Source of the DNA: a virus
Lineage: Duplodnaviria; Caudoviricetes
Virus record (IMG/VR): IMGVR_UViG_3300032247_000581
Location: 31,921-95,920 of that record
Direction: 5' to 3' (one strand)
DNA length: 64,000 bases
The position numbers were made by a program, and so were the translations under genes. The notes below the pieces were generated by a model. The model searched no databases. It was not told the origin of the DNA and saw nothing but the letters and a program-made list of their open reading frames with translations. Of this stretch, positions 1-64,000 are shown piece by piece. How positions within the stretch are numbered: position 1 is the first letter of the stretch; each line of letters begins with the position of its first letter.

Positions 1-247
1 CATTTTGAGAAACTTGTTCAAATCCATTGGCATTAGCGCCGCTTCCATATAGTCCCACGCTAGAGTAGTTAGTAGCGGTATCGCCGTTATATCTAATTAG
101 GAAGTTCTGTGTGTAACCAGACTGTGTTGAACGTGCCGATATTCTTAACACTAAATCCGTGTAGGTTTGAGGGATGGAAGAAAATATAAATGAGGTTTCA
201 CTTCCAGTAGAGGTAGCACTTGAAACCAAAACATATGTATTTGCCAT
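1..247 (-). CDS. Partial virion/fibre-associated protein, paralog of 248..748 (runs off window)
   Basis: ATG at 247 gives MANTYVLVSSATSTGSETSFIFSSIPQTYTDLVL..., the same 'FSSIP.TYTDL' motif as the next gene. Confidence 0.7.
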   Translation of the reverse strand, partial: MANTYVLVSSATSTGSETSFIFSSIPQTYTDLVLRISARSTQSGYTQNFLIRYNGDTATNYSSVGLYGSGANANGFEQVSQN

Positions 248-748
248 CTATGCCGCCTTAATTCCGTAGAGAGTTGCAACTGTTCCAGCATTGTAATTTC
301 CAGAGTTGTAAACAAATAATCGAATACTTGTTATAGCAGCAGTGCTTCTCCATAACCCAGAAGTAAGAGAAATTTGTCCAACAATATTTGTATCAGAAGA
401 CTCTGCGGTAAAAATGGTTTTGTTAGTAGAACCTGCGTATGAAAAAATATTAATATCAACAGTTGAATCTAAAGTATTACTTGATTCAAACCCCAACCAA
501 AATTGAGGTTGAGAGGTTAAAGTAAAAGTGCCTACAGCAGGTCCATGATTACCATAAAGAATAGTTGAAGAGTAGGTGGTTGTAGTAATCCCATTAAATT
601 GCATATAAAAGTTTGAACCATCAACGCTTGGTGTTCCAGTAAGGATTAGTCTCAAATCAGTATATGTTGCTGGAATACTAGAAAAAGTAATGGATGCAGC
701 AGCAGTTCCTAATGTTTGAGTACCAATTGGTTCATAAGTTGTTGCCAT
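248..748 (-). CDS. Small virion-associated beta-rich protein (FSSIPxTYxxL...LYGIK family)
   Basis: 166 aa; same domain forms the C-terminus of 750..2177. Confidence 0.7.
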   Translation of the reverse strand: MATTYEPIGTQTLGTAAASITFSSIPATYTDLRLILTGTPSVDGSNFYMQFNGITTTTYSSTILYGNHGPAVGTFTLTSQPQFWLGFESSNTLDSTVDINIFSYAGSTNKTIFTAESSDTNIVGQISLTSGLWRSTAAITSIRLFVYNSGNYNAGTVATLYGIKAA

Positions 749-749
749 A

Positions 750-2177
750 TTATTTCACCCCGTATAGTGCAAAAGTAGATGCAGTTGTATAGTTGCCAAG
801 TTCTGAGGTCAAAGTAATTGAATTAAGTGCAGATGTTGATGCCCAGGCGCCTGAATTAAGTCGAATTTGTTCTGGAGCAGCGCCAGCATTTGAGTTGTAA
901 ACATTAGAGGAACGTAATGTTTTGTTCTTGCTAGTGGAGGAGTAATCCATAATATCTATAATCAATCCAGCCATTGTATTTGCAGGTTCATTAGCCATCG
1001 GTGTTGTCATGTCTATTAAAATTCCAGATTGACTAAAGTTAGCATTAGCATTTACTGCTGTACCATTTCCCCAAATGTTGTGCCAAGTGTAGTTACCAGC
1101 AGTATCACCATTAAATTGAACTTTAGTATTTCCTGCACCTGTGCTCGGATAAGTACTTCTAGACATCACTCTAATCTGTAATGACTTGTAGGTGCTAGGA
1201 ATACTAGAAAATGTAATTGTTCCAGATGAGCCCGTACCAGTTATAGTAGCAATAGACTCAAAAGAGGTAGGGGTTAAGACTGTTCCGCTAACTCCGCTAG
1301 ATGCAGCAGAATCTCCATTAGTATTAACCGCTTTAATATAATAGGTAGCAGTACCAACAGATAATCCTGTTAAAGATAATGGGCTTGATGTTTGTGTTGG
1401 AGACAGTGCTGTGTACGTAATGTTGTCAGTAGAAATTTTGTAGTTAGTAATAGCAGAGCCACCTGTGGCTCCTGCTGTAAATGAAAGCGTTCCAGTTGTT
1501 CCTGTGCCACCATCTGTAAATGTTCCGATAGTAGGGGCAGCAGGAACCGTAGTTGCAGTTACTGAGCTAGAGGCGGATGAGGCAGAGCCTGTACCGTTAG
1601 CATTTGTAGCAGTTACGGTATAGGTATAGGCAGTTGCAGATTGCTGTCCTGTTACAGTAATTGGGCTTACAGAACCAGTTCCAGTAAAATAGCCTGGGCT
1701 AGATGTGACTATGTAAGAAGATATGGCTGAACCGCCAGTTGCTGGTGTTGTAAAGGCAATAGATGCAGAACCATTATTAAATGCACGTCCAGAGCCAGAG
1801 TTGGTTGCAGTTGGAGCAGAAGGTGCATCAGGGACAGTAGTTGCTGTAATAGAAGCAGATGAAGAAGAGGAAGGACCAGTTGCAGTCGCATTAGAAGGTC
1901 TTACTGTAAAGGTATAAGAAGTTGCGCTTTGTAGACCCGTAACAGTAATAGGGGAAGTACCAGTACCAGTAAAAGAACCAGGGGTAGAGGTCGCGGTAAA
2001 AGATGCTGCCGCCCCACCTGTGTCGGCAGCGGTGTAGGCCACGGTAGCTGCGCCGCTATTAAAAGCGCGGGAAGTTCCGACATTAGTAGCTGCACCAACG
2101 GTGGGAGAATCAGGAACGTCAGGGATAGCCGTGACGTTATTATTGAGTCCCTCTTGGCTTATGTAACGGACGCTCAT
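750..2177 (-). CDS. Fibronectin type III repeat fibre/adhesin protein
   Basis: Repeated P.APT...ITVTGL..T.YTFTV.A.N FN3 motifs; C-terminal domain paralogous to 248..748. Confidence 0.8.
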   Translation of the reverse strand: MSVRYISQEGLNNNVTAIPDVPDSPTVGAATNVGTSRAFNSGAATVAYTAADTGGAAASFTATSTPGSFTGTGTSPITVTGLQSATSYTFTVRPSNATATGPSSSSSASITATTVPDAPSAPTATNSGSGRAFNNGSASIAFTTPATGGSAISSYIVTSSPGYFTGTGSVSPITVTGQQSATAYTYTVTATNANGTGSASSASSSVTATTVPAAPTIGTFTDGGTGTTGTLSFTAGATGGSAITNYKISTDNITYTALSPTQTSSPLSLTGLSVGTATYYIKAVNTNGDSAASSGVSGTVLTPTSFESIATITGTGSSGTITFSSIPSTYKSLQIRVMSRSTYPSTGAGNTKVQFNGDTAGNYTWHNIWGNGTAVNANANFSQSGILIDMTTPMANEPANTMAGLIIDIMDYSSTSKNKTLRSSNVYNSNAGAAPEQIRLNSGAWASTSALNSITLTSELGNYTTASTFALYGVK

Positions 2178-2334
2178 TTAGCTGGCCCGACACTGCTTGA
2201 AAGCATAGCAAAAAGCGCTATTTTCATCTACTAATTCCTTAATCTGGTAAGAGATTGAGAGGTCGTATGACCAGTCCTATTAAACCATATTAAGTAGATA
2301 AAACGGGGTGTAAAACCCTAAAATTTAAAACGCC

Positions 2335-3021
2335 TTATTTGTACTCTTTTTTGTTCCACCAAAAGCGCTTATACCTGTCAAAAAACACAGTACTCATTTT
2401 CTGAGTTATCTTTTTCATATCTTTTAATTCGTTTTCGTTACCAAAATCGTGTTCCCAAGACTCTCTTTTGATAGGGATAATTTGAACTATTGGAGTCCCA
2501 GCAGGTATTAAACCTTCGTAGTTGGGGTCTTTTAATGTAAAAGGAAAATTGATTGGGGCGGTGTAGGTGTCAGTGTCTACTATCCCAGGAAGGATAGTAA
2601 AGACTGAATCTCGGTGTGCTGGCTGCATAATCAAAACTGACCAACCTTTGGGAGTTTTAATACTCCAAGGGTTTATGAATTTAGGGGATGCATAATCTTT
2701 ATTAGTTGCAGGATGTCCAGTAGTTTGGTCTGGTCCGTGAAATTCTATTAAATCAAAACCTGACCATTTAAAATATGGAGCACCATCTTTGGGCTCTACA
2801 TAAATATCAGCAATTGTTGTAATTATGTAGCCTGCTGTAATCATATCAAAAACAGGCATACATCTTTTAATGGTTGCTAGAGCAGTCCCGTCATCAGAAG
2901 GCCTTTTCTTTTTCCCCATATATGAATCTATTTTTTTATACCAATCAGGAATGTAATTACTAGCAGGTTTAGGTTTTTCTAAGATTGTTGCTGAATAAGT
3001 ATTTGTAAAAATAATTTTCAT
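2335..3021 (-). CDS. Conserved phage hypothetical protein (TIKRCMPVFD; IPAGTPIVQIIP)
   Basis: 228-aa ORF with GGAG RBS; C-terminal motif reminiscent of dUTPase-like beta-clip folds. Confidence 0.6.
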   Translation of the reverse strand: MKIIFTNTYSATILEKPKPASNYIPDWYKKIDSYMGKKKRPSDDGTALATIKRCMPVFDMITAGYIITTIADIYVEPKDGAPYFKWSGFDLIEFHGPDQTTGHPATNKDYASPKFINPWSIKTPKGWSVLIMQPAHRDSVFTILPGIVDTDTYTAPINFPFTLKDPNYEGLIPAGTPIVQIIPIKRESWEHDFGNENELKDMKKITQKMSTVFFDRYKRFWWNKKEYK

Positions 3022-3068
3022 TGTACTCCATCATTAATAGTCCTATTGAGTAAGCCTACATTACAAAA

Positions 3069-3290
3069 CTACTTTTTCCAATTTTGAATTTCATCACTCC
3101 AGATAAAGGTATCTTTTAAATTAGGTTTAGGTGGATACCATTTGTCGTTTTCTTTAAACCATCCTACACCAAGAGTGCTACCACTTAAATCAAATGGTTC
3201 GCAATCAGGAAAAAATGCTTGAGCGTCAGTTAATGAATCGCATACAACTGCATTTACAACTGTATTGTTTTTAATTAAACCAATGTCCAT
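3069..3290 (-). CDS. Small fibre-associated (chaperone-like) protein
   Basis: Follows a fibre gene; likely start MDIGL with AGGA RBS. Confidence 0.55.
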   Translation of the reverse strand: MDIGLIKNNTVVNAVVCDSLTDAQAFFPDCEPFDLSGSTLGVGWFKENDKWYPPKPNLKDTFIWSDEIQNWKK

Positions 3291-3300
3291 TATGTCTTCC

Positions 3301-4764
3301 TTACTTAACATAGATGTCTATGAATCCACCAGAGCCATTACCGCCACCTTTGCCAGTAAAACTTGTGTTACCAGTGTAGTTTGAACCTGCTCCACCACCG
3401 CCACCTGAACCTAATGATATTGCAGATGCTCCAGCATTTCCAGCATTTATTGTTTCGTTAAATCCGCCAGTACCACCGCCACTAGCAGAACCGCCTGAAC
3501 GCACACCTGGATTTGTTTGGTTAGGAGTAGTTCCTGGAGCACCACCACCACCACCTGACATAGTAGTAGCGCTAGAGTAAACAGTTCCTAACCCAGTTAA
3601 ATTCATTGTAAAGTTTGCGGCATTTCCTGCGGCTGTTGCATTACCGTTTTGGTTTGTAAAACCAGCACCGCCACTACCACCTCTGTAATTGCCTTCACCA
3701 TAACTTGTTGTGTAAGCAGAAATGTTATTCACCGCTGTATTGCCTGAGTAACCGCCGCCTGCATAAGTTCCGCAGTTATTTGTAGCTGCTTCACCACCAT
3801 TTGTAGTTAGAAGGTTTGAAAACGATGTTCCACCACCAGCATTACCTCTATTTCCATAACTGCCATTGTTTGCTGCACCACCAGTACCAGCGTTACCACC
3901 TGCTCCAATAGTAAGCAAGTATGTCGCTCCAGGCGTAACAGGATAATCTTGAACCCTGACTAATACTCCCGCACCGCCTGCACCACCACCAGAGCTTCCT
4001 GATGGACCACCTGCGTAACTTTGGCCACCCGCTCCACCACCGCCACCGCTAGCAACAAACAAAGAAAGAAGATTTTTTCCAGCAGGGATTGTGTAGTTTT
4101 GTGTGTTGGTAATAGTTCCAACAAATGAGTAGACCGCAATTGGAGTTACCGAGTTAGATGCAGACGAAGCAGTTGAAGTTCCATTTGCATTAGTTGCTGT
4201 AACTGTAAACGTGTAAGCAGTCCCTGGAGTTAATCCAGAAACAGAAATTGGGCTTGAAGCACCTGTTCCTGTTATAGAACCAGGGGAAGAAGTTACTGTG
4301 TAGCCAGTGATGGCAGAACCACCTGTAGCTCCTGCTGTAAATGTAACAGAAGCAGTTGTAGAGGTAGGAGATGTTGCAGTACCAATAGTCGGGGCTGCTG
4401 GAACTGTTGTAGCTGTAATAGAATTTGAGGCGCCAGATTGAATACCAGCTACGCTAGTAGAGGTAACACCAGTGGCTTGAAAAGTATAAGCAGTAGCAGA
4501 TTGTAGACCAGTAACTGTTACAGGAGATGCGCCAGAGGCGGTAAAAGAACCTGGGCTTGAAATAACGTTATAGGTAGAAGGAGTACCACCAGTTGCAGCT
4601 GCTGTAACTGTGACTGTTGCTGAACCATTGTTGTAGGCACGTGAGGTACCCACATTTGCCGCTGAAATTGATGGTGCATCTGGAAAGTCCATAATCTCAG
4701 TTAAAGCTGCGAGACCGTCGGGTGTTCCTTCAATGCGCTCATCTTGAGCTCTGCGTACAGACAT
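3301..4764 (-). CDS. FN3 repeat fibre protein with glycine-rich C-terminal domain
   Basis: Two FN3 units followed by a GGGGGAGG-rich domain. Confidence 0.8.
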   Translation of the reverse strand: MSVRRAQDERIEGTPDGLAALTEIMDFPDAPSISAANVGTSRAYNNGSATVTVTAAATGGTPSTYNVISSPGSFTASGASPVTVTGLQSATAYTFQATGVTSTSVAGIQSGASNSITATTVPAAPTIGTATSPTSTTASVTFTAGATGGSAITGYTVTSSPGSITGTGASSPISVSGLTPGTAYTFTVTATNANGTSTASSASNSVTPIAVYSFVGTITNTQNYTIPAGKNLLSLFVASGGGGGAGGQSYAGGPSGSSGGGAGGAGVLVRVQDYPVTPGATYLLTIGAGGNAGTGGAANNGSYGNRGNAGGGTSFSNLLTTNGGEAATNNCGTYAGGGYSGNTAVNNISAYTTSYGEGNYRGGSGGAGFTNQNGNATAAGNAANFTMNLTGLGTVYSSATTMSGGGGGAPGTTPNQTNPGVRSGGSASGGGTGGFNETINAGNAGASAISLGSGGGGGAGSNYTGNTSFTGKGGGNGSGGFIDIYVK

Positions 4765-4815
4765 GTTGTCTAGTATCTCCTATCATTACTGGAAAAAATT
4801 GATTAAGCGCCGAAT
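4765..4815 (-). promoter_or_regulatory. Repeated promoter/RBS element, copy 1
   Basis: aattcggcgcttaat....tttttccagtaa...ataggaga.a.tag.caac-ATG, near-identical to 7296..7346. Confidence 0.65.
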
Positions 4816-4818
4816 TTT

Positions 4819-5109
4819 TTAAGGTAATCTTTCTTCTAAAGGTACAAAAGCCACATAATTTAAAGCGGCTTCAATTTCTGCATTAGAAAGTTCTTTTTGT
4901 CCCCAGGTAACTTTCCACACACCATCTTGTAGTGTTGGACGTTTCATAACAGGAACATAAGGAAGTTCTAAAGTTTCTGGTTCTGTGTGCATAACCTCCA
5001 CCCATGGCTCAAGCAGAGGCGTGCCTGGTACCCAAGTTGGGTCAATAAGAAGAATGTCCCCATCGTGACGAGGAAACTCATGTGTCTCAGTGTTGTAATA
5101 CATAGCCAT
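4819..5109 (-). CDS. Small fibre-associated protein
   Basis: Start MAMYYN overlaps the stop of 5109..7295. Confidence 0.55.
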   Translation of the reverse strand: MAMYYNTETHEFPRHDGDILLIDPTWVPGTPLLEPWVEVMHTEPETLELPYVPVMKRPTLQDGVWKVTWGQKELSNAEIEAALNYVAFVPLEERLP

Positions 5110-7295
5110 TATAGAACCGCCGTTTCCGCAGTAAATCCAGATGCCTGCTCTGTAGCAGAATATGTACCAGCCGTGTAAGAACTGGTGCTGGACCATGTAG
5201 CAGAGATTCCAATTGCACTTAAATCACCCGCTGCTTCTGAAAGACTTGATGCCTCATAAATTACCGAACGACTTGCAAGAGTATACGTTCCAGTTTTTGA
5301 ACCATCAACAGGAAGTTTAAGGTACGCAGGGGTAACAGGAGAGCCTGAAAGCCTTACCCCCACTAACACAAAATCATTACTACAAGAAATGCTGTCAAAT
5401 TTTGTATAACCAGATGAACCCGAAACACTTACTTGTCTTTGCCATTGAATAGTTCCAGAAGAGTTATATTTAGCAACATACGCATACTGAGAATTAACAT
5501 CAGTAAACCCAACAAATACATCACCATTAGAGTTTGTTGAAACAACTTGAATACTTCCACCAACATTGGCGGATGCATTATATAGACGTCTTTGCCATTG
5601 AAGAGTTCCGCTAGAATTAAACTTAAATAAAATAACCCTATTATAGTATGGGCTTGCTGTTTGTGCGGAGGTACCTACTGCGTACACATTTCCCGAAGAA
5701 TCTGTTGTAGAACCTTGAAAATAACTAGACCTTGTTACTGAATAAGCCGTCTGCCATTGAATTGTTCCAGCATTATTCATTTTCATTAGATATGCTCCTT
5801 GGTATGAGCCATTAGTCATATTTCCAACACCGATTATATTTCCAGAAGAATCTACACTTCCTGAGTAACAAACAGCACTTGTAATAGGGGCAATATACAC
5901 CCACTGAACAGTTCCAGAAGAGTTATATTTAATAACGTAAGTAGACTGAGCAGGGGTTCCGCTGTTATTAGCCCACCCTATTGAATACACATTACCTGAT
6001 GAATCTGCCCCACCGCCAGAATTGTACATGGAGCTGCCGTTTCCAAGAATAAAACTCTTAATCCATTGTAATGTTCCAGAAGAGTTCCATTTTGTTGTAA
6101 TTCCATAATATGTTGAACCAGAATCGTTTGTTCCATAACCAAATTGATAATAGTTAAAAGAAGAGTCTAAGGCACCGTACTCTGCTCCTTGATTTTGATT
6201 ATATATATTGTTTGTATAAATTTCACGAGAAACAGTTACAGTTCCACTTCCATTTTGTTTATAGAAAAACGCACGTAAACCACCATTTCCAGTTCTTATA
6301 TTTTCTCCACCAACATAAATATTTCCACTTGTATCAATACCTCCTACGGCTTTTCCATACCCAGTTCCAGTTCCAGTAACTGTCAATGCGGTTGCTGGGT
6401 AAGTGGTAGTAGTTGAATTAGATGCAGAAGAAGCAGCAGATGTTCCTTGAGAGTTTGTTGCAGTAACTGTAAATGTATATGCAGTTCCTGCTGTAAGACC
6501 TGAGACAGTAATAGGGGAGGCACCTGTTCCTGTCAATCCTCCAGGAGATGAGGTTGCAGTGTAGGTAGATACTGCAGCACCACCAGTGGCGTTTGCTGTA
6601 TAAGCAACTGTTGCAGTTGTAGAACCTGTTGCAGTAGCAGTACCAATAGTTGGCGCCTGAGGAACAGATGAAGGAGTTGTAGAAGCAGATGCAGAAGATG
6701 CAGTAGAGGTTCCATTAGCATTTGTTGCTGTGACTGTGTAGGTACGAGCAGTTCCTACAGTGTCAGAAATAGTAATTGGTGAAGAAGAACTTGAACCAGT
6801 TGTTCCTGAAGATGAAGTGACTGTGTAACTAGAAATTGCAGAACCACCAGTTGCCCCAGCAGTAAATGGTACAGATACGTTTGCAGAGCCAGTGTATGAC
6901 TGACCAGTAGCAACGGTAGGTGTACCAATAGTAGGCGCATTAGGAACAGTGGTTGCAGTTATAGAAGACGAAGCGCTAGATGCAGGACCAGTTGCAGTTG
7001 TATTAGTAGCGGTAACAGCAAATGTATAAGAGGTAGCAGATTGTAATCCAGTAACAGTCAATGGTGAACCAGCACCAGAGGCAGTAAAAGAGCCAGGAGT
7101 AGAGGTAGCTGTATAGGAGGTAGGAGTACCACCTGTGGCAGCGGCAGTAAAAGCAACAGTTGCAGAGCCATTGTTATAGGCCCTGGATGTGCCTACATTT
7201 GTGGCAGCGCCAATAGTGGGTGCATCAGGTACATCAGGGATAGCAACACCGCTCTTGGTGATGCCTGATGTATTAGCACGCTTGATATTAGCCAT
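5109..7295 (-). CDS. FN3 repeat fibre protein with C-terminal beta-propeller
   Basis: Three FN3 units; repeated DSSGNVY...KYNSSGT.QW blades. Confidence 0.8.
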   Translation of the reverse strand: MANIKRANTSGITKSGVAIPDVPDAPTIGAATNVGTSRAYNNGSATVAFTAAATGGTPTSYTATSTPGSFTASGAGSPLTVTGLQSATSYTFAVTATNTTATGPASSASSSITATTVPNAPTIGTPTVATGQSYTGSANVSVPFTAGATGGSAISSYTVTSSSGTTGSSSSSPITISDTVGTARTYTVTATNANGTSTASSASASTTPSSVPQAPTIGTATATGSTTATVAYTANATGGAAVSTYTATSSPGGLTGTGASPITVSGLTAGTAYTFTVTATNSQGTSAASSASNSTTTTYPATALTVTGTGTGYGKAVGGIDTSGNIYVGGENIRTGNGGLRAFFYKQNGSGTVTVSREIYTNNIYNQNQGAEYGALDSSFNYYQFGYGTNDSGSTYYGITTKWNSSGTLQWIKSFILGNGSSMYNSGGGADSSGNVYSIGWANNSGTPAQSTYVIKYNSSGTVQWVYIAPITSAVCYSGSVDSSGNIIGVGNMTNGSYQGAYLMKMNNAGTIQWQTAYSVTRSSYFQGSTTDSSGNVYAVGTSAQTASPYYNRVILFKFNSSGTLQWQRRLYNASANVGGSIQVVSTNSNGDVFVGFTDVNSQYAYVAKYNSSGTIQWQRQVSVSGSSGYTKFDSISCSNDFVLVGVRLSGSPVTPAYLKLPVDGSKTGTYTLASRSVIYEASSLSEAAGDLSAIGISATWSSTSSYTAGTYSATEQASGFTAETAVL

Positions 7296-7346
7296 GTTGC
7301 CTATTGTCTCCTATGGTTACTGGAAAAATGTATTAAGCGCCGAATT
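7296..7346 (-). promoter_or_regulatory. Repeated promoter/RBS element, copy 2
   Basis: Near-identical to 4765..4815. Confidence 0.65.
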
Positions 7347-7665
7347 AAAGGTTTAGAAGCAATCTTAAGTCTTCTACTGTTAAACCTGTTGCACCTAACT
7401 TGTTTAGTGCAGCCTCTAAAGGCGTTGGTTTTGCTCGGCGTTCTTGACCAGGACCTCCTGCAGCATACGGTGCAGCAGAGTCAACGAGGGATTCAATGTG
7501 GTCCTCAATCCAAGTCTGAGCATCACTGCGTGAACCCCAAGCATCACCTGAAGGCCAGTGCGGTTGCAGCATCCAAGGCTCTTCTTGACCTACATGCCAG
7601 CAACGAATTGCAAATCCATCATTGTCGTCAATTTCATAGCGAAAATCAAATGCAGATACGTCCAT
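7345..7665 (-). CDS. Small fibre-associated protein
   Basis: 106 aa with AAGGA RBS; follows an FN3 gene. Confidence 0.6.
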   Translation of the reverse strand: MDVSAFDFRYEIDDNDGFAIRCWHVGQEEPWMLQPHWPSGDAWGSRSDAQTWIEDHIESLVDSAAPYAAGGPGQERRAKPTPLEAALNKLGATGLTVEDLRLLLNL

Positions 7666-7683
7666 TATTTATTTTCCTTTACT

Positions 7684-9486
7684 TTATCCATTATTAGTTG
7701 AGAACATTACAGCAGTTCCATTACTCATAGCGCCTCCGCCAATGCTTACGTTTGTTAATGAAGTTCCATTAGTTGAGTAGTACACGTTACTATTTCCACT
7801 GATACCAAATACCCAAGTTCCAGCATTATTGTAAGCCGCTGATTTGTACATTTGATTACCTCGTGTAAAATTTGGACTACCAGTAGAGGCCCATGTACCA
7901 GATAAACCAGTTGTTGTGTAATAAGCAGGTCTGTATGTGTCTCCACCAGAGTCGTATCCTGTTGCTATATAGTTATTGCCGCTTCCAGCAATTCCAGTCA
8001 TAGAAAAAGTACTACCCCAAGAAGCAGGGCCAGTTGTAGAAGTAGACATATTTGTTGTATATCTAAAACTTCCTTGATATCCAGCAATAGTAGTTCCATT
8101 AGCCAAAGTAATACTAGATTGAAAACCTTGTAACGGCGATGTGCGTGACCACGTAACACCATCATCTGTTGATATATGGCTGTTGGCATAAGCATTATTG
8201 TTTAAAGTGTAAAAAGTGCTGCCTACAAATACAACTTTATATTGTGTATAATAAGTAGAGTCAACGCTATCTATTTGATAGTTGGTCCACGTAGTTCCGT
8301 TTGTGGAACGGGTAACGTAAGCACTTGCTGAGTCGTACTTAACTCCAACAAATGCAGTTCCATTATATGCCATGGAAGTGATATTGTCTAAAGGCGCGGA
8401 AACTGATGACCAGGTAGCGCCATCAGCAGAATAATAATAAGCGGTAGAAGAAGGAATAACATATTTATTTGCTCCGTATGTTCCTGAAAAACCAGCAACA
8501 TTGCTTGTTGTATATGCAGAGGTTGTCCAAGAAGAGCCATTATCAGAGTAAGCAATTGGAACACTATTGCCTGGACCATACGCAACAAAACGTGCTAACT
8601 GTGGAGTTACAGAGTTAGATGCAGAGGAGGCCGTAGATGTTCCTTGTGCATTAGTAGCGGTAATTGTAAATGTATAAGCAGTTCCCGCTGTAAGTCCTGA
8701 AACAGTAATTGGGCTTGTTGCACTCGTTCCTGTAAGTGACCCAGGAGAAGATGTTGCTGTGTAGGTAGAGACTGCAGAGCCTCCAGTAGCACCCGCTGTA
8801 AAAGTAATAGATGCTGATGTAGAAGTTGGAGAAGTAGCAGTTCCTATAGTAGGAGCCTGAGGAACAGAAACTGGCGTAGTTGAAGCAGATGCACTAGAAG
8901 CAGAACTTGTGCCGTTAGTATTAGTTGCGGTTACTGTATAAGTTCTTGCGGTTCCTACTGCGTCAGAAATAGATATTGGACTTCCAGCACCCGTCGCAGT
9001 TCCACCACCAGAAGAGGTAACTGTGTAAGTAGAGACAGATGCTCCACCTGTTGCACCAGCAGTAAATGGGACAGACACAGATGCAGTTCCTGAGTAAGCC
9101 TGTCCTGATGCAACAGTCGGAGTTCCAATAGTAGGAGCATTAGGAACGGTAGTGGCAGTAATAGAAGAAGAAGTACCAGCAGGACCTGTTGCTGTTGTAT
9201 TTGTTCCAGTAACTGCAAAGGTGTAAGAAGTAGCACTTTGCAAACCTGTAACAGTCAGAGGAGATGTTCCTGTTGCAGTAAATGAACCAGGAGTAGATGT
9301 AGCGGTAAATGAAGTAGGTGTTCCACCAGTAGCAGCCGCTGTCACAGTGACTGTCGCAGAGCCGTTGTTATAGGCACGGCTTGTGCCAACGTTTGCAGCA
9401 CTTACTGTAGGCGCATCAGGAACGTCGGCAATAGGCGTGACGCCTGCCATGACGCTCTTTAATGAAACCTTGTTAGTGATAGTCAC
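7684..9486 (-). CDS. FN3 repeat fibre protein with BNR/Asp-box propeller
   Basis: FN3 units, then S.DG.TW Asp-box repeats (YSDNGSSW, YSADGATW, STDDGVTW). Confidence 0.8.
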   Translation of the reverse strand: MTITNKVSLKSVMAGVTPIADVPDAPTVSAANVGTSRAYNNGSATVTVTAAATGGTPTSFTATSTPGSFTATGTSPLTVTGLQSATSYTFAVTGTNTTATGPAGTSSSITATTVPNAPTIGTPTVASGQAYSGTASVSVPFTAGATGGASVSTYTVTSSGGGTATGAGSPISISDAVGTARTYTVTATNTNGTSSASSASASTTPVSVPQAPTIGTATSPTSTSASITFTAGATGGSAVSTYTATSSPGSLTGTSATSPITVSGLTAGTAYTFTITATNAQGTSTASSASNSVTPQLARFVAYGPGNSVPIAYSDNGSSWTTSAYTTSNVAGFSGTYGANKYVIPSSTAYYYSADGATWSSVSAPLDNITSMAYNGTAFVGVKYDSASAYVTRSTNGTTWTNYQIDSVDSTYYTQYKVVFVGSTFYTLNNNAYANSHISTDDGVTWSRTSPLQGFQSSITLANGTTIAGYQGSFRYTTNMSTSTTGPASWGSTFSMTGIAGSGNNYIATGYDSGGDTYRPAYYTTTGLSGTWASTGSPNFTRGNQMYKSAAYNNAGTWVFGISGNSNVYYSTNGTSLTNVSIGGGAMSNGTAVMFSTNNG

Positions 9487-9509
9487 TGAAGTTACCTCTA
9501 ACTAGTTAA

Positions 9510-9839
9510 TTAGGAGATTTCGCTGCCAAAGAGTGAGAATGAAAGGTTTGCAGAAGAAGCATAAATGCGAACGACATCTGTTGTGGCTAATGTCAATCCT
9601 AATGTCAATGCTGTTGTATCAGAGGCAGCAACGGTGGCACCATAAACAATGTAGTGCTTAGGGTCAACTGCTGCACCCGCTGGGCTTACCGCGATACGGT
9701 AGGTAGCAGCAGAGGCTGTCTGGTTGCAGATAGTAATAGTAGAGACCACAGCTGAGGTGCTTGCACCTACTGTGTATAAAGTTGTGAGAGTAGTGGCAGC
9801 GGGGTTATTTTGCGCCAAAACTTTGTATGTTGTTGCCAT
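9510..9839 (-). CDS. Small virion structural protein (MATTYKVL...FGSEIS family)
   Basis: 109 aa with AAGGAG RBS. Confidence 0.65.
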   Translation of the reverse strand: MATTYKVLAQNNPAATTLTTLYTVGASTSAVVSTITICNQTASAATYRIAVSPAGAAVDPKHYIVYGATVAASDTTALTLGLTLATTDVVRIYASSANLSFSLFGSEIS

Positions 9840-9873
9840 GGGACTCCTTCGAAGGGGATAGTGAAATTATGCC

Positions 9874-11148
9874 CTATAACTCAGGGGTTGTAGGGGTAAA
9901 ACACTCTTTGTTACGGGTAACTAACTCTGGGTTTACCCATATCTGGTCTTGCATCTTATCTCCCCATTCATGGGAAGTATCTACCAACACAAACCCATGG
10001 GAGCGCATAAATTCAGCTATCTTTTCACCTGTTACATGCTCTGGGTGTAGTTGGATGCTTTCAGTCTCTAGGTGGAAAATTTTTACATCTTTGAGTCTAT
10101 CTCCAAAGCCTTGGAGTACTTGCCATGAGTAGCCTTCAGTATCAATCTTGACTACATCAATAGTTCCCATATCCCCTGTCTTTACTAGAAGGGTATCTAA
10201 GCGAGATGTAGGAACGGTAATCTCTTTGGTCTTTCCTTCATAAAAGGATGCTGGTGGGTCTATGGAGGTATCTTTACTAAAGATAGATGAGGTGCCTAAA
10301 ACCTCTATGTTATCTGTTATTACCTGATTAAAGGTTATCTCCCCATCTGTATCAGTAATGGCGCATTGATATGCATACATCCATGGGTAGTTAGTTTTAA
10401 CAATCTCATAGCATTTAGGGTTTGCATCTACGGCTATAACTTTTGTGCCTTGTAGCTCTTTATAAAGATAGTGCGCATCATTTCCATCTCTAGTTCCTAT
10501 ATCAATAACAAGAGGGGCTTTAGCGCCAAAATATTTACGATAGTTGGTTATTACTGGTTCTAGTGGGTTTATATACTCTGGAGTATCGTCAATAGTATTG
10601 AGGTTATTATGAATAGCGTTTCTATACACATAATGAATATCTTCTTTGAGTAGCTCTTTCATTATAGTAATTGAGTCATCTTTACGACCTACCCACCAAC
10701 CACTGACTGCTTTTTCAAAGCGCAATCCATACTCACCTGGATAATCTACCCAAACAGGAAGTGGTCCACATTTAATGGCGCCAAATGATAATCCAACCTC
10801 TGCCATAGAGTAGGACTCTTGCCATTTTTGATTTCTTTCATACCAACGAGATAGTAAGAACCATGCTTCAGGTCTAGAAGGAAGGTATGCAATAGCCTTG
10901 AGATAAAGGTTAACTACTGTAGCCTCTCTGTTTTTCTGGCTACTAAAACAATGTGCTGATTTTAATAGAGCAGCGTATACATGCTCTGGGTGTGAGTAAT
11001 ATCCATACTCTGCGGTGCGTAAATAGAAAGAGACAGCAGATGCGGTCTGCCCAATATTTTCATACTCAGTGGCGATATTAAGGCTTAATACTGGGTTAAA
11101 AGGGTCGTTAGAGAGCGTGATAATAAGGCTATTAATACGGTTATACAT
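9874..11148 (-). CDS. TPR-like domain fused to FkbM-family methyltransferase
   Basis: N-terminal helical repeats (P.R.EAWFLL); VIDIG, AVDANP and VVKIDTEG FkbM motifs. Confidence 0.75.
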   Translation of the reverse strand: MYNRINSLIITLSNDPFNPVLSLNIATEYENIGQTASAVSFYLRTAEYGYYSHPEHVYAALLKSAHCFSSQKNREATVVNLYLKAIAYLPSRPEAWFLLSRWYERNQKWQESYSMAEVGLSFGAIKCGPLPVWVDYPGEYGLRFEKAVSGWWVGRKDDSITIMKELLKEDIHYVYRNAIHNNLNTIDDTPEYINPLEPVITNYRKYFGAKAPLVIDIGTRDGNDAHYLYKELQGTKVIAVDANPKCYEIVKTNYPWMYAYQCAITDTDGEITFNQVITDNIEVLGTSSIFSKDTSIDPPASFYEGKTKEITVPTSRLDTLLVKTGDMGTIDVVKIDTEGYSWQVLQGFGDRLKDVKIFHLETESIQLHPEHVTGEKIAEFMRSHGFVLVDTSHEWGDKMQDQIWVNPELVTRNKECFTPTTPEL

Positions 11149-12139
11149 TAAGCGCCTCTTCAATCATTGTATTAACAACGTCTTTGGGGACCTCAAGAAC
11201 AAATGCGGCGTTATCAACAAACCCAAAACTAATAAGAAGGTTTTCATTATGAACAGCAGCTCCTGCAGCAAACTCAATTTGACCATCTAAAAAAGACCAA
11301 GACTCAGGAGAGACTCCAACAAGGTTAAACTCTTTATCCCATACGCATAGACGGTGACGATAAGTGCCGTTTTTTTGCTTTAAATAATTTTTAAATAAAA
11401 CAACTTCATGTGTAATAGCAAGGTAGTAATCTCCCCAGTTAACAAGTTGAGAACCGCCACGTTGGTCAGCGTTTACAACCTTACCTGGGGTAACAACAAC
11501 CTGTTCACACACAGGATTATCTGGGTTAGCTTTTACTACCTCTGTAGGAGATGTCCATTTGATGTAGTGAAACTCTTTATCAAGGACAGGCATCCAGTTT
11601 TTTTCACAATATGAATTCTCATCTATTGGAGCTGGGATACGGGTGCGCTTAACTTCTTTAGCAGTCCACTTCTTCTTATCAATTTTTAGCTCTGATAACT
11701 CCATACGGCCTTGACCGTTGGTAGTGGTATCTCTACGAACACCTGTGGCATAGTATTTTCCGCCCCATTTAACTAGGCGTGCATCTTCTTCTCCTACAAA
11801 TGTCCATATAGGTTTAACATCTAATTTAGTAGTGTCAATAAGAGTGTAATTAATAATATTGTAATCTTTATCAAGGCGGCAAAAATAATTAGCAGTAACT
11901 AGGCGCTGGTCTTCTTCTGGGTGTAGATAAGATAACGGCCCCCAAATACTGGGAAAACGTTGGTCATTTTCTGAGTGATAAAGCGTATAATTTATGTGGC
12001 GCAGAATACAAAGAATATCCCCATCTTCATCTATAAAGATGGAAGGGTTCATTAAGCCAGTGCCGTTAGTAACTTCTGCAGGAATGATAAGCGGTCTTAA
12101 TTTACCGCCGTTTTGCACCGATTTTTGAACCAAATTCAT
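11141..12139 (-). CDS. Five-bladed beta-propeller glycosylase-like protein
   Basis: MNPSI, GEEDARL, EKNWMP, RGGSQ and IEFAAG motifs; start MNLVQ lies 6 nt after TACAAT. Confidence 0.65.
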   Translation of the reverse strand: MNLVQKSVQNGGKLRPLIIPAEVTNGTGLMNPSIFIDEDGDILCILRHINYTLYHSENDQRFPSIWGPLSYLHPEEDQRLVTANYFCRLDKDYNIINYTLIDTTKLDVKPIWTFVGEEDARLVKWGGKYYATGVRRDTTTNGQGRMELSELKIDKKKWTAKEVKRTRIPAPIDENSYCEKNWMPVLDKEFHYIKWTSPTEVVKANPDNPVCEQVVVTPGKVVNADQRGGSQLVNWGDYYLAITHEVVLFKNYLKQKNGTYRHRLCVWDKEFNLVGVSPESWSFLDGQIEFAAGAAVHNENLLISFGFVDNAAFVLEVPKDVVNTMIEEALNV

Positions 12140-12153
12140 AAACGAATTGTAGC

Positions 12154-14547
12154 CTACATTCCACCTAACATGAAGACAGTAGGAGTCGCGTCGGCTGCTG
12201 CTGCTGCCCATTGAGTACCAGAACCTGTAGAGGTCAATACATATCCGTTAGTACCTGCTGAACCACCTGCTGTCAGAGTTCCTGTAACAGTAAGGTTAGA
12301 GATTGTTGGGGCAGTAAGAGTCTTATTGGTGAGAGTCTGTGACGCTGTAAGAGTTGCGATAGTGTCAGAGCCGACCTTTGCTGCTCCACCAGTTGCTGTG
12401 ATAGTTACATCACCTGTTGCAGTAAGGTTGAGTGGGTAGCCGCTTGTAAGAGTTACCGCTCCTGTAGTTCCGTTAACATCGATAGTATTGTTAGAACCAC
12501 CAGCACCGCTTCCGCTCTGGAAGTAGACAGGACCTTTAAGTGTTGGGCTTGTACCAAATACTAGAGAACCAGAACCAGTTTCATCTGTAACCGCTGTTGT
12601 TAAGTTTGCAGATGTTGGAGTAGTTAAGAAATTTTGTACACCTGTACCTAAAGCAAATGAGAATCCGCCTTGAGTACCCTGGGTTCCCTGAGAACCTGTA
12701 GCGCCTTGAGTTCCAGTTGCACCTTGTGTGCCTGTTGTGCCCTGAGCACCTGTAGTACCTTGAGCACCAGTAGTTCCTGTGGTTCCCTGTGTACCAATAG
12801 AGCCTTGAATACCTTGTGCACCTGTTGTACCAGTAGTTCCCTGAGTTCCAGTAGAGCCTTGAGTACCTGTAGCGCCCTGTGTACCAGTAGTACCAGTGGC
12901 TCCTTGAGCTCCAGTGGTGCCTTGAGCACCGATAGTGCCTTGTGCACCAGTTGTACCCTGTGTACCAGTAGTTCCTTGTGTACCTGTTGCGCCTTGTGTA
13001 CCAGTGTTTCCTTGTGTACCTGTAGAACCTTGTGTTCCTTGAGCTCCAGTGTTACCAGTAGTGCCTTGTGCACCTGTAGTGCCCTGTGCTCCTGTTGAAC
13101 CAGTAGCACCTTGTGCTCCAGTCGTACCTTGTGAGCCAGTGGTACCTTGAACTCCTTGAGGACCAGTATTACCTTGAGTACCTTGCGCACCTTGAAGACC
13201 AGTTGTAAAAAGAACTAGTTCAAGAGCAGTTCCCCCAGTAAATGAATTGCTTCCAGAACCGCCGTCACCAACGCTAGTTACTGGAATCTTTACATAACTG
13301 TTAGAAACAACTGTAGGTGAGCCTGTAACTTGAAATGTAATGTAAGTATTTGAATCAGTTCTCTTTTGAATAATAATGTTGTCATATTGTTTTACAAGTC
13401 CCAAATAAACATCAATATCTACGTTTGAATCATTGATGTGGTCTACGTAGAGATATGTTGCAGAGGTTTGTGTTGCATTATTAAACCTTAATTGACCACT
13501 GCCTGGTTTTGTATCTGAAGTAGTTGCATCAAGTGTGTAATTAAAGTTAGAGGTAGAACCACCAGCAGCACCAGTAGTACCTTGTGAACCAGTATTTCCC
13601 GTAGTTCCTTGGATACCTTGTGTACCTGTTGCTCCCTGCGTACCAGTTTGACCTGTAGAGCCTTGTGCTCCAGTTGTACCTTGTGAGCCTGTGATTCCTT
13701 GAGTACCCTGGCTACCAGTAGTACCTTGTGAGCCAGTTGTACCTTGGATACCTTGTGTACCCGTAACACCTTGTGCACCTGTAGAGCCTTGTGTACCAGT
13801 GTTACCAGTTGCACCTTGAGCACCAGTGGCACCTTGTGCGCCAGTAGTTCCTTGTGAGCCAGTGGTGCCTTGTGAGCCTGTGTAGCCCTGAATACCTTGG
13901 ATACCAGTTGTACCTTGAGAACCTGTTGTGCCTGTTGTTCCTTGGGTTCCAATAGTTCCTTGAATTCCCTGAGCACCAATATTACCTGTTGTGCCTTGCG
14001 CCCCTGTGGTTCCTTGAGCTCCTGTGGAGCCTTGTGTACCAGTAGTTCCTTGTGGGCTTTGAATACCCTGAGTTCCTTGAACTCCCTGTGTTCCTTGTGC
14101 ACCAGTACTGCCCTGTGTGCCAGTTGCACCTTGTGTACCAGTAGTGCCTTGGCGTCCTTGTACACCTTGTGTACCTTGCGCTCCTGTTGTTCCTTGAACT
14201 GTTGGAACATTAACATCAATAGTTTGGGCGCCAGAATTATATGTAAATGAGATATTTTGTAATGAACCGCTGTTTAGTGCAGTTGCTACACGTGAATTAG
14301 TAAAGTACTTATTGGTTACACCCTCTGATAAATCATCAGTTGTATTGAGAGCAGCACCAGAAATTAAATTGGCAACTGCTGCTTGGTCAACAAAATACTC
14401 TAGTGAACTCCAGTGTGTGCTGCCGCCTACTCCTACTTTAAGTTTTCCAGTGTCGGTTTCAAAACCAATTTCACCTTCAGAAAGAATAGGATTAGCAGAA
14501 GTCCATTGTGAGGATGTGCCTCTGCGAACTTGAAATTTTGTTGCCAT
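12154..14547 (-). CDS. Collagen-like tail fibre with Mtd/hyaluronidase-type N-terminal anchor
   Basis: QVRRGT..QWTSANPILSEGEIGFETDT N-terminus; long G-X-Q/G-T-T triplet runs. Confidence 0.85.
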   Translation of the reverse strand: MATKFQVRRGTSSQWTSANPILSEGEIGFETDTGKLKVGVGGSTHWSSLEYFVDQAAVANLISGAALNTTDDLSEGVTNKYFTNSRVATALNSGSLQNISFTYNSGAQTIDVNVPTVQGTTGAQGTQGVQGRQGTTGTQGATGTQGSTGAQGTQGVQGTQGIQSPQGTTGTQGSTGAQGTTGAQGTTGNIGAQGIQGTIGTQGTTGTTGSQGTTGIQGIQGYTGSQGTTGSQGTTGAQGATGAQGATGNTGTQGSTGAQGVTGTQGIQGTTGSQGTTGSQGTQGITGSQGTTGAQGSTGQTGTQGATGTQGIQGTTGNTGSQGTTGAAGGSTSNFNYTLDATTSDTKPGSGQLRFNNATQTSATYLYVDHINDSNVDIDVYLGLVKQYDNIIIQKRTDSNTYITFQVTGSPTVVSNSYVKIPVTSVGDGGSGSNSFTGGTALELVLFTTGLQGAQGTQGNTGPQGVQGTTGSQGTTGAQGATGSTGAQGTTGAQGTTGNTGAQGTQGSTGTQGNTGTQGATGTQGTTGTQGTTGAQGTIGAQGTTGAQGATGTTGTQGATGTQGSTGTQGTTGTTGAQGIQGSIGTQGTTGTTGAQGTTGAQGTTGTQGATGTQGATGSQGTQGTQGGFSFALGTGVQNFLTTPTSANLTTAVTDETGSGSLVFGTSPTLKGPVYFQSGSGAGGSNNTIDVNGTTGAVTLTSGYPLNLTATGDVTITATGGAAKVGSDTIATLTASQTLTNKTLTAPTISNLTVTGTLTAGGSAGTNGYVLTSTGSGTQWAAAAADATPTVFMLGGM

Positions 14548-17420
14548 TATGGAGTTCCTCCACTCATTTCCGTAATACCGCCGTAATTAGATGTTGGGGT
14601 ACCACCATCAATATTTCCGTTAGGTATCGCTGTCCAATTACTACCTGTATAAACAAGAACTGATACATCTGAAGTATTAAAGTATACATCGCCAGCGTAC
14701 CGACCAGCGGGTTGGACTCCGCTAGCCAGTACGTTAACTGGGACTAATGACTTTTTACTCATCTGTTATGCGTGGACTACTACTCGATAGGTCTCTCCTG
14801 CAGCAGGAGCTACTGCGAATCCAATAGTCACTGTGTTAGTAGTAATGTAAGTTACATCAGTAACAACTTCCATTGCGCTAGAAATTTCATAGACAGTCAC
14901 TTGAATGTCTGTGGTTCCTAGGTTGTGAGTAAGAGTAAACTCTGTAGCTGAGTATGGAGATGCTGGGGTTATTGTGGTTGCATACTTAGTAACAACCTTT
15001 GTCTTATCAACTCGAAGTCCAGAGCCATCTTCTGCAAGACCAGAGAATGTTGGGTCAAGTTTTACAGAGATTGCATTAGCGGTGATATCAATTCCGTTAC
15101 CAGCGGTATATTCACCAGCGGCTGAGAACTGTGTCCAAGTAGATGCTCCAGCAGCATATGCTGTAACAATCCAACCTTGAGTAGCGTGGTCACCTTCTGT
15201 TGCTAATGTGTACGAGCCCTCTTTAATATCTGCATCTTCAGCATTTGTACTCTTTACAAGAGTTGTTGTTCCAGAGTTGTAGATATAGATACCGTTTTCA
15301 GTAGCTGTAACCTGGTTCTTAAGAAGAACACGGTCATTGTTAGAAAGAGTTACTCCACCAACTGCTGTTACTGAGGTTAGGTTAGATACGTTTGCGCTAG
15401 ACATTGTTCGGACTGAACCGATTACAAAGAGTCCCTTAGCAACTGAATCTACATAAGACTTAGAGGCAATTGTTGTAGTATCAACAGAAAGCTCTCCGCC
15501 ACCTGATAGTGATAGACCAGAACCAACGCTTAGAATTCCAGCGTTTTGTCCTTGGATACCCTGTGTACCCTGGGTACCAGTGGTTCCTTGAGCACCTGTG
15601 TAACCTTGGATTCCCTGAGTTCCAGTAGCACCTTGTGCTCCTGTGTAACCCTGGATTCCTTGAATACCTTGAGTACCCTGAGTTCCTTGAGTACCAGTGG
15701 TTCCTTGGCTACCAGTTGTACCTTGAGCGCCTGTGTAACCTTGTAGGCCTTGCTCACCTTGTACGCCTTGTAGACCTTGAACTCCTTGTGAACCTGTAGC
15801 ACCTTGTGTACCAGTTGTTCCCTGGCTACCAGTGGTTCCTTGGCTACCAGTTGTTCCCTGTGTGCCTTGAGTTCCTGTTGCACCCTGAGTACCAGTTGTA
15901 CCTTGGCTGCCTGTAGTACCTTGTGAACCAGTAGTACCTTGTGCACCTGTTGTACCCTGTACACCAGTTGCTCCATCAAGGTTAATTGTCCAATAAGAGT
16001 ATGTTCCAGAACCTGTTGAATCTTTAACAGTAAAATCAAGCGTTCCATATGTGGAGTTATATCCAGTTACTGTTGCGTGCATTAAATGAGTTGCATCATA
16101 GGCAACTACAATGTCTTGTCCTACTGAATAAGAAAGACCTGTATCAACTGTAAAGCTAACTGAACCACTACTTACAATAGCTTGTGAGTTAGCAGATGAT
16201 GTTTTGTAACGGTCAGATTGGCCCTGGATACCTTGTGTACCTTGTGTTCCATCAAAGCCTTGAGTACCCTGAATACCTTGGGTTCCCTGGGTTCCCTGTG
16301 AGCCAGTATTACCCTGTGTGCCTTGTGTACCTTGAGTACCTTGTGAACCAGTATTACCCTGAGTACCAGTAGTTCCCTGTGAACCTGTAGTACCTTGGCT
16401 TCCTGTTGTACCTTGTGCACCAGTGTAACCCTGGAGACCATCTGTACCTTGAACGCCTTGTAATCCTTGAACACCGTTTGTACCTTGTGAGCCAGTGTTA
16501 CCAGTTGCACCTTGTGTACCAGTATTACCTTGTAAACCTTGAATACCTTGTGAACCAGTTGTTCCTTGTGAACCTACTGTTCCTTGGACACCCTGTAATC
16601 CTTGAATACCTTGCGCACCATTGTAGCCTTGAGTACCTTGGCTACCAATAGTTCCTTGTGTACCTTGTGTACCAGTATCACCAACGTGACCTTGGATACC
16701 TTGTGTACCTTGTACACCTGTAGCACCGTCAAGGTTTACTGTCCAGTCTGCATATGTACCTGAACCAACAACGTCTTTAACATCTACAACAAGAGTGTTG
16801 GTACCAGATGTATAACTTACTACAGTTGCATGAAGAAGATTTACACTGTCATGTGCAATTACAACATCTTGACCTACTGAGTATGAAAGGTCTGCGTCAG
16901 CTAATACAAATGAAACTCCATTTGCTACTGTAAGTGAGCGTGATGTAGTTGAGGTGGTCTTGTATCGGTCGCTATGTCCTTGAACACCCTGTGAACCAGT
17001 TGTACCTTGAGCACCAGTGGTGCCTTGCGCTCCTGTAGTTCCCTGTGTGCCAGTAGTTCCCTGCGAACCAATTGTTCCTTGAGTACCTTGGGCACCAGTA
17101 GTTCCTTGAGCACCAGTTGTGCCTTGAGTTCCTGTTGTTCCTTGGCTACCTGTTGTTCCTTGAGAACCTGTTGTACCTTGCGCTCCGTCTGCACCAATGT
17201 AACCTGCAGTACCTTGCGCACCTGTTGTACCCTGCGAACCTGTTGTACCTTGCGTTCCAGTAGTACCTTGAGAACCAGTGGTTCCCTGTGTTCCTGTTGT
17301 TCCTTGTGAGCCTGTTGTTCCTTGGGTACCAGTTGTACCTTGCGTACCAGTTGTGCCTTGTGAACCTGTTGTACCCTGGCTACCAGTTGTGCCTTGAGTA
17401 CCAGTTGTACCTTGTGCACC
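12660..17420. repeat. Coding 9/18-nt collagen tandem repeats (QGTTG)
   Basis: Many accttgtg/ccagttgt units, in blocks interrupted by globular domains. Confidence 0.85.
14547..14762 (-). CDS. Small fibre-like protein
   Basis: GDVYFNT...YTGSNW and IDGG motifs. Confidence 0.55.
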   Translation of the reverse strand: MSKKSLVPVNVLASGVQPAGRYAGDVYFNTSDVSVLVYTGSNWTAIPNGNIDGGTPTSNYGGITEMSGGTP

Positions 17421-17594
17421 TGTGCTTGTGTTAATCCAAGCAGTACCATTCCATGAACGAAGGTATCCAAGTGCTGTGTCAAAGTAGATTTGACCAACAA
17501 CGGGTGACGCTGGTGGCGAGGCTAAATTTTGAACGCGAGCATTTTGAAGCTCAAGCTTATTTAAATCAATTGGGGTAAGGAACTTACGTGCCAT
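14766..17594 (-). CDS. Collagen-like fibre protein with an internally duplicated globular domain
   Basis: G-X-Y repeats; the SDRYKT...LSYSVGQD...LDGATGVQG domain occurs twice. Confidence 0.85.
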   Translation of the reverse strand: MARKFLTPIDLNKLELQNARVQNLASPPASPVVGQIYFDTALGYLRSWNGTAWINTSTGAQGTTGTQGTTGSQGTTGSQGTTGTQGTTGTQGTTGSQGTTGTQGTTGSQGTTGTQGTTGSQGTTGAQGTAGYIGADGAQGTTGSQGTTGSQGTTGTQGTTGAQGTTGAQGTQGTIGSQGTTGTQGTTGAQGTTGAQGTTGSQGVQGHSDRYKTTSTTSRSLTVANGVSFVLADADLSYSVGQDVVIAHDSVNLLHATVVSYTSGTNTLVVDVKDVVGSGTYADWTVNLDGATGVQGTQGIQGHVGDTGTQGTQGTIGSQGTQGYNGAQGIQGLQGVQGTVGSQGTTGSQGIQGLQGNTGTQGATGNTGSQGTNGVQGLQGVQGTDGLQGYTGAQGTTGSQGTTGSQGTTGTQGNTGSQGTQGTQGTQGNTGSQGTQGTQGIQGTQGFDGTQGTQGIQGQSDRYKTSSANSQAIVSSGSVSFTVDTGLSYSVGQDIVVAYDATHLMHATVTGYNSTYGTLDFTVKDSTGSGTYSYWTINLDGATGVQGTTGAQGTTGSQGTTGSQGTTGTQGATGTQGTQGTTGSQGTTGSQGTTGTQGATGSQGVQGLQGVQGEQGLQGYTGAQGTTGSQGTTGTQGTQGTQGIQGIQGYTGAQGATGTQGIQGYTGAQGTTGTQGTQGIQGQNAGILSVGSGLSLSGGGELSVDTTTIASKSYVDSVAKGLFVIGSVRTMSSANVSNLTSVTAVGGVTLSNNDRVLLKNQVTATENGIYIYNSGTTTLVKSTNAEDADIKEGSYTLATEGDHATQGWIVTAYAAGASTWTQFSAAGEYTAGNGIDITANAISVKLDPTFSGLAEDGSGLRVDKTKVVTKYATTITPASPYSATEFTLTHNLGTTDIQVTVYEISSAMEVVTDVTYITTNTVTIGFAVAPAAGETYRVVVHA

Positions 17595-17608
17595 TTATTT
17601 TATCTCCT

Positions 17609-18235
17609 TTAAGATAAATATGCTTTCCCAGAGAAAGCGGATGAAAAGGTGACCGTAAGTGAGTCCGAATTAGTGTATGTAATTTCGCCTTCGTAAATAG
17701 TACCAGCGGAATCTTGAACTGTAAGGTTAGGATAAAAACCTAAATTGTGATTTATTGTCCAGGTAGCACTTGAGACTCCCTGGGTGTGAGTATAGGCAAC
17801 TCTTGCTGTTGTAAAGTACTTGTTTGTAGTACCTTCAACAAGGTCATCTGTAGAACCGAGGGCAGCGCCTGCAATAGCGTTTGCTAGTTGTTGAAGAGTT
17901 ACTCCCCCGCCGTTTGTTCCCTGTACACCTTGGGTACCAGTAGCACCTTGGATACCCTGTGTTCCTTGGATATTGCCAGCATTAGTCCAAGTATTTGAGC
18001 TCCATACATACAAAGTTCCGCCACCTATGAGGTAAGCATCCCCTTGAGTCCCAGTTGGGTGAGCGGCTACTAAAGCAGAGTATGTGGCATAAGAACCAAG
18101 AATGTTAATTCCTGTACCGATGCGGCCTTGAAGACCTTGTACACCTTGAACACCCTTAGGACCGCCTTGACCAACTCTTACAACAATTGGTTGTGCCGTG
18201 CAGGTACACGTTCCGATGCAATTACAGTTAGCCAA
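17609..18235 (-). CDS. Short collagen-containing structural protein
   Basis: QG repeats; TDDL.EG.TNKYFT motif shared with 12154..14547. Confidence 0.7.
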   Translation of the reverse strand: MANCNCIGTCTCTAQPIVVRVGQGGPKGVQGVQGLQGRIGTGINILGSYATYSALVAAHPTGTQGDAYLIGGGTLYVWSSNTWTNAGNIQGTQGIQGATGTQGVQGTNGGGVTLQQLANAIAGAALGSTDDLVEGTTNKYFTTARVAYTHTQGVSSATWTINHNLGFYPNLTVQDSAGTIYEGEITYTNSDSLTVTFSSAFSGKAYLS

Positions 18236-19292
18236 GTGTTACCTCCTGTGTTGTAAATACCTGACCTCTTAAGTATGTTGCTTCATACGTTGTGTCAGTT
18301 GGGTCTGTTGCTTGTAAATCCCAAAAAGCACGAGGAGGCATATATTCTGTATCTTTTTTAGTAAGTGAAAGGCGAACTTTACTTAAAGTCTCTGATGTAG
18401 AGATAGTGGTAACAGTAAACGTTGCATAAAGTGAAGGTGCATTTGGATAGGTGCGAATTTGCGCCTTAAATACAAGACCAGTGGTATCAAATGGAAAGTC
18501 AATCTCTTCGCTATATGAATCTCCTTGATACAAAGTTATGTCTTGAACAGCAACATAACTAGGAAACGGCGTACGGCCATTTAAATCATTTTGAATATAA
18601 ACGCGCTCTGGTCTGCGTGAGTCATCAATTTCTTGTGCCATATAAACAGGAACAAGTTTATTAGTAATACGAGAAATTCTGCGTAGGGTACCCATCTCAA
18701 TACGCCAAAGGCCAATATTAAGAGCAGAGCAAAGCTGATGGTATTGTTCCCATCGCGCTTGAATAGTCTGTGTGAGTTGACGATAGCGTTCTGAGCGTGG
18801 GATAGAAACTCCATCAGGGGCGTTAATATCAATATCAAATGATGCATCTGTTGCCAACGCCCATAGCGCTTCAATAGTTGCAAGAATAGCAATTGGATAC
18901 TCTTCAACAGCTGGAATAAGATTAACTGTCATTTGACTACCTAAACCATTTGTACGGTTATAAGTATGTTGCTCTACCGCTGTATTAACAAATGTACAAA
19001 TATCATCATCTGTAAAATATCTAAATGAAATACCTGATATTAAAATTGGAGCGTTTGCAGCTGGAGTATGGACAAAGTGGATAACACCTAAATCTGCCTC
19101 TACTGTATATCCAGTTGGAAAAGCAACTGGGCTGCCATTAAGATATACCCCTAGAGTATAAACATCGATAGGGTGAATTCCTAAAGGAAAATCTGAGGTA
19201 GAACCGTCGCCAGTAAAAGCCAATGAAAACTGCTTTGGCTGGTCTCCCAGCTCTAAACGAACGCGGGATGTTAGGTCAGAAAGAACTGCCAC
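18228..19292 (-). CDS. Virion structural protein (head-tail connector/adaptor-like)
   Basis: Position after the capsid genes; RVRLELGD...YFTDDDI adaptor-like motif. Confidence 0.5.
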   Translation of the reverse strand: MAVLSDLTSRVRLELGDQPKQFSLAFTGDGSTSDFPLGIHPIDVYTLGVYLNGSPVAFPTGYTVEADLGVIHFVHTPAANAPILISGISFRYFTDDDICTFVNTAVEQHTYNRTNGLGSQMTVNLIPAVEEYPIAILATIEALWALATDASFDIDINAPDGVSIPRSERYRQLTQTIQARWEQYHQLCSALNIGLWRIEMGTLRRISRITNKLVPVYMAQEIDDSRRPERVYIQNDLNGRTPFPSYVAVQDITLYQGDSYSEEIDFPFDTTGLVFKAQIRTYPNAPSLYATFTVTTISTSETLSKVRLSLTKKDTEYMPPRAFWDLQATDPTDTTYEATYLRGQVFTTQEVTLG

Positions 19293-19399
19293 ATAAACTC
19301 CCTTACTACGGTAGAACTAATGATGGCGCTAAAGGCCAAAAAAATCTCTGTATAACGAAAACAGCGGGCACTAGGCCCGCCGCTCCGCCGATAAATAGC

Positions 19400-19762
19400 T
19401 TAGATAACTCCAGCTAGATAACCTTTTTCTTGAAGGTGTTGAGCAACATGCTTAGTAACTTTGTACTTTTGTCCTGCTTTAAAGTTGTAATTATTTCCTG
19501 AGCCAAGAGTCATATTTTCAATGTCTTCAATAACTCGAATAACTACTTCAGCATCATCACTTACTACTGTAGGTTCATCTACAATAACTGTTTGACGGTC
19601 TGGCTTAGTTGCATCAATTACTTCTGTTTCTAACTTAATCTTAGCCTCGGCTGTAGCCATAGACATAGAGTTAGCTTTTTCTTGCATTTCTTCGAGGTTA
19701 GCTGTGACCATAGCATCGCGCTTGCGTCCTGTAACATCGGCGGGCTTTGACTTTGTTGCCAT
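19400..19762 (-). CDS. Head-associated hypothetical protein
   Basis: Immediately downstream of the major capsid gene; GGAG RBS. Confidence 0.6.
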   Translation of the reverse strand: MATKSKPADVTGRKRDAMVTANLEEMQEKANSMSMATAEAKIKLETEVIDATKPDRQTVIVDEPTVVSDDAEVVIRVIEDIENMTLGSGNNYNFKAGQKYKVTKHVAQHLQEKGYLAGVI

Positions 19763-19796
19763 TTAATTTTTCTCCAATTTAGTAACTCGGTTAATT

Positions 19797-19824
19797 AGAG
19801 GGGGGCCGAAGCCCCCCTCCCTCT
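19797..19824 (-). terminator. Hairpin after major capsid gene
   Basis: gaggggg-gccgaagc-ccccctc stem with a UUCG loop on the minus strand. Confidence 0.6.
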
Positions 19825-19836
19825 GCTAAGTGTTTA

Positions 19837-20907
19837 TTAGTTGGTTTCTGCAATAACAACAGACTGGTCTGTAATTAGACCAAGACCGAAGATTGAGTAC
19901 CAAGCAAGTGCGTGCTCACGACCGAAGTCTAGAATACCGCCATCGCGTAGTTCAACTGGTAGTGAGATTGCGTGACCGAATGCGTTATCTCCAATGAAGA
20001 TAGCTGAATAGCGGTCAGAACCACCGTTACCTGTGTATGTAGCAGGTGTTGTGTATCCTCCACCAGGTGTTACTGTTGGGTTAGCAACAGCTGTGTCTGC
20101 TGAGTAAGAAGAACCAGCACCACCAGCGACCTTAAGGACCTGTGTTGTTTCGATGAATACGCAGTCGTATAGACGACCGATTTCACCTAGCATGAAGTTT
20201 CCTGGAGCTGCGTACTTTGTTACTTCAATGAACTCTGGATTGTCACGAAGCTTACGTGACTGGTGAGGGTGCACGAATGCAACATATGTCTCACCTAAGC
20301 GAGGGATGTTCTTGGTTGATAGTGTCTCAACTGCATCCTTAACTGTGTGAGTTGTGAGGTTGAAAGTACCTGTCATTGAAGCACGTGATGTGCCCTTTGT
20401 ACCATCTGCATACCAGTTGTTAACTGCTGTAAGTGATGAGCGGTCTTCACCGTAGATTGTTGATGTAGCTGCATATAGTGTGTCACGTGACAATTGGTCA
20501 AGGTACACAGCCATGTTGCGGCCTAGAAGACGTGAGGCTGATGCCATTACGTCATCAAATGATGCGTTAAGTAGAAGTTCTGATACTGCAAGAGCATAAC
20601 CATGCTCAGCTACAGTAATTGAGAACTGCTGCGCTGTAAGCGCGTTTGTCTGCATACGTACACCTTCAACTAGCGGTGAAGCAAAGCCTAGGTTGTTGTA
20701 ACGCATGAAGTTGATTTGAAGACCAGGTGCAACACCTAGTTCTGTCTTCTTGACTGCAAACTGTTCAAAGCGAAGAATTGGCATGGCCTGGAAAAGAATT
20801 TCCTTGGACCAAATCGTCTGAATAGCTTGAGTCAGCTGGGTATTTGTGCCTGAGTAGGCTGTTGGTGCGGCAGCTAAGTTGCCTGTACCTGTGATACCTG
20901 ATGCCAT
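19837..20907 (-). CDS. Major capsid protein (N4-gp56-like family)
   Basis: 356 aa; YVAFVHPHQ, GEIGRLYDCVFIET and DFGREHALAWY motifs; strongly biased codons. Confidence 0.9.
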   Translation of the reverse strand: MASGITGTGNLAAAPTAYSGTNTQLTQAIQTIWSKEILFQAMPILRFEQFAVKKTELGVAPGLQINFMRYNNLGFASPLVEGVRMQTNALTAQQFSITVAEHGYALAVSELLLNASFDDVMASASRLLGRNMAVYLDQLSRDTLYAATSTIYGEDRSSLTAVNNWYADGTKGTSRASMTGTFNLTTHTVKDAVETLSTKNIPRLGETYVAFVHPHQSRKLRDNPEFIEVTKYAAPGNFMLGEIGRLYDCVFIETTQVLKVAGGAGSSYSADTAVANPTVTPGGGYTTPATYTGNGGSDRYSAIFIGDNAFGHAISLPVELRDGGILDFGREHALAWYSIFGLGLITDQSVVIAETN

Positions 20908-20944
20908 TTAAATTGACTCCTTGATTGTAATTGGATTTGGGGGG

Positions 20945-21736
20945 TTAACCGAGTAAGCCGCGAGACTTACCGCGAGCTGCGTCGCTCATTAATTTGTCTC
21001 GCACTTTGGCGTAATCGTTCATCGACATTGACGCAATATCTTGCGCCGTAAACTGACGTGAGTCCATATTAGTTTCCAGTGGTCCAGCTGCGGGTAGAGT
21101 TGCACTCGTACCACGCATTTCTTTTCTAGCATTTTGCATTGCTGCTTGTGCCGATTCAAGAATTTTTGCAGAACGTGCTTTCAAACTTTCTAAACTTGCA
21201 GATACTTCATCTGGAGTATTACCAGATACAAGGTCTACTAATTCAGGAATAATGTTTTCACGTTCTTGCTCTATTAAATTTTGTTTGTAGTTCTGAAGTT
21301 CAGCATATGTACGTTCTTGCTCCAGAAGAGCGAAGGCTCGTTCACGCTCACTGCGCTCACGCTCCAACTGCTCCCGCAGCTCGTCAGTAGTTAGCTTGAT
21401 TAAGTCTTTGGCGTCCAAATCCTCAATAAGCTTAGCTTTATCTTTTTCCGCTTTTTCTGCTGCTTTTGCATCAGCTTCTGCGGCTTTACGAGCTGCCTTT
21501 TCTTCTTTGTCTTTCTTTAGTGAAGCAACTTCATTTTTTAGCTGCTCTACAACTGGATAAAGTTTATCTTTTTCCTGTGTGCGAACTTTTGCTAAATCCT
21601 CTTCAGTGTAAAACTTTTGAGTTTGTGTTGGTGCTTCTTCAGTAACAGTAGGTGCGTCAACACCCGACACGTTTACTACTGGAGCTGTACTAGCTTCTGC
21701 TTGAAAAGCATCAGCCATTTGTTCTGCTGTACTCAT
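20945..21736 (-). CDS. Capsid scaffolding protein
   Basis: Coiled-coil between portal and capsid gene; C-terminal IASMSMNDYAK.R motif. Confidence 0.8.
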   Translation of the reverse strand: MSTAEQMADAFQAEASTAPVVNVSGVDAPTVTEEAPTQTQKFYTEEDLAKVRTQEKDKLYPVVEQLKNEVASLKKDKEEKAARKAAEADAKAAEKAEKDKAKLIEDLDAKDLIKLTTDELREQLERERSERERAFALLEQERTYAELQNYKQNLIEQERENIIPELVDLVSGNTPDEVSASLESLKARSAKILESAQAAMQNARKEMRGTSATLPAAGPLETNMDSRQFTAQDIASMSMNDYAKVRDKLMSDAARGKSRGLLG

Positions 21737-21850
21737 AATTACATCCTTTTGTTCTAGGGGTCGTTGTCCGAAGTGAGAGCGCGAATGACCTAACGTTGAC
21801 TTACATATTTAATTTTTCTCTAACAGTGCAAAAATTTCAGCCTAAACGAC

Positions 21851-23567
21851 TTATTTTTCGTACTCTTCTGGTACACGTCGCTGAGGCAACATGGTTCCAT
21901 AAGCTTCAGTTACCAACTTGTTTCTCAAGTCAGCTTCGCCCATATCTGCAGCTTGTAAAGCAGCATCAATTGTTGGCGGTAGTACTGCAGGAGCAGGTTC
22001 TCCACCCGTAGGTGCACCAGGTGCACCAGGTGTTGCTTGTCCCACCATTCCAGGAGCAGAACCCGTAAGTTCCATAATTTCCTGTTCAATTTGAGTCTGT
22101 AGCAGTTTAAGTGCGCCATCTGCTGTGGCATCGTCCATAAGTTCTTGACGGATTTCATTGAGCTTTTCAGCTGGGAATTCTTCACCAAGTACTCGTAGAG
22201 CACCTTCTTTAGATTCAAGACCAAGGGACAGTAAGGATTGAATTTCATTAAGGGCGATTAATTTATCTAACGGCAGTGGTTGTGGGAACTGTACGTAAGA
22301 ACGGTAGGTAAGTGGGTCATTAGGGTCTAAACGGTCTACTTGACCCTTCTTTAATTTCACATCCGTAGTTGGGTCCCAGATAAATGTCTCTGGTTCCTTT
22401 ACTGCAAGGCTAAGCAGGATGAGTTCGTTAACTCGCTCTAAGCCGTGTGCGTATTGAATAATCTTTTGATGGTAACGGTTCATCAAAGGTTGGAACTGAA
22501 TAGATAGGGCTACACCTGAGGTATTAGATATCGGTTGTGCTTGCCCTAAAGCTGTTTCTGGAACACCAATCATTTCGTGCATAGACTTCTTGAGCATTGC
22601 TAAGAAGTCCATTGCGCCCTTTAATCCTTGAGCGCCTCCTTCAAGATTTTCGACTCTCGCATCTTTTGGTAGACCACCCCATACTTTATTGGCGCCCTTT
22701 TCGAGTTGGGAAGCTTTCGCTCCAATGATGACTGTAACTGGCGCAGCATGATAGTTAACAATGTCGGCAATATCAGTAGCAGTCTCATTGTAAGTGCGAT
22801 TGATACTAATAATGTCATTGCAATCGCTGAGCCCCCAAGGGCTACCGCTAATACGAACATTCGGAATATGAATAACAGGGATAACGCCAAGTGGATTAGG
22901 GCGCGAGTCAATAAGTTCATCATTGATATATTCCTCAATCATGTCATCCGTCAAAATTTCTGTGTAAGTAAACACTTGACGGGTACCTTCTAATGATGTG
23001 CCCCAGAAACGATACTTAAGCTTAAAACGAATCAAGCGCTCGCGGTCATGGGGGTGAAACTCTGGAAATGCAAAAGACGAGTTCAGGGGAAGGATACGAA
23101 CTCGTCCAGGATGCGTTCTACCAGCTGTGTCTTTGTAACCTTCTTCATAAGCAACTTTAATAAAGCAGTCGCCTGATACTCCGCCTTGTTGACCAATCTC
23201 CCACAGTACTGTGGCTTTATTGTTATCTACTTCCCATACTCGCTCTAGCAAGTCAGGAACAATAGCTTCCGTTTCTTTCGGGGAACGGAAGGAGACCCCT
23301 TTACCAAAAGTAAAATTAAGTACAAAGTCAGTAAAGGCGCGGAAATAATTAATTGCCATCTGTGTTTCGCCAACTTGACGGCGGTAAGAATAATGATGGC
23401 CTAGGTACATTGCCCAGTTAAGGGAGTAACGGTTTAAGCGTGGTCCGTGGACCTCACTATTCGAATTCCTCGTCAGCTAATTCAACTAGTCCGAGTGGAC
23501 TAATGGAAATTGTTAAATCGCTGCTAGCGGCGCGGTATGACGGCGGGCTAAAATCTATGGAACTCAT
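21851..23567 (-). CDS. Portal protein; N-terminal 36 codons are separated from the main ORF by a stop and a +1 frame change at 23453-23459
   Basis: Strong AGGAGGTGA RBS and ATG at 23567 give MSSIDF...ADEEFE, then TAG-T-GAG, then VHGPRLNRYSLNWAMYLG in frame with 21851..23410; portal motifs IPVIHIPN...GLSD and SGVAL. Confidence 0.85.
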
Positions 23568-23668
23568 GGCATCACCTCCTCTCCGTCGTGAACAGGAAGA
23601 ACCTGGGGAGTACGTAATGCTCGTACATCTTTAGCAAAAGTTGTGCGCTTGTTAAATATTACTGACAC
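23564..23668 (-). CDS. Possible 34-aa leader ORF coupled (ATGA) to the portal start
   Basis: GGAGG RBS and GTG start; stop overlaps the portal ATG. Confidence 0.35.
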   Translation of the reverse strand: MSVIFNKRTTFAKDVRALRTPQVLPVHDGEEVMP

Positions 23669-23697
23669 GCACTTCCCTCCCAAAACGTAATAGTCAA

Positions 23698-23729
23698 ACC
23701 ATAACATAAAAGTCGATAAATCTGTAAAT
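23698..23729 (-). promoter_or_regulatory. Promoter with ATTTACAGATTTATCGAC motif upstream of portal
   Basis: 18-bp exact repeat of 26273..26290, 8 nt before TATGGT. Confidence 0.6.
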
Positions 23730-23738
23730 TTTGTTGTG

Positions 23739-24035
23739 CTATTTGGTAACTTTTTTAGTTACCTTTTTTGTAACTATGTGAGCTTTTGAATTTTCTTCTT
23801 CTTTTTTATCCATTGCTTCTTGTGCATAATCACGAAAGCGAGGGTCTACGTCGCGTTTGCTTTTAACAAACTGTCCACCCAGTTGACCATATTTGGCATG
23901 AATCCAGTGCGCCTTTGCAGGAGAGTTTTTGGAAAATCTTGTTCCTGCTTGCATAGTAACCATGTTCCAAAGTTTTGGATTTGCAGGAACTTGGTCTGGC
24001 GACTCTTGTACTTCTTTACCTCTAATGAGGGCCAT
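23739..24035 (-). CDS. Small basic hypothetical protein
   Basis: 98 aa with AAGGAG RBS. Confidence 0.65.
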   Translation of the reverse strand: MALIRGKEVQESPDQVPANPKLWNMVTMQAGTRFSKNSPAKAHWIHAKYGQLGGQFVKSKRDVDPRFRDYAQEAMDKKEEENSKAHIVTKKVTKKVTK

Positions 24036-24054
24036 GAATACTCCTTAGATAAGG

Positions 24055-24097
24055 AACCTACCCCCGCAGCATGGTGGATGCTGAACGGGGGTAGGAA
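24055..24097. terminator. Stem-loop between genes
   Basis: cctacccccg...cgggggtagg. Confidence 0.55.
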
Positions 24098-24103
24098 GCT
24101 TAA

Positions 24104-24502
24104 TTAATCCTGGACTACTGAGGGGTTAAGACGTTGCTGATGTGAACCGTTACGAATAACTTCTTCGATGCGGTTATCACCGTGGTCAGCAAATGCACCA
24201 TTGGCGAACTCTGTAAGAGTCTCTGGAGCTTCTACCCATGCTGCAGAACCTACGTGAGCACGCTCACGCATTGTTTCTTCAGCTGGCTTTTCAAATACGT
24301 TTGCGTTGCGATTTGGACGACCTGCTGCAGGTGAGTAACCCTGCATAGCGCCCTTTGTGAATTCCTGTGGAACATCTGTATCTGTTGCGATACCTTCTTC
24401 AAAACGTAGAGGCCCGCGTTGCCCTGGTGTTGCTGGTGACATTTTGCGGTCGTAATTAGTGCCTGGACGTTCTGGGAACTTTGGGGATGGTGCAATTGTC
24501 AT
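24104..24502 (-). CDS. Conserved phage hypothetical protein (RGPLRFEEG)
   Basis: 132 aa with AAGGAG RBS. Confidence 0.7.
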   Translation of the reverse strand: MTIAPSPKFPERPGTNYDRKMSPATPGQRGPLRFEEGIATDTDVPQEFTKGAMQGYSPAAGRPNRNANVFEKPAEETMRERAHVGSAAWVEAPETLTEFANGAFADHGDNRIEEVIRNGSHQQRLNPSVVQD

Positions 24503-24594
24503 TTAAGACTCCTTATGAATTAGGGAAAAGGCCTTTTTCCTATTGGATAGTTTCTCGCTTTATTGAGACAAAATGTGCCTAAAGCCCAAAATTT

Positions 24595-26169
24595 TTATCT
24601 AAAGAAAACGTTGGACGACACTTCTACAGTAGGCATTGTTAAATCCATAGTTAAAGACACTGCTATAGCCAAGCTATCTGCATAGTCATCATGTGCATGG
24701 GCTTCATCTGGTGCATGGGCTAAAAAGTTTGGCCCCGTAAATTTTGTCTCTAAGTCTGACATTTGCTGATAGAAACGCTTCCATGTACGAAGGCGACGAG
24801 TTTTAGCGTGGGCAGGCCAGCCAACCATACGTCTATCGATAAGAGCCTTTAAGTGCTTCCACCGTTTAGATTGTTCAGATTGACTACTACCTATGGAATG
24901 AACCTCTGCACGTGGAAGAAGAATCTTAAGGCGCTGGGCTACCGCATCTCCCACACCGTTTGCATCCACGCCTACAGCTAGAACATCGTAGTTAGAGAGG
25001 AATTGCACAATTTGAAAATATTGGTCTTCCCAATCATCGCCTTGTAGTTCAAGCCAATTTAATATTCTATGGTCAAAGTAACCAAACTCATCTGGTCTAT
25101 CCCAGTCAACCCACAACACAGTGACAACAGTAGAGTCGACTTTACGAGCAGGGTCAATGCCCACAACAACAGGGGAGCGATGCCAAGCTTTTACAGTCTC
25201 TTGAGAAGTATCACCAAGTTCATCTAATATTGTGGAAGTAACAAACATACCTCTATCAAGGAGCCATTTACAGCAATAGGACATCTGGAACTCATCTGAA
25301 TCTTCGCCGATGCGTAACATTTCTTTTTTAATAAACTTTGCATAGTTAGCGTTGTATTTAGATACATCACGGTAATCCCACTCAAAGTGGTTTTGTCGTA
25401 CGCTTCGAGAAGTCTGCCTACGTTTGTTTAATTGAATGGAGCGGTAAAAGTTATTTTTATGTGTAGTTGGTGTGCCTGTCTTAACCATTGTTCCTGAATA
25501 GTAAGCCAACATAGGAGAGATAGATTTAGAGACAGTAAAGTCATCTGCTTCTTGACACTCGTCAATAATAATTAAATGAAAAGATTTAGATTCAATTTTT
25601 GCTCTAGGGTTAGCAGTCATCATCATAAGGGTAGAGCCAGAATTTTTTAATTTAATCTGTCGTGTAACACCAGGGACTTTACCTAAAGAGTCATCAATTT
25701 CTGGGTCGCCCAAAATCTCTAATGCACGCTCAGATGTAAGGCGGTTAACGGTTCTACCAAAAAGAGTTTCTACCTGTCCTTCAACAGGTGCAAACATACC
25801 TATCCAAATACCATCTTTAAACTTTCCAAGAAGGTCTGGATACATCTTTGCTAAACGTGGAAGCAACACCATAAGCGTAGCTACGGTGTTAGCAATTGTT
25901 TCTGACTTACCTGACTGACGTGCTGCCAAAGCTGTGACTTCTTCACCATCATTAATCAATACTGATTCTATTATTCGTCTAGCCAAAGGCATTTGATATG
26001 GGTGAAGCGGATGTCCTACAAGGGCGTCCATAAATTGAATACAACGGTCAATAAGCTTTTTTACAAACTCTTTGGAGAGCTCATCTAACTCTTCGTCTTC
26101 CTCAAAAGGAAGGTCGCTATCGACGTCTTCTAGCGCTTCATCTTCATCAAAAAATTCTGGTTCGCTCAT
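24595..26169 (-). CDS. terL: Terminase large subunit
   Basis: Walker A ARQSGKS, Walker B IIIDECQ, motif III GTP, nuclease motifs GIDPA and HDDYADS. Confidence 0.92.
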   Translation of the reverse strand: MSEPEFFDEDEALEDVDSDLPFEEDEELDELSKEFVKKLIDRCIQFMDALVGHPLHPYQMPLARRIIESVLINDGEEVTALAARQSGKSETIANTVATLMVLLPRLAKMYPDLLGKFKDGIWIGMFAPVEGQVETLFGRTVNRLTSERALEILGDPEIDDSLGKVPGVTRQIKLKNSGSTLMMMTANPRAKIESKSFHLIIIDECQEADDFTVSKSISPMLAYYSGTMVKTGTPTTHKNNFYRSIQLNKRRQTSRSVRQNHFEWDYRDVSKYNANYAKFIKKEMLRIGEDSDEFQMSYCCKWLLDRGMFVTSTILDELGDTSQETVKAWHRSPVVVGIDPARKVDSTVVTVLWVDWDRPDEFGYFDHRILNWLELQGDDWEDQYFQIVQFLSNYDVLAVGVDANGVGDAVAQRLKILLPRAEVHSIGSSQSEQSKRWKHLKALIDRRMVGWPAHAKTRRLRTWKRFYQQMSDLETKFTGPNFLAHAPDEAHAHDDYADSLAIAVSLTMDLTMPTVEVSSNVFFR

Positions 26170-26186
26170 ATTGACCTTAGTCTAGT

Positions 26187-26253
26187 AGAAAGCGGAAAGC
26201 CTGGGTGATTAACCCAGGCCGACCGTTGCCACACGGGGAGAAGGAAGAGGCAG
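26187..26253 (-). ncRNA. Candidate small RNA with CU-rich loop and intrinsic terminator
   Basis: -10 TATGAT at 26264-26259; UGCC/GGCA stem around UCUUCCUUCUCCCC; GCCUGGGU/ACCCAGGC hairpin plus U-rich tail; no ORF. Confidence 0.45.
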
Positions 26254-26258
26254 GCGTA

Positions 26259-26290
26259 ATCATACTACAAATGTCGATAAATCTGTAAAT
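26259..26290 (-). promoter_or_regulatory. Promoter with ATTTACAGATTTATCGAC motif
   Basis: Same motif and spacing as 23698..23729. Confidence 0.6.
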
Positions 26291-26294
26291 CTCT

Positions 26295-26537
26295 TTAGCG
26301 TGTTGCTCTTTGTTTTAATTCGTCAACAACAGCGTGCAAAGCTTCGGCCCCTAAAAGAGCTTCCTCTAAATAGGTGGTCTCTCGTGATTTAGAGTACAAG
26401 GACATGCAGCGACCCACTTCGTAAACGGATTGGTCAATCCACATCTCTAACTCTGAAGTAGGTATCTTTACTACCCTTTTAGCCACTTTCTCTGAAAATG
26501 GCTTCACCCACGGTTCTTTTTTCTTAAACATTACCAC
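26295..26537 (-). CDS. Hypothetical protein
   Basis: Coupled ORF in operon. Confidence 0.6.
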   Translation of the reverse strand: MVMFKKKEPWVKPFSEKVAKRVVKIPTSELEMWIDQSVYEVGRCMSLYSKSRETTYLEEALLGAEALHAVVDELKQRATR

Positions 26538-26812
26538 TCCCGTACATCTTTTGGCTCTAGGTTCATATCACGTAACCCAATAGCAGCAGCTAATAAATCA
26601 TCTGCATCTTCGTCAAATACATAAGTAGTAGGCTTAGTCCATATTCCCAACACAAACCCAGGGTGTGTAAAAGGCGCCCTAAATACAAGACAGAGTTTAC
26701 TTTTACGATAAGGGAATTCAGTTTCTTGAGTCCAGCCCTTTTCAATAATAGGAAGAGCCTTGCGGTGATAGTACTGAATAACATCCGCGTATAGTGGTCC
26801 GATAGATTTCAT
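26531..26812 (-). CDS. Hypothetical protein
   Basis: Coupled ORF in operon. Confidence 0.6.
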   Translation of the reverse strand: MKSIGPLYADVIQYYHRKALPIIEKGWTQETEFPYRKSKLCLVFRAPFTHPGFVLGIWTKPTTYVFDEDADDLLAAAIGLRDMNLEPKDVREW

Positions 26813-27225
26813 TATGCGTTAAATAGTACCCTAGTTTCCTCTGTCATTTCATTAGGGTTAAAGGGCCCCATGTCATCGTGGGTATCTAGACCAGAGGCAG
26901 CTAAATACTTGCCTGTTGAATTACTGGCTTTAAGGTCATCCCACATATCAACAGGAATGTCGTTGTACTCCCACCAAGTGCCGTCTCTAAATTTAACCAC
27001 TAGCTTTTGTGCTTGCCTACTATAGGCAAGCTTTAACGCCCTTGGTTTAGGAGAATTTGTGGTTGGAGCGGTCATTGTTTGATAAGTGGGGATAGGCTCT
27101 CTAGTATTGGCAATTTCAAAATCGTCGTAAACTTTTTCTTGTGCACGAAGGGCAATATTAAGCTTTTTATTTGCTACATCGGATGTACGGCTATAGTAGG
27201 TATCTACTCGATTTCTCTTAGCCAT
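26812..27225 (-). CDS. KTSC domain protein
   Basis: AY...QKLVVKFRDG..WEY.DIP...WDDL.AS.STGKY. Confidence 0.75.
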   Translation of the reverse strand: MAKRNRVDTYYSRTSDVANKKLNIALRAQEKVYDDFEIANTREPIPTYQTMTAPTTNSPKPRALKLAYSRQAQKLVVKFRDGTWWEYNDIPVDMWDDLKASNSTGKYLAASGLDTHDDMGPFNPNEMTEETRVLFNA

Positions 27226-27488
27226 TATTCCTCACAGACGTGATTCTCTGTCTCATTCTCCATAACTCTAGCAAAGCAAGTACCACAGCGTAATGCTTTA
27301 GGTGGAGAGTAGTTATTTTGAGCAGTACTACCTGGGGCAAATCCACTGCCGTCTTCTGCAAAAGAAGGTTCGTAATCTGAAACTATCTCAGATTCACGAA
27401 AGAGTTCTCTGGGAAAAGGTCCTTGCGGGTTCTGTACTTTATCTGGTACTGGATGAATTTGAACCGCTTGATAGCGGGTTACTTTCAT
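27225..27488 (-). CDS. Hypothetical protein with C-terminal Zn-finger motif
   Basis: CGTC...HVC. Confidence 0.6.
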   Translation of the reverse strand: MKVTRYQAVQIHPVPDKVQNPQGPFPRELFRESEIVSDYEPSFAEDGSGFAPGSTAQNNYSPPKALRCGTCFARVMENETENHVCEE

Positions 27489-27682
27489 TCTTCGCTCTTA
27501 GTAGTCTTTTTCTTAGGTGGTGTTAGTTCTTCTACCACTGGTTCTACTAATGGGAAATGCCCTGCAGCAGCTCTTTGACGTAACCAAGAAGGAAGGCAAG
27601 AAGCGCAATAATTTACAGGGTTAATCCCTGGGTCAGCGGTTGTGTAATCCGCTTTACTTTCACAGTTAGCACACTTAATCAT
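27485..27682 (-). CDS. Small Zn-binding protein
   Basis: CANC...CASC; AAGGAG RBS. Confidence 0.6.
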   Translation of the reverse strand: MIKCANCESKADYTTADPGINPVNYCASCLPSWLRQRAAAGHFPLVEPVVEELTPPKKKTTKSEE

Positions 27683-27766
27683 ACGTACTCCTTAATAGGG
27701 CTTAATGATACCCCAATAAACGCCAAAGAGGGAGGCACAAAGCCTCCCTCTCCAACGTACTCTTAA

Positions 27767-27961
27767 TTACTTAGAAGCACCGATTCCGTAAGACTTGTCT
27801 TTTGGATTAAGGGCTTTAGCTAGTGGGCCAACAAGACCTGCAACAAATGCGTTAGCCAAAGTCTTAGGGTCTGAAATCCCGCTCATGTATAGGGCGGCAA
27901 CTGATGCTGCTGATGCACGAAGCCAAGTAGCTCCTGCACTCTTTAACATATTCATATCCAT
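27767..27961 (-). CDS. Holin-like small membrane protein
   Basis: Two hydrophobic segments; LNPKD..YG C-terminus; terminator hairpin at 27727-27751. Confidence 0.6.
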   Translation of the reverse strand: MDMNMLKSAGATWLRASAASVAALYMSGISDPKTLANAFVAGLVGPLAKALNPKDKSYGIGASK

Positions 27962-28007
27962 ACGTTCCTTCTTTCGTGCGGAACTTCCGCCTAATAAGGG
28001 TAGCAGA

Positions 28008-28262
28008 TTATTCTTCCTCGTCAACGTGTTGTTCAAAACGACCTTCCAGTTTTGCAACCTTCTCCCCGATAGCAATCTGGTCAGTACGCAACTCTATAAG
28101 CATGGGAATAACTTCTTTATTAATTTTATCGTGAATAGATGAGCCGCCATTAGGACGCAACTCAGATAAGTACTTTTTAACTAACCATTTAATTCCAGCA
28201 ACACACGCTGCAATAATGCCAATTTCAGCTGAAGTTATGCCAATCCATGTGTCTATGCTCAT
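28008..28262 (-). CDS. Single-TM coiled-coil protein (ELRPNGGSS motif)
   Basis: N-terminal TM followed by the PNGGSS motif common in actinophage lysis regions. Confidence 0.6.
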   Translation of the reverse strand: MSIDTWIGITSAEIGIIAACVAGIKWLVKKYLSELRPNGGSSIHDKINKEVIPMLIELRTDQIAIGEKVAKLEGRFEQHVDEEE

Positions 28263-28478
28263 TACGCAACCATTCTTCTATGTTTATTTTAGTAGATAGA
28301 ATAGTTGTCCGTATAAAAATCACGTATTTACATAGCTATTTATACATTATTATCAGCATGTTTGTATGTGTAAAAAATAATATTTTGTTCAACTTGACTT
28401 AATGCGTAACGCATATGCTACTGTTGAGTAAGAGACAGGCACCCACAAGGTGCCTTTTTCCAACTGAGAGGAGCAGAA

Positions 28479-29018
28479 ATGCTTAATATCAGAATCAACT
28501 TCAATGTTGACTTAAAGAAGGTTGGGATTATATGGGCGACATTCGTCTTAGTATTCTCGCAACTAGCGCTGCCTCCAACTGCGGAAGCGTTAACTGTGCC
28601 TGCACCTGCGGAGAAACCTATAACAGTCAGCTTGACGTATCTGAAAGTAACGACGACAAAAACACAAGCCGCGAAATCCGTGGCTAGCCCAGACGCCAAA
28701 TACTTTGACGCTGAGGCGCTTGCATTTCTTACTACATACTCCCAAGGATGGAGTATGAAAGAGTGGAACTGCCTTCGTTCTATCTGGCAACGAGAAAGCC
28801 ATTTCAACCCAAAGGCGCTCAATATGAGTTCCCACGCTTTTGGAATCGCACAGTTCTTGCCTTCTACCTGGGGAAACTATAAGGTAGTTCAAACAGCTGA
28901 AGCGAAATTACAAATCAAATACGGATTACGTTATATAAAAATGAGATATGGGAGCGTGAATGAGCCTACAGGCGCATGTGCAGCATGGAGATTTTGGCAA
29001 AAGAAAGGCTGGTATTAA
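28479..29018 (+). CDS. Secreted lytic transglycosylase (SLT-like)
   Basis: Signal/TM segment; CL..IW.RES.FNP.A.N..S.AFGIAQ; GAGGAG RBS. Confidence 0.8.
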   Translation: MLNIRINFNVDLKKVGIIWATFVLVFSQLALPPTAEALTVPAPAEKPITVSLTYLKVTTTKTQAAKSVASPDAKYFDAEALAFLTTYSQGWSMKEWNCLRSIWQRESHFNPKALNMSSHAFGIAQFLPSTWGNYKVVQTAEAKLQIKYGLRYIKMRYGSVNEPTGACAAWRFWQKKGWY

Positions 29019-29253
29019 GGCGCCATATTTTGATGGTACCCAACCGTGCGCACAAACAGACCCAGAACTCTTTTTCCCTGAGAATGCTGGAGAAGCCAAT
29101 AAAACTAAACGAGTTGTTAAACAAATATGTGGACACTGTGAATTTCAAGCCGATTGTTTGGAATACGCGTTAACACATGATGTATTTGGAATCTGGGGAG
29201 GAATGTTAGATTCTGAACGTAGAATGATGAGGCGTAAACGATTATCTGCTTAA
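28960..29253 (+). CDS. whiB: WhiB-family transcription factor (start uncertain)
   Basis: C...DPELFFP...CxxC...C.EYAL...GIWGG...ER. Confidence 0.92.
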   Translation: MSLQAHVQHGDFGKRKAGIKAPYFDGTQPCAQTDPELFFPENAGEANKTKRVVKQICGHCEFQADCLEYALTHDVFGIWGGMLDSERRMMRRKRLSA

Positions 29254-29255
29254 AG

Positions 29256-29289
29256 TAAAAAGCCCCAGCCAATTGGCTGGGGCTTTTTC
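29256..29289. terminator. Bidirectional intrinsic terminator
   Basis: aaaaagccccagcc-aatt-ggctggggcttttt between convergent genes. Confidence 0.85.
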
Positions 29290-29300
29290 TATTGAGAAGC

Positions 29301-30374
29301 TTATGAAGCTGCTGCCCAAGGTGTAATTGTGATTGCTGCGCCTGCTGAAACTGAAGAGGCACCTGCTGCACGTGATTGTGTCTTGATTGTTCCTGGAACA
29401 CCGATTACTGAGCCAGTTCCTGTAGACAAAGCGGTGCTTGCATTTGTGACAAAGTAAACCTTGTCAGTGCTTTCGTTTGCAGTTACAGTCCAAGTTCCAT
29501 CAACAGTTCCTGTTGATGCAACTGTAATCTTTGTGCCAACTGGGTATGCTGCAGTTGCACCTGTTGCTGTAATGCGAGCAGTTGTTGAGCCATCAGCACG
29601 GTCAACGTCTGTAATTGATTTAGCAGCGTTTGTTGCCCCTGCTGCAGTTGTAACAACAAGCTCTGCATCTGTCAAAGCATCTACAGCCAAAGCTGTTGTA
29701 AGCCCAAGAACTGATGGAACTACTACATAGTCAACGCCAGAGATATAGGCACCATCATTTGCAGTGACTTCATCTGTATAACGAGCTGTACCTGAGATAT
29801 TAATGTAATCTCCAGTACCAGATGCTGTTACTGTAAATGTGTAGCGGTTTGCTGATGCTACAGTTAGATTTGTTCCATCAAGACCTGTTCCAGCAATATT
29901 TACTGTGTCTCCAGCCTTAAGGAAGTTATTTGGAGCTGTGTAAGTCTGTGTAGTGCCATCACCAGATGCCTGTGTAATACGGTAGACAGCTTGGTGTGTG
30001 CTTGCAAATCGAGGATAAGAAGCCCAACCAGATTCTGCACGAACGTGGTTATCTGAAGGAACGTTGAAAGTAAGTGCGTTTGCAAATGTTGTTGTTAGAG
30101 CTCCGTAAGCAAGGTTACCGCTTGCTACCTGAGTAGTAGCTGCCCATTGACGGTCATAATCTGAACCACCAATATTTGTTACTGAACCACGACGTTCATC
30201 GTTTGGTTGTAGTGGGTTCATTCCACCCCATACGTAATCTACAACAATGTTTCCTGCTGAGTCGGTTGCGTGACCGTCATTATTTGTTCCGCCTGCTTGG
30301 GCTGCAATAGCAACTGAATATGCTCCAGTAGCTTGGTCAGACCCCACGGCTGCGGGTGATGAATAACTTGACAT
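29301..30374 (-). CDS. Structural/decoration-like protein with split PASTA-like segment
   Basis: Thr/Ala-rich beta repeats; VVPSVLGLT...A..AL. Confidence 0.55.
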   Translation of the reverse strand: MSSYSSPAAVGSDQATGAYSVAIAAQAGGTNNDGHATDSAGNIVVDYVWGGMNPLQPNDERRGSVTNIGGSDYDRQWAATTQVASGNLAYGALTTTFANALTFNVPSDNHVRAESGWASYPRFASTHQAVYRITQASGDGTTQTYTAPNNFLKAGDTVNIAGTGLDGTNLTVASANRYTFTVTASGTGDYINISGTARYTDEVTANDGAYISGVDYVVVPSVLGLTTALAVDALTDAELVVTTAAGATNAAKSITDVDRADGSTTARITATGATAAYPVGTKITVASTGTVDGTWTVTANESTDKVYFVTNASTALSTGTGSVIGVPGTIKTQSRAAGASSVSAGAAITITPWAAAS

Positions 30375-30398
30375 TGATAATACCTCTCTAGAGTTTGG

Positions 30399-30653
30399 TT
30401 AGCAGTCCCATGCGCGTAGGGACTTATTAATTCTACTGTTTGGGTCATTAGCTGTCTTACTAGACGTATTAGCCCTTTTCATTCCAGTCATTCGAGCGCA
30501 AAAAGATTTGTGCCTTGCATTCTGATGGTCTTTACTTGGAGCTTTTAAATTACTGCCTGGGTGAGCTGACTCATAAGATTTGCGCCCTTTTTCATTAAGG
30601 CCACCATTTTTATTTTTGCCAGCTTTACGTTGCCATGCTTCTGAACTAGCCAT
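30399..30653 (-). CDS. DUF6321-like small basic protein
   Basis: AWQRK.GKN..GGLN.KGR...KSFCARM. Confidence 0.65.
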   Translation of the reverse strand: MASSEAWQRKAGKNKNGGLNEKGRKSYESAHPGSNLKAPSKDHQNARHKSFCARMTGMKRANTSSKTANDPNSRINKSLRAWDC

Positions 30654-30807
30654 TTGATTCTCCGTTCGCGCCTCTACCTGGATTCATGTAGACACCTGTC
30701 TTTGCTTTTTCTTGGTCCCTTAGAAAGAATTTTCTAAGACCAAATCTAGAGTCATTAATAGTTGTAGGGCGCAAATTTGCCTCTTTAAAAGATTTATTGC
30801 GCTTCAT
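30646..30807 (-). CDS. Small basic hypothetical protein (53 aa)
   Basis: Read manually; coupled to its neighbours. Confidence 0.5.
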   Translation of the reverse strand: MKRNKSFKEANLRPTTINDSRFGLRKFFLRDQEKAKTGVYMNPGRGANGESNG

Positions 30808-30983
30808 ACTTTCCAACGATTCCACTGTGCACTTTGAGTCTTTACTCCAACCACAGAACCACTTGCCCTAGTAAGGGCGTCACGAAATTCTCGCTCTCCC
30901 ATACGGGTGCGGTTAATATTCATCTGAGTCAAAGACTGAGTAGCGTAGTCTTCTTTAGGCTCAAGATTTTTTCTTTTAGACAT
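30804..30983 (-). CDS. Small hypothetical protein (59 aa)
   Basis: Read manually; ATGA overlap. Confidence 0.5.
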   Translation of the reverse strand: MSKRKNLEPKEDYATQSLTQMNINRTRMGEREFRDALTRASGSVVGVKTQSAQWNRWKV

Positions 30984-31423
30984 TAGTCGTCTAAGTTAAC
31001 AGAGTCTGGTTTTGGTTGAGACTTGTAAGTTCCGCTAACGCCACTCTTTCCAACGTTAAGGTTAGAAAATTGTCCTGACGAACCCATACGTTCAAAGTGG
31101 TCAATAATATGAGTTGTTGCAGCAATATCGCGTTGATGCCCTGCTTCAGCTGCTGCTTGTCCAAGTCTGTGTGTTTGACGCCCTTGATTTAATGTGCGCT
31201 TATGTGCAGCATCTGCAGCTGATTCTCCAAGAACATGCTTGACAACCGACTGCTGCACGTTCTGTGTGTGCTGTTGGTTAGATAGAGCAGATGCTTGTTG
31301 AGCATTAACGCCGCCTTTTCCACCAAAAGCATTTTTACCAACCATTACAGCAGCAATTTGACGAGAAAGACCGCGAATACCACCAGTACCTGATGGGGCG
31401 CTTGAAAAAGGATTAGTTGCCAT
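30983..31423 (-). CDS. Hypothetical protein
   Basis: 146-aa ORF. Confidence 0.6.
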   Translation of the reverse strand: MATNPFSSAPSGTGGIRGLSRQIAAVMVGKNAFGGKGGVNAQQASALSNQQHTQNVQQSVVKHVLGESAADAAHKRTLNQGRQTHRLGQAAAEAGHQRDIAATTHIIDHFERMGSSGQFSNLNVGKSGVSGTYKSQPKPDSVNLDD

Positions 31424-31459
31424 GGGTAAATGGTCTCCTAAAAGAGAAGTGTTTTCTGT

Positions 31460-31564
31460 CTAAGCAAGATGCTTTTCTTCACAACTTCGTGCTAATTCTG
31501 GGACTACAAATACCTTGTCGCAGAAAGCGCATGTATAGAGCTTTCTGCGTTCGGCATCAGTCAC
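31460..31564 (-). CDS. 34-aa zinc-finger-like peptide
   Basis: YTCAFCDKVF.......CEEKH. Confidence 0.45.
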   Translation of the reverse strand: MTDAERRKLYTCAFCDKVFVVPELARSCEEKHLA

Positions 31565-32307
31565 TAAATAAGGTCCATCAATGCTGCCCAAGTTTTTGGG
31601 CCTACGATTCCATTAGAGTCTAAATTGTCGTGGTTATCTTGGAAAGCAATAACTTTAGCTTTTGTAGCTGGTCCAAAATCACCATCTTCAACTAATGTTA
31701 AAGCGTGTTGAATAAGTTTGACAGATTCATTTTTATCACCAGGGCGAATTTGACCTGGAAATGCAGGTTTTTCTGCTGGAACTACTGTGGCTGTTACTTC
31801 ATTGCCTTTATAATTAGGGCGTCCAAATCCAACAATAAAACTTGGGATTCCCTTAGCGTTACGCTTGTAGGCACGAATTTTCTTTACAGCTTCACCGCCG
31901 TTAGCTTGTGAACCAGATTTTTTCTTATCACCAGAGGTGTTTCCCTCCATAGTTGTTACCGTGCCATCTCCGTTGTTTTTAACAACAATCCCAACATGTT
32001 CAATAGGAGCTCCACCTGCAACAAAATCAAAGTAGACAATATCGCCTGGTTGTGGGTCGGCTTTTTCTGCATCTGTCCAAGTGCCAAGTTTCTTAAATGC
32101 TGCTGCACCTGCCATTGTAGATACGGTGTTTGGAATAGTTACGCCAGCAGCATTTGCTACCCACATACAGAAACTTCCGCACCATGGGAGAAAGTTAGCC
32201 TTTGTAAAAGCGCCGTATTTAGTTTCGTTATCTTTTGGTCCTTCTACATAACCTTCTTCTTTAAGAGCAGTTTCTACCATTAAAGCGGCTGTGCCTTTTG
32301 CTGCCAT
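31564..32307 (-). CDS. Endolysin: CHAP amidase plus peptidoglycan-binding domain
   Basis: PWCGSF, HVGIV and EGNT catalytic motifs; DGDFGPAT...GIVGPKTW binding domain. Confidence 0.88.
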   Translation of the reverse strand: MAAKGTAALMVETALKEEGYVEGPKDNETKYGAFTKANFLPWCGSFCMWVANAAGVTIPNTVSTMAGAAAFKKLGTWTDAEKADPQPGDIVYFDFVAGGAPIEHVGIVVKNNGDGTVTTMEGNTSGDKKKSGSQANGGEAVKKIRAYKRNAKGIPSFIVGFGRPNYKGNEVTATVVPAEKPAFPGQIRPGDKNESVKLIQHALTLVEDGDFGPATKAKVIAFQDNHDNLDSNGIVGPKTWAALMDLI

Positions 32308-32318
32308 TTTGTACTCCT

Positions 32319-32699
32319 CTAGTTATAGTCTGGGTGGTCTTCTGGTGCTGCCTCTGATACTGGAGGTAACCCCGCTGGAATTCCGTTTACCGCAGGTGTT
32401 TCTGGTGCAATTGTAATGGTTGAGCCTGACTGGTTGGCTTCAACCTGAAGGTCAGCTGCGGTCTTGGAGTTAACATCAACTGCTGCAAAAGCTGAGTTGA
32501 TTTCATCTAGTGAAAGCTTGCCATCGTTCATAAAGCCACGAGCAAGTTTTTCAACTACTGCTGCTACTGCCGTAAGACCAGCAACTGTTACTGCTTTTAA
32601 TACTGAGATACCAGCAATAGAACCTGCACCAATTACGCCAAGACCACTTGCTGCAAAAACAGCAACAATACGTAGGAGAATGTTTCCAAACATTTTCAT
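32319..32699 (-). CDS. Holin-like membrane protein
   Basis: Two TMs followed by DGKLSLDEIN. Confidence 0.6.
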   Translation of the reverse strand: MKMFGNILLRIVAVFAASGLGVIGAGSIAGISVLKAVTVAGLTAVAAVVEKLARGFMNDGKLSLDEINSAFAAVDVNSKTAADLQVEANQSGSTITIAPETPAVNGIPAGLPPVSEAAPEDHPDYN

Positions 32700-32881
32700 T
32701 CTTTATCCCCTGGGTTTCTAAGTCTAAGAGTGATGCACCATACGACAAATGAAGCAACTGTCACTTTTCCAATAACAGTCTTTGCACTTCCAGTAAGTAC
32801 AAGCCACGCAGAAAAAAGACCTACAAAAGTCCAAATTTCTGAAAAGAAATCTTTAGATATATCTTTAAAAAATTGTTTCAT
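32696..32881 (-). CDS. Small two-TM membrane protein
   Basis: Hydrophobic 61-aa ORF coupled to the 896-aa gene. Confidence 0.6.
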   Translation of the reverse strand: MKQFFKDISKDFFSEIWTFVGLFSAWLVLTGSAKTVIGKVTVASFVVWCITLRLRNPGDKE

Positions 32882-35571
32882 TAGCTACCAAATCTCCTTC
32901 TAATAGCGGCAATTGCAACGGTTATAACCAAAATCTTTTTGGCTTTCTTTCTTGTAACTGGGGACATGTCGTTGCCGATATTCGCAAGAGCTACATAAGC
33001 CTGATTGACGGCTTGTACTGCCGCTCCTGCGCCTGGTATCACATCTAATGCTGCGGGTACTTCAACAGGTACTAATACTACAGGCACAGCAACATCGGGG
33101 GCATTGAAAGTCATTCCTCCTGGTTGTCCAATGAAAGTTTCTGCAACTGTAATAGCCTCTGGTGGAATTGGGTCACCAGAACCAGGGGCTGGCGCTGGTG
33201 GTGTAAGTGTTCCGTCTTCAGTAACAACTTGTGGGGCAGTCTGTGTACCGAAGAATTGAATACCGCCATTTTCAACACCTGGTACGTCAATTTGTACGTG
33301 AGCTACTAAAGCCTCTACTGGTGCAGGTTTTGGTACATCTGTAGGTAATTGAGCAGCATTATTTGGCACAATGCCAATTTCCTTAAAAGCTTGAATTGCC
33401 GCTGGTGCCATGTATGTCTCTGGCGCTACGGCTGGAACCCACGTTGCTGCTGTAGTATTCTCTGTAATAACTACAGGAGGTTGTGATGGTTCTATGGACG
33501 GATTTTCTGGCATTGGGTCTACTGGCGGTGGTGCTGGTGGTTCTACGATTGGTGGTACCTCGACAGGAGCTTCCTCCACAGGTGGCTCGATTGGTGTTGG
33601 CTCTTGAGGCTGTGATGTTTCTTCTGTTGGTGGTAATGGTTCTTCTGGTGCGGGCGCAGTAGGTGGCTCACCAATTGAACCTTCAGGGTCAGGAGTTGCC
33701 ACAGGAGGCTCTTCAGCAGGTGCTGCAGGCTCTTCTGCGGGCGCAGGAGCAGGTTCAGGAGCTGGCTGCTCAACAGGTAAAGGTTCTGGGGCTGGCAGTG
33801 GCTCTGGTTGAACATCTGGCAAAGGAGTAGGCATTGGAACAGGAGATGGCTCTGGAGACGGCGCAGGTGTTGGAGCGGGCTGCTCAACGGGCGCTGGCAA
33901 AGGCGTTGGAGAAACAATCACAAGCGCAGGAGGAACAACTACAGGAGCGGGTGCGGGAACAGAATCAATAATAGTTTGTGTTGAAGCAATAACTGCAGGA
34001 GCAGCAATTACTGTTTCAACTGCAGCGGAGACAGTTGCAAGTGCTGTTGTTTTATCAGTTAGTGTTGTAGAGGCCGTAGTTAATGCAGTAACTGTGTTTT
34101 GAGAAACTGTAGAAATTGTTGGAATGCGAGATGCCGCAGATGCTGTTGCAGTATTAGCAGCAACTACTGAAGTGATAGTGGAGTTTAAAGCGGCAATTTG
34201 AGCGCTAGCATTTTCAACTGCTGCTTGAACAGCAGCGGTACTTGGGTCTGGAATTGGTACGAATGGCGCACCTTGTGCAACAACTCCGTTAAACCCAGGA
34301 CCAGGATTTGTATCAGCAATAGGAATAATTGTTCCGTTGGTAGTAGGGCGGATATTAAAGCGAGCACCGTTAGGGATAGGTCCAGTAACGCTTACATCTG
34401 CTACCCATGCTCCATCTGCAGGATTTACATCGGCATTAAATCTAATCTGTGTCATTTGTGTATCGGCAGTCATTTGTGGATATGGTCGAACATCCCAAGC
34501 AACTGATAATGTATTTGTAGTTGTTGAATAGGTAACACCAGAGCCATTGCTCCAGGTAGTCCAGTCATATCCTGCTACAGAAATTGATGGGGCACTGGGA
34601 GTTGAATAATAGTTACTACCTTCGTTAACTCCAAAAGTAATCGTTGCATTAGAGCCTACGTATACGTTTGTGTAAGTAACACCGCCTATTTGTAATCTAA
34701 ATGGCAAATTCATACGAACACCAGCATCGTCTTGTCCAGCCAAAACATTTGTAGAAGCACCGATAGTTGCTGCTAAAGCGTTCACTGCATCTTGTGCGTT
34801 GTTGATTGCAATGTTTGCTTGTGTTAACTGTGTCTGTGCATCTGTGCGTGCGGGCGCTACTGCAGCAACCGCTGTGGTTGCTGCTGCTACGGCTGTTGCT
34901 GCTGTTTGTACTTGAGTAGTTGCATCCTGTACTGCAGCAATTGCTGTTGCTGCTTGTGCGGCCTCTGTTGCTACTTGAGTTGCAACTTGTGTAATAGTTA
35001 CCTCTGGAGTTGGAGTAACAGTTACCTCTGGAGTTGGAGTTGGAGTTGGAGTTGCTGCTGCAACTACTGCTTGTACTAGAGTTGTTGCTGCCTCTGCAAC
35101 TGTTGAAACCGCTGCAGTTACTGCTGCTTGAGCAATTGCCACTTCAGGACTTGAGGTTGTTGCTGTAGGAGGAATTGCTGCTACTGCTGTAGTTGCTGCA
35201 GTAACTGCAGTAGTAACGTCTTGCGTTACTACTGTTGCTGTTTCAACTATTGGGGCTGTATTTGCAACTTCTGCCACCGCTGCCACTGCTGTTGTTACTG
35301 CGGTATTGGCTGTTACTACTGCTGTATTTGATGCTGTAACTAAAGTTACTGCCGTTGCAACTGTTGCTGTGGCTGTCTCTGAAGCCGCAACTGCTTGTGC
35401 AACCTCTGTTGTTGCTATAGAGAGAGCTGTATTAACTGCTTGTTGGGCAGGACTAACGACCACTTGTTCTGGAACAGGCGGTGTTGGGTCTGTTGCATAC
35501 GCAGATGATTGACCTAATAAATAAAGAATTGATGTAAGAAATAATGCTGCAAATAAACGCAGTGCTTTCAA
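32881..35571 (-). CDS. Large secreted/membrane-anchored Ala/Thr/Pro-rich surface protein
   Basis: Signal peptide (AYA), Ala-rich stalk, central globular domain, PE/PA linker, C-terminal hydrophobic segment plus RRR. Confidence 0.75.
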   Translation of the reverse strand: MKALRLFAALFLTSILYLLGQSSAYATDPTPPVPEQVVVSPAQQAVNTALSIATTEVAQAVAASETATATVATAVTLVTASNTAVVTANTAVTTAVAAVAEVANTAPIVETATVVTQDVTTAVTAATTAVAAIPPTATTSSPEVAIAQAAVTAAVSTVAEAATTLVQAVVAAATPTPTPTPEVTVTPTPEVTITQVATQVATEAAQAATAIAAVQDATTQVQTAATAVAAATTAVAAVAPARTDAQTQLTQANIAINNAQDAVNALAATIGASTNVLAGQDDAGVRMNLPFRLQIGGVTYTNVYVGSNATITFGVNEGSNYYSTPSAPSISVAGYDWTTWSNGSGVTYSTTTNTLSVAWDVRPYPQMTADTQMTQIRFNADVNPADGAWVADVSVTGPIPNGARFNIRPTTNGTIIPIADTNPGPGFNGVVAQGAPFVPIPDPSTAAVQAAVENASAQIAALNSTITSVVAANTATASAASRIPTISTVSQNTVTALTTASTTLTDKTTALATVSAAVETVIAAPAVIASTQTIIDSVPAPAPVVVPPALVIVSPTPLPAPVEQPAPTPAPSPEPSPVPMPTPLPDVQPEPLPAPEPLPVEQPAPEPAPAPAEEPAAPAEEPPVATPDPEGSIGEPPTAPAPEEPLPPTEETSQPQEPTPIEPPVEEAPVEVPPIVEPPAPPPVDPMPENPSIEPSQPPVVITENTTAATWVPAVAPETYMAPAAIQAFKEIGIVPNNAAQLPTDVPKPAPVEALVAHVQIDVPGVENGGIQFFGTQTAPQVVTEDGTLTPPAPAPGSGDPIPPEAITVAETFIGQPGGMTFNAPDVAVPVVLVPVEVPAALDVIPGAGAAVQAVNQAYVALANIGNDMSPVTRKKAKKILVITVAIAAIRRRFGS

Positions 35572-35595
35572 TCACTCTCCCGATGACTTAGAGCT

Positions 35596-35796
35596 CTATT
35601 GTATTAGATTAAATACACCTTCTGGGTCATATACTTTAAGAGATTTTAAAACCAAGTTAGTACCTGCTTTTCTTGCATGATGACCACAAAAAAGTAACTC
35701 ACCGTTAAGAAGTGTAGCGACAACTTTTGCAGCAGCACCACAAGAATCACATCTATCGTTAAGAGTTAAAATTCTCTCTTCAGTCGTGGCGCTCAC
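35596..35796 (-). CDS. Small actinobacterial Zn-binding protein (DRCDxC...LLFCGHH)
   Basis: Motif typical of a small actinobacterial family. Confidence 0.65.
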   Translation of the reverse strand: MSATTEERILTLNDRCDSCGAAAKVVATLLNGELLFCGHHARKAGTNLVLKSLKVYDPEGVFNLIQ

Positions 35797-36083
35797 ATGC
35801 CACCTGCCGCACCAGCACCCGCAGATGTTCCTGCAGCTTCTCCAGAACCAGAAGACATTGATGCGCCTTCTGCAGCCTCTGCTCCACCAAAGCCGTGTTC
35901 TGATGCTTCTTGCGATGCAGTTTCACTTGCTTCATGTGCAGCTTCTCCAGATACTGACATAGAGCCACCAATTCCATAACCCCAATATCCAGGCATAGCT
36001 GGAACAACAACTCCTCCTACACGTAAACCTCTACGAGAGTTAATACCAATGCGGTTAAATTGGTCGTGCTTTTTCTTATGCAT
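35793..36083 (-). CDS. Gly/Ala-rich hypothetical protein
   Basis: 96-aa ORF in operon. Confidence 0.5.
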   Translation of the reverse strand: MHKKKHDQFNRIGINSRRGLRVGGVVVPAMPGYWGYGIGGSMSVSGEAAHEASETASQEASEHGFGGAEAAEGASMSSGSGEAAGTSAGAGAAGGM

Positions 36084-36437
36084 TTAGACCTCTTTCGCTT
36101 TGATTCCGTGGGATTTAAACATTTTAACATTAGATTGTTTATCATCATATGCGTTAGTAATTTTAAATTGCCGTGATACTTTATTAAGAATATGAGACTT
36201 TTCAACTTCATCATGGGCTCGTTCACCTTTAGGGCGCATATAAAGTTCAGCCTCTTTTAAATGATGTTCATCAAGCCAATCTCTTGCTTCATTTTTATCT
36301 GTAACAGATTCACCACTAAGAACAATAACTTTTTCTTTCTTTTTATCTTTTTCAGCCTTTTTTAAAATCTCGTGACGAGGTGCACCAGACTTCTTACGAA
36401 GGGTGCTATTCAAGTCAAAGATAACGGCTTTTTTCAT
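36084..36437 (-). CDS. HAD-fold (PNK phosphatase-like) protein with atypical motif I
   Basis: VIFDLNSTL, LSG, LYMRP and AYDD. Confidence 0.65.
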   Translation of the reverse strand: MKKAVIFDLNSTLRKKSGAPRHEILKKAEKDKKKEKVIVLSGESVTDKNEARDWLDEHHLKEAELYMRPKGERAHDEVEKSHILNKVSRQFKITNAYDDKQSNVKMFKSHGIKAKEV

Positions 36438-36748
36438 TAGCGGCGTTTCATTTCCTTTTCCGCTGTTCTTTTTGCTTCTACTTTTTTAGCTTTAAGTTTT
36501 GCTAATGCAGCACCGCTTACTGGTCCACCAAGCATTGTAGGGTTTTCTGTTATTTCTTTTATAGTTGGATTTAAATTAACAATGTTTTTTGCGCCTTGAA
36601 CGCCAGATTTAACATCGCGTTCGTATTGCTGAGCGCCAGTCATGTTACGAGTAATGTCCATCTCTTGAATACTTTGTTCAACTGCTCTTTTTTGTAACTT
36701 CGCAGGACTGGTGCCTTTACCTGTAAATTGAGTTGATGTAGGTTCCAT
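36437..36748 (-). CDS. Small basic hypothetical protein
   Basis: 103 aa with AAGGAG RBS. Confidence 0.6.
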   Translation of the reverse strand: MEPTSTQFTGKGTSPAKLQKRAVEQSIQEMDITRNMTGAQQYERDVKSGVQGAKNIVNLNPTIKEITENPTMLGGPVSGAALAKLKAKKVEAKRTAEKEMKRR

Positions 36749-37041
36749 TATTTCTCGTTCTCCTTTTTACCTGCGCGGCGTTTGTTTTCTTTAGCGGTGT
36801 TCTTACCCTTATCTAGGATACGAAGGTTGCCCTTAGAGTCATTATTGTGGTTATTATCTTTATGGTCAACTGTCTTGTTCTTAGACTTAATTTTGCCGTT
36901 TGCAGACTCATAGTCAGCACGGGCTTTGTTCTTAGAAGTTGTTACCCATTTACCATCTACTTTTTTCTTGTAAACGTAAATGGGACGACCGCCATTTGCT
37001 TCAGAACCTTTGTAGGGTCCAAATTTTTTTGTTTCAGCCAT
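36748..37041 (-). CDS. Small HNH-like protein
   Basis: VDHKDNNHNND...NLR...N. Confidence 0.6.
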   Translation of the reverse strand: MAETKKFGPYKGSEANGGRPIYVYKKKVDGKWVTTSKNKARADYESANGKIKSKNKTVDHKDNNHNNDSKGNLRILDKGKNTAKENKRRAGKKENEK

Positions 37042-37196
37042 TATTTACTTTTCTTTTTAACAGCCATATTGTCAATCAAATTTGGATATGGACGACCAGC
37101 AGCTGCGGCACGTGCTTTAGCTGCAGATTTTTGAGCTGGTGTGAGTGGGGTGCTCTTCTTTTTAGGATTGGGTGTGTCCCATACTTTTTTAACCAT
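37041..37196 (-). CDS. Small basic protein (GRPYPNLIDNM)
   Basis: 51 aa, read manually. Confidence 0.55.
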   Translation of the reverse strand: MVKKVWDTPNPKKKSTPLTPAQKSAAKARAAAAGRPYPNLIDNMAVKKKSK

Positions 37197-37386
37197 TTTT
37201 CTTATGCCAATCTCTTGTTGCTTTTACACCTTGCTTAATTGTCTTAGCGCCAGCTTTTTTGGTCAAGTTGATTTTGTCATACTTGCCTTTGTTACCAGCG
37301 TGGTCAACAATAACCTCGCCCTTTTTGTTTTTCTTAATAGTGTGGCCTTCGCCAGCAACTTTAATAGTTTTAGCCATTTGATTCAA
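37189..37386 (-). CDS. Small Lys-rich protein
   Basis: Coupled ORF. Confidence 0.55.
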   Translation of the reverse strand: MNQMAKTIKVAGEGHTIKKNKKGEVIVDHAGNKGKYDKINLTKKAGAKTIKQGVKATRDWHKKNG

Positions 37387-37891
37387 CCACCTTAGTATCT
37401 GCTGCTACAACATATTTATTATACGCTGCTACCCAGTCTTTAGAGATTGCTTTTTGAGCATCTTTAAGGGTAATTGTCTTAGCGCAAATCATTCTCTTTA
37501 ACTTTGTTTCAATAACATCTTTTTTGCGTGCATTGATACCTGCATATGGTTCAGGCCATAAATTCTTTGGGTCTTTAGGGTCTCCACCAAGCTGAAGAGA
37601 GATGAGATGGTCTTCTTCATATCCTGCAGGGTCTGCGCCATAGACGGCAACTAAAGACTTATATGTAGTAGCAAGTTGAGTTGCCTTTAACTTATTAGTG
37701 TAAGAAACGGGGGGACGGATAGTATCTGTCCACCCAGACTTACAAACTGTGTCTGCAATGTTTGCCTGCGTAACCGCAGGGTTTAATACACCAGGTGTTG
37801 CTTTAGCATTAGGTTTTACCCAGTCTGCACCGTAAGCAGGAGCCATAAGGCTAAGAAAGAAAATGGCTACAATAATTTTGCTTTTAATCAT
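37370..37891 (-). CDS. Secreted HNH-family nuclease-like protein
   Basis: Signal peptide; YEEDHLISLQLGG.P..PKNLWPEP. Confidence 0.7.
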   Translation of the reverse strand: MIKSKIIVAIFFLSLMAPAYGADWVKPNAKATPGVLNPAVTQANIADTVCKSGWTDTIRPPVSYTNKLKATQLATTYKSLVAVYGADPAGYEEDHLISLQLGGDPKDPKNLWPEPYAGINARKKDVIETKLKRMICAKTITLKDAQKAISKDWVAAYNKYVVAADTKVVESNG

Positions 37892-38088
37892 TATCGGTTG
37901 TAGTTCCTTAACTGCTTATTGAGAATATCTTGAGCTTGTTCAGATACCTCATATTGTTGGTAGGAAGGTTTAGGAGCAGTGTATTGCCCATAACTGACAT
38001 TACGAAACTCCATATTACGTGAGCGTGGGTTAGGCTTTAATCCTGCACGTTGCGCTTTGGTTCTTCCTAGAGCTGGGTCGTTAATCAT
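37891..38088 (-). CDS. Small hypothetical protein
   Basis: Likely start MINDPAL. Confidence 0.5.
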   Translation of the reverse strand: MINDPALGRTKAQRAGLKPNPRSRNMEFRNVSYGQYTAPKPSYQQYEVSEQAQDILNKQLRNYNR

Positions 38089-38272
38089 TTTCATCCCACA
38101 AAATCTTTTTGTTGCTGTAATAAGCTTCGTCAGCGGCATCTTTACGGCGCTTTGTTCGCTCTGCAGCCAAATCAACAACGCGTGCACCTTCGTTAGCACG
38201 GTCAGGTGGATTAAGTTTTCCAGTCATACGTCGCGCTGGGTGCATATCTGAAGGTGAGCCCATATCGTCCAT
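38081..38272 (-). CDS. Small hypothetical protein
   Basis: Leaderless-like start. Confidence 0.55.
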   Translation of the reverse strand: MDDMGSPSDMHPARRMTGKLNPPDRANEGARVVDLAAERTKRRKDAADEAYYSNKKILWDEND

Positions 38273-38296
38273 AGGACTATTCTCTCGTACCCTAGG

Positions 38297-38527
38297 CTAT
38301 TTTTCGGCGTTAAATCTATTTAGATAAGACTCATACGCCTCTTCTAACATGTTACAGAGAACATGCGTAGTTCTTTTATGTTTTAACTCAAAGTGCTCTC
38401 GCCACTCCATGGGATTGGTAAATCTGTTCCCACAGCCATTATTAATATCTTGATAGATAACGCGCCCAAATGAGCCAGCCACCCCAGGTTCACCCTGTTG
38501 CTCTAAAGCCCAATCTAAAAAATGCAT
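38297..38527 (-). CDS. Small hypothetical protein
   Basis: 76 aa; ATG 6 nt after TATCTT. Confidence 0.55.
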   Translation of the reverse strand: MHFLDWALEQQGEPGVAGSFGRVIYQDINNGCGNRFTNPMEWREHFELKHKRTTHVLCNMLEEAYESYLNRFNAEK

Positions 38528-38646
38528 GGGATAAAGATACGGCTTTAACCAATTCCTATGGCGTCAAAGTCATCTATATGCTCATCTATGGTTCGGTGGA
38601 CAACTACAATAGATGTAACTAAGTCACCTTCTTCGTACCCACACAT

Positions 38647-38874
38647 TTAGAGCCACTTAGCCTTGTACTCTTCTACTGCTTTTCGTGCCGTTTCAATTTC
38701 GGCCTCCAAAACGGTTATATCTTCAGCAGAGAGTTTATCTTTGTTCTCTTCATAGATTTTTAAACCAGTTTCAAAGTTTTGCTCAAAAATCTGCAGCGTC
38801 AGCTCTCTACGCTGTTTAACAAAATCTGCGGCTTCGGCAAGACGGGCGGCTCTTTTTTCGCTTGTTTTACTCAC
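38647..38874 (-). CDS. Small coiled-coil protein
   Basis: Likely GTG start (VSKTSEK). Confidence 0.5.
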   Translation of the reverse strand: MSKTSEKRAARLAEAADFVKQRRELTLQIFEQNFETGLKIYEENKDKLSAEDITVLEAEIETARKAVEEYKAKWL

Positions 38875-39223
38875 GGCTATAATCATCCTCAATACGAACA
38901 ATGTCGTCTTCGCCAAAATAAAGTCCTAGTTGAACCTCAATAAATACTAAATCGGTATCTCCTGTATTTGCAATACGGTGAGCTGCCCCCACTGGCACTA
39001 TAAAGGCATCTCCTGCTAAACAAGAGGACTCTTCACCATCTAAAGTAATAACTCCGCTACCTTCAACAATAACCCAATATTCAGAGCGTTTTTCATGTGT
39101 TTGATAAGACAGGCGATGTCCTGGATGAACCGTAATAGTCTTTGTCTTACTTGCAGGACTTTCATCTACAATCGTATATGTTCCCCAAGGACGCGTCTGT
39201 GTCTTACTCAAATTGACCACCAA
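38867..39223 (-). CDS. Cupin, mannose-6-phosphate isomerase type II C-terminal-like
   Basis: RPWG.Y...LSYQTHEKRSEYW...HRIAN...IEVQLG.YFGEDDIVRIEDDY. Confidence 0.85.
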   Translation of the reverse strand: MVVNLSKTQTRPWGTYTIVDESPASKTKTITVHPGHRLSYQTHEKRSEYWVIVEGSGVITLDGEESSCLAGDAFIVPVGAAHRIANTGDTDLVFIEVQLGLYFGEDDIVRIEDDYSRE

Positions 39224-39978
39224 ACAGGTTTTTCATCTTTATGCTCTTCTTTCCAGATGCGATGTTGTTCATTAATGTAAGCCCAGTCTATATCCCTATT
39301 GTTTTTTTCGCCCTTAGGCTCGCTGGTATCTTCACTCATGGCGCACTCCTAGAACAGACACATTTACAGGTATCTACAAAACATACGGTACTGTCATAGA
39401 GTTCATGCTCACATTTAATACAGGCGCTCATATGCTCCCCTTAAATTTAGAGGCAGTTTACGGACTATGCCCAGGTCCATCGACAAGGTAGCGATACGTT
39501 GTCGAAAGTTAGTATACCTACTCGATGACCTCAAAGCCATACAAAATATCGATAGCCAATGAGTAGCCCTCGGCAATTGCCTCCAAAGCTCGATAGGCAA
39601 GTCCCCCTTTGTCCTCACACATATCCATAGAGGCGATGATAGCCATCTCTTGTTCTTTAAGCTCTAAAATTGCTTGTGCAAGTTCTTTATCAGGCGTCAT
39701 TTTTCTCCCTACAATCAACACAGATTTTCTCAGGAATACTATAGACAATCAAAGTCTTGCAATCAGTTGCCCAGTTCCCGCACTGGCTACAATAGCCTTT
39801 TGTCCCCACCTTGCTCATCCCCACCACCCTTTAGCCATTCCATAGCCATAGATACCAAATGCAATACCAACAGTGTTTATAACTGCTATCCAGATAAGAA
39901 TTCCTATAACCATTTCAACTCCTTAAATGTAGATACAACGCTAGTGTAAAAAATATACAGATATACATCGCCATCATA

Positions 39979-40455
39979 TTAGAATCCTCTGTAGTAGCAA
40001 ACTTTGTCCAAGTAGTCGGCGCCCCAGCCCCTAGAGTAGTTAGCAGCCTGCTCTGGGGATAAGTTCTCCAGCAGCACCTGATAGACGCCCAAACGTTTAA
40101 TGCGCTTTCGCAACGGCAGCCTCTCCCCGAGCGGGCTTTTTTTGTTCTCCTCTGCAATCATGCCATAGTATAAAACTTTGAATATGGTCGCCGCCTTAGC
40201 AGTATCGGCATACTGGGCTGATATGGTGTGAATCAACAGGAGCACCTCTTCACGGATAGTTTCGTCGGTGAGCTCGTAGATGCCGATGAAGTCTTGATAG
40301 ATGTCGCTAGGGGCGCGGTATTGTGTGAAATCTTTAAGTATTTGAAAGTACCAGGAGTCGGTGGGGGCAAATCTTGTCTGTCCATCAATGACATAGACGC
40401 ACCAACCATCAAAGCGTCCATTATCAAATACTACCTGTGCATTCTCAAAATCCAT
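39979..40455 (-). CDS. Conserved bacterial-type hypothetical protein (GRFDGWCVY...GMIAEENK...KRIKRLG)
   Basis: Likely start MDFEN, 7 nt after TATTCT. Confidence 0.6.
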   Translation of the reverse strand: MDFENAQVVFDNGRFDGWCVYVIDGQTRFAPTDSWYFQILKDFTQYRAPSDIYQDFIGIYELTDETIREEVLLLIHTISAQYADTAKAATIFKVLYYGMIAEENKKSPLGERLPLRKRIKRLGVYQVLLENLSPEQAANYSRGWGADYLDKVCYYRGF

Positions 40456-40582
40456 AAGGGCGAGAATATCATAGGTGCGGCTACTGCTTAACGCGCACAC
40501 CTTCATCAAAAAATTTTTTACTGCTGCCATGTGGTAGCTACTGTTTTATGTTTTTATACTCAAGTTGTGATACGGTGTCTAT

Positions 40583-41635
40583 ATGGAAAAACTTGAGCCT
40601 ACACTTGATACTCGTTGCGGAAGCTATGCTGGCTACAAAGCTCACCGTGACCGTAATGAGCAGCTCTGCCAGCCATGTCGAGACGCCATGAATGCCTACC
40701 GACGTGATAAATGGAAGAGTGACCCAAAGTATAAGAACCATGGAAAAGCATATAGGGAAAGACATCCAGAGCGCGTAAAAGAGCAAGCAAAACGGCACAT
40801 TAAACACGTTGACCCAGAGGTCAAAGCAGCACGTAAAGCTGAGCGAGCAAAGGCAACTGCTGAACGTGCGGCAATTCGTAAAGCCGAAAAACAAGCTATA
40901 CGAGCTGCAAAGCTATCTGAACAGAGGAAGGCTACTCTTGCTCGTCAAAAAACAGAAAAAGCTCTTAAAGCCCAAAAATCAGCAGAGACTCAAGCACGGC
41001 TAGCGGCAAAGTACGCTGCAATGAACAAAGCCCGCGAAGAGCGCAAAGCAGCAGAGAAAGCCGCAAAAACAGCAGCTCGCAAAGCAGCTAGCGAGGCTCG
41101 ACGCCATCAGCGCAACGAGGAGCGCAAAGCCAACCGCAAGATACGAGAAACTAACCGAACCAAACTTGCACATCAACACGGAACTGGTCCAGGAGATTAC
41201 GACCGATGCCGTAAAAACAATAACGGCGTAGCATGTGATGCCTGCAAAGCAGCAGCAGCTAAGTACGCACGCGAGAAGTTTCATTCAGACCCAAAGTACA
41301 AAGAGGCTGAAAAACGATGGAGACAAGCAAACCCGCATAAGGTATACCGCGACAGTAAAAACCGAGCAGTCAAACATGGTGGCAAACATAAGTACTACAC
41401 ACGCCAACATATCTTTGACAGAGATGGTTATGACTGCTATATCTGCAATACCCCAGTAGACCTTGCGGCTAACCACATTCAAGGGCAACCTGGTTGGGAG
41501 CTTTATCCCCACATCGAGCATGTCAAACCTCTATCCAAAGGTGGAGACGATGTTCTTGAAAACGTAAAGATAGCCCATGCAGTATGCAACATTCGCAAAG
41601 GCACACAATTTGATGAGGCTACGGCTACTGTGTAG
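40583..41635 (+). CDS. HNH endonuclease with duplicated Zn-finger-like modules and Lys/Ala linker
   Basis: RDGYDCYIC...HIEHVKPLSKGG....N...AH..CN..KG. Confidence 0.85.
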   Translation: MEKLEPTLDTRCGSYAGYKAHRDRNEQLCQPCRDAMNAYRRDKWKSDPKYKNHGKAYRERHPERVKEQAKRHIKHVDPEVKAARKAERAKATAERAAIRKAEKQAIRAAKLSEQRKATLARQKTEKALKAQKSAETQARLAAKYAAMNKAREERKAAEKAAKTAARKAASEARRHQRNEERKANRKIRETNRTKLAHQHGTGPGDYDRCRKNNNGVACDACKAAAAKYAREKFHSDPKYKEAEKRWRQANPHKVYRDSKNRAVKHGGKHKYYTRQHIFDRDGYDCYICNTPVDLAANHIQGQPGWELYPHIEHVKPLSKGGDDVLENVKIAHAVCNIRKGTQFDEATATV

Positions 41636-41776
41636 CACATTCAACCTCAAAAATTTTTATACCCCCCTCACTTGGAGCACTGCCTAGCTTTAGACAAACT
41701 TTACCTACGGCTGCGGCCTGACCACTTTCCTGAGAATCACCTGTGCTAACCCTGGGGGGGTCGTGAGGGTAGAGGG

Positions 41777-41830
41777 TGTGGATAACTATATCCACAGGCT
41801 TTGCAGGCTATCTATCAGGCTCATTATAGT
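41777..41830 (+). promoter_or_regulatory. DnaA-box pair plus sigma-70-type promoter P1
   Basis: TGTGGATAA-ct-ATATCCACA-4nt-TTGCAG-18nt-TATAGT. Confidence 0.8.
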
Positions 41831-41877
41831 TATCTCATCGGCGCAGACGGCGCGGATATCTTATAGGGGGCAATTAA

Positions 41878-42057
41878 ATGGCAATTGACATCACTACAGA
41901 TAACAAGGCACTTTCCTATGTGGATTTAATCTGCATCAGTAATCTCCTACTAGCACACTCATTAGACGCAGGCGTTAAGGGTAACAGTGAGACTGCAACA
42001 CTAGCACTTAATCTCGCACAGAAAATCCACTCTATCCTTAAAGATATGGAGGCATAA
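41878..42057 (+). CDS. Small early protein (59 aa)
   Basis: AGGGGG RBS; first gene after P1. Confidence 0.55.
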   Translation: MAIDITTDNKALSYVDLICISNLLLAHSLDAGVKGNSETATLALNLAQKIHSILKDMEA

Positions 42058-42059
42058 TC

Positions 42060-42266
42060 ATGGCAACAACAATACATCTCGGCGGGATAGATAGCGACTG
42101 TGCTCAATGTGTAGCAGTAGCAACACCTAGTAAATGTGAACGGTGTGGTTCATTAGGCGCCGATACTTATACATATGAAGGCAGCGAGTGGACGACCTGT
42201 AAGTCATGCGAGGCTATTAGTGAACTAGCAATAGATAGTTATCTAGCAGATATTAGGGGGGAATAA
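42060..42266 (+). CDS. Small Cys-rich early protein
   Basis: Three CxxC motifs; GGAGG RBS. Confidence 0.6.
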   Translation: MATTIHLGGIDSDCAQCVAVATPSKCERCGSLGADTYTYEGSEWTTCKSCEAISELAIDSYLADIRGE

Positions 42267-42424
42267 TCGTGGTTCATTGGATGCAGACTTCAGACTTCTT
42301 TCTAGGCTTTGTAGTGTTGATACTACCTTTCTTAGTAGTAATGGCATGGGAGTCATGGCGCGAAAAAATACAAAATACATGGTTAGACGGTTATAGTGCA
42401 GGATACAAGGACGGGGATAAGTAG

Positions 42425-42622
42425 ATGCCCGCATATCCACAATTTCTTTACGAGGTAGAATCACCATTAAATTGGGATGCAGATTATTCATACCTAGAGT
42501 ATGAATTTTGCAAAATTGACAACGAGCATGAACAGGTTATTGCTTTATGGCAAGCACACCTTGAATTTATTACACCTAGCGATTTTGGTACACCTGACGA
42601 GGGAGAAGGAGTATTAGTATGA
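42425..42622 (+). CDS. Small acidic early protein
   Basis: 65-aa ORF. Confidence 0.55.
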   Translation: MPAYPQFLYEVESPLNWDADYSYLEYEFCKIDNEHEQVIALWQAHLEFITPSDFGTPDEGEGVLV

Positions 42623-42927
42623 GAAGGAACGCGCAAGGTGTGCCAGTCTGGGAGTGGACTATCACTGTGACTCTTTGGAGTGACAAGGTGAAAGACTCTT
42701 TCAAAGTTACTACCATGGTCTATCACACTAATGAAGCAATGGCTGGAGATGTAGGAGCCAAAAAAATTCAAGAAGCTTTCGGATTAAACTTTGATGAGTT
42801 TGATTGGGGTTGGAAAGTTGAGGCTGAGATGAGTGAGGAGTCACTACGCGACTTTAATAGTTCGACCCTGACGTTATCCGATGTAATTAACCACAATCCC
42901 TACATGTCTAAGGAGGTAAGCGCATGA
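42619..42927 (+). CDS. Early hypothetical protein
   Basis: AAGGAG RBS; ATGA overlap. Confidence 0.6.
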   Translation: MRRNAQGVPVWEWTITVTLWSDKVKDSFKVTTMVYHTNEAMAGDVGAKKIQEAFGLNFDEFDWGWKVEAEMSEESLRDFNSSTLTLSDVINHNPYMSKEVSA

Positions 42928-43118
42928 TTAAAGTATGGGAAAGTAAAAACACGCACGATAAATTCTTATTGATTACCTATAGAAAGGGCAAGTCTAGAAA
43001 GGTAGAAACCTTAAAGATACCTCTTGAATATGTAGAAGAGGTTATAGAAAAAGATTAGCCCCCCAGCTAAAACACGCAACCTCACCCTTTCCGTCGGGGG
43101 TGGGGTTGTTGTGCTAGT

Positions 43119-43172
43119 TGTGGATAACTTTATACACAGCCCTTGTACTAGGCCTAGGAGAGAACATAGACT
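43119..43172 (+). promoter_or_regulatory. DnaA-box pair plus promoter P2
   Basis: TGTGGATAA-ct-TTATACACA-4nt-TTGTAC-18nt-TAGACT. Confidence 0.8.
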
Positions 43173-43209
43173 AGCCTTAATAGAGGCCGATTATGAAGGG
43201 AGCGAATAA

Positions 43210-43332
43210 ATGCCAGAAGTACGCGATGTAGTTAAAGTAAGCATCAAAGAACTAAAACTGAGCAAGGTAGAACCAACTAACGAGTTCGAATGGAACTTAG
43301 TTAATAACTACTTACTAGAAAAGTGTAAGTAA
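43210..43332 (+). CDS. 40-aa monocistronic early peptide
   Basis: AAGGGAG RBS; lies between P2 and a terminator. Confidence 0.5.
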   Translation: MPEVRDVVKVSIKELKLSKVEPTNEFEWNLVNNYLLEKCK

Positions 43333-43340
43333 AAGCAAGG

Positions 43341-43361
43341 GCTCCCGCAAGGGAGCTTTTT
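43341..43361 (+). terminator. Intrinsic terminator
   Basis: gctccc-gcaa-gggagc-ttttt. Confidence 0.8.
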
Positions 43362-43439
43362 GTTTGTGTTGGGGCTGGTGTGTGTGGTGTGTGTTTTAAA
43401 GGCATTGGCTATAAGCGCAGCTTATAGCCAACACAAACA
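43361..43439. repeat. Inverted-repeat element 1 (GTTTGTGTTGG...CCAACACAAAC)
   Basis: 12-bp terminal IR, GT-rich interior and an internal 12-bp hairpin. Confidence 0.75.
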
Positions 43440-43462
43440 TTCCCCCCGCGCTCGGGCGTGTC

Positions 43463-43516
43463 TGTGGATAACTTTGTCCACAACCTTTGCACTAGGCTTA
43501 AGAGTGAGTCTAGACT
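43463..43516 (+). promoter_or_regulatory. DnaA-box pair plus promoter P3
   Basis: TGTGGATAA-ct-TTGTCCACA-4nt-TTGCAC-18nt-TAGACT. Confidence 0.8.
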
Positions 43517-43557
43517 AATCCTATCGCCAACAAGGGCGAGAGAATAAGGGGCAAAAA

Positions 43558-44547
43558 ATGGCACATATGTTAGAACAGGGAGAGAATGGCGAAACCGCTT
43601 TCGCTACCCGCAGCACACCTGCATGGCACAATCTAGGCACAGTGTTTGAAGATACACTATCAACTAGCCAAATGCTAGAAACCGCACACCTTAACAATTG
43701 GGATGTTCGCCTAGAAAAAATCACTTATCCAGAAGGGTACACAACTACTAAGGATGCTTTTAGCGTCGTACGCAATCATCCTTTTAATGGCAATCCCGAT
43801 GTTTTAGCGGTAGTCGGCGAGCGCTACAAGGTACTACAAAACGAGGAACTATTCTCATTCGGTGATGGCCTTACCGACGGCGGGGCAACATGGGAGACAG
43901 CGGGCTCAATCAAGAATGGCAAGGTAGTTTTTGGCTCTCTATCGGTTCCGCATGAATTTATCCTAGACCCACAAGGGGCTAACGATAAGACAGTGACCTA
44001 TCTTCTAGTTCACACATCACACGACGGCAGCACAGCGCTACAAGCCAACATCACACCCGTTAGAGTCGTATGCCAAAACACATTAAATATGGCGCTATCT
44101 AACACTAAGCAATCTTTCAAGGTACGCCACACACAGACAATCAACGGTCGCATGGAAGAGGCGCAACGTGTACTAGGTTTAACTAATACACATATGGATG
44201 AATTTGAAAAACTAGCGCGAGACCTATTCCAGACGGAGATTACAAATGCACAATTTGACAAGCTTGTCGCACAACTCTACCCAAAGCCTGATGAACTCTC
44301 CAAAATGGCTAACACCAAATACGAGCAGAAAATCGACACGATTAACAATCTCTACAAGGTCGCTCACACTCAAGATAACATTCGTGGCACCAAATGGGGA
44401 GCGCTTAACGCGCTCACTGAGCGAGTCGATTACTACCGCACAGCGCGAACAGGTAACGATGATTCCCTCATGGCTAGTGCAAGTGGATTCGATGTCCAGA
44501 CCAATGCAGAAAAGGGCAAAATTCTAAGAGCGGTCATGGCACTGTAA
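43558..44547 (+). CDS. DUF932 / phage-plasmid TIGR03299-like protein
   Basis: MAH...PAWHNLG, YKVLQNEE.F, ETAGS...G, SHDGS, TPVRVVCQNT, GTKWGALNA. Confidence 0.85.
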   Translation: MAHMLEQGENGETAFATRSTPAWHNLGTVFEDTLSTSQMLETAHLNNWDVRLEKITYPEGYTTTKDAFSVVRNHPFNGNPDVLAVVGERYKVLQNEELFSFGDGLTDGGATWETAGSIKNGKVVFGSLSVPHEFILDPQGANDKTVTYLLVHTSHDGSTALQANITPVRVVCQNTLNMALSNTKQSFKVRHTQTINGRMEEAQRVLGLTNTHMDEFEKLARDLFQTEITNAQFDKLVAQLYPKPDELSKMANTKYEQKIDTINNLYKVAHTQDNIRGTKWGALNALTERVDYYRTARTGNDDSLMASASGFDVQTNAEKGKILRAVMAL

Positions 44548-44561
44548 CAAGATAAGTAGAG

Positions 44562-44591
44562 GCGCCCTCAGCAATGGGGGCGCTTTTTTTT
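44562..44591 (+). terminator. Intrinsic terminator
   Basis: gcgccctca-gcaa-tgggggcgc-T8. Confidence 0.8.
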
Positions 44592-44627
44592 GATTTGACA
44601 ACTTTAGAATTTCCTGTAGTGTTAACC

Positions 44628-44723
44628 CTAGTCTCATCTATGGAACTGTTCAATGGACAGGAGACACCCTTTGAAGCAAACATGGAGGGACTAGTTGGTA
44701 AGAACTAGTCCCTCCACCTTCTT
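44628..44723 (+). ncRNA. Candidate small structured transcript
   Basis: TTGACA at 44595 and TAGTGT at 44617; GTCTC/GAGAC stem; perfect 14-bp hairpin at 44683-44716. Confidence 0.35.
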
Positions 44724-44787
44724 GCTTAGATATCCTACATCATCTTGACCAGTCATGCAACCAGAGTCCCACCTCCCAATTAAAAAA

Positions 44788-44861
44788 TGTTTGTGTTGGT
44801 GGCGTGCGTGTGTGTGTATCTTTACATTTAATACTTTAGGAGCTTTGCTCCAACACAAACA
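44788..44861. repeat. Inverted-repeat element 2
   Basis: TGTTTGTGTTGG...CCAACACAAACA. Confidence 0.75.
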
Positions 44862-44871
44862 ATGCCGAGCC

Positions 44872-44925
44872 TGTGGATAACTTTATACACAGGATTTGTG
44901 AGCGTAAAGAGAGTGAGAGTAGAGT
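44872..44925 (+). promoter_or_regulatory. DnaA-box pair plus promoter P4
   Basis: TGTGGATAA-ct-TTATACACA-4nt-TTGTGA-18nt-TAGAGT. Confidence 0.8.
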
Positions 44926-44966
44926 CCTCTATGTAAGGGCAATTACTACTAACAAGGGGCGATAAA

Positions 44967-45200
44967 GTGGCAAACAAATACGATATAAAGATGAAGATTG
45001 ACTTTCAAGGCGAAATTATAGCAGAAAGTCAAGAAGAAGCCGAGCAATTGGCTTGGGACAAGTGGGGAGAGAACTCAGACGCCGAAATCTCATATGACGG
45101 TGTTGCTTCAATAAAGGTAGATGATTTGGGCGAAATCTGCGACAACTGCGAAGAAGTTCAAGACAACTGCGAGTGCGAAGAAGAAGGCGAGGCTGAGTAA
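44967..45200 (+). CDS. Very acidic small early protein
   Basis: About 25 D/E versus 5 K in 77 aa; AAGGGG RBS. Confidence 0.65.
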   Translation: MANKYDIKMKIDFQGEIIAESQEEAEQLAWDKWGENSDAEISYDGVASIKVDDLGEICDNCEEVQDNCECEEEGEAE

Positions 45201-45388
45201 TGACACGCAAAGACTTCTTTATCATTGCACGGGTATTGGCTAACTATTCAGCCGAAGGTGGAGTGGTTGTAGAGCGCGATGAAATCGCATACAAACTAGC
45301 CGACGATTTGGCTCTTGCTTATCCTCGCTTTGACCGTCGTAAGTTCCTAGTGGCTTGCGGTGTCTATGAAAAGGCGGTGAGCGCATGA
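45200..45388 (+). CDS. Small early protein (MTRKDF..IA...PRFD..KF..ACG family)
   Basis: Motif common in phage early regions. Confidence 0.65.
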   Translation: MTRKDFFIIARVLANYSAEGGVVVERDEIAYKLADDLALAYPRFDRRKFLVACGVYEKAVSA

Positions 45389-45512
45389 CTCAGAAAGAAT
45401 TAAGAATTATCTTATGGGCATTAAAAAAGATAAAAAGGGATAATAACTGGACATCCTATGCTGGCGAGCAGATGGATACTTTAATTAGTAAGATAAATTG
45501 GGAGGTGAGCGC

Positions 45513-45707
45513 ATGACTACTAAGATGATTTGGGAAGGCGCAATTAGCGCAGAAATGGTCAATGGCTGGACAGACGAGGCAATCGAGGCTGTGCAGGTCG
45601 CGTTAGATGAGGCGTTAGATGAGGTTTTTTGCGCCCATGAACAGGCAGAGATTACTGCCAACCCACTAGTAAGACTAGTATTGGAAGGGTACTTAAGTGA
45701 CAACTAG
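45513..45707 (+). CDS. Small acidic early protein
   Basis: GGAGGT RBS; ATGA overlap. Confidence 0.55.
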   Translation: MTTKMIWEGAISAEMVNGWTDEAIEAVQVALDEALDEVFCAHEQAEITANPLVRLVLEGYLSDN

Positions 45708-45815
45708 AATCCTAGAAAGAGCAGACGCACGGCTACATCATGCCGAGTTAATCCTTAAGCAGACCATTACTTATCTAAGGAAGAACGGACACATCAAAGA
45801 GGCAAACGAACTGAT

Positions 45816-46094
45816 GTGGGCGTGGTCACATATCAACAAGATAGATTGGCTGGACTAATGACAACCAAGTATGAGGTCGTAGATACAGCCGAATACAACA
45901 CTGATGTGGAACAAATAACTATCTTAGTAGTGGACGGCGAAAAATATAGGCACGTGGCTTATTACTCAGAGAAGTGTTCTGGCTATGATTGGTATAACGC
46001 AGAGGGCAAAAAAATTGACGACCCTGACTGGGCAGAAGACCTAGATATGGACGATATTTGGCGTTCTAATGAGTTTGCTAAGGAGCAGAAATGA
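45816..46094 (+). CDS. Acidic early protein
   Basis: ORF; start may be the ATG at 45858. Confidence 0.55.
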   Translation: MGVVTYQQDRLAGLMTTKYEVVDTAEYNTDVEQITILVVDGEKYRHVAYYSEKCSGYDWYNAEGKKIDDPDWAEDLDMDDIWRSNEFAKEQK

Positions 46095-46200
46095 GCCATC
46101 AACATGAGTGGAGTTGCTCAGATATTCCTGGAATCTATACCTGTCATTGTGGAGTAGAAGGTTACTGGAACAGGACTACTAGAGAGATAATGGGGCAAAA

Positions 46201-46476
46201 ATGAAGAAACCGCATATGTACTACTGGACTAAGGACAATCTTGACCATGAGTGGAGAATCTTGCTGGTTGGCGAATACGAAAAGTATGAAGACGGCAATA
46301 ACATTGTTTCTGAGCTGGATGTGGCTGAGTATTGGCTGGTCACAGATGAGAAAGCCTACCCAGAAACCCATGTACCTGATGAAATTTCGGGCTTTGTAGA
46401 GATGTTATTAGATGATAAAGATACATATATAGATATACAGAGAGAGTATGAGAAGGAAGGACAACACCTGACATAG
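46201..46476 (+). CDS. Acidic early protein
   Basis: GGGG-CAAAA-ATG RBS. Confidence 0.6.
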   Translation: MKKPHMYYWTKDNLDHEWRILLVGEYEKYEDGNNIVSELDVAEYWLVTDEKAYPETHVPDEISGFVEMLLDDKDTYIDIQREYEKEGQHLT

Positions 46477-46573
46477 AGTTCTCCCTGAGGGACAGGTCGA
46501 GACAGGAGATTGAGCGGGTTGCCCCCCGCTCTTTCTTCATTTTAGTAGAGATTTCGCGCCCTACGACCTTAAA

Positions 46574-46663
46574 GTTTGTGTTGGCACGGGTTGCTGTTGT
46601 CTGTAATGTGCTGATTGTGCGATATATAAGCTTAAAGATATACATCAAGTGTCCAACACAAAC
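46574..46663. repeat. Inverted-repeat element 3
   Basis: GTTTGTGTTGG...CCAACACAAAC. Confidence 0.75.
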
Positions 46664-46673
46664 CCGCCCGCCC

Positions 46674-46703
46674 TGTCAAATCCTGTGGATAAAGTTATGC
46701 ACA
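46674..46703 (-). promoter_or_regulatory. Inverted DnaA-box pair with TTGACA but no clear -10
   Basis: Minus strand reads TGTGCATAA-ct-TTATCCACA-ggat-TTGACA. Confidence 0.65.
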
Positions 46704-46942
46704 GGGCGATAGCGAGCGCAAATGTCGATAAATCGCTAATAAAGAGAGATTAGGCTACTACTTAGCTGAATTGAGAGAGTATGCGGTGATAAGGCCAGAG
46801 TTTTGACCTGCCTTGATTGAAAGTTATCGCATACGAGCCACAATGCTCAGATAAGCACAAAAGAGAGACTCTTCCCCCCTCTATCTATATATAAAGAAGA
46901 AGAGAAAAGCAAAGGGCGCGAAATTTACATAGAAAGAGGGGC

Positions 46943-46996
46943 TGTGGATAACTTTATGCACAGGCTTTGATTGTCGTATTACCACGCACCTAGACT
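46943..46996 (+). promoter_or_regulatory. DnaA-box pair plus promoter P5
   Basis: TGTGGATAA-ct-TTATGCACA-4nt-TTGATT-18nt-TAGACT. Confidence 0.8.
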
Positions 46997-47081
46997 CATA
47001 CCTGTTGGTCTCCAATGATACAGAGGTAAGGTTGCCGTAGTCGGTAGCACCAACATCACACACTATCGCAAGGGGCGAAAA

Positions 47082-47420
47082 ATGTCATATATGAAGCAGT
47101 ACCTAGAGGAGCAAGCTATTGAGGTGAGTACAGAGTACCCACACCATGACACCGCTTTCTTTATCTACCTCGACAATATGGGGATTACTTTTGATGAAAA
47201 CTGGCGCGATAACATCTCCGACTTTCAAGAAGCATATATCGGTCAGTACGACTCAGACCGCGATTTCTTCAATGAAATGGCTGAGAACTCTAGCCTCTTT
47301 GATGAGGTTAGTCTTGACTCTCCTCTTCGTATCTATTTTGACATAGATTATTGGGGGCGAGATTTATTCATAGGTGGCGAATTTTGGCGCACCGACGGTT
47401 ACTACTTTAGGAGTTACTAA
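47082..47420 (+). CDS. ardA: ArdA-like antirestriction protein (short form)
   Basis: Acidic; FQEAYIGQYDS..DF and YFDIDYWGRDLF.G....DGYYFR resemble the ArdA C-terminal region. Confidence 0.75.
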   Translation: MSYMKQYLEEQAIEVSTEYPHHDTAFFIYLDNMGITFDENWRDNISDFQEAYIGQYDSDRDFFNEMAENSSLFDEVSLDSPLRIYFDIDYWGRDLFIGGEFWRTDGYYFRSY

Positions 47421-47421
47421 G

Positions 47422-47586
47422 ATGAATACAGGCAAAGGCAGGTTATATCTAGTATCAGAGCTAATTGAGGATATCTATGAGGATAACTTGAACCACTTTG
47501 AGTTTCACGAAAATATGGGTGGCGAAGATTGTGATTGCCATATCCATACCACTATTAAAACTATCGTAGAGTATTGGGAGAAATGA
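47422..47586 (+). CDS. Small acidic early protein
   Basis: AGGAG RBS; CDCHIH motif. Confidence 0.55.
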   Translation: MNTGKGRLYLVSELIEDIYEDNLNHFEFHENMGGEDCDCHIHTTIKTIVEYWEK

Positions 47587-47587
47587 A

Positions 47588-47908
47588 ATGAGTACAAAAG
47601 AAGAGTATCAAGCAAGGGCTAAGGTTTATTATGACCGCTATTACGGACAGTTAGAAGGCGTGACTATCCTTAAATATCTAGGTATGGAAGAGGAAGAGTG
47701 GGGAAATGGGTTCCCTAAGTTCCTCGTTGCTTATCCTGATACAGATACGGTAAAGGGCGCGGAATATGAAGTTACCGTGTCAAAAGATGAAGAGGGCAAC
47801 GGGGGCGGATTCTTATTTTTGCCTTTTGAGCCTAGTATGGACAGTTACGATAAAGAGCATAAATTAAATAGCTATTCAGTAGACGGACATCTAGTAGGGA
47901 GACACTAA
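47588..47908 (+). CDS. Early hypothetical protein (SKDEEGNGGGFL)
   Basis: 106-aa ORF. Confidence 0.6.
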   Translation: MSTKEEYQARAKVYYDRYYGQLEGVTILKYLGMEEEEWGNGFPKFLVAYPDTDTVKGAEYEVTVSKDEEGNGGGFLFLPFEPSMDSYDKEHKLNSYSVDGHLVGRH

Positions 47909-48327
47909 TGGGATACACACACTACTTTCAGCTACATACTCAGCCTAGTGAAAAGGGTTGGGCTAACTTTATTAAAGGAGTTAGACAGTTACTAGAACAG
48001 GCTTGGGATATAGCTATTGAAGGCGAAATTAACAATGAGGTTGTAGTCCTCAATGGCATAGGAGAAGAGAGCCATGAGACTTTCTTCTTTAGTAAGGTTA
48101 GTAATGAGTGGGAGTTCTGCAAAACTGCCCGCAAGCCTTATGACAAGGTAGTTACATCTGTACTTATCTTAGCTAAGTATCTATTCCCTAATATGTATCT
48201 TAGGTCAGACGGTGATTGGGAAGAGTGGATTGAAGGGCGCGAATTATTTAAGGAAGTTTTTTACCTAGAACCTGCCGAAAACACGGTCTTTGATAGCGTA
48301 GAAGCTAATCATGGAAGTTGCGCATAA
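47908..48327 (+). CDS. Conserved phage early protein (MGYTHY...HETF...FCKTARKPYD...SDG)
   Basis: Motif set recurrent in phage early regions. Confidence 0.65.
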   Translation: MGYTHYFQLHTQPSEKGWANFIKGVRQLLEQAWDIAIEGEINNEVVVLNGIGEESHETFFFSKVSNEWEFCKTARKPYDKVVTSVLILAKYLFPNMYLRSDGDWEEWIEGRELFKEVFYLEPAENTVFDSVEANHGSCA

Positions 48328-48460
48328 TGAACACGGTGGAACTATCGGAGCAAATACAGAACGATTTAATGGCATACCTCGACGGTATGTCTGAGGAACT
48401 AATAGATGAAGTTTGCCTAATAGTGGCAAAAAATTGCGTGAGATATGAGGGGGAAAAGTA

Positions 48461-48943
48461 ATGCATACATTACATTGGATTGCAGTAGAGGCAGATAACG
48501 CAGAAGAAGCGTTTGATAAAATCAATGACACATTGTTATATACCGAAGGTGACAGGTGGTGGGATTGGTTTGATGATGAGTTAGGCGGGCGTTGGGCAGT
48601 TTATGATTGGTGCAAAGCCTATCAAGGCAAAGAAATTGCTATTGGTTTAGAGAAGGTAAAAGCTAATCGTAAAGCCGAAGTTGAGCAAGCCTTATCACAT
48701 ATAAACCTATCTGAGTTTGAGTATCAACTTAACGGGTATGAAGGCGAAGACATTGTTACTAACGATTACTCCATGAATTTGTGGCGTATCAAAAAGGTTG
48801 CTGAGTTGTTATCGGGAAACTGGAACTGTGACTCATACTTCTATGACATGGAGTATGGCGACGGAGCTATGGGTGAATTACTAAAGCGCATAGAGTCCGA
48901 CCCTGATAAACAATTTCTTGTACCTATTGACTTTCACTTTTAA
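48461..48943 (+). CDS. Acidic early protein (WWDWF...GGRW...VPIDFH)
   Basis: 160 aa with GAGGGGG RBS. Confidence 0.65.
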   Translation: MHTLHWIAVEADNAEEAFDKINDTLLYTEGDRWWDWFDDELGGRWAVYDWCKAYQGKEIAIGLEKVKANRKAEVEQALSHINLSEFEYQLNGYEGEDIVTNDYSMNLWRIKKVAELLSGNWNCDSYFYDMEYGDGAMGELLKRIESDPDKQFLVPIDFHF

Positions 48944-48955
48944 GGGGGAAATGAA

Positions 48956-50734
48956 ATGCCTAGATGTATAGATTGTGATAACGATAAAGAGTTTATTCTT
49001 GCCTATGTTGAGTTTGAGGTAGTTACCTATAAAGGCGACAAAATCATTGACCAATACGCAGGAGATAGAGAACGCTTTGATGAGGGTTATGCGCCTGAGT
49101 GTAACAAGTGTAATAGTCTTAACATAGAGGGGGATATTTAATGATTAACGACCCTTGCCTAGATTGTGGCACACCAACGCTGGGTGTTATGACTATGCCT
49201 GACGGTTCAACTGTGGGCATAGGTATTAACAGACTTAGCTTTGATGATGGCTGGCGTTGTGGAGAGTGTGCTGGCTATGAGTGTGATGCGTGTGAAAAGA
49301 ATATCTACTTAGATGAAAATATAACTATTGACATGGGTGAGAACGGGAACAACCGCTATCACTATGAGTGTTTAACACCTGAACTAAAACTATTAGCTAT
49401 CGAACAGGGAGAAGTTGATGAGTAAGCAATACCACTATGTAGTGCTCTTTGATGAAAAGTCAAAGACATGGGAGATTGATTTTGAGGTTTCGATTAACTA
49501 TGACGAGGGAAATGTTTGGGATACACAGACCCAAGAGTGGAGCTACATAGACAGTAGCGAAGCAGAAGACATCATCATTCAAGACCTTAATACTAAGTTA
49601 GGAAAAGACAATGAGTGAATACATAGCAGTAAAAGGTTTAGGTGACACTATCACTTGTGATGAGTGCAACGACATAGCTGAAGATTGGTTCACGGGTGAC
49701 TCTCGCGCTATATGCCAAACTTGTTATAGTCAAATGCCTATAAGCATGAGTGAGTTAGCAGACCTTACGCACGCTACACAGGTTGAACGCTTTGGTTGGT
49801 GCAGTTGCGAAGACCTAGAGCCACACGAATACCCATACGCGGATTGTATTAAGGAGAATATGTAATGGCACAAGGATATAAAGGCGCAATTTCACTACAT
49901 GAACTCTGTAACTATCTCTATGTAGGCTTTGGTCAATGGGCTGTGTATAACTTAGTAGCAGACAGACAGAGAGAGGGTTATCTATCTGATGTTGAGTGGA
50001 GAGATTGCTTAGGGTGCGAAGACCGCACTCCTCATGATGAAGGCTCATGTTTAGTATGCGGAGGAAACTAATGACCAAACTTCCTGAGCGTATTAACGCT
50101 ATGAAATGTATTAGCTATGATGTTGAATCTATTGTAGACGCTATGATGACTATGGAATACAGAGAGTCAGAGCAAGAGATAACACTAGAAGATGTATTGG
50201 AGTGGATTGGTGATGATGTAGAATCCGATATTAACTTCTCTAATGTTATCTACCAAGATGAAAACGGTGGAGAGTTATGAAGGGGAGTAATAATGATTAG
50301 AGAACATAATGAACACGAAGGCTGGGTATGTGAGAGTTGTGGCTCAAACTGGGTTAGGTATGAACACTTAGATTACAAAGACTGTGATGAGCTTAATTGT
50401 GAAGACCCATGCATAGACCGTTGCTGTAACGAAGAAGAGTGCGCGGGCGTTGCTATATACAAAGGAGAAGAGGAAGAATTAAATGCCAACACAAACCGCG
50501 CCGATTGGCGCAACAGTTAATATTCGCTGGAAGGATATGCCCGAAGAGTTAATCTTTGAGGAGTATGTCTCTTTTGGGAATTATGATGAAAATGAAGAAA
50601 AAGATAATCACGGAATACATGATTTTTATGTATTTGCTTATGTAAATAGCTTGGAGGAACTAGAGACCATGCGCTCTAGTAATCCTAATTTTGACTGGTT
50701 ACTATCAGAAATTGTAGAGGTGCACTATGCGTAA
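48956..50734 (+). other. Run of eight coupled small acidic and/or CxxC early ORFs (48956-49141, 49141-49425, 49418-49618, 49611-49865, 49865-50071, 50071-50280, 50293-50520, 50483-50734)
   Basis: Start/stop overlaps with purine-rich RBSs; no recognisable families. Confidence 0.6.
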
Positions 50735-51620
50735 GTTACTACTAGTATTACTATTGACCGTTGGATTTATATCGCCCGCTCATGCTGGCTCAGAGCCTAC
50801 CGCCGTACTCATAGATAGTGGTGTTAATACCGCTCTCTATCCTAATAACATAGCCTATGAGGTATGTATTATTGAGAATACAACCTGTGCAAATGGCAAA
50901 AATTTTATGGAAGGTACTGGGGCTGCTCAGCAAGCTAACTCTAAGAATATGGAAGTTAATCATGGAGAGCAGATGCTATCCATCATGGTTAAAGTTAATC
51001 CTAGTATTAAGGTAATCCCTATTAAAATTGTGGGCGTTACCTCTTTGGGTAATCCATACCTTTATACACTAGCCTCAGTAAAGAGTGCTTTAGATTGGAC
51101 AGTAGCCAACAGAGTTAAGTTTAATATATCGGTAGTCAATATCTCTCAGGGCGCGATTTTTGCAGGGTGTAATGTACCTGCTGGATTAGCCGAAGATATC
51201 ACCGCATTGAAAGCTAACAATGTTCAAGTCATTGTTGCCACAGGTAACAACAGTAATCGTACGACTATGATGTCTCCTGCGTGTGTATCTGACGCTATCT
51301 CAGTTGGTGCAACGGACAACCCGTGGGCTGGTTCCCAACCTATTGCTTGGGACTCAACCGCTAAGCCTTACATAGCCCGATACAGTAACGGCAATACTCA
51401 GACTACTTTATACTCCAATGCTCGTTGGTTCGTAACCAACCTTGACGGCAGTACTAAGTTTATGGTTGGCACATCTAATGCCTCTGCTGCTGTGACAAGT
51501 TGGGTATTACTACATAAGGGAGTAGACTACGCTTCTACTTATCAAAACTTAATAGCAAGTGCAAGTGGTACGGCAAGTAACGAGTGGCTATCAGGTCGCT
51601 ATCTATTGATTAATCCATAA
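50727..51620 (+). CDS. Secreted subtilisin-like (S8) serine protease
   Basis: Signal peptide (AHA); IDSG (Asp), NHGE (His), ATGN (oxyanion), GTSNA (Ser). Confidence 0.85.
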   Translation: MRKLLLVLLLTVGFISPAHAGSEPTAVLIDSGVNTALYPNNIAYEVCIIENTTCANGKNFMEGTGAAQQANSKNMEVNHGEQMLSIMVKVNPSIKVIPIKIVGVTSLGNPYLYTLASVKSALDWTVANRVKFNISVVNISQGAIFAGCNVPAGLAEDITALKANNVQVIVATGNNSNRTTMMSPACVSDAISVGATDNPWAGSQPIAWDSTAKPYIARYSNGNTQTTLYSNARWFVTNLDGSTKFMVGTSNASAAVTSWVLLHKGVDYASTYQNLIASASGTASNEWLSGRYLLINP

Positions 51621-51629
51621 GGAGAAGTA

Positions 51630-51917
51630 ATGGCTAAAAAAGTTAATGCGTTACTTACAGGAACGCTAATTAAAAACAATGTTAAAGGTGGGGCGTGGTT
51701 AGCTTCATACTCAATTAATTACGAAGGCGTAGAGAGTCCTATCTCAGGTTCACATCACGCTTTCTCTAATGCAAGTGCTGGCAAGCGTTGGCTAAAAGAG
51801 ATGACGATTGCTAACACACCAAAGAAGTCTATTAAAATGGTTGCTGGTACAGCACTTGATGAAAAGGGTAAGCCTCTTGGATATCAAGGCGAAGTAAAGT
51901 TTAAGATAGAAGCATGA
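51630..51917 (+). CDS. Small basic hypothetical protein
   Basis: AAGGAG RBS. Confidence 0.6.
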   Translation: MAKKVNALLTGTLIKNNVKGGAWLASYSINYEGVESPISGSHHAFSNASAGKRWLKEMTIANTPKKSIKMVAGTALDEKGKPLGYQGEVKFKIEA

Positions 51918-52020
51918 GCTTTATAGACCCAATCGTTCCAACACCTGACTGGGGTAATCCTAGTCCTAATGTAGACCCTGATGAGTGGAACGACGAAGAC
52001 GAAGACTAGAACTAATAGTG

Positions 52021-52069
52021 AGCCCCAGCGATTAAAGCAAACAGAGAGTTGCTATCGCTGGGGCTTTTT
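52021..52069. terminator. Terminator between convergent regions
   Basis: agccccagcgat...atcgctggggcttttt. Confidence 0.7.
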
Positions 52070-52070
52070 A

Positions 52071-54110
52071 CTATTGATTGTCTTTTATTAGTTTTACCTC
52101 ACACGCATCTGTGGTGCAATAATTTTCGCCGATTGCGTCCATAGCCATACCAGCGTAGACACCAGCAAAATCAATAGGGAACAAAGACATACGAGCTTGC
52201 TCATATTCTTCTTCACTAATCTGAGTATATGGCATCTGTGGGTACACATGATTGCCCGAAGGTAAGAACGATACTGTCTTTAACTTACCGTCGTACATAT
52301 GGAGAGCGTGCTTAACATGGTTCTTCTCTGTCTCAGGGTCAAAAGAGACTGTTACTGATACAGAGTTATCTGACCACTCATACTGAGCAGTTGCAGCTAA
52401 ATCAATCTTTTCATAGATAGAGACTTCTTTTTCAGAACGAACTGCATCAGACTTAACAGGGAAGAACACTACTGAGGTATTTACAGGGTCTTCACTTGCT
52501 GGTTCAATACGATACTGCGCCATCTGAAAGAGGGGAAGCATCGGGTCAGTATTACGAAAACGAATTGCACGAAGAAAATATTTACCACCAACAGGCCAGT
52601 GAACTCCTGGGCTCTCTCCAGCTAAGATAGATACTGTGCCTGATGGCTTAACAGTAGTCATCTTAATAGACTCACGGATACCAAGCCACTCTGAGTATCC
52701 TTTGTCGTAATCTTTAACTACGTTGTAACCTTCATCGAGCCACTTGCGAAGAACAGGCAAGCCCTTGTTATCTGCAAAGTTAGCCACGCCTGATACTGAT
52801 GTACCGATACGGCGATTACGCTGCATGATTGCATTAGTTTCTTCCCAGTGGGTAGGCAAGAGAGTAACAGTCTTAGCATAGAGATAAGCAAACTTGAGAG
52901 TGCGCTTAAAATCTTCAATGCTGTCATGTCTATTAAGATAAGTTTCAACGAGAGTACAGCACTCAAAGCTTTCTAGTGACTGCTCAGCACATGGGTTGTA
53001 TCCCATAGCACGCCAGTCTTTGTTATTGATAGGGTCTTTAAGGCGTCCATATTTACGAGTGACATCCATCCAAATAACTCCTGGCTCACCATTGAGAGCG
53101 ATACCTTCAACAATTTTATCTAGGCTTTGGCCTACCGAGACTTCAACAGAGTTGTTAGACATCCAACCCCAACCTGAGTTCTTACCTGTTGGGTCGTAGA
53201 GATTGCGCTCTGGGAACTTCTCAGGGTTTTTAAGATTAAGGAAAGTCTCATCATCTATACGACCCATTAAGAGTTCAGCTGAACGTCGAACGTTACCGCT
53301 GACAACACAAACTCCAATCATGTTGCCAATATCTGCAATATCAGTACGACTTAGCTTTTCTCCTGCACGAGCCTTAAACATATTAGTAATAAGGTCATGG
53401 AGTCTTAGGAGCGGTTCATGTCCTGCTGCTGTTCCACCAAAGGTTTTGATTGGCGTGCCTGCTGGACGGATTTCTTTGTAGTCAAATAATGGAGCCTTCG
53501 TATCTGGCTTGAGGTAGGAATTGATGAGGGCAGCGGTTGATTCAACCCAACCTTCTCTGGTGTCGGGGATGACATAGGTTTCTCCTTTTAATGGTTCATA
53601 GATAATAAAATCTTTATCAGCGCCTTTATCGTCAAATCCCACTCCCACACCTAACATTGAAGCTTCCATTAAAAATGCAAATGGTTTAGCTGGGTCAATC
53701 TTGGTCATAGATAGGGTGGATACAAAAGCGCAATTTTGTAAGGCAGCAGAGTTGCGTTGCTCATTGACAATGGGTGTGCCCATTACCCATAGTCCTCTTC
53801 CAGGTGGTGTCCACTTGAGGTTCCACAAACGCTCAAAAGCTTCTTTGGCAGATGAGGCAGCTTTGGCATCAGACCATGGAAGACGGTTCATCTTTGCGTG
53901 GTCTTTTTGCAACGAGTACATACCATTAATGACTCGCTCGCAGACATCAGTCCACGTCTCTTTGGTTCCATCCTCTTTAAGTCTGGAATAAGTTCGAAGG
54001 AAAGTAATCTCCCCTACTGAGTTGCCTGCCGCATCTTGATAACCCCAAGGTACTTTCTTATCTCTGTATCCTGCGAGGAAATCTTCTGTTAAGCGGAATG
54101 ACAAACCCAT
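52071..54110 (-). CDS. nrdJ: Class II (adenosylcobalamin-dependent) ribonucleotide reductase, RTPR-type
   Basis: RTYSR, PPGRGLW, NCAF, GNVRRSA, NPCAEQ, TTVKPSGT and C-terminal CTTDAC. Confidence 0.92.
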   Translation of the reverse strand: MGLSFRLTEDFLAGYRDKKVPWGYQDAAGNSVGEITFLRTYSRLKEDGTKETWTDVCERVINGMYSLQKDHAKMNRLPWSDAKAASSAKEAFERLWNLKWTPPGRGLWVMGTPIVNEQRNSAALQNCAFVSTLSMTKIDPAKPFAFLMEASMLGVGVGFDDKGADKDFIIYEPLKGETYVIPDTREGWVESTAALINSYLKPDTKAPLFDYKEIRPAGTPIKTFGGTAAGHEPLLRLHDLITNMFKARAGEKLSRTDIADIGNMIGVCVVSGNVRRSAELLMGRIDDETFLNLKNPEKFPERNLYDPTGKNSGWGWMSNNSVEVSVGQSLDKIVEGIALNGEPGVIWMDVTRKYGRLKDPINNKDWRAMGYNPCAEQSLESFECCTLVETYLNRHDSIEDFKRTLKFAYLYAKTVTLLPTHWEETNAIMQRNRRIGTSVSGVANFADNKGLPVLRKWLDEGYNVVKDYDKGYSEWLGIRESIKMTTVKPSGTVSILAGESPGVHWPVGGKYFLRAIRFRNTDPMLPLFQMAQYRIEPASEDPVNTSVVFFPVKSDAVRSEKEVSIYEKIDLAATAQYEWSDNSVSVTVSFDPETEKNHVKHALHMYDGKLKTVSFLPSGNHVYPQMPYTQISEEEYEQARMSLFPIDFAGVYAGMAMDAIGENYCTTDACEVKLIKDNQ

Positions 54111-54263
54111 ATTTTCCTTCTCTCTATGCAGATGTAAATCCCCTTGAGTAGCTGGGGGATGTATAGTTTAGCGATGCGTTACAGTAGTGCACATGGCGAG
54201 TATATGCCAGTTCAGCAACATACCCTGTTTCATCTAGTTAATCACAGAGTTATGCGATAACAG

Positions 54264-55739
54264 CTATTTATCTTCTTCTGTTAAATCTTTAATAATTCTA
54301 GTAGTTTCAACCTCTGTTAAACCACCGTTAGGAAGCTCTTTTAATGCTTGAGCACGGTCTCCAAAGATGTTAGAAAGTACACCAGCAGAAGCGCCTTTTC
54401 CTTCTACAGTCATCTTAATAAAGGAAGATGAATCGTCCAATTCTTTAACAGTTTTAATTAATTTAAACAAGCGGTCAATCTCTTGTGAGACGTTAGGGTC
54501 TGCGTATCCACCGTTCATTTCTTCGGTAAAACGCATGAAAGCAACCCTTTGTCCTTGCATTTCTACTATTGCATTAATCAAACTCTTTAGTTGGTCTTTA
54601 GTCTTTACTTCAATAGGAAGGTTGAAAGCGCAACTATTTTGAGGCTTAAATGCAGGGCAATTAGCAGCAACAAAACAGGTGTCACACTGACGTAAAGTAG
54701 ATGCTTGTGACCTAATAACAGGTACATCTTTAATGACATCTTTACCATCTTCATCTGTCTCAACAATGGTCTTAAAATCATATCCAAAGACAGGTAAATT
54801 CATAATTTCTTCAGGATTTCGGGGCTCAACTTTCCGCATTCCTACCCCCTTGTTATCGTTATGTGCAGGTAGTGATTCCCCACTTTCCTCCACTTCACTC
54901 CCCTCGCTATTATCGTATAAGAAGCTATCATTACCGCTCACGTTCATCCTCATTTCAAACTGTTCATAAGACCAAACTGCCAAACGGCAAACTTCTTGGG
55001 GGTCATCTTCCATTATCAGGTCGTAGTTTAACCCAGCCTTTTCATAGATATTTCTATAACGAGGACGGGATTGTTCTTTCATCTTCTTGTTGTATCTAAC
55101 GAGCTTAGTACCGTCCCAGACAATAGTCTCACCGTGCAACATAGGAGCAAGCCAGGAAAGTGTGCTGGCAGACTCAACATTGACTTGACGAAGGTTGTAA
55201 GGCTTAGCTGTGTTGATAGCATGGAAACGTGTGCCACGGGCGCTCAAACCCCGTGTAAGGGCAGCAAGCTGGCTCTCATGCTCAATGTCATCTCCCATGA
55301 GGCCAATGTCTAAGTAGTGCTCAGCCATCTGTTTAAGGTTGTTTATACCCATCTGCGATTGCCATACAGGTTGGAACTTGGATGGGGGTACATCTGCCCA
55401 ACAAGTTTTGCGCTGCTCTTCTATGAACTCTGTACTGAGCTTAGGATGGACTAGTTCATTGAAAGTAATTAACCGCTCTATATTGTGGGCAATAAAATCC
55501 TCATAAAGGGCGGCAAATTCCTCTAATTCCTCTGTGCTTAGGTTTTCTGTCTTTGGTATTCCAGCATGGGCATAGACATAGACATTATCTGAAAAGTAAT
55601 TGTCAATGAGATAGCTTTTGGTTTTAGGTAGGCCTCGTTTTACTAGGCGCCAAAAACTTACACCAACATGGTTGGCTGTGGTGGTTTCAAGGAGGGTGCG
55701 GTTGCTAGGAACTTCGGCGCCCAAATAGATAATTTTCAA
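54264..55739 (-). CDS. TGT/DpdA-like barrel (degenerate) fused to a Cys-rich helical C-terminal domain
   Basis: RFHA...SASTLSW....HG resembles the recalled HGFG...SxDSxSW...G motif; CDTC.....CP.......C. Confidence 0.45.
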   Translation of the reverse strand: MKIIYLGAEVPSNRTLLETTTANHVGVSFWRLVKRGLPKTKSYLIDNYFSDNVYVYAHAGIPKTENLSTEELEEFAALYEDFIAHNIERLITFNELVHPKLSTEFIEEQRKTCWADVPPSKFQPVWQSQMGINNLKQMAEHYLDIGLMGDDIEHESQLAALTRGLSARGTRFHAINTAKPYNLRQVNVESASTLSWLAPMLHGETIVWDGTKLVRYNKKMKEQSRPRYRNIYEKAGLNYDLIMEDDPQEVCRLAVWSYEQFEMRMNVSGNDSFLYDNSEGSEVEESGESLPAHNDNKGVGMRKVEPRNPEEIMNLPVFGYDFKTIVETDEDGKDVIKDVPVIRSQASTLRQCDTCFVAANCPAFKPQNSCAFNLPIEVKTKDQLKSLINAIVEMQGQRVAFMRFTEEMNGGYADPNVSQEIDRLFKLIKTVKELDDSSSFIKMTVEGKGASAGVLSNIFGDRAQALKELPNGGLTEVETTRIIKDLTEEDK

Positions 55740-56191
55740 ACTCTTGGGTCTTCCCTAATCATTTCAAGCTGTTTGTCTATCTCTGCTTCAATAGATTTCC
55801 AACTCTTTACCCCTTGACGACCATCTGGTCTAAACTCTGGACGAAGATAGCTTGGGTGCAAAAATAATAGGGTGTCTAAACCAATCTCCAATAGCTTCTT
55901 GGCTAGGTCAACATCTGCTGTAACAATGACCTCTACTTTGCCCTGAGAACGGCAATACTTAACTTGCTCAAACTCTGGGTCGTTTAAAACACCTGGAACG
56001 CTGTAATCAATTAAATCATCCATCTTATTTATTTTATGCTCTAGTAACCAACGATTAGTTTTAGCGTAATCATCGCATAGAAGTACAACTCGTACATCTT
56101 CATTAAACATGCGGTATAAAGCAAGCCCTTGATAAATAGGGCTTCCTGTTTCGGAGCGTAAAACTCCGTCAACGAACATAATAATAGACAA
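55736..56191 (-). CDS. HAD-fold protein lacking the first catalytic Asp
   Basis: IIMFVDGVLR in place of DxDGVL. Confidence 0.55.
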   Translation of the reverse strand: MSIIMFVDGVLRSETGSPIYQGLALYRMFNEDVRVVLLCDDYAKTNRWLLEHKINKMDDLIDYSVPGVLNDPEFEQVKYCRSQGKVEVIVTADVDLAKKLLEIGLDTLLFLHPSYLRPEFRPDGRQGVKSWKSIEAEIDKQLEMIREDPRV

Positions 56192-56214
56192 ACTGTGCTC
56201 CGATTAAATAGTGA

Positions 56215-57147
56215 TTAGCGCTTGTACAGTGCTGCTCTACGTACTAATACACTAGCAGTTGGAAGTTCCATACCATATGTTTGGGACTCAAACTCTTGAC
56301 GTGTCTTAGTAGATAAATCTTTCAACTGCTTCAGTGCTTGAACTACCCCTGTTTTCTTTCCTGCTTGCCAACGGTAGTTAGCATAGTCTGCATACCCCTG
56401 ACCGCTAGGGCTAAACGCAGAACCACGTCCTTGATGTATATCCTCAAATAATGCTGCGCCCTGTTGGACTGCTAGCTTTAATGCAGCTTCAGAGTTAATG
56501 CGGGCGGTATCTGTAGTGGCTGTTCCAATGTTAGCAAGCGCAGAGGCATATCGCTCTAAAATCTCTACAGCCATACTTTCATCTCTTGCTATTTTGCGCT
56601 CCCAATCCTGTTGAGGATTAAGACTTGGCTCTGATGGTTCTACAGTCCAATCATCATCTGTTAATGAGTAAGCTGCATAGGGTTTGATAGTGCGAATATC
56701 TGTAGCAACATTGACATAAAAAGTTAATTCAAATGAATCTAAATAGTTCTCTGTAAGTGGATAAAGTTCGGTGCGAAAATCCTCATTAAACATTGAGGCA
56801 ATCTCTTGGTCACTGAGCCCCGCAAAATTTGTGTTGGATTTGCGGAAGGCCACGTAGTCGATACCTACAAGGCAATCTAAATCTGCTGGTGTGCGGTTTG
56901 CTGCCCACTGATAGGACACCCCACTACCTGCTAACCACGCATGAATATAAGCTTCAGGGTTATAATAATGGCGATGCAAATGGTCAAACAAGGCGCTAAG
57001 GATTCCACTACGGACGCTACCAATTAAACGGCTGTCTCTAAATAAACGGGGGTCTAACCCTGCGGAAGGGGCGCTAAAGTAGGATGTTTCTGATGGTTCT
57101 AAGGACACGGGTGTTGCATGTTTAGCTAACGCCACGTTAAAGTCCAT
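56215..57147 (-). CDS. Pol-beta-fold nucleotidyltransferase
   Basis: LAGSGVSYQW......DLDCLV and distal ELTFYV. Confidence 0.7.
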   Translation of the reverse strand: MDFNVALAKHATPVSLEPSETSYFSAPSAGLDPRLFRDSRLIGSVRSGILSALFDHLHRHYYNPEAYIHAWLAGSGVSYQWAANRTPADLDCLVGIDYVAFRKSNTNFAGLSDQEIASMFNEDFRTELYPLTENYLDSFELTFYVNVATDIRTIKPYAAYSLTDDDWTVEPSEPSLNPQQDWERKIARDESMAVEILERYASALANIGTATTDTARINSEAALKLAVQQGAALFEDIHQGRGSAFSPSGQGYADYANYRWQAGKKTGVVQALKQLKDLSTKTRQEFESQTYGMELPTASVLVRRAALYKR

Positions 57148-57162
57148 TAGGACAGTATAGCT

Positions 57163-57429
57163 CTAGTCTTCGTCTTCTTCGTCTTCTAATAGTTCCAAAT
57201 CAGGAACCATTGTGTAAAACCAACTTGGATGCGCTAAATCATCAATAGCTAAAGCCATTGAAATATCTACTGGAAATCCTGCTTTACGAAATGATTTATA
57301 CAACTCGTGAATTTGAATTGCGTGCACATCGAGCGGAGTTAGCTCATCTGACTGTGACTTGGGAAGTTTTTTAGGCGCAACTTTTTTCTGCACTGGTTTT
57401 TTCTTAGGAACTGCCATAATCATCCCCAC
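57163..57429 (-). CDS. Small protein with basic N-terminus and acidic tail
   Basis: LDVHAIQIHELYKSFRKAGF. Confidence 0.6.
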   Translation of the reverse strand: MGMIMAVPKKKPVQKKVAPKKLPKSQSDELTPLDVHAIQIHELYKSFRKAGFPVDISMALAIDDLAHPSWFYTMVPDLELLEDEEDED

Positions 57430-57443
57430 CTAGTCTCGTGTAG

Positions 57444-57707
57444 TTACAGTATACCCTTCTCGGATAGTACTTGACGCATTGAACTAGCTGTCCTTTCAGA
57501 CTCTGACTGAGCGGTGGCAGCTAGTTTGGTCAGGATAAGATTAGCAAGGTCATTGTCTTTTAGTAAAGTCAAGATGTCGTTACAACCGTGTTTAATGTCT
57601 GAATTATCGGCCTGTCGCTTTACTTCCAGCTCTGTAGTAAGGCTAGTAGAGGCAAAAAACGAACCATCTGTTCTTAATCCTATAATAAAGGCTGTTTCTA
57701 CCTGCAT
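57444..57707 (-). CDS. Hypothetical protein
   Basis: Coupled ORF. Confidence 0.55.
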   Translation of the reverse strand: MQVETAFIIGLRTDGSFFASTSLTTELEVKRQADNSDIKHGCNDILTLLKDNDLANLILTKLAATAQSESERTASSMRQVLSEKGIL

Positions 57708-58273
57708 TAGTCGTAGTGCCCCTGCTTTTTAAACGCCTTCTTTTGAACAACAGACTTATAGGGGCAATAATCGCATAGGTAAACCTTTGGGCCTCGTGAT
57801 TCTTTTTCCAAACCAGCTTCAAGGCGTTCTTTGGCTGTATCAGGCTTAATAAGCTTTTTATCGCTTTTGTAATCTGCACAGTCATCAGTTTGATTGTGCT
57901 CTTTAATCCAACAGTTCATAGCATCGGCTTGAAAATTGTTCTTCATTGCATAGGCGTTGGTACCAAATACATCAAGTCCTTCTGCGCCTTGTATAAGCTG
58001 GCGTTCAATACTTTCTTTTACTTTAGGAATAACCCAAAAACGCGTAGGAAATCTGACGGTAGCAAAATCTTCACGTTTACACTTGCCATTGACGTGTGGG
58101 TCTGTAAAAAACTTAAGGTGTAAATCATATTCTGCGCTATTTTCTCCGCCTTCAGGACCCTCATAATCAGGGACAACTTCAATAGTTCGGCATCGTGAGC
58201 ACTTAAGAACACGCATATGAGGCTCAGTAGGGTCTACCTCAGCTTTTTTAAATTGCGATAAATCGTGAACCAT
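57707..58273 (-). CDS. Cys/His-rich (Zn-binding) hypothetical protein
   Basis: CSRC, C...H....C and CDYCP; AGGAG RBS. Confidence 0.65.
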   Translation of the reverse strand: MVHDLSQFKKAEVDPTEPHMRVLKCSRCRTIEVVPDYEGPEGGENSAEYDLHLKFFTDPHVNGKCKREDFATVRFPTRFWVIPKVKESIERQLIQGAEGLDVFGTNAYAMKNNFQADAMNCWIKEHNQTDDCADYKSDKKLIKPDTAKERLEAGLEKESRGPKVYLCDYCPYKSVVQKKAFKKQGHYD

Positions 58274-58312
58274 TATTACTCCTATTTGTAGACCGATATA
58301 TTATCAGATGTT

Positions 58313-60365
58313 TTAAGCTTTACCCTCACGCTTGGCTTTTAGGGCTGCAGCAATTTTAGCTTGACGTGCAGCAGCGGCTTCTTTATTTGCTTCTTTATCT
58401 ACACGAGGCTTATTATAAATAGAACCCGCATTTTTTGCAGTTTTCATAGAGGGAGCATCTGTTTTAATAACTGGTTTTGGTTTAGGAAGTTTAATCCTAT
58501 CTTTTACTGGAACTACATACCCTGCGCTTTCTTCATTGGTCATATAGCGCCCTGAAAGTTTAGGCTCTGTTTCCATGCCTTTTGCAACAGGCATAACAAT
58601 ATGGTCTGTTCTAGCATCAATATGGGCGTTTACAGGGGTACCTTCATTAGGGCGTTGTCTAGATACTAATCCTTCGTGAATAGGGTTTGAAGGGTCATAT
58701 TTTACAATCCTTAAACTGCTAGGGCCACGGTCTTCTGGTGCCTCAGACATTATTTATCCTTATTAGCGTCTTTAGAAAAATGTTGTGACATCTCATCCAT
58801 AGCTTCTGGAGTTAGATAATCCCATCCTTCAGGGCGTTCTGAATCAGATGCTTCTGGAAACTGTGACTCAGTTGGCTTCATTTTGTGTCATCAAATTTCT
58901 GTACTGGAAGGGTGCCAGCTTTACGAGCATTGCTTGTCTTACCTAATGCAACATACTCTTTTTCACGAGCATCTGCAGAATGCCACATATCAATTTTACC
59001 CATTGCGTTGTACTTTACACGACCATTAGCGTCATCATATTGGTCTTCAGTACCCTCATTAAATACATTGCGCTCATCTTGTGGGCGAACTTTTACATGG
59101 CTAATAGGAAACTGTGTTGATTTTGGGTTCATTAGAGCCTCTTATTTGCTTCTTCGTACTCAGCTTCGTGAGTATCTGGTTCTGGATGCGCTAATTCATA
59201 CGCATATTTTTGTTGCATTGCGTCTTGCTTAGTCCATTCAATATCTGGTTGGCGATATGGGTCGCGTGCCCTGTCTTTTGGATTAGCCATTTAATTTGTA
59301 CTCATTTTTATCGTTAGCCTGTTTAACATGTCCGCCACCAACATTGTAAACTTCATTTCGGTCTTTTCTAAAGTCACCATCGTGGCGTGTGTTAATAGAA
59401 GCGTTGTCATGTGGTCGTGCTTCTTTAACAGCGTTTTCAGGAAATGATTGACCAGAATTCATTTGAAAGTTGTCTGCCCAAGCAGAACCCTCTCGTTTCC
59501 AGCCTAAAGCAGCCCCCATCTTTTCAAGGCTTCCCGTTGAACGACGAGTATCTTTTGCACGGTCTTTAGCCATGATTAACCTGCTGGATTTACTTTAGAA
59601 GACTCTTCTGAGTTGATGAAACCATAGTTCATGTATGGGTGTAGTCCAGCACGGTTCTTAACGACATCTTGGTCACCAGAACCTGGAATTACTGTTGTAT
59701 TTGGACGGCGCTTACGATACTTACCGTCAGTTGCACCCTCATTAAGGGATGCGTTCTGTGAACGTGAATTATTTACTGTCATTATGCCATTTTACCCTTC
59801 AGTAATTTAGACTGCTTGCGACGAGTGCAATTCGGGCAAGTATCTGTATGTAGTGATTGTACTGGGTTTAACGTTAATCCACATTCAATACAAGGCTTAG
59901 AACCATTGTAATAGGTGGTTTTTAAATCTTTTTGGGTCTGTAACTTAACATCCATAGCTCCAGCCATGCCATCGCCAGTTGAATCTGTAAGTAGACCTGG
60001 GTCGTTGCTCATACTGAGCCTCCTAAGGTGTTACGGCTAGTACTTTCTTGAGTATTAGGGGTATTGCTAAAGTCAGACTCTACACGCTGTTGAGCGCGAC
60101 CAGGCAAATCAATTATGTCTTCAATACTTATCTCAGTCTGGGTGTATCCGTATCGCTCTGGAAATAACTTAACTTGAGGTAGTGGGGGGCGCACATATTC
60201 TTGTAGTTCTGCCCCTGTCATCATATTAGCCGCTAGTGATTGGCTAAGTAGACGTTCTTGATTAGAGGCAAAAGGACCGATATATGCTTGCGGTGGGTAA
60301 GCAGCCTCAGGTGGTGCTTGCCACGGTTTGCGGGAGTAAACACCGTCTGCCATTCTTCCTGACAT
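58313..60365 (-). other. Operon of eight small hydrophilic proteins (58313-58750, 58750-58881, 58878-59132, 59132-59290, 59283-59573, 59576-59782, 59782-60012, 60009-60365)
   Basis: Coupled ORFs; two under 60 aa were read manually. Confidence 0.6.
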
Positions 60366-60906
60366 TTATTTCCAATTCGGTGATAGGGAGCTAAGACGCT
60401 TAGCTCTGTTTAAATTAACACCCATAGGTGCATCACTCTTTGCGGCAGGACCTGCCTTACCATCATTAGGTAAGTGCGGAGCTGGTGCTAGATGCTGTGC
60501 ATCTGCATTGCGTTTTGACATATATACATTGCCTTCTTTAGCAGCATTCATTTGACGACGAATACCGCGAGTATTGTCTAATTCATCAGGATAGTAATAC
60601 CCTGCAGCATCAATGCGCTCACCTTTATGTACACCGCGTTGGTAACCACGTTGTGTAATGCGAACTTTAAGTGAATCTAAAACATTTTCTGATGTGGAAC
60701 CTGGACGACCACGGTCATCTCTACGAGTTCTAATTGTTCCGAGGTAGCCGTCAGGGATACTCCGCAGAAGGCTGACGACCTACGCCTAAGCGTAGGAAGT
60801 CGAGTTCACTCCTGGCGACTGAAACGCCGCCTCCACCATAATTGGTGTTAGTTCCATACATCCCAGCAGCGCCGAGATTTTGAACGTTTTGATGTGGTCC
60901 TGGCAT
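60366..60906 (-). CDS. Hypothetical protein of about 179 aa requiring a +1 frameshift at CCC-TGA-C (60756-60750)
   Basis: ATG at 60906 lies 6 nt after TATAAT; 51 codons to TGA; the +1 frame is open for 128 codons with no ATG/GTG/TTG in the first 67. Confidence 0.7.
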
Positions 60907-60920
60907 AAACCCATTATAGG

Positions 60921-62105
60921 TTAGCGAAAGCCACCTAGCACCACTAACTCTCTACGAGCGTCAAAACCTTCTCCTACTACTAAGGAAACAATTCCTGGGT
61001 GGGATTCAAGGCCCGATTTATCTCTAAACCAACTAGAACCATTGTCCATAGCAGGGTTCTGTATGAATAAACGGCGACCTACACTCTGTACGTCGTAATG
61101 GTGCAAATGACCAACATTTAATATATCTGCATTAGCTACTGAACACTTACCCATTACTTGCCCTGACCACCAAGAAACCATATTAGTTTTTTGATGACCA
61201 TGAGCCATACCGTATAGGGTGCCACTTAAATTAACACACAAAGTACTATCATCTAAAGCTGGGTAACGAAACTCAACTCTATCTTTAAGAAATTCATTTT
61301 CCATACAAGCATCTTCTACAGCGCGAACAATCTCAATCTGCCATGAGTCTTCAGGGCGAGAAACTAAAAACCGTTGAACTTCATCATGGTTACCTGGAAC
61401 TACTGGAACGATAATCTTTGGTGCATACTGCGCCATTGATTTAATCTGAGCCATAAGAACACGGCGACCAACCTGAACTTGTTGGGCTACCCCTATATCG
61501 TGGCGTCCCATTACTTTACCTTTTTGACTTGTCATTCCTTCAATGCAGTCTCCAATTTGAGGAAGTGCAATTTGGCCAATTTTATACTTAGATTGTAAGT
61601 ATTTATGATGTTCTACTGCCTCATTGAATGTACGAAGTACCCTTTCAACAATTGCTGGGGTATCGTCTTTTCCATATTGTGTATCACCAATACTATAAAC
61701 AGCTGTTAAATCACCTGCGTGGTCATTTACTGGTCCTGTTGGTCTCCAATTAATAATGTCTTCAATTAATTTTTCTGCATCATAATCTTTTCCTGAAGAT
61801 GAAATTAATGGAACAACAGAAATTTTAAATGATTCTAACCATTCTCCGTCGTATTTTTGCCAACGTGAGCGTTTATGCGATGTAACTGCCCATTCTGATG
61901 GGTCTAAATTTGCTTCTCTAATAATTTCTTCTGCACCTGGGGTATTGCCATCAGGTCGTGGTGTAGAAACAATAAAACCACCATCATTGCCAATTTCAGA
62001 ACGAGGACGCCAACCATCTGGGATGTTACGAATTAAATCGTCTGAGCCTTCTTTACCTGCGTTAATAAACTCTTTAAACTCTTCGTTTATGGACATTGGC
62101 ACCAA
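60921..62105 (-). CDS. Calcineurin-like metallophosphoesterase (Mre11-like)
   Basis: GDTQYG, GDCIEG, PGNHDE, AHGH and GHLHH. Confidence 0.85.
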   Translation of the reverse strand: MVPMSINEEFKEFINAGKEGSDDLIRNIPDGWRPRSEIGNDGGFIVSTPRPDGNTPGAEEIIREANLDPSEWAVTSHKRSRWQKYDGEWLESFKISVVPLISSSGKDYDAEKLIEDIINWRPTGPVNDHAGDLTAVYSIGDTQYGKDDTPAIVERVLRTFNEAVEHHKYLQSKYKIGQIALPQIGDCIEGMTSQKGKVMGRHDIGVAQQVQVGRRVLMAQIKSMAQYAPKIIVPVVPGNHDEVQRFLVSRPEDSWQIEIVRAVEDACMENEFLKDRVEFRYPALDDSTLCVNLSGTLYGMAHGHQKTNMVSWWSGQVMGKCSVANADILNVGHLHHYDVQSVGRRLFIQNPAMDNGSSWFRDKSGLESHPGIVSLVVGEGFDARRELVVLGGFR

Positions 62106-62338
62106 CGGTTTCTATGAGTACGGAATGTGGTTAAACTAAAAGGCAAATCAGTAAACTTTGCCTGTAAAAATCTATGAATTTCCATAGTCGAAGATTGGGT
62201 GTCTAACAACTCTCTAAACTCTAAGATAAGCGTGTCATCTTGTAGTTTCAGCCATTCGTTTACCCCACAACGACCTTTTGAATACGTGCCAACAGAAGCT
62301 TTGGGGGATAGATTAGCCAATTCATCTTTGAGTGACAT
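62087..62338 (-). CDS. Small HTH-like protein preceding the metallophosphoesterase
   Basis: C...HR...CQC. Confidence 0.55.
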   Translation of the reverse strand: MSLKDELANLSPKASVGTYSKGRCGVNEWLKLQDDTLILEFRELLDTQSSTMEIHRFLQAKFTDLPFSLTTFRTHRNRWCQCP

Positions 62339-62388
62339 GGGTGTAATTCAACCATACATTTAGAGTTAAGACAAATACAACACCAATA

Positions 62389-62420
62389 AAAAAGCCCCTG
62401 ATTGCTCAGGGGCGTTTTTT
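62389..62420. terminator. Intrinsic terminator
   Basis: aaaaagcccctga-ttgc-tcaggggcgtttttt. Confidence 0.75.
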
Positions 62421-62430
62421 ACTAAAACTA

Positions 62431-62769
62431 TTATTCAGCCATACCTGCATTGAAGTTTGGCTTTGAGCGGTTAGTAGCAGCAGGAATAATTTTTCCATTG
62501 CCCTGAGTTGCTCCAGCCTCTGGTGCCATTTGCTTTTCAAATCCTACGCGGATTCCATAGCGAGCTCCTGCACGATGTCCATCAGCAGTTACAAATGTAC
62601 GAGATGGCTTAGCCATCTTAGTTGGGTCTCCTGCTGCAGTGTTCTTCTTCTTCATAAGCTTGCCCTTTTCAGGCATAGCTGCACGTGGCTTTGAACCTGA
62701 AGCATTTGATGGCTCAGCTGAAGTAGGAGCCAATGGTGCTGGGTTCTTTTTAGATGAATCTGTCTTCAT
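62431..62769 (-). CDS. Small basic, disordered protein
   Basis: 112 aa, K/A/P-rich; AAGGA RBS. Confidence 0.6.
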   Translation of the reverse strand: MKTDSSKKNPAPLAPTSAEPSNASGSKPRAAMPEKGKLMKKKNTAAGDPTKMAKPSRTFVTADGHRAGARYGIRVGFEKQMAPEAGATQGNGKIIPAATNRSKPNFNAGMAE

Positions 62770-62829
62770 TTAGTTTCCTTTGCAAAGGGGGTTAAATAAC
62801 AATAAGGCATTTAAGCGCAAAATAATGGC

Positions 62830-63111
62830 TTAACCTGCTGCTGAGACTACAAATACAATGGCAGAAATGTCTCCATCGTGGCTTTTAATGCTTGCAAAAC
62901 CTGGGATACATACAAGGTCTAAACCTCTTGGGGCGCAATATCCGCGAGCGATTGCGATTGCTTTGACGGCTTGGTTAACTGCTCCTGCACCTACGGCGCG
63001 AATTTTGCAACCACGAGTTTCATAAATACTGTGGGCAATTGCTGATGCTACGGCTTGTGGATTACTTCCTGCGCCTACGCGCAAAATATTCTCTTCTGTT
63101 ATTTCTGACAT
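62830..63111 (-). CDS. spoVS: Stage V sporulation protein S family (Alba-like)
   Basis: LRV...SNP.AVA.AIA...AVGAGAVNQAVKAIAIARG...DL.CIP.F. Confidence 0.9.
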   Translation of the reverse strand: MSEITEENILRVGAGSNPQAVASAIAHSIYETRGCKIRAVGAGAVNQAVKAIAIARGYCAPRGLDLVCIPGFASIKSHDGDISAIVFVVSAAG

Positions 63112-63179
63112 GGGGTTCCTTTTTATGCTCGAATTAGTAGTACCCCTAAAGTATGAATAATCGAGCGTGTAATGTCAGG

Positions 63180-63371
63180 TTAAAAGTCGAAATTATCCTC
63201 AGGTGTTGGGGCCGTAGCAAGGCTTCCGCAGAGGTGGCATTCCATATCTAGCATGTAAAGGGATATTTGCCCTTCCTCAAATTGAGCTTTGACATTCCAC
63301 AAAGTGGAGCCACAAGCACAAACGTGAAGGGGTCTATCCTTATCCCGTAGGTCCAGCACCAAAATCTGCAA
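63180..63371 (-). CDS. Small Zn-ribbon protein
   Basis: CACGS...CHLCG. Confidence 0.6.
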   Translation of the reverse strand: MQILVLDLRDKDRPLHVCACGSTLWNVKAQFEEGQISLYMLDMECHLCGSLATAPTPEDNFDF

Positions 63372-63585
63372 TCACATGATAAGCAACTTCCATATAAATA
63401 GCTGCATTAGATATTAAATCTTCTGGATGATGTAAGGACTTGTTATCTCTAACGCCCCAATTTTTACTAAGGTACTCTTTAAGTCCTGGGGTTAATTTAT
63501 TGACAAATTCTTCACTTGTCATATAGCCATGAGCCCGCAAGTCATTGTCTGAAAACTTATTCACTAAGTTCAATTTTCTTTTCAT
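63340..63585 (-). CDS. Hypothetical protein
   Basis: Overlapping ORF in operon. Confidence 0.5.
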   Translation of the reverse strand: MKRKLNLVNKFSDNDLRAHGYMTSEEFVNKLTPGLKEYLSKNWGVRDNKSLHHPEDLISNAAIYMEVAYHVIADFGAGPTG

Positions 63586-63784
63586 TTTGTCCCCTCATAA
63601 TTTTAGGGGCAATAAAAAACAACATCTCACGGAAATAGCAAACGTTACAACCACAATACAGTTGCCCAGATAAAGTTTCCATATCTTCATCTTCATCAAT
63701 ACTATCTTGTAAAAGCATTAAGTATTCTTCAACATTTGCTTGAAGTTCTTCTGCCCATTTTTCATCATTAAGAATAAAGTTCAT
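63557..63784 (-). CDS. Small acidic protein with CGCxxC
   Basis: ATGA overlap with the FmdB-like gene. Confidence 0.55.
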   Translation of the reverse strand: MNFILNDEKWAEELQANVEEYLMLLQDSIDEDEDMETLSGQLYCGCNVCYFREMLFFIAPKIMRGQNEKKIELSE

Positions 63785-63948
63785 TGTCCTCCCCATCCTC
63801 CACCTTTAAAATGAACAGCTGGTGGTGTCCATGATTTTGTTAAATAATTTCCGCATTTTTCACATTTAGGACGATTTACATCATCAAATCCCATGTGCAT
63901 CTCTACTGTGGTGTCGCATAGTAAACACGTAAAATCATACTTTGGCAT
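63781..63948 (-). CDS. FmdB-family zinc ribbon protein
   Basis: MPKYDFTCLLC...CEKCG...PAVHFKGGGW, read manually. Confidence 0.75.
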   Translation of the reverse strand: MPKYDFTCLLCDTTVEMHMGFDDVNRPKCEKCGNYLTKSWTPPAVHFKGGGWGGQ

Positions 63949-64000
63949 CAGTCTTTATCTCCGTATCCTGCTTCTCGTAATAAGTGTACAAAGTCTTCAA

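Follow-up and report, generated by a model that had tools for sequence, protein, structure and literature searches.

The closest described counterpart of the present locus is the 50-nt bypass of T4 gene 60, which is associated with the HNH homing endonuclease MobA (Bonocora et al. 2011, cited in PMC5009743; Manning and Atkins, bioRxiv 10.1101/2022.08.31.505936). As these accounts describe it, and as at the present locus, an HNH endonuclease lies next to or within an essential gene, and after it comes a diverged copy of the neighbouring coding sequence. In both, the right end of the mobile element is a non-coding insert whose first codon is a stop or a hungry codon and whose take-off and landing codons match, and the gap persists where the endonuclease, as often happens, has decayed or disappeared. 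Short natural counterparts of the gene 60 bypass have long been presumed, and according to the same review no natural in-frame stop-hop is known (PMC5009743). Synthetic stop-hops have been made in E. coli from matched codons flanking a stop (Weiss et al. 1987, as reviewed in PMC5009743), with the order of take-off codon, stop and identical landing codon, and the resumption in any frame, that are proposed here. Those were laboratory constructs, whereas the present inserts are natural, lie in an essential gene and are evolutionarily maintained. The byps of Magnusiomyces capitatus are 27–55-nt GC-rich structured elements of yeast mitochondria and are not known to have an endonuclease partner. They resemble the present inserts in being many, short and mobile within coding sequence and in being neutralised by bypassing (reviewed in PMC5009743).

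In Streptomyces phage phiHau3 the gene for the terminase contains two 10-nt inserts headed by UUA (PMC10732093). These too are short and disrupt the frame of an essential actinophage packaging gene, with flanks that are contiguous in relatives, a slow A-site codon, a proposed internal Shine-Dalgarno (SD) sequence and a landing codon, and one relative of the present locus (L115) likewise uses the rare UUA. The phiHau3 inserts were interpreted as sensing the state of the host's bldA tRNA in an account that mentions neither HNH nor homing, whereas here the A-site codons are mostly stops and the inserts are shorter, of many lengths and tied to an HNH cassette.

The cassette described below works like T4 MobA/gene 60 but is no member of that system, which is marked by a Topo2L target, a take-off stem-loop, GGA codons and a nascent-peptide signal and from which it is set apart by target, gap length, codons and structure. 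The HNH protein aside, no sequence homology to the gene 60 cassette was seen. The gene that is targeted encodes a portal and not a topoisomerase, and the lineage is actinophage-like rather than T4-like; the gaps are of 4–9 nt instead of 50 (20 in one clade) and the take-off tRNA is Glu or Tyr instead of Gly. No take-off stem-loop was detected here, the peptide encoded upstream is the portal's own conserved N-terminus and not a cassette-specific sequence, the host gene stays undivided, and there are two HNH clades and two gap sites. A full-text literature search found no report of such a system.

The portal locus

The window, the whole stretch of 64,000 nt that was analysed, belongs to a virus record of 95,920 bp (IMGVR_UViG_3300032247_000581) that has terminal repeats, is rated 100% complete and represents a freshwater phage of ~96 kb. 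The features of the locus are given in Table 1.

Table 1. Features of the portal locus, with positions in the window.
Feature	Position	Strand	Remarks
Native portal RBS GGGAGGG (23681-23675) and native GTG start (23668-23666)	23666..23681	-	Aligns with intact L001/L004/L008 up to the GTG, then diverges
HNH homing endonuclease remnant, 34 codons	23564..23668	-	~180 internal codons deleted; ATGA overlap with portal ATG
Strong SD sequence AGGAGGTGA, cassette-borne, for the relocated portal start	23572..23580	-	Read from sequence
Portal codons 1-36 (ORF1), cassette-type allele, ATG 23567	23460..23567	-	Translation
Internal SD-like GAGGA	23467..23471	-	4 nt before take-off codon
Candidate recoding site	23453..23462	-	Take-off GAA 23462-23460; A-site TAG 23459-23457; skipped UAGU 23459-23456; landing GAG 23455-23453
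Rest of portal gene, SPP1_portal domain	21851..23452	-	+1 frame relative to ORF1; resume codon GTC 23452-23450
Second gap site, ATG TAC / CTA	23402..23410	-	Uninterrupted in window; 4, 7 or 8 nt inserted in relatives with clade-B HNH

ORF1 ends in GAG GAA TTC GAA and is followed immediately by TAG and TGA (23456-23454). Portal coding goes on in the +1 frame, which is open from 23476 to its end at 21851 and reads GAG GTC CAC GGA from 23455. After the take-off GAA the next Glu-cognate triplet is this GAG, and the same tRNA-Glu reads both. Removal of 7 nt gives a portal ORF of 569 codons. The portal matches Pfam family PF05133 with an E-value of 1.8e-22 and 80.4 bits (gathering cut-off 25.5 bits) over profile positions 11–410 of 416; the gene product is an SPP1 Gp6-like portal protein. 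The Pfam match begins upstream of Met 23410, which is the first ATG, GTG or TTG of the portal frame and has no SD sequence in front of it. An alternative portal-frame start upstream of 23410 was ruled out because none of these three codons occurs there.

More than 100 homologues with 84–96% identity are continuous proteins of 566–576 residues that read ...ADEEFEVHGPRLNRY..., with the junction EEFE-VHGPR uninterrupted. Compared with these homologues, and also with 81 intact loci, the window contains exactly 7 extra nucleotides. The portal of a cultured Streptomyces phage (55% identity) is likewise continuous across the site, and the portal N-terminus of Streptomyces phage GiJojo is 75% identical to ORF1 at the amino acid level. 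The same 7-nt insert is present in independent assemblies (L003, L005/L006 and the P0015 contig) and is therefore neither a chance event nor a sequencing artefact; assembly or sequencing error is ruled out by the same or related inserts in many independent assemblies. Two further candidates for a split gene were set aside. The junction of L002 is a run of N and is uninformative, and L004/P0060 is intact with a GTG start, its internal-Met call being a gene-caller artefact. The original prediction had given the layout as a strong RBS, ATG 23567, 36 codons to GAA, TAG TGA and a portal resuming in the +1 frame, with an ATG at 23410 that lacks an RBS, and the minus strand reads in this way. The junction that it had given for related portals after removal of the 7 nt is the one found in the homologues, and its question of whether these are continuous is answered by their reading straight through.

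A portal could in principle be produced from this layout with no recoding, the 36-residue peptide and an N-terminally truncated portal re-initiated at Met 23410 being sufficient alone or together. ATG 23410 lies 47 nt past the stop, within reach, and gene callers annotate such a split (P0015 and others), yet besides lacking an RBS this start would lose the 14 codons, VHGPRLNRYSLNWA, between the gap and Met 23410. The 16-residue stretch from VHGPRLNRYSLNWA through MY lies inside the Pfam domain, is invariant among the 120 close homologues listed and is mostly kept in GiJojo. In loci with both gaps, or with the gap at the second site, the next start is further in (L097, MQIAVNYY...), and re-initiation leaves the matched take-off and landing codons unexplained. 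We regard this explanation as improbable.

Short inserts at two sites of the portal gene

A scan that allowed any insert of 1–30 nt revealed inserts at this codon (site 1) or at a second site in ~40 contigs from >25 metagenomes. The inserts at site 1 are of 4, 6, 7, 8 or 9 nt and those at site 2, which is 16 codons downstream, are of 4, 7 or 8 nt. Examples, with the skipped bases between slashes, are GAA/UAGC/GAA, GAA/U/GAA, GAA/UAACC/GAA, GAA/UAGCCC/GAA, UAU/UAGG/UAC and UAU/UAGUU/UAC. Thirteen of the 14 variants open with UAG, UAA or UGA, all three stop codons being found among the gaps; the exception, L115 (62% GC), has an A-site UUA that is the sole UUA of its portal gene, in which Leu has 48 other codons. 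In 10 of the 14 the insert ends in three bases that are a repeat of the take-off codon and the first cognate triplet downstream, and the remaining four (L089 at site 1, L096 and both 4-nt variants of site 2) match the landing codon at two of three positions. The genome is devoid of tRNA genes, and each of the three stop codons serves as a terminator in it; on these grounds, and from the appearance of all three stops in the gaps, a changed genetic code and suppression by a tRNA of the phage are unlikely.

The insert lengths span all three reading frames, so that one kind of frameshift, or readthrough, is insufficient and hopping alone explains them all. The original prediction had offered either a hop or a +1 shift, and of the two it is the hop that these lengths favour. 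In a +1 frameshift of the prfB (RF2) type at GAA-UAG the tRNA-Glu would stay or slip by one base, U would be skipped and AGU GAG GUC would be read, giving a portal with two extra residues (EEFE-SE-VHGPR). Such a shift is suggested by the prfB-like combination of a stop in the A site with the SD-like GAGGA a few nucleotides upstream and by the 4-nt and 7-nt inserts, both of which cause a +1 frame change; the 7-nt variants AGU GAG, AGU GAA and AGC GAA would also be synonymous if read as FESEVHG. The site is nevertheless not of the prfB type, as it has no slippery CUU-U re-pairing, the re-pairing from GAA to AAU being poor, and its SD-like spacing is 4 nt where that of prfB is 3 nt. The extra residues would interrupt a stretch that is invariant in all homologues, and the shift does not predict that an insert should end in the take-off codon. 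It cannot rescue the in-frame 6- and 9-nt inserts or the 8-nt inserts of relatives, nor L089, in which the +1 frame contains UAG so that only a +7 move works. A +1 shift is consequently considered unlikely, and hopping is the reading followed below.

The GAGGA that had been predicted just upstream of the take-off codon is present, and an SD-like tetramer within 15 nt upstream of take-off was found in 10 of 11 unique site-1-gapped alleles compared with 6 of 54 intact alleles, although the alleles are not phylogenetically independent. The predicted GGUC-CACG-GACC hairpin at the landing site exists in the window but is not conserved in other gap-bearing relatives. An upstream hairpin occurs in some cassette alleles; it was the only structure compared across groups, and its stability did not differ between gapped and intact alleles (p = 0.17 and 0.32). 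A conserved stimulatory RNA structure is unsupported.

Codons 37–51, between the gap and Met 23410, encode an identical peptide across the gapped alleles listed, with a pN/pS of 0.055 in gapped genes and 0.052 in intact genes. This conservation downstream of the gap could be due in part to backgrounds that were still intact as they evolved and were entered by homing only recently.

The HNH cassette at the portal start codon

An HNH gene or its remnant lies upstream of the portal in 20 of 22 unique gapped loci and in 0 of 56 unique intact loci (Fisher 1.2e-16), and the insertion point is always the portal start codon. In the window the native portal RBS and GTG now precede the endonuclease remnant and mark the left edge of the cassette. 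Relatives contain full HNH genes of 204–226 residues (PF01844) at the same position, the HNH domain PF01844/PF14279 being matched in the proteins of L003, L097, L089 and L090; the 34-codon remnant of the window gave no Pfam match and lacks the HNH domain. Residues 1–9 of the remnant match the N-termini of clade-B HNH proteins, residues 9–32 match the C-terminus of the L112 HNH protein (79% over 24 residues, E-value 5e-14) and the end, EEVMP*, matches clade-A HNH proteins. Clade A is confined to site 1, and clade B is in every case paired with site 2 (100/100 support). A gap at site 2 is present in each of the 13 loci with an intact clade-B HNH, whereas the window, with its dead clade-B HNH, is without it; the combination of a clade-B remnant with a site-1 gap requires a composite history.

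The sequence GGAGGTGA followed by ATG is common to all gap-bearing loci and absent from intact alleles. ORF1 encodes the same peptide as intact relatives with many synonymous differences, and an aligned sliding window gave 95–97% identity to L003 over this segment compared with 64–72% to intact L001/L008. Past the gap the identity to L003 drops to background and that to intact relatives rises from 64–72% to 87–97%. This mosaic boundary at the gap, the co-occurrence of HNH and gap and the pairing of clade with gap site show that endonuclease and gap move together as one mobile element. Its scattered distribution among close relatives, at one fixed site and together with the recoded 36-codon flank, is that of a homing endonuclease. 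The comparison shows that the native start codon of the portal is the exact point at which a free-standing HNH endonuclease gene was inserted and that the insertion brought a strong RBS and ATG, recoded portal codons 1–36 and a short insert after codon 36. It also shows that the endonuclease of the window has since been cut down to its 34-codon remnant while the insert was kept. No cultured phage with the cassette was found. The nearest are Streptomyces phages, whose portals are intact, and the nearest HNH relatives in cultured phages have 33% identity and are located elsewhere in mycobacteriophage genomes.

Homing elements can spread despite their cost, and the gapped portal might be dead, either in a defective genome carried by co-infecting helpers while a selfish cassette spreads at the expense of the phage or as an assembly artefact. 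One gapped gene, L096, does carry an additional frameshift in the form of a 1-nt deletion. The HNH genes have however diverged to ~50% identity, yet with the gaps removed 25 of the 27 complete gapped portal genes are open for 561–579 codons. The insert occurs in contigs of >25 metagenome datasets, including a complete genome with terminal repeats, and its form is highly non-random, with a stop first and the take-off codon last. A dead portal is accordingly thought very improbable.

Decoding across the gap and its implications

The 7 nt are likely to be a minimal translational bypass, or stop-hop, element that forms the right edge of the homing-endonuclease cassette. That the portal is produced by recoding across them, with a matched Glu take-off, stop and landing, was the central claim of the original prediction and is strongly supported by sequence comparison, through the family of 4–9-nt inserts at the same codon. 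The window has three attributes of bypassing: contiguous flanks, matched take-off and landing codons and a slow A-site codon. A ribosome translating ORF1 would reach the GAA with UAG in the A site, and during slow termination the peptidyl-tRNA-Glu would unpair and the mRNA slide by 7 nt. The tRNA would then re-pair with the GAG and decoding would resume at GUC, giving a normal portal (...EEFE-VHGPR...), while ribosomes that terminate at UAG would release a peptide of 36 residues. By analogy with T4 MobA/gene 60, the insert would disrupt the endonuclease target and leave the protein unchanged, so that the carrier genome is protected from its own enzyme. Such protection would fit the site-2 gap of the loci with intact clade-B HNH genes and its absence from the window. 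Against a hop it counts that stop-hops in E. coli constructs are inefficient, of the order of one per cent. The strong RBS of the cassette and the low copy number of the portal, 12 per virion, would make a modest hop efficiency enough.

The gap had been predicted to limit or time portal synthesis. As a regulatory device with the amount or timing of portal as its main function and no link to a mobile element, it would suit a protein needed at low copy number, and the recoding efficiency would fix the ratio of 36-residue peptide to portal. The gaps are however rare (at most ~5% of related portals, ~31 of >593 viral contigs), they occur with an HNH gene or remnant in all but two of the 22 loci, the gap site follows the HNH clade, and the stronger RBS and ATG of the cassette look like compensation and not attenuation. 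This purpose is hence unsupported and seems most doubtful, the gap lying at the right edge of a mobile HNH cassette that had escaped the original prediction.

The stop-hop reading suggests that the cassette repeats, on a miniature scale, the principle of T4 gene 60 as its second natural example. It would be an independent second case of a homing endonuclease travelling with a bypassed insert, and supports bypassing as a way of disrupting a nuclease target inside a protein segment that is intolerant of change. The relatives provide a natural series of minimal gaps, which come in five lengths and at two sites and involve two tRNAs, three stop codons and one hungry codon. Such a series could show what hopping requires at the least. 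Gene callers break up or shorten the gapped portals (P0015, P0054 and P0109 are called from an internal start), and similar cases are probably hidden in viral metagenomes as "frameshifted" or short genes. On the available sequences we think it somewhat more probable than otherwise that natural, maintained stop-hops of 4–9 nt, for which a slow codon in the A site and a codon repeat would nearly suffice, allow homing endonucleases to place inserts that block cleavage within invariant parts of essential phage genes. Endonuclease plus bypass would then be a general, convergent strategy and not a curiosity of T4, and actinobacterial-type ribosomes would hop efficiently enough for the production of virions.

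The portal locus and its seven extra bases

The layout of the portal locus in the window was confirmed as the original prediction had described it: a 36-codon ORF (ORF1) behind a strong ribosome-binding site is closed by stops and the portal continues in the +1 frame, where the earliest possible start, as had also been claimed, has no ribosome-binding site. The portal was identified as SPP1_portal (PF05133, 80 bits), with the Pfam match beginning upstream of the Met at that start, and is neighboured by genes for the large terminase, two small proteins, a probable scaffold and the major capsid protein. The source record of 95,920 bp has direct terminal repeats and a completeness rating of 100%; the genome has 42% GC with all three stop codons in ordinary use, and no tRNA genes were found in it.

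Features of the window, with putative recoding positions
Feature	Position	Strand	Remarks
HNH remnant ORF	GTG 23668 to TGA 23564	minus	34 codons
Shine-Dalgarno AGGAGGTGA	23580-23572	minus	matches consensus
ORF1	start ATG 23567	minus	36 codons, end GAG GAA TTC GAA
Hairpin	23483-23502	minus	8 bp, UAGUCC..GGACUA-type
Putative take-off GAA	23462-23460	minus
Stops after ORF1	TAG 23459-23457, then TGA	minus
Putative landing GAG	23455-23453	minus	decoding would resume at GUC 23452
Long portal ORF	open from 23476, end 21851	minus	+1 frame; GAG GTC CAC GGA from 23455
Earliest ATG/GTG/TTG in portal frame	ATG 23410	minus	no ribosome-binding site
Second HNH motif	41435-41611	plus	inside ORF 40583-41635, early region
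prfB-like +1 layout	60745-60770	minus	GCG GAG UAU CCC UGA CGG

A protein search revealed more than 100 portal homologues of 84-96% identity, all single chains of 566-576 amino acids that read MSSIDF...ADEEFEVHGPRLNRYSLNWAMYLG without interruption. This sequence is restored by removing exactly 7 nt from the window, GA[ATAGTGA]G or equivalently GAA[TAGTGAG], consistent with the gap predicted relative to related portals. In the cultured Streptomyces phage GiJojo the annotated portal, 55% identical overall, is also unbroken at the site (...SDEEFEMHGPRLNRY...) and is 75% identical to ORF1. Together with the continuity of the homologues, this match indicates that ORF1 and the main portal ORF are ancient, conserved parts of a single protein.

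In the ENA contig encoding the homologue P0015 a 36-aa gene is likewise followed, at an offset of 47 nt, by a truncated portal, and inserts identical to that of the window were found in a separate ENA assembly (locus L003) and in two IMG/VR loci (L005 and L006). The insert is neither an artefact nor a one-off. A scan of this position (site 1) that accepted all inserts 1-30 nt long within its conserved flanks gave 12 viral and 6 metagenome contigs, and in two of these a second interruption was first met, 16 codons further on and behind the Tyr of AMYLG (site 2). A site-2 scan gave 22 viral contigs. Gapped portals make up at most ~5% of the >593 related portals of the viral collection.

Insert classes among all fetched loci
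Site-1 insert (nt)	Site-2 insert (nt)	Loci
0	0	81 (intact)
7	0	10
4	0	4
6	0	2
8	0	1
0	7	14
0	4	3
9	7	3
7	4	1
unreadable	0, 4, 8	1 each

Public gene calls begin five homologues (P0015, P0054, P0109, P0060 and P0052) at an internal Met (or MNLG). Real gaps lie behind the first three, for P0109 as judged from the N-terminus only. P0060 (locus L004) was rejected as gapped, the gene being intact with a GTG start overlooked by the gene caller, and the junction of P0052 (locus L002) is hidden by N.

An HNH endonuclease cassette ending at the gap

In L003 a 210-aa HNH gene (PF01844/PF14279) starts at the native ribosome-binding site and start codon of the portal, and its end overlaps the new portal ATG. 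In tblastn searches only gapped loci had an HNH gene immediately 5' of the portal. Of the unique loci with 1 kb or more of sequence upstream, such a gene was detected in 20 of 22 gapped loci (16 full, 4 partial, the other 2 having none above threshold) compared with 0 of 56 intact loci (Fisher 1.2e-16). In a maximum-likelihood tree the HNH proteins fell into two clades (support 100/100). Clade A proteins accompany a site-1 gap only (6/6) and clade B proteins a site-2 gap (13/13), three of the latter with a site-1 gap as well. Two gaps lie downstream of one clade-B HNH in L089, L093, L097 and L098. The two-gap portals suggest successive invasions by both endonuclease clades at one insertion point.

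In sliding-window comparisons the window was 95-97% identical to L003 over the 36 codons before the gap and 80-88% after it, and 64-72% identical to the intact loci L001 and L008 before the gap and 87-97% just after it. The same dip before the gap was seen between L003 and the near-identical intact locus L025. This mosaic identity and the link to HNH therefore define a mobile unit consisting of the HNH gene, a new ribosome-binding site and ATG, recoded codons 1-36 and the gap, which is its right edge. The regulatory purpose originally proposed, limiting or timing portal synthesis, is replaced by a homing-endonuclease cassette. By analogy with MobA of phage T4, and from the match of HNH clade to gap site, the insert would protect the carrier genome against that genome's own nuclease. 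The strong cassette ribosome-binding site and ATG, which stand in for the native GTG start of the window's closest relatives, would offset inefficient hopping. The portal is required at only 12 copies per capsid.

In the window only 104 extra nt still separate the native start from the new ribosome-binding site. Residues 1-9 of the HNH remnant resemble the N-termini of clade B, residues 9-32 align with the C-terminus of the L112 HNH (79% over 24 aa, E 5e-14), and the final EEVMP before the stop is the clade A ending. The window thus carries a composite cassette whose endonuclease has been killed by the loss of ~180 internal codons, with the site-1 gap kept and site 2 uninterrupted. The second, unrelated HNH motif of the window gave a weak tblastn match to the HNH core (~36% over 45-59 aa, E 1e-4 to 2e-3) and could be another free-standing endonuclease.

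Insert anatomy and the proposed hop

Insert variants
Site	Take-off	Skipped	Landing	Resume
1 (window)	GAA	UAGU	GAG	GUC
1	GAA	UAGU	GAA	GUU
1	GAA	UAGC	GAA	GUC
1	GAA	U	GAA	GUC
1	GAA	UAACC	GAA	GUC
1	GAA	UAGCCC	GAA	GUU
1	GAG	UAAG	UAG	GUU
1	GAA	UAA	UAA	GUC
2	UAU	UAGG	UAC	CUA
2	UAU	UAGU	UAC	CUA
2	UAU	UAGUU	UAC	CUA
2	UAU	U	AAC	UUA
2	UAU	U	GAC	UUA
2	UAC	U	UAC	CUG

The last three inserted bases repeat the codon before the insert or a same-tRNA synonym in 10 of the 14 variants, where no cognate triplet comes earlier downstream of take-off; the remaining four agree between landing and take-off at 2/3 positions. A stop (UAG, UAA or UGA) heads the insert in 13 variants. The fourteenth, from a relative with 62% GC (L115:5406-5445, IMGVR_UViG_3300037045_000044), has a 4-nt site-2 insert (UAC, U, UAC, then CUG) with UUA in the A site. 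With the insert taken out, its portal gene has 48 Leu codons, none of them UUA. This variant is the same element in a hungry-codon form, reminiscent of the phiHau3 terminase, where 10-nt inserts are headed by UUA, proposed as a rare hungry codon, in a paper that nowhere mentions an endonuclease (PMC10732093).

Inserts of 4 and 7 nt shift the frame by +1, those of 8 nt by +2, and those of 6 and 9 nt leave it unchanged, so that no single frameshift or readthrough event could rescue all variants. A +1 shift in place of a hop is a minority alternative for the 7 nt of the window. The +1 frame of L089 contains UAG, which leaves a 7-nt move as the only way to restore the portal. Every variant would be accounted for, and the portal protein left unaltered, by a hop in which the peptidyl-tRNA, with a slow codon in the A site, quits its codon and pairs anew at the next match. 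The bypass predicted for the window, from take-off across the stop to landing, is upheld by strong comparative evidence.

The GAGGA originally noted just upstream of take-off is present 4 nt before it, and this SD-like motif occurs in 10/11 site-1 cassettes compared with 6/54 intact alleles, the alleles sharing descent. It may have the role seen in prfB or gene 60; it is absent at site 2. No RNA structure separating gapped from intact alleles was found. The hairpin ~20 nt upstream of take-off arises from cassette-type synonymous codons for ISPLGLV, and comparable though not identical hairpins are seen in other alleles, intact alleles among them.

With inserts deleted in silico, 561-579 codons were open in 25 of 27 complete gapped portals, the exceptions being L096 and its duplicate L103, each with an extra 1-nt deletion. 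L096:4770-5100 has a 6-nt gap (GAA, UAA, UAA) and its deletion lies ~100 codons into the portal, where the sequence is divergent locally; the locus may represent a copy in decay or an old assembly of low quality. Codons 37-51, untranslatable without recoding, encode the same peptide in every printed gapped allele, with pS ~0.7 and synonymous sites near saturation. Their pN/pS was 0.055 in gapped and 0.052 in intact alleles, although homing may import conserved sequence into new backgrounds. The gapped portal genes look functional. The HNH genes accompanying gaps have diverged to ~50% identity, indicating that the arrangement is old.

Relation to known bypass systems

The closest known system is T4 gene 60/MobA, with which the cassette logic is shared. 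Gene 60 has another target and a gap of 50 nt, together with a stem-loop and a nascent-peptide signal; the portal system works like it and is not a member. MobA nicking is blocked by the insert and not by nearby polymorphisms, and in T4 itself MobA is a pseudogene with the bypass kept (PMC5009743; bioRxiv 10.1101/2022.08.31.505936), as in the window, where the gap outlasts a dead endonuclease. The anatomy of the portal inserts is that of synthetic stop-hops, for which a 2016 review records that short counterparts in nature were presumed to exist, a natural in-frame stop-hop not being known (PMC5009743). No description of this portal/HNH system was found in the literature searched.

Follow-up and report, generated by a model that had tools for sequence, protein, structure and literature searches.

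In the genome of the freshwater actinophage analysed here, five putative early promoters are each preceded by a 20-bp head-to-head pair of DnaA boxes at one fixed distance from the -35 hexamer, and the comparative evidence favours host DnaA as the protein that would read them. The window is a stretch of 64,000 nucleotides (positions 31,921 to 95,920 of the virus record), and all coordinates refer to it. As an explanation for the whole cassette, we propose that host DnaA reads the box pairs and modulates early promoters of the sigma-A type, a proposal to which sequence comparison gives, in our estimate, about an even chance. Since a perfect pair of DnaA sites is fixed before each of the five early promoters, the early genes are probably tied to the replication state of the host.

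A scan with the degenerate 20-mer motif recovered all six 20-bp units listed in the first-pass annotation, starting at 41777, 43119, 43463, 44872, 46684 and 46943. With each site counted on both strands, these are 12 matches compared to 0.14 expected and at most 2 per shuffle. The scan of the entire 95,920-bp record gave the same six sites and no further pair outside the plus-strand island described below, so that the suggested confinement to this island held. DnaA boxes, the sites of DnaA domain IV, follow the consensus TT(A/T)TNCACA, with TTGTCCACA as the actinobacterial form; the latter, and not TTATCCACA, is the textbook box of high-G+C actinobacteria, which speaks against host DnaA as the reader. 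The half-sites fit TT(A/T/G)TNCACA in 11 of 12 cases, the single exception having an A at position 1. Six of them are the perfect 9-mer TTATCCACA, and the remaining ones are TTATACACA and TTATGCACA (two each) as well as TTGTCCACA and ATATCCACA (one each). The outer TGTGG/CCACA letters, which contain G+C, are the best conserved part of the pairs.

The identical 20-mer is present in at least 120 bacterial genomes, whereas about 9 would be expected by our own estimate. At four of the six box-dense loci tested (L119, L135, L157, and L172) it lies within ~130 bp upstream of dnaA and has the same flanks. The dnaA/oriC arrays of Firmicutes thus have this 20-mer in common with the phage, down to its central CT and C-rich flanks, but there 8-16 perfect boxes are packed into ~800 bp and serve replication and autoregulation, whereas in the phage each promoter has a single, isolated pair. 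The dnaA regions of five small actinobacterial genomes contain few canonical boxes, likewise a point against host DnaA. By every sequence test available (consensus fit, the substitution pattern given below, and the 20-mer upstream of Firmicute dnaA) the units are DnaA boxes, as had been assumed.

The island that holds the pairs (40583-51917) is the genome's sole plus-strand gene block, and we infer its early status from promoter type and strand layout. Its genes code for a 350-aa HNH protein, a DUF932 protein, and an ArdA-like anti-restriction protein, and a further ~30 small ORFs could be assigned to no known family; no DNA-binding or regulator family was recognised among the island proteins scanned. 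The designation of its genes as "anti-defence" is supported by the ArdA-like gene alone, most of the others being without a known family. Five pairs are plus-oriented and end 4 nt before a -35 of the housekeeping-sigma type (TTGnnn), which is followed by 18 nt and a TANNNT -10; as originally described, this spacing is exact in all five cases, and a ribosome site of the GGGG/GGAG type, with a start codon, follows 35-85 nt past each promoter. The -10 hexamers (TAGACT three times, TATAGT and TAGAGT once each) all fit the actinobacterial -10 TANNNT (PMC4895711). Cassette 1 (41777-41830, plus strand, as are all five) consists of the pair at 41777-41796, the -35 at 41801-41806, and the -10 TATAGT at 41825-41830, and is taken to drive six small ORFs (41878-43058), as is each of the other cassettes for the gene or genes behind it. 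Cassette 2 (43119-43172; pair 43119-43138, -35 43143-43148, -10 TAGACT 43167-43172) precedes a 40-aa ORF (43210-43332) and a terminator (43337-43360). In cassette 3 (43463-43516; pair 43463-43482, -35 43487-43492, -10 43511-43516), the proximal half of the pair is TTGTCCACA, and the downstream gene is DUF932 (43558-44547) with a terminator at 44558-44587. Cassette 4 (44872-44925; pair 44872-44891, -35 44896-44901, -10 TAGAGT 44920-44925) is followed by eight small ORFs (44967-46476) and a terminator (46512-46531), whereas cassette 6 (46943-46996; pair 46943-46962, -35 46967-46972, -10 46991-46996) stands before an operon of ~4.8 kb (47082-51917), whose first gene is the ArdA-like one (47082-47420).

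The cassettes are usually preceded by terminators and often by inverted-repeat hairpins. Element 1 (43362-43438), in which 11-nt arms (GTTTGTGTTGG and its complement) enclose a variable GT-rich loop, lies 24 nt upstream of pair 3; element 2 (44789-44860) and element 3 (46574-46663) lie 11 nt upstream of pair 4 and 20 nt upstream of pair 5, respectively. This arrangement resembles the PeSL (promoter-early stem-loop) cassettes described in T4-type phages (Arbiol et al., 2010; PMC2839356): in both, intergenic repeats with a terminator or stem-loop and a strong host-type early promoter stand before small orphan genes in a variable, hyperplastic region. In PeSLs, however, the sequence upstream of the -35 is merely AT-rich, with no report of DnaA boxes, whereas the present cassettes carry a DnaA-box pair there and conserved 11-mer hairpin arms, and belong to an actinophage. 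It might be that the pairs have no specific reader and constitute a PeSL-like recombination handle or an UP-like element, rich in A+T, that serves the alpha subunit of the polymerase, the spacing being inherited by copying. Both the architecture of the cassettes and their highly variable gene content match PeSL behaviour (PMC2839356), and in metagenome contigs from related strains modules are swapped or lost at the repeats; in such contigs 44586-44784 is replaced by 40 nt, and an inverted-repeat arm was found before box pair 2 in two runs, while the boxes themselves showed no direct sign of exchange. A repeat search aligned the five cassettes gaplessly as a 55-nt family with 60-80% identity, which means that element lengths are kept and spacer letters varied. 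The constant geometry within the genome could partly reflect copying between cassettes, but with spacers diverged to this extent recent copying alone is insufficient. Neither a handle nor an UP element needs a letter-perfect, universal 9-mer kept amid cassette divergence, and the best conserved outer letters contain G+C. We therefore regard a pair without a specific reader as very improbable.

Related phages were collected via DUF932, and seven of them are referred to as IR-bearing since they carry GTTTGTGTTGG inverted-repeat elements. In these seven, the perfect 9-mer occurs 55 times in 77 kb, whereas 300 letter-shuffled words occurred 0.8 times on average and never more than 6 times. Two of the relatives are complete, and of their boxes 10 of 14 and 9 of 10, respectively, cluster within 5-7 kb. 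The arrangement of the boxes shifts by lineage: the inverted pair with a 2-bp gap is present in our genome, L012, and L027, two to three direct repeats with a 14-bp period are found in L056 and L057, and a single perfect box with a differing second half in L060, L062, and L064. The box-to--35 distance amounts to 4 nt here and in L012, the nearest relative, but to 12 nt in L057 and 13 nt in L027, with ~36 nt as the largest value across relatives. The proposed fixed geometry is hence true within the genome and for L012, but not for L027, L057, and the lineages with one box, and the conserved 4-nt gap that was sought in related phages is not a clade-wide feature. Among boxes with one mismatch, the deviating letter is at position 3 or 5 in 9 of the 13 that lie beside a perfect box, compared to 5 of 39 elsewhere. 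DnaA tolerates degeneracy at exactly these positions (TTWTNCACA), but not at T2, T4, and C6-A9.

DUF932 is the one gene common to all box-bearing relatives, its identity among lineages with the letter-perfect 9-mer being 57-78%, and in many distant relatives a box pair lies immediately upstream of DUF932 itself. Relatives share only DUF932 and a few other genes with the island, and apart from DUF932 none of the island proteins is common to the more distant box-bearing lineages. It could be that the reader is not DnaA but a phage protein from the conserved minus-strand part of the genome, the conserved early protein DUF932, or another host regulator, with the DnaA likeness as mimicry or coincidence and the sites as operators for early shut-off. 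The sites of this genome, being 20-bp palindromes that adjoin promoters, do have the usual look of dimeric repressor operators, and the lineage-specific second halves in L060, L062, and L064 suggest a co-evolving factor. Furthermore, Streptomyces genomes conserve the same 20-mer as an isolated site that precedes a DUF4192 gene and lies away from oriC, and in two Saccharopolyspora species it is part of a small group of boxes in front of a transporter gene. However, what is kept among the relatives is not the palindrome but the 9-mer, be it in direct repeats, single boxes, or convergent pairs, and a symmetric dimer is disfavoured because it would not tolerate such rearranged 9-mers. Phage operators normally diverge with the phage, whereas the 9-mer is letter-perfect despite the divergence of DUF932, and the substitutions match the known DnaA tolerance. 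Moreover, the Streptomyces phage Tomas encodes DUF932 without having the boxes, and the island proteins scanned include no DNA-binding family. We thus consider a reader other than DnaA unlikely. An operator of a dimeric phage repressor in particular did not agree with the comparison, in which symmetry is lost in L056/L057 and L060/L062/L064, and no regulator family was recognised among the island proteins scanned. A 9-mer that is kept in shifting arrangements would fit a reader of single 9-mers and not a symmetric dimer, and a box conserved in changing surroundings points to a reader from the host more than to a repressor of the phage. The phage encodes no DnaA-type DNA-binding domain, since a domain search of its genome recovered neither Bac_DnaA_C nor any real match to Bac_DnaA. 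In the sister clade, early regions contain 83 perfect CRP-type palindromes compared to 0-3 with other spacers, which suggests that linking early promoters to global regulators of the host is a more widespread habit.

Pair 5 differs from the other five. Its unit (46650-46703, minus strand) comprises the pair at 46684-46703, 4 nt, TTGACA (46679-46674), 18 nt, and TGGACA (46655-46650). Its inversion, which had been reported before, shows only in the central AG in place of CT and in the minus-strand 4 nt with TTGACA, a -35-like hexamer also kept in L012, L027, and L057. As a promoter, however, the unit has no credible -10: TGGACA, whose TGG is contributed by the right arm of element 3, is missing A2 and T6, and thus a sixth, leftward promoter is doubtful. 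The surrounding control region (46477-47081) is gene-free over ~600 nt and consists, in this order, of a terminator, element 3, pair 5, a one-mismatch box (46723-46731), an AT-rich stretch, and pair 6, a layout that is conserved in L027 and L057. DnaA might bind the boxes mainly for another purpose, namely at a DnaA-dependent phage origin (or for its transcriptional activation) centred on this region between the opposed pairs, as a sink that drains host DnaA when phage copies rise, like datA, or as a tether that holds entering DNA at membrane-bound DnaA, as proposed for T5. In favour of such roles, pairs 5 and 6 flank a conserved, non-coding, partly AT-rich stretch of 240 bp with the one-mismatch box, the phage has a DnaB-like helicase, a primase, and a DNA polymerase, with no initiator recognised among the proteins scanned, and the same 20-mer is found in many viral contigs of no relation, as part of dense, origin-like box arrays. 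T5-like phages also carry (near-)consensus box pairs together with inverted repeats, conserved family-wide, in their first-injected, pre-early host-takeover DNA; these pairs lie 3 bp apart in large non-coding repeats, and an injection stop has been proposed but not shown (bioRxiv 10.1101/866236). The T5 pairs, however, are not tied to individual promoters, whereas the present ones have a 2-bp gap and a -35 at a distance of 4 nt. Neither an origin nor a sink needs what is seen for four of the six pairs, which extend over 5 kb and are each locked to a promoter of their own at one distance, and 49 of the 55 perfect boxes in the seven IR-bearing relatives are on the early-gene strand, matching the transcription direction. 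No unwinding element or DnaA-trio array was identified, and the GC skew of the genome mirrors the strand switch only. Origin, sink, or tether as the main role is accordingly a minority reading for us.

Regulation of early transcription by host DnaA could proceed as follows. The unit would be a regulatory cassette for an early promoter of host RNA polymerase (sigma-A type), with a strong distal DnaA box at ~-60 to -52 and, 4 nt before the -35, a weaker, inverted proximal box at ~-49 to -41. Available from the moment of DNA entry, host DnaA would occupy the strong box and cooperatively fill the weaker one, and thus be placed beside the -35 to modulate RNA polymerase. Stimulation or gating would be the likelier effect because the boxes are located upstream of the promoter and do not overlap it. 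We infer both the binding and the sign of its effect; expression of the early genes, including ArdA and DUF932, would then track the DnaA level and hence the replication and growth state of the host. DnaA is known to activate and to repress at promoter-proximal boxes, as for dnaA and nrdAB (PMC8203912) and sda (PMC2533591), and at nrdAB activation occurs from high-affinity boxes and repression at high DnaA-ATP (PMC8203912). The known DnaA-regulated promoters (E. coli dnaA and nrdAB; B. subtilis dnaA, sda, ywlC, and yydA; lambda pR) likewise have consensus 9-mers near a housekeeping-sigma promoter and a strong beside a weaker box. In lambda, the DnaA sites are located downstream of pR. The case predicted here differs in that it concerns a lytic-type phage, every early promoter, one distance, and a box conserved as a clade trait. 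Because the box-to--35 distance varies among relatives, a single stereospecific contact with RNA polymerase is not evident. It might also be that another factor participates, since the second half-site in L060, L062, and L064 is a poor DnaA box, or that DnaA is unnecessary, since the promoters already look sigma-A competent. Among the cultured relatives, the Streptomyces phages BRock and Tomas carry no boxes, which also speaks against the proposal. A broader reading, which we regard as rather speculative and improbable as a whole, combines exchangeable early cassettes, plug-in sites for host regulators (DnaA here, CRP-type in the sister clade), and a limiting-DnaA gate with a copy-number timer. 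DnaA would then be a limiting activator whose boxes gate infection on the host replication state; multiplication of the phage DNA would dilute DnaA per promoter, so that early genes are switched off and host initiation is blocked, a timer that would work without any phage regulator.

Our literature search found no paper describing DnaA-box early cassettes in actinophages. With five paralogous promoters of one geometry and natural variants with 12-13-nt spacing, the system offers a simple, mutable test case. If host DnaA reads the sites, the first phage transcription, including that of the anti-restriction gene, would be tied to a protein that reports imminent host replication, which in slow-growing lake bacteria could decide between productive infection and waiting. 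The role of DnaA as a transcription factor would thereby be extended to phage early promoters. Seen alongside the CRP-type sites in the sister clade, this suggests that host global regulators may serve as interchangeable inputs of phage early cassettes.

The window covers bases 31921-95920 of an IMG/VR virus record of 95,920 bp, which carries terminal repeats and is rated complete; the G+C content is ~43%. Based on its two WhiB-family genes, the virus is classified as a phage of actinobacteria, and its terminase shares 55% identity with the BRock (Streptomyces phage) enzyme. A host search, in which the phage ribonucleotide reductase was compared with 401 Actinomycetota genomes, revealed no link. 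Sizeable parts of the window were found in runs of one freshwater study and of one study coded as "metagenome", and the runs containing small shares of it were mostly freshwater too. No RNA run was listed as containing 41700-47100, and the runs aligned to the window were DNA contigs. Nearly all genes are located on the minus strand, including those for tail, portal, terminase, lysin and ribonucleotide reductase as well as a replication set of DNA polymerase, DnaB-like helicase, primase and UvsX-like recombinase. The single plus-strand block (40583-51917), an island taken as early, encodes a 350-aa HNH protein, DUF932, an ArdA-like anti-restriction protein (32 bits versus a cut-off of 27) and ~30 small ORFs without family; Rfam yielded zero matches for 40400-52200 at a permissive threshold. 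The HNH protein is the product of the first plus-strand gene (40583-41635), which has no box-type promoter and lies just 52 nt from a divergent DUF7004 gene; its nuclease motif is C-terminal, and residues 9-46 show a weak WhiB-like match (PHROG E = 1.6e-4).

The first-pass annotation had described six 20-bp pairs of back-to-back DnaA boxes with a 2-bp gap, starting at 41777, 43119, 43463, 44872, 46684 (inverted) and 46943 and occurring only in the island. A motif scan of the whole 95,920-bp genome confirmed this, as no further site was detected; with both strands counted, the six sites give 12 matches in the window compared to 0.14 expected. The promoter layout proposed for five of the pairs was likewise recovered by pattern search: a TTGnnn hexamer starts exactly 4 nt after each pair, and a constant 18-nt spacer leads from it to TATAGT, TAGACT or TAGAGT. 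In a repeat alignment these five plus-oriented units form a gap-free 55-nt family with 60-80% identity, in which segment lengths are constant and spacer sequences diverge. Genome-wide, TTGnnn at 16-19 nt from a -10 of the same type occurs at 20 places; a box pair is present at just these five, and the other 15 all fall within ORFs by predicted ORF coordinates. An E. coli-style promoter scan, which listed no more sites than in shuffled sequences, did not pick up the five promoters, as TTG is all that their -35 hexamers match. The promoter calls rest instead on the actinobacterial TANNNT rule: all five predicted -10 hexamers match TANNNT, and in Streptomyces 80% of transcription starts have a -10 of this form (PMC4895711). 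Terminator-like hairpins are located ahead of four cassettes, i.e., box pair plus predicted promoter (43089-43105, which is weak, 43337-43360, 44558-44587 and 46512-46531), so that the island reads as separate transcription units. At the inverted site 5 (46684), the minus strand shows the 4-nt spacing and a perfect TTGACA, a hexamer conserved in the relatives L012, L027 and L057; after another 18 nt comes TGGACA, which does not qualify as a -10. A box-less unit at 44595-44716 consists of TTGACA, 16 nt, TAGTGT and ~60 nt without a convincing ORF, followed by a 14-bp perfect hairpin (44683-44716), and is a candidate small RNA. Neither a LexA-type SOS box nor a parS-like site with up to two mismatches was found in the window.

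In order to assess the 9-mers themselves, we compared the 12 half-sites. Six are the perfect DnaA-box consensus; among the remainder, four deviate at position 5, one at position 3 (the actinobacterial form TTGTCCACA) and one at position 1. DnaA is known to tolerate changes at positions 3 and 5. In agreement with this, one-mismatch boxes beside perfect ones in the phage and eight relatives deviate at position 3 or 5 in 9 of 13 cases, compared to 5 of 39 one-mismatch words elsewhere. The exact 20-mer is also present in 42 other viral contigs, mostly within dense box arrays, and in at least 120 bacterial genomes versus ~9 by chance according to our own estimate. Among six dense-array loci tested, four (Apilactobacillus, two Bacillales and a Clostridium) have it no more than ~130 bp in front of dnaA, and its central CT and C-rich flanks there match those of the phage sites. 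It is furthermore conserved as an isolated site in many Streptomyces (~73% G+C; L114, L124, L133, L146, L150, L152, L165 and L167), where it lies ~36-40 nt upstream of a start codon in the loci read in this orientation, with a divergent gene on the other side; the downstream gene encodes DUF4192 in L114 and L146. These Streptomyces sites may represent an unreported DnaA-controlled promoter. In two Saccharopolyspora species the 20-mer is part of a small box cluster ahead of a transporter gene. Together, the DUF4192 and transporter sites show that the 20-mer is not restricted to origins. The dnaA regions of five small actinobacterial genomes contained few canonical boxes and zero 2-bp pairs, a result that is uninformative about the real host. 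Folding of the 20-mer as a hairpin was rejected since a 2-nt loop cannot form, and a CRP-family reading was rejected because the TGTG and CACA halves are 12 nt apart instead of 8. True CRP/GlxR-type palindromes, TGTGA-N6-TCAC(A/C), are absent from the window phage. In a sister clade (L065-L098), 83 perfect copies occur in 487 kb of early-region loci, compared to 0-3 for spacers of 4, 5, 7 or 8; there are up to seven per locus (e.g., L068:5895, L080:5887, L072:5893), often upstream of the DUF932 promoter and sometimes together with a DnaA-box pair.

The relatives were gathered by way of DUF932. Seven of them, which share an inverted-repeat element described below, contain 55 perfect 9-mers in 77 kb, of which 49 lie on the strand of the early genes; letter-shuffled words average 0.8 and never exceed 6. 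In two complete relatives, most boxes (10 of 14 and 9 of 10) cluster within 5-7 kb. The arrangement varies: inverted pairs with a 2-bp gap occur in the window phage, L012 and L027, two or three direct repeats with a 14-bp period in L056 and L057, and one perfect box extended to TGTGGATAACT and followed by a lineage-specific second half in L060, L062 and L064. In more distant relatives, convergent pairs persist immediately ahead of DUF932, the only island protein common to the distant box-bearing lineages. The "fixed geometry" suggested by the first-pass annotation holds within the genome and in L012, where 4 nt separate box pair and -35 at all six and both sites, respectively, but not across the clade, as the distance is 13 nt at all three L027 sites and 12 nt at two L057 sites; it is thus constant per genome. 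In hand-counted cassettes of L060 and L064, 37-40 nt separate the single box from a downstream -10-like hexamer, as in the window phage. Two local arrangements were observed besides. L062 units (e.g., 7177-7209, 5856-5915) show a perfect box and two (A/G)TGAACA copies in 11-bp register, i.e., three elements one helical turn apart, with the promoter ~36 nt beyond, and a second, lineage-specific factor may bind there. L057 carries a perfect 14-bp parS-type palindrome, GTTTCACGTGAAAC (8339-8352), between inverted and forward DnaA boxes in the control region equivalent to window 46477-47081.

An inverted-repeat element stands ahead of three of the six units (43362-43438, 44789-44860 and 46574-46663); its 11-nt arms are conserved, its GT-rich loop varies, and it is also found before most cassettes of relatives. 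There are 11 copies of the 11-mer GTTTGTGTTGG in the 95.9-kb genome versus ~0.05 by our estimate of chance; six are the arms of the three elements and five are single copies within coding regions on either strand (window 1390, 9994, 21621, 26657 and 50496). Since the arms are conserved in sequence and do not covary, a reader acting on the DNA seems likelier than an RNA stem. The set of genes following the cassettes varies strongly among relatives, related-strain contigs swap or drop modules adjoining the repeats, and 44586-44784 is replaced by 40 unrelated letters in two metagenome runs. This architecture resembles the PeSL cassettes of T4-type phages, in which a promoter-plus-stem-loop repeat mediates gene shuffling (PMC2839356). 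However, the upstream region is simply AT-rich in PeSLs, whereas the window phage has a putative host-factor site there.

What reads the boxes? The phage genome encodes no Bac_DnaA_C domain, and its Bac_DnaA match does not exceed chance level. The 9-mer stays letter-perfect while symmetry, number, spacing and neighboring genes change, which fits a fixed host reader that binds single boxes and is not what a co-evolving phage repressor would predict. The case for a non-DnaA reader, for which DUF932 is the obvious candidate, suffers from relatives having lost the box symmetry and from Streptomyces phage Tomas, whose terminal repeat (first 11.4 kb) carries DUF932 yet zero DnaA boxes. BRock contains four scattered boxes, about chance level; thus, the box trait is not common to these cultured relatives. 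The Tomas terminal-repeat region repeats a different palindrome, GACCGG(G/C)CCGGTC, among small gene cassettes (two 12-mer forms, 14 and 12 copies). Overall, we consider it probable, at roughly two chances in three, that DnaA binds the boxes. An origin or DnaA-sink role is a less likely alternative and is most plausible for 46477-47081, which is conserved, gene-free and flanked by pairs 5 and 6. Paired boxes in pre-early DNA have a precedent in T5-like phages, although with a different proposed role (bioRxiv 10.1101/866236); apart from this preprint our literature search retrieved nothing relevant, and none of the papers found describes DnaA boxes at early promoters of actinophages. Promoter control by DnaA, the full model, we rate at even chances. 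DnaA is known both to activate and to repress transcription from boxes close to promoters (PMC8203912; PMC2533591). With the -10 hexamer set at -12 to -7, the proximal box of the five predicted promoters covers ~-49 to -41 and the distal perfect box ~-60 to -52. A strong distal and a weaker proximal box, upstream of and not overlapping the -35, suggest graded, cooperative DnaA occupancy beside the -35; stimulation or gating of the phage's early promoters would be a likelier effect of DnaA than repression through spreading of DnaA-ATP.

Follow-up and report, generated by a model that had tools for sequence, protein, structure and literature searches.

In +1 frameshifting of the prfB type, the Shine-Dalgarno (SD) element is optimally spaced when about 3 nt separate it from the shift codon downstream. 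The site of release factor 2 (RF2) itself combines a UGA stop followed by C with a 5' SD (PMC5009743), and CCC_UGA serves as a +1 site, or is prone to such shifting, as documented for the tsh genes of Listeria phages and for E. coli pheL, where the level is 15% (PMC5009743). Another kind of recoding is associated with MobA and gene 60, which form a mobile cassette with a replaced segment that is 67-81% identical (bioRxiv 10.1101/2022.08.31.505936); some phages retain the recoding site after the endonuclease has been lost (bioRxiv 10.1101/2022.08.31.505936). The cassette goes back to Bonocora et al. 2011 (PNAS), as cited in PMC5009743. The free-standing homing endonucleases of the T-even phages (mobE, segG and similar) have also been described (PMC2790892, PMC2988022). 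The locus analysed here has features of all of these systems, and is likely to be an immunity scar orphaned from its HNH homing cassette and rescued by +1 frameshifting of the prfB kind.

The window, i.e. the whole 64-kb stretch of DNA that was analysed, belongs to a viral record of 95,920 bp that is complete and has direct repeats at its termini (G+C content of the phage genome, 42.4%). The target gene lies on the minus strand, and its site was read directly as ...CCT TCT GCG GAG TAT CCC TGA C GGC TAC CTC.... The first 51 codons (MPGPHQ...SAEYP; zero frame, minus strand, 60754..60906, or 60906..60751 with the stop) aligned to residues 1-51 of uninterrupted 179-aa homologs. The +1 frame continued for 128 codons (DGYLGTIRTRRDD...SPNWK) up to a TAA (minus strand, 60366..60752; TAA at 60368-60366), with its first ATG, GTG or TTG only at codon 67. 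Between both lies the recoding site, GCG GAG TAT CCC TGA C (60750..60765, minus strand), which has one base extra with respect to the uninterrupted TAT CCN GAY GG, and which comprises, on the same strand, GGAG (60763-60760), TAT as the E-site codon (60759-60757), CCC as the shift codon (60756-60754), the stop TGA (60753-60751) and a C (60750). A sequence-only reading of the window had already reported the 51-codon ORF starting at ATG 60906, 6 nt away from a TATAAT, the 128-codon +1 frame free of starts over its first 67 codons, and the prfB-like GGAG/UAU/CCC/UGAC layout with GGAG 3 nt before CCC; direct reading confirmed these three observations. A +1 step at CCC-U yields a 179-aa protein and restores AEYPDGYLGTIR, and the motif AEYP/DGYLGTIR is regained solely by a +1 shift at CCC/U/GAC. 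The pattern GGAG-N3-CCCTGA was found once in the 64-kb window (vs. 0.04 expected), whereas CCCTGAC alone was unremarkable (7 vs. 5.2 expected). A search for tRNA genes in the phage genome found none, and hence no frameshift-suppressor tRNA.

The extra base is real DNA. The nearest relatives have TAT CC(A/T) GA(T/C) GG, and the window is therefore one base longer. Logan contigs spanned the site without gaps in the probable source run (depth 18) and in a second sample (depth 9.5), and a third bridging contig came from a run belonging to a different study (depth 3.6). The possibility raised earlier that CCC was a homopolymer error did not hold, as contigs of two studies both carry CCC. The uninterrupted form was also present, in other strains of those Logan runs. 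In runs X2, X5 and X7 (window 60300-61100), related strains with both forms of the gene shared lake samples, and contigs ended exactly at the site (60755), as expected of an assembly-graph bubble at that point.

When IMG/VR was scanned for the pattern, 17 metagenomes yielded 20 more homologous viral contigs with the site, and a metagenome scan by the site pattern, in which most matches were due to chance, added at least about 6 homologous carriers. In each of the 20 contigs the +1 frame was open for 121-129 codons, up to the normal C-terminus of the family; the first ATG, GTG or TTG of this frame appeared 19-67 codons past the site, at a place that varied among carriers. The 321 complete loci that were compared (215 unique coding sequences: 17 carriers and 198 uninterrupted) all had the gene, with no other stop or indel anywhere in it; this, together with the recurrence of the site, excludes random decay and sequencing error. 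The sequence-only reading had named the continuity of all close homologs among the observations that would refute it: the closest relative is indeed continuous (L005, 99% identical in amino acids, with CC and not CCC), but the 20 other contigs share the site. One carrier, L366 (JGI26470J50227_1001295), had TAC instead of TAT before CCC, the sole variant of the E-site codon observed. In another, L405 (Ga0164297_10010577), only 12 codons separated the first in-frame ATG from the site; translation may begin at a different codon there, or the 5' part of the gene may be rearranged.

The fused 179-aa reading was matched by more than 1500 protein clusters from freshwater metagenomes, with 100% coverage and up to 92% identity. 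The members of this family were almost all uninterrupted (176-181 aa; more than 90% without interruption), and the junction falls inside AEYPDGYLGTIR, their most conserved stretch and invariant core. No Pfam or PHROG family was matched by the target protein, an ESM Atlas search gave no usable match, a profile search of the PDB gave chance-level matches only, and the DNA of the region did not match cultured phages. AlphaFold2, supplied with 93 uninterrupted natural homologs, produced a mostly unstructured model of low confidence (mean pLDDT 52.8, pTM 0.19); as far as the model indicates, the product, a conserved protein of ~179 aa, is probably largely disordered. The sole relatives in cultured phages were gp48 of Streptomyces phage BRock (L465:3896-4417) and the proteins of four other Streptomyces phages, all of them annotated as hypothetical, with 37-41% identity across about half of the target protein. 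These homologs support an actinobacterial host range for the family, whose freshwater phages of ~95-100 kb probably have actinobacterial hosts.

The genes neighbouring the target encode an exonuclease (phrog_284), a SpoVS-like protein and a Zn-ribbon regulator-like protein. These are DNA-metabolism genes and no late region was identifiable among them, so that the location in a late region proposed earlier is unsupported. The exonuclease gene (394 aa; 60921..62105, minus strand) is the upstream neighbour of the target gene. Most of the other frameshift carriers have an HNH gene between the two, and the window has none. The TATAAT (60913..60918, minus strand), 6 nt before ATG 60906, is a possible -10 element of a leaderless transcript. 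Leaderless transcripts are common in Actinobacteria, and they are suggested in this family by a TANNNT that precedes the ATG by 6-7 nt in 121 of the 215 relatives, and by the lack of a clear SD in many. In the HNH-bearing cassettes the ATG overlaps the stop of the HNH gene, an arrangement which suggests translational coupling instead.

The codons of the site differed in their usage between carriers and uninterrupted alleles. GCG for Ala, TAT for Tyr and GAC for Asp were present in all 17 unique carriers (vs. 25, 145 and 55 of the 198 uninterrupted alleles, respectively), GAG for Glu in 14/17 (vs. 68/198) and GGC for Gly in 15/17 (vs. 51/198). Codons -8 to -4 and +3 to +8, on the other hand, varied equally in carriers and uninterrupted alleles. 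Among the 20 uninterrupted alleles that are one base away from the site (CCT GAC or CCC GAC), only 2 had GCG. The G of GCG completes GGAG, and the third base of this Ala codon was G in 17/17 carriers; the SD-like element was not absolute, with GGAA replacing GGAG in 3/17. The fixed positions were those on which shifting of the prfB kind depends: an SD-like element at a distance of 3 nt from the shift codon, a UAU E-site codon and UGA-C. All carriers probably derive from one cassette, and the shared site is partly identity by descent; what argues for constraint is the contrast with the variable synonymous sites in the flanks and nothing else (p of about 0.005, with small numbers). The 16-nt site was held at synonymous positions while the HNH gene of the cassette diverged to 56% identity. 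Within the carriers, the zero-frame N-terminal part showed strong purifying selection (dN/dS 0.01-0.07). The dN/dS of the +1 part (0.04-0.2) is not creditable to the carriers and does not prove translation in them, because the downstream parts have been repeatedly exchanged with uninterrupted alleles.

The interrupted state was scattered at the tips of the whole-gene DNA tree, where 17 sequences called for 14 changes of state. That the site had evolved convergently, in about 14 lineages, was considered and dropped, since analysis of the upstream flank showed that it was inherited along with a cassette and that recombination had taken place at the site. For carriers L090 and L093, dS was 0 upstream and 0.52 downstream of the site, and for L087 and L089, 0.06 upstream vs. 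0.61 downstream. In the upstream 450 nt, the carriers grouped with one another across deep subfamilies, both by nearest neighbour and in trees.

Immediately upstream, an additional ORF (131-143 aa) overlapped the start of the target gene by 1 or 8 nt and matched the HNH endonuclease phrog_2255 (E 1e-29 to 1e-32), with nothing above threshold in Pfam. The motifs EFDH, N(IGE) and C.NCH (EFDH...N...CxNCH) were invariant and two CxxC pairs (Zn-finger) were conserved; judged by its residues, the predicted protein has the catalytic His...Asn...His motif and the CxxC zinc ligands of an HNH (His-Me finger) endonuclease. The extra base was linked to this gene across lineages: the HNH gene was intact directly upstream in 14 of the 19 carriers with enough flank (distinct contigs; 56-100% amino acid identity), and an orthologous HNH was found in only 1 (L006) of about 195 uninterrupted alleles, with about 190 counted as free of it. 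The other 5 carriers (the window, L028, L079, L086 and L094) had no HNH.

Two near-isogenic pairs defined the boundaries of the unit. L095, a carrier with the HNH gene, and L337, uninterrupted and without it, were 96-100% identical over 500 nt upstream and 1,250 nt downstream; they differed in an HNH insertion of ~450 nt, in the first ~150 nt of the gene (72-84% identical) and in the extra base, and identity returned to 98-100% right past it. L092 and L192 differed by the same unit, with a tract about 50 nt longer. Over both pairs the insertion amounted to ~400-450 nt and the first ~150 nt of the gene were 70-84% identical. The mobile unit, with clean boundaries, consists of the HNH gene, the diverged ~150 nt and the extra base.

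Two other arrangements were observed in the same intergenic slot. The uninterrupted allele L006 (L006:1100-2037; IMGVR_UViG_3300022591_000004) had an HNH gene upstream, with 86% amino acid identity to that of L097, and its site read GCG GAG TAT CCT GAA GGC, with no extra base and with the nearly invariant Asp52 changed to Glu (D52E). As this allele is HNH-bearing yet uninterrupted, the insertion is not the sole way to coexist with the enzyme; L006 suggests a second route to coexistence with the endonuclease or resistance to it, or alternatively a revertant. L007 and L016, also uninterrupted, had a second, distant HNH (about 40% amino acid identity over 89 residues) in the 700 nt upstream of the gene; it may encode a separate homing endonuclease that has its own target.

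The allele of the window corresponds to part of this unit. Window and L005 were about 98-99% identical across 2.7 kb, and 30 of their 82 differences fell within positions +50 to +150 of the gene and ended with the extra base; the next 107 nt were free of differences. This tract of ~100 nt (+50 to +150 from the ATG; 60756..60856, minus strand), 30% diverged from L005 and ending at the extra base, was nearest to the same segment of the other frameshift carriers and of L006. An HNH copy was sought in the window genome and none was found. The presence of the last 100 nt of the tract and the insertion, without the HNH gene, identifies the allele of the window as a partial conversion tract and a putative orphan resistant allele, which would have been gained by partial co-conversion or left behind after loss of the endonuclease.

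The following sequence of events would account for these observations. By analogy with T4 MobA/gene 60, the HNH enzyme would cut uninterrupted alleles at or near the most conserved stretch, the cassette would be copied into the cut allele during repair, and carriers would be shielded from re-cutting by the changes at the site (the insertion and nearby substitutions). We infer both the cleavage at the conserved stretch and the immunity conferred by the insertion, because of this analogy and of the tract ending at the insertion. The insertion would be tolerated since GGAG-UAU-CCC-UGA-C would be a shifty stop at which the +1 shift is efficient: while the P site is occupied by CCC and the A site by UGA-C, which RF2 decodes slowly, the peptidyl-tRNAPro would re-pair to CCU, aided by anti-SD pairing 3 nt upstream and by the weak UAU E-site codon. 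Translation would resume as ...AEYP-DGYLG..., giving the normal protein (junction ...SAEYPDGYLGTIR), and terminating ribosomes would release a 51-aa fragment. From the make-up of the site, +1 frameshifting at CCC-UGA-C is predicted to be enough to supply the protein. The re-pairing of CCC to CCU had been put forward in the sequence-only reading, and gained comparative support from the restoration of the motif and from the fixed synonymous positions.

Other explanations were weighed against this one. The same reading had gone on to propose that late functions are gated on the level of release factor, and a dedicated regulatory frameshift, tuning the level or timing of the protein to host RF2 as in prfB, with the HNH linkage as incidental, would indeed fit the layout, which is that of the RF2 autoregulatory site (SD, 3-nt UAU spacer, shift codon and UGA-C; PMC5009743). 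A shift at UGA also necessarily competes with RF2, making the output RF2-dependent. Such a role is nevertheless unlikely, as more than 90% of the family, including the 99% identical relative, make the protein without a shift, and the interrupted state is scattered at the tips and travels with a selfish cassette, with no conserved clade relying on it. Inheritance of the interruption with the adjacent HNH cassette, its scatter on the tree and the uninterrupted majority speak for a selfish-element origin rather than a regulatory circuit, and leave the regulatory purpose assigned earlier unsupported. It is also improbable that the interrupted allele is null, i.e. collateral damage of homing in a gene that is dispensable or complemented in mixed infections. 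The downstream frame might be intact only because the allele is young or refreshed by recombination (the exchange with uninterrupted alleles weakens the evidence from intactness), and the poor fold prediction of the target protein points the same way; against it, the gene was kept in all 321 loci without any other kind of lesion, the synonymous positions of the site stayed fixed through the divergence of the HNH gene, the zero-frame part of the carriers is under the purifying selection described above, and the allele is carried by a complete phage genome with terminal repeats (depth 18).

The two remaining explanations do without a frameshift. That the C-terminal part is produced separately, by re-initiation or from an internal start in a split gene, would agree with the GGAG upstream of the stop, as in many coupled gene junctions, but has very little probability: the +1 frame lacks ATG, GTG and TTG for 19-67 codons past the site, and the most conserved residues of the family (DGYLGTIRSRRDD), located directly after it, would be lost. 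An extra C arising from homopolymer sequencing or assembly error, to which the CC of L005 lends some appearance, is effectively refuted by the same base in independent contigs of two studies and in 20 contigs from 17 metagenomes, always accompanied by co-varying substitutions and usually by the adjacent HNH gene, which is beyond what an error produces.

The preferred reading, a homing scar rescued by frameshifting, has a wider bearing. For a long time T4 gene 60 has been almost the only case of a recoding element that protects a genome from its own homing endonuclease, and the locus described here would be a second and mechanistically different form, in which a single extra base is read by a +1 shift. 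If this is true, a small HNH gene brings with it a 1-nt target insertion pre-packaged in a prfB-like context, and the recipients still make the protein. It seems on balance that the immunity scars left by homing endonucleases can give rise to programmed +1 frameshift sites, and that recoding as endonuclease immunity is a general, recurrent strategy. Some frameshift sites would thereby be given an origin that needs no regulatory benefit, and, for annotators, recurrent "frameshifted pseudogenes" beside small HNH genes in phages may be functional. The natural near-isogenic pairs, the orphan resistant alleles and one revertant-like allele make the idea directly testable. A literature search, incomplete in coverage and thus leaving novelty unproven, retrieved no account of a homing-endonuclease cassette that makes use of a +1 frameshift site.

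With respect to the known systems, the site shares with prfB the SD-like element, the 3-nt UAU spacer, the shift codon and a UGA followed by C, as well as a short zero-frame ORF with the functional part in the +1 frame. As in prfB-type shifting, the P-site codon can re-pair: CCC plus U gives CCU, also a proline codon. It differs from prfB in the shift itself (CCC to CCU vs. CUU to UUU), in a product which is not a release factor, so that there is no feedback loop, and in being linked to a mobile element and confined to a small minority of its family. The shift codon and stop, CCC_UGA, are the same as in the tsh genes of the Listeria phages PSA, A118 and A500, also phage genes, and in E. coli pheL (PMC5009743); in tsh and pheL, however, the shift occurs near the 3' end and generates an extended second product, whereas here it would be required for the sole full-length product and was born of an insertion. 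The likeness to mobE and segG lies in an intergenic endonuclease beside a conserved target, co-conversion of flanking markers and trans-homing recipients without the gene, but immunity in those systems comes from base substitutions only, with no frame-breaking insertion in need of recoding.

The closest parallel is MobA/gene 60. In both cases the HNH gene is located just 5' of the target coding sequence and is followed by a replaced, diverged segment (67-81% identical there, 70-84% here), the mobile unit ends at the recoding element, at a highly conserved residue, and the distribution is patchy and recent-looking, with the recoding site sometimes kept without the endonuclease. The recoding elements are different: gene 60 has a 50-nt gap which is hopped by means of take-off and landing codons and a nascent-peptide signal, and the present case has a 1-nt interruption with a predicted +1 shift at CCC-UGA and an SD-like stimulator. 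Neither a gap nor a matched take-off/landing pair was found when the window site was examined for bypassing. The endonuclease is also smaller than MobA (131-143 aa vs. about 270), is intergenic and splits no gene, and the target gene and host group are others, with cleavage and immunity proposed here by analogy. The present case would work as the MobA/gene 60 family does, yet, as it lacks the bypass that defines that type, it is not a member of the family but a new variant, its small, putative +1-frameshift counterpart.
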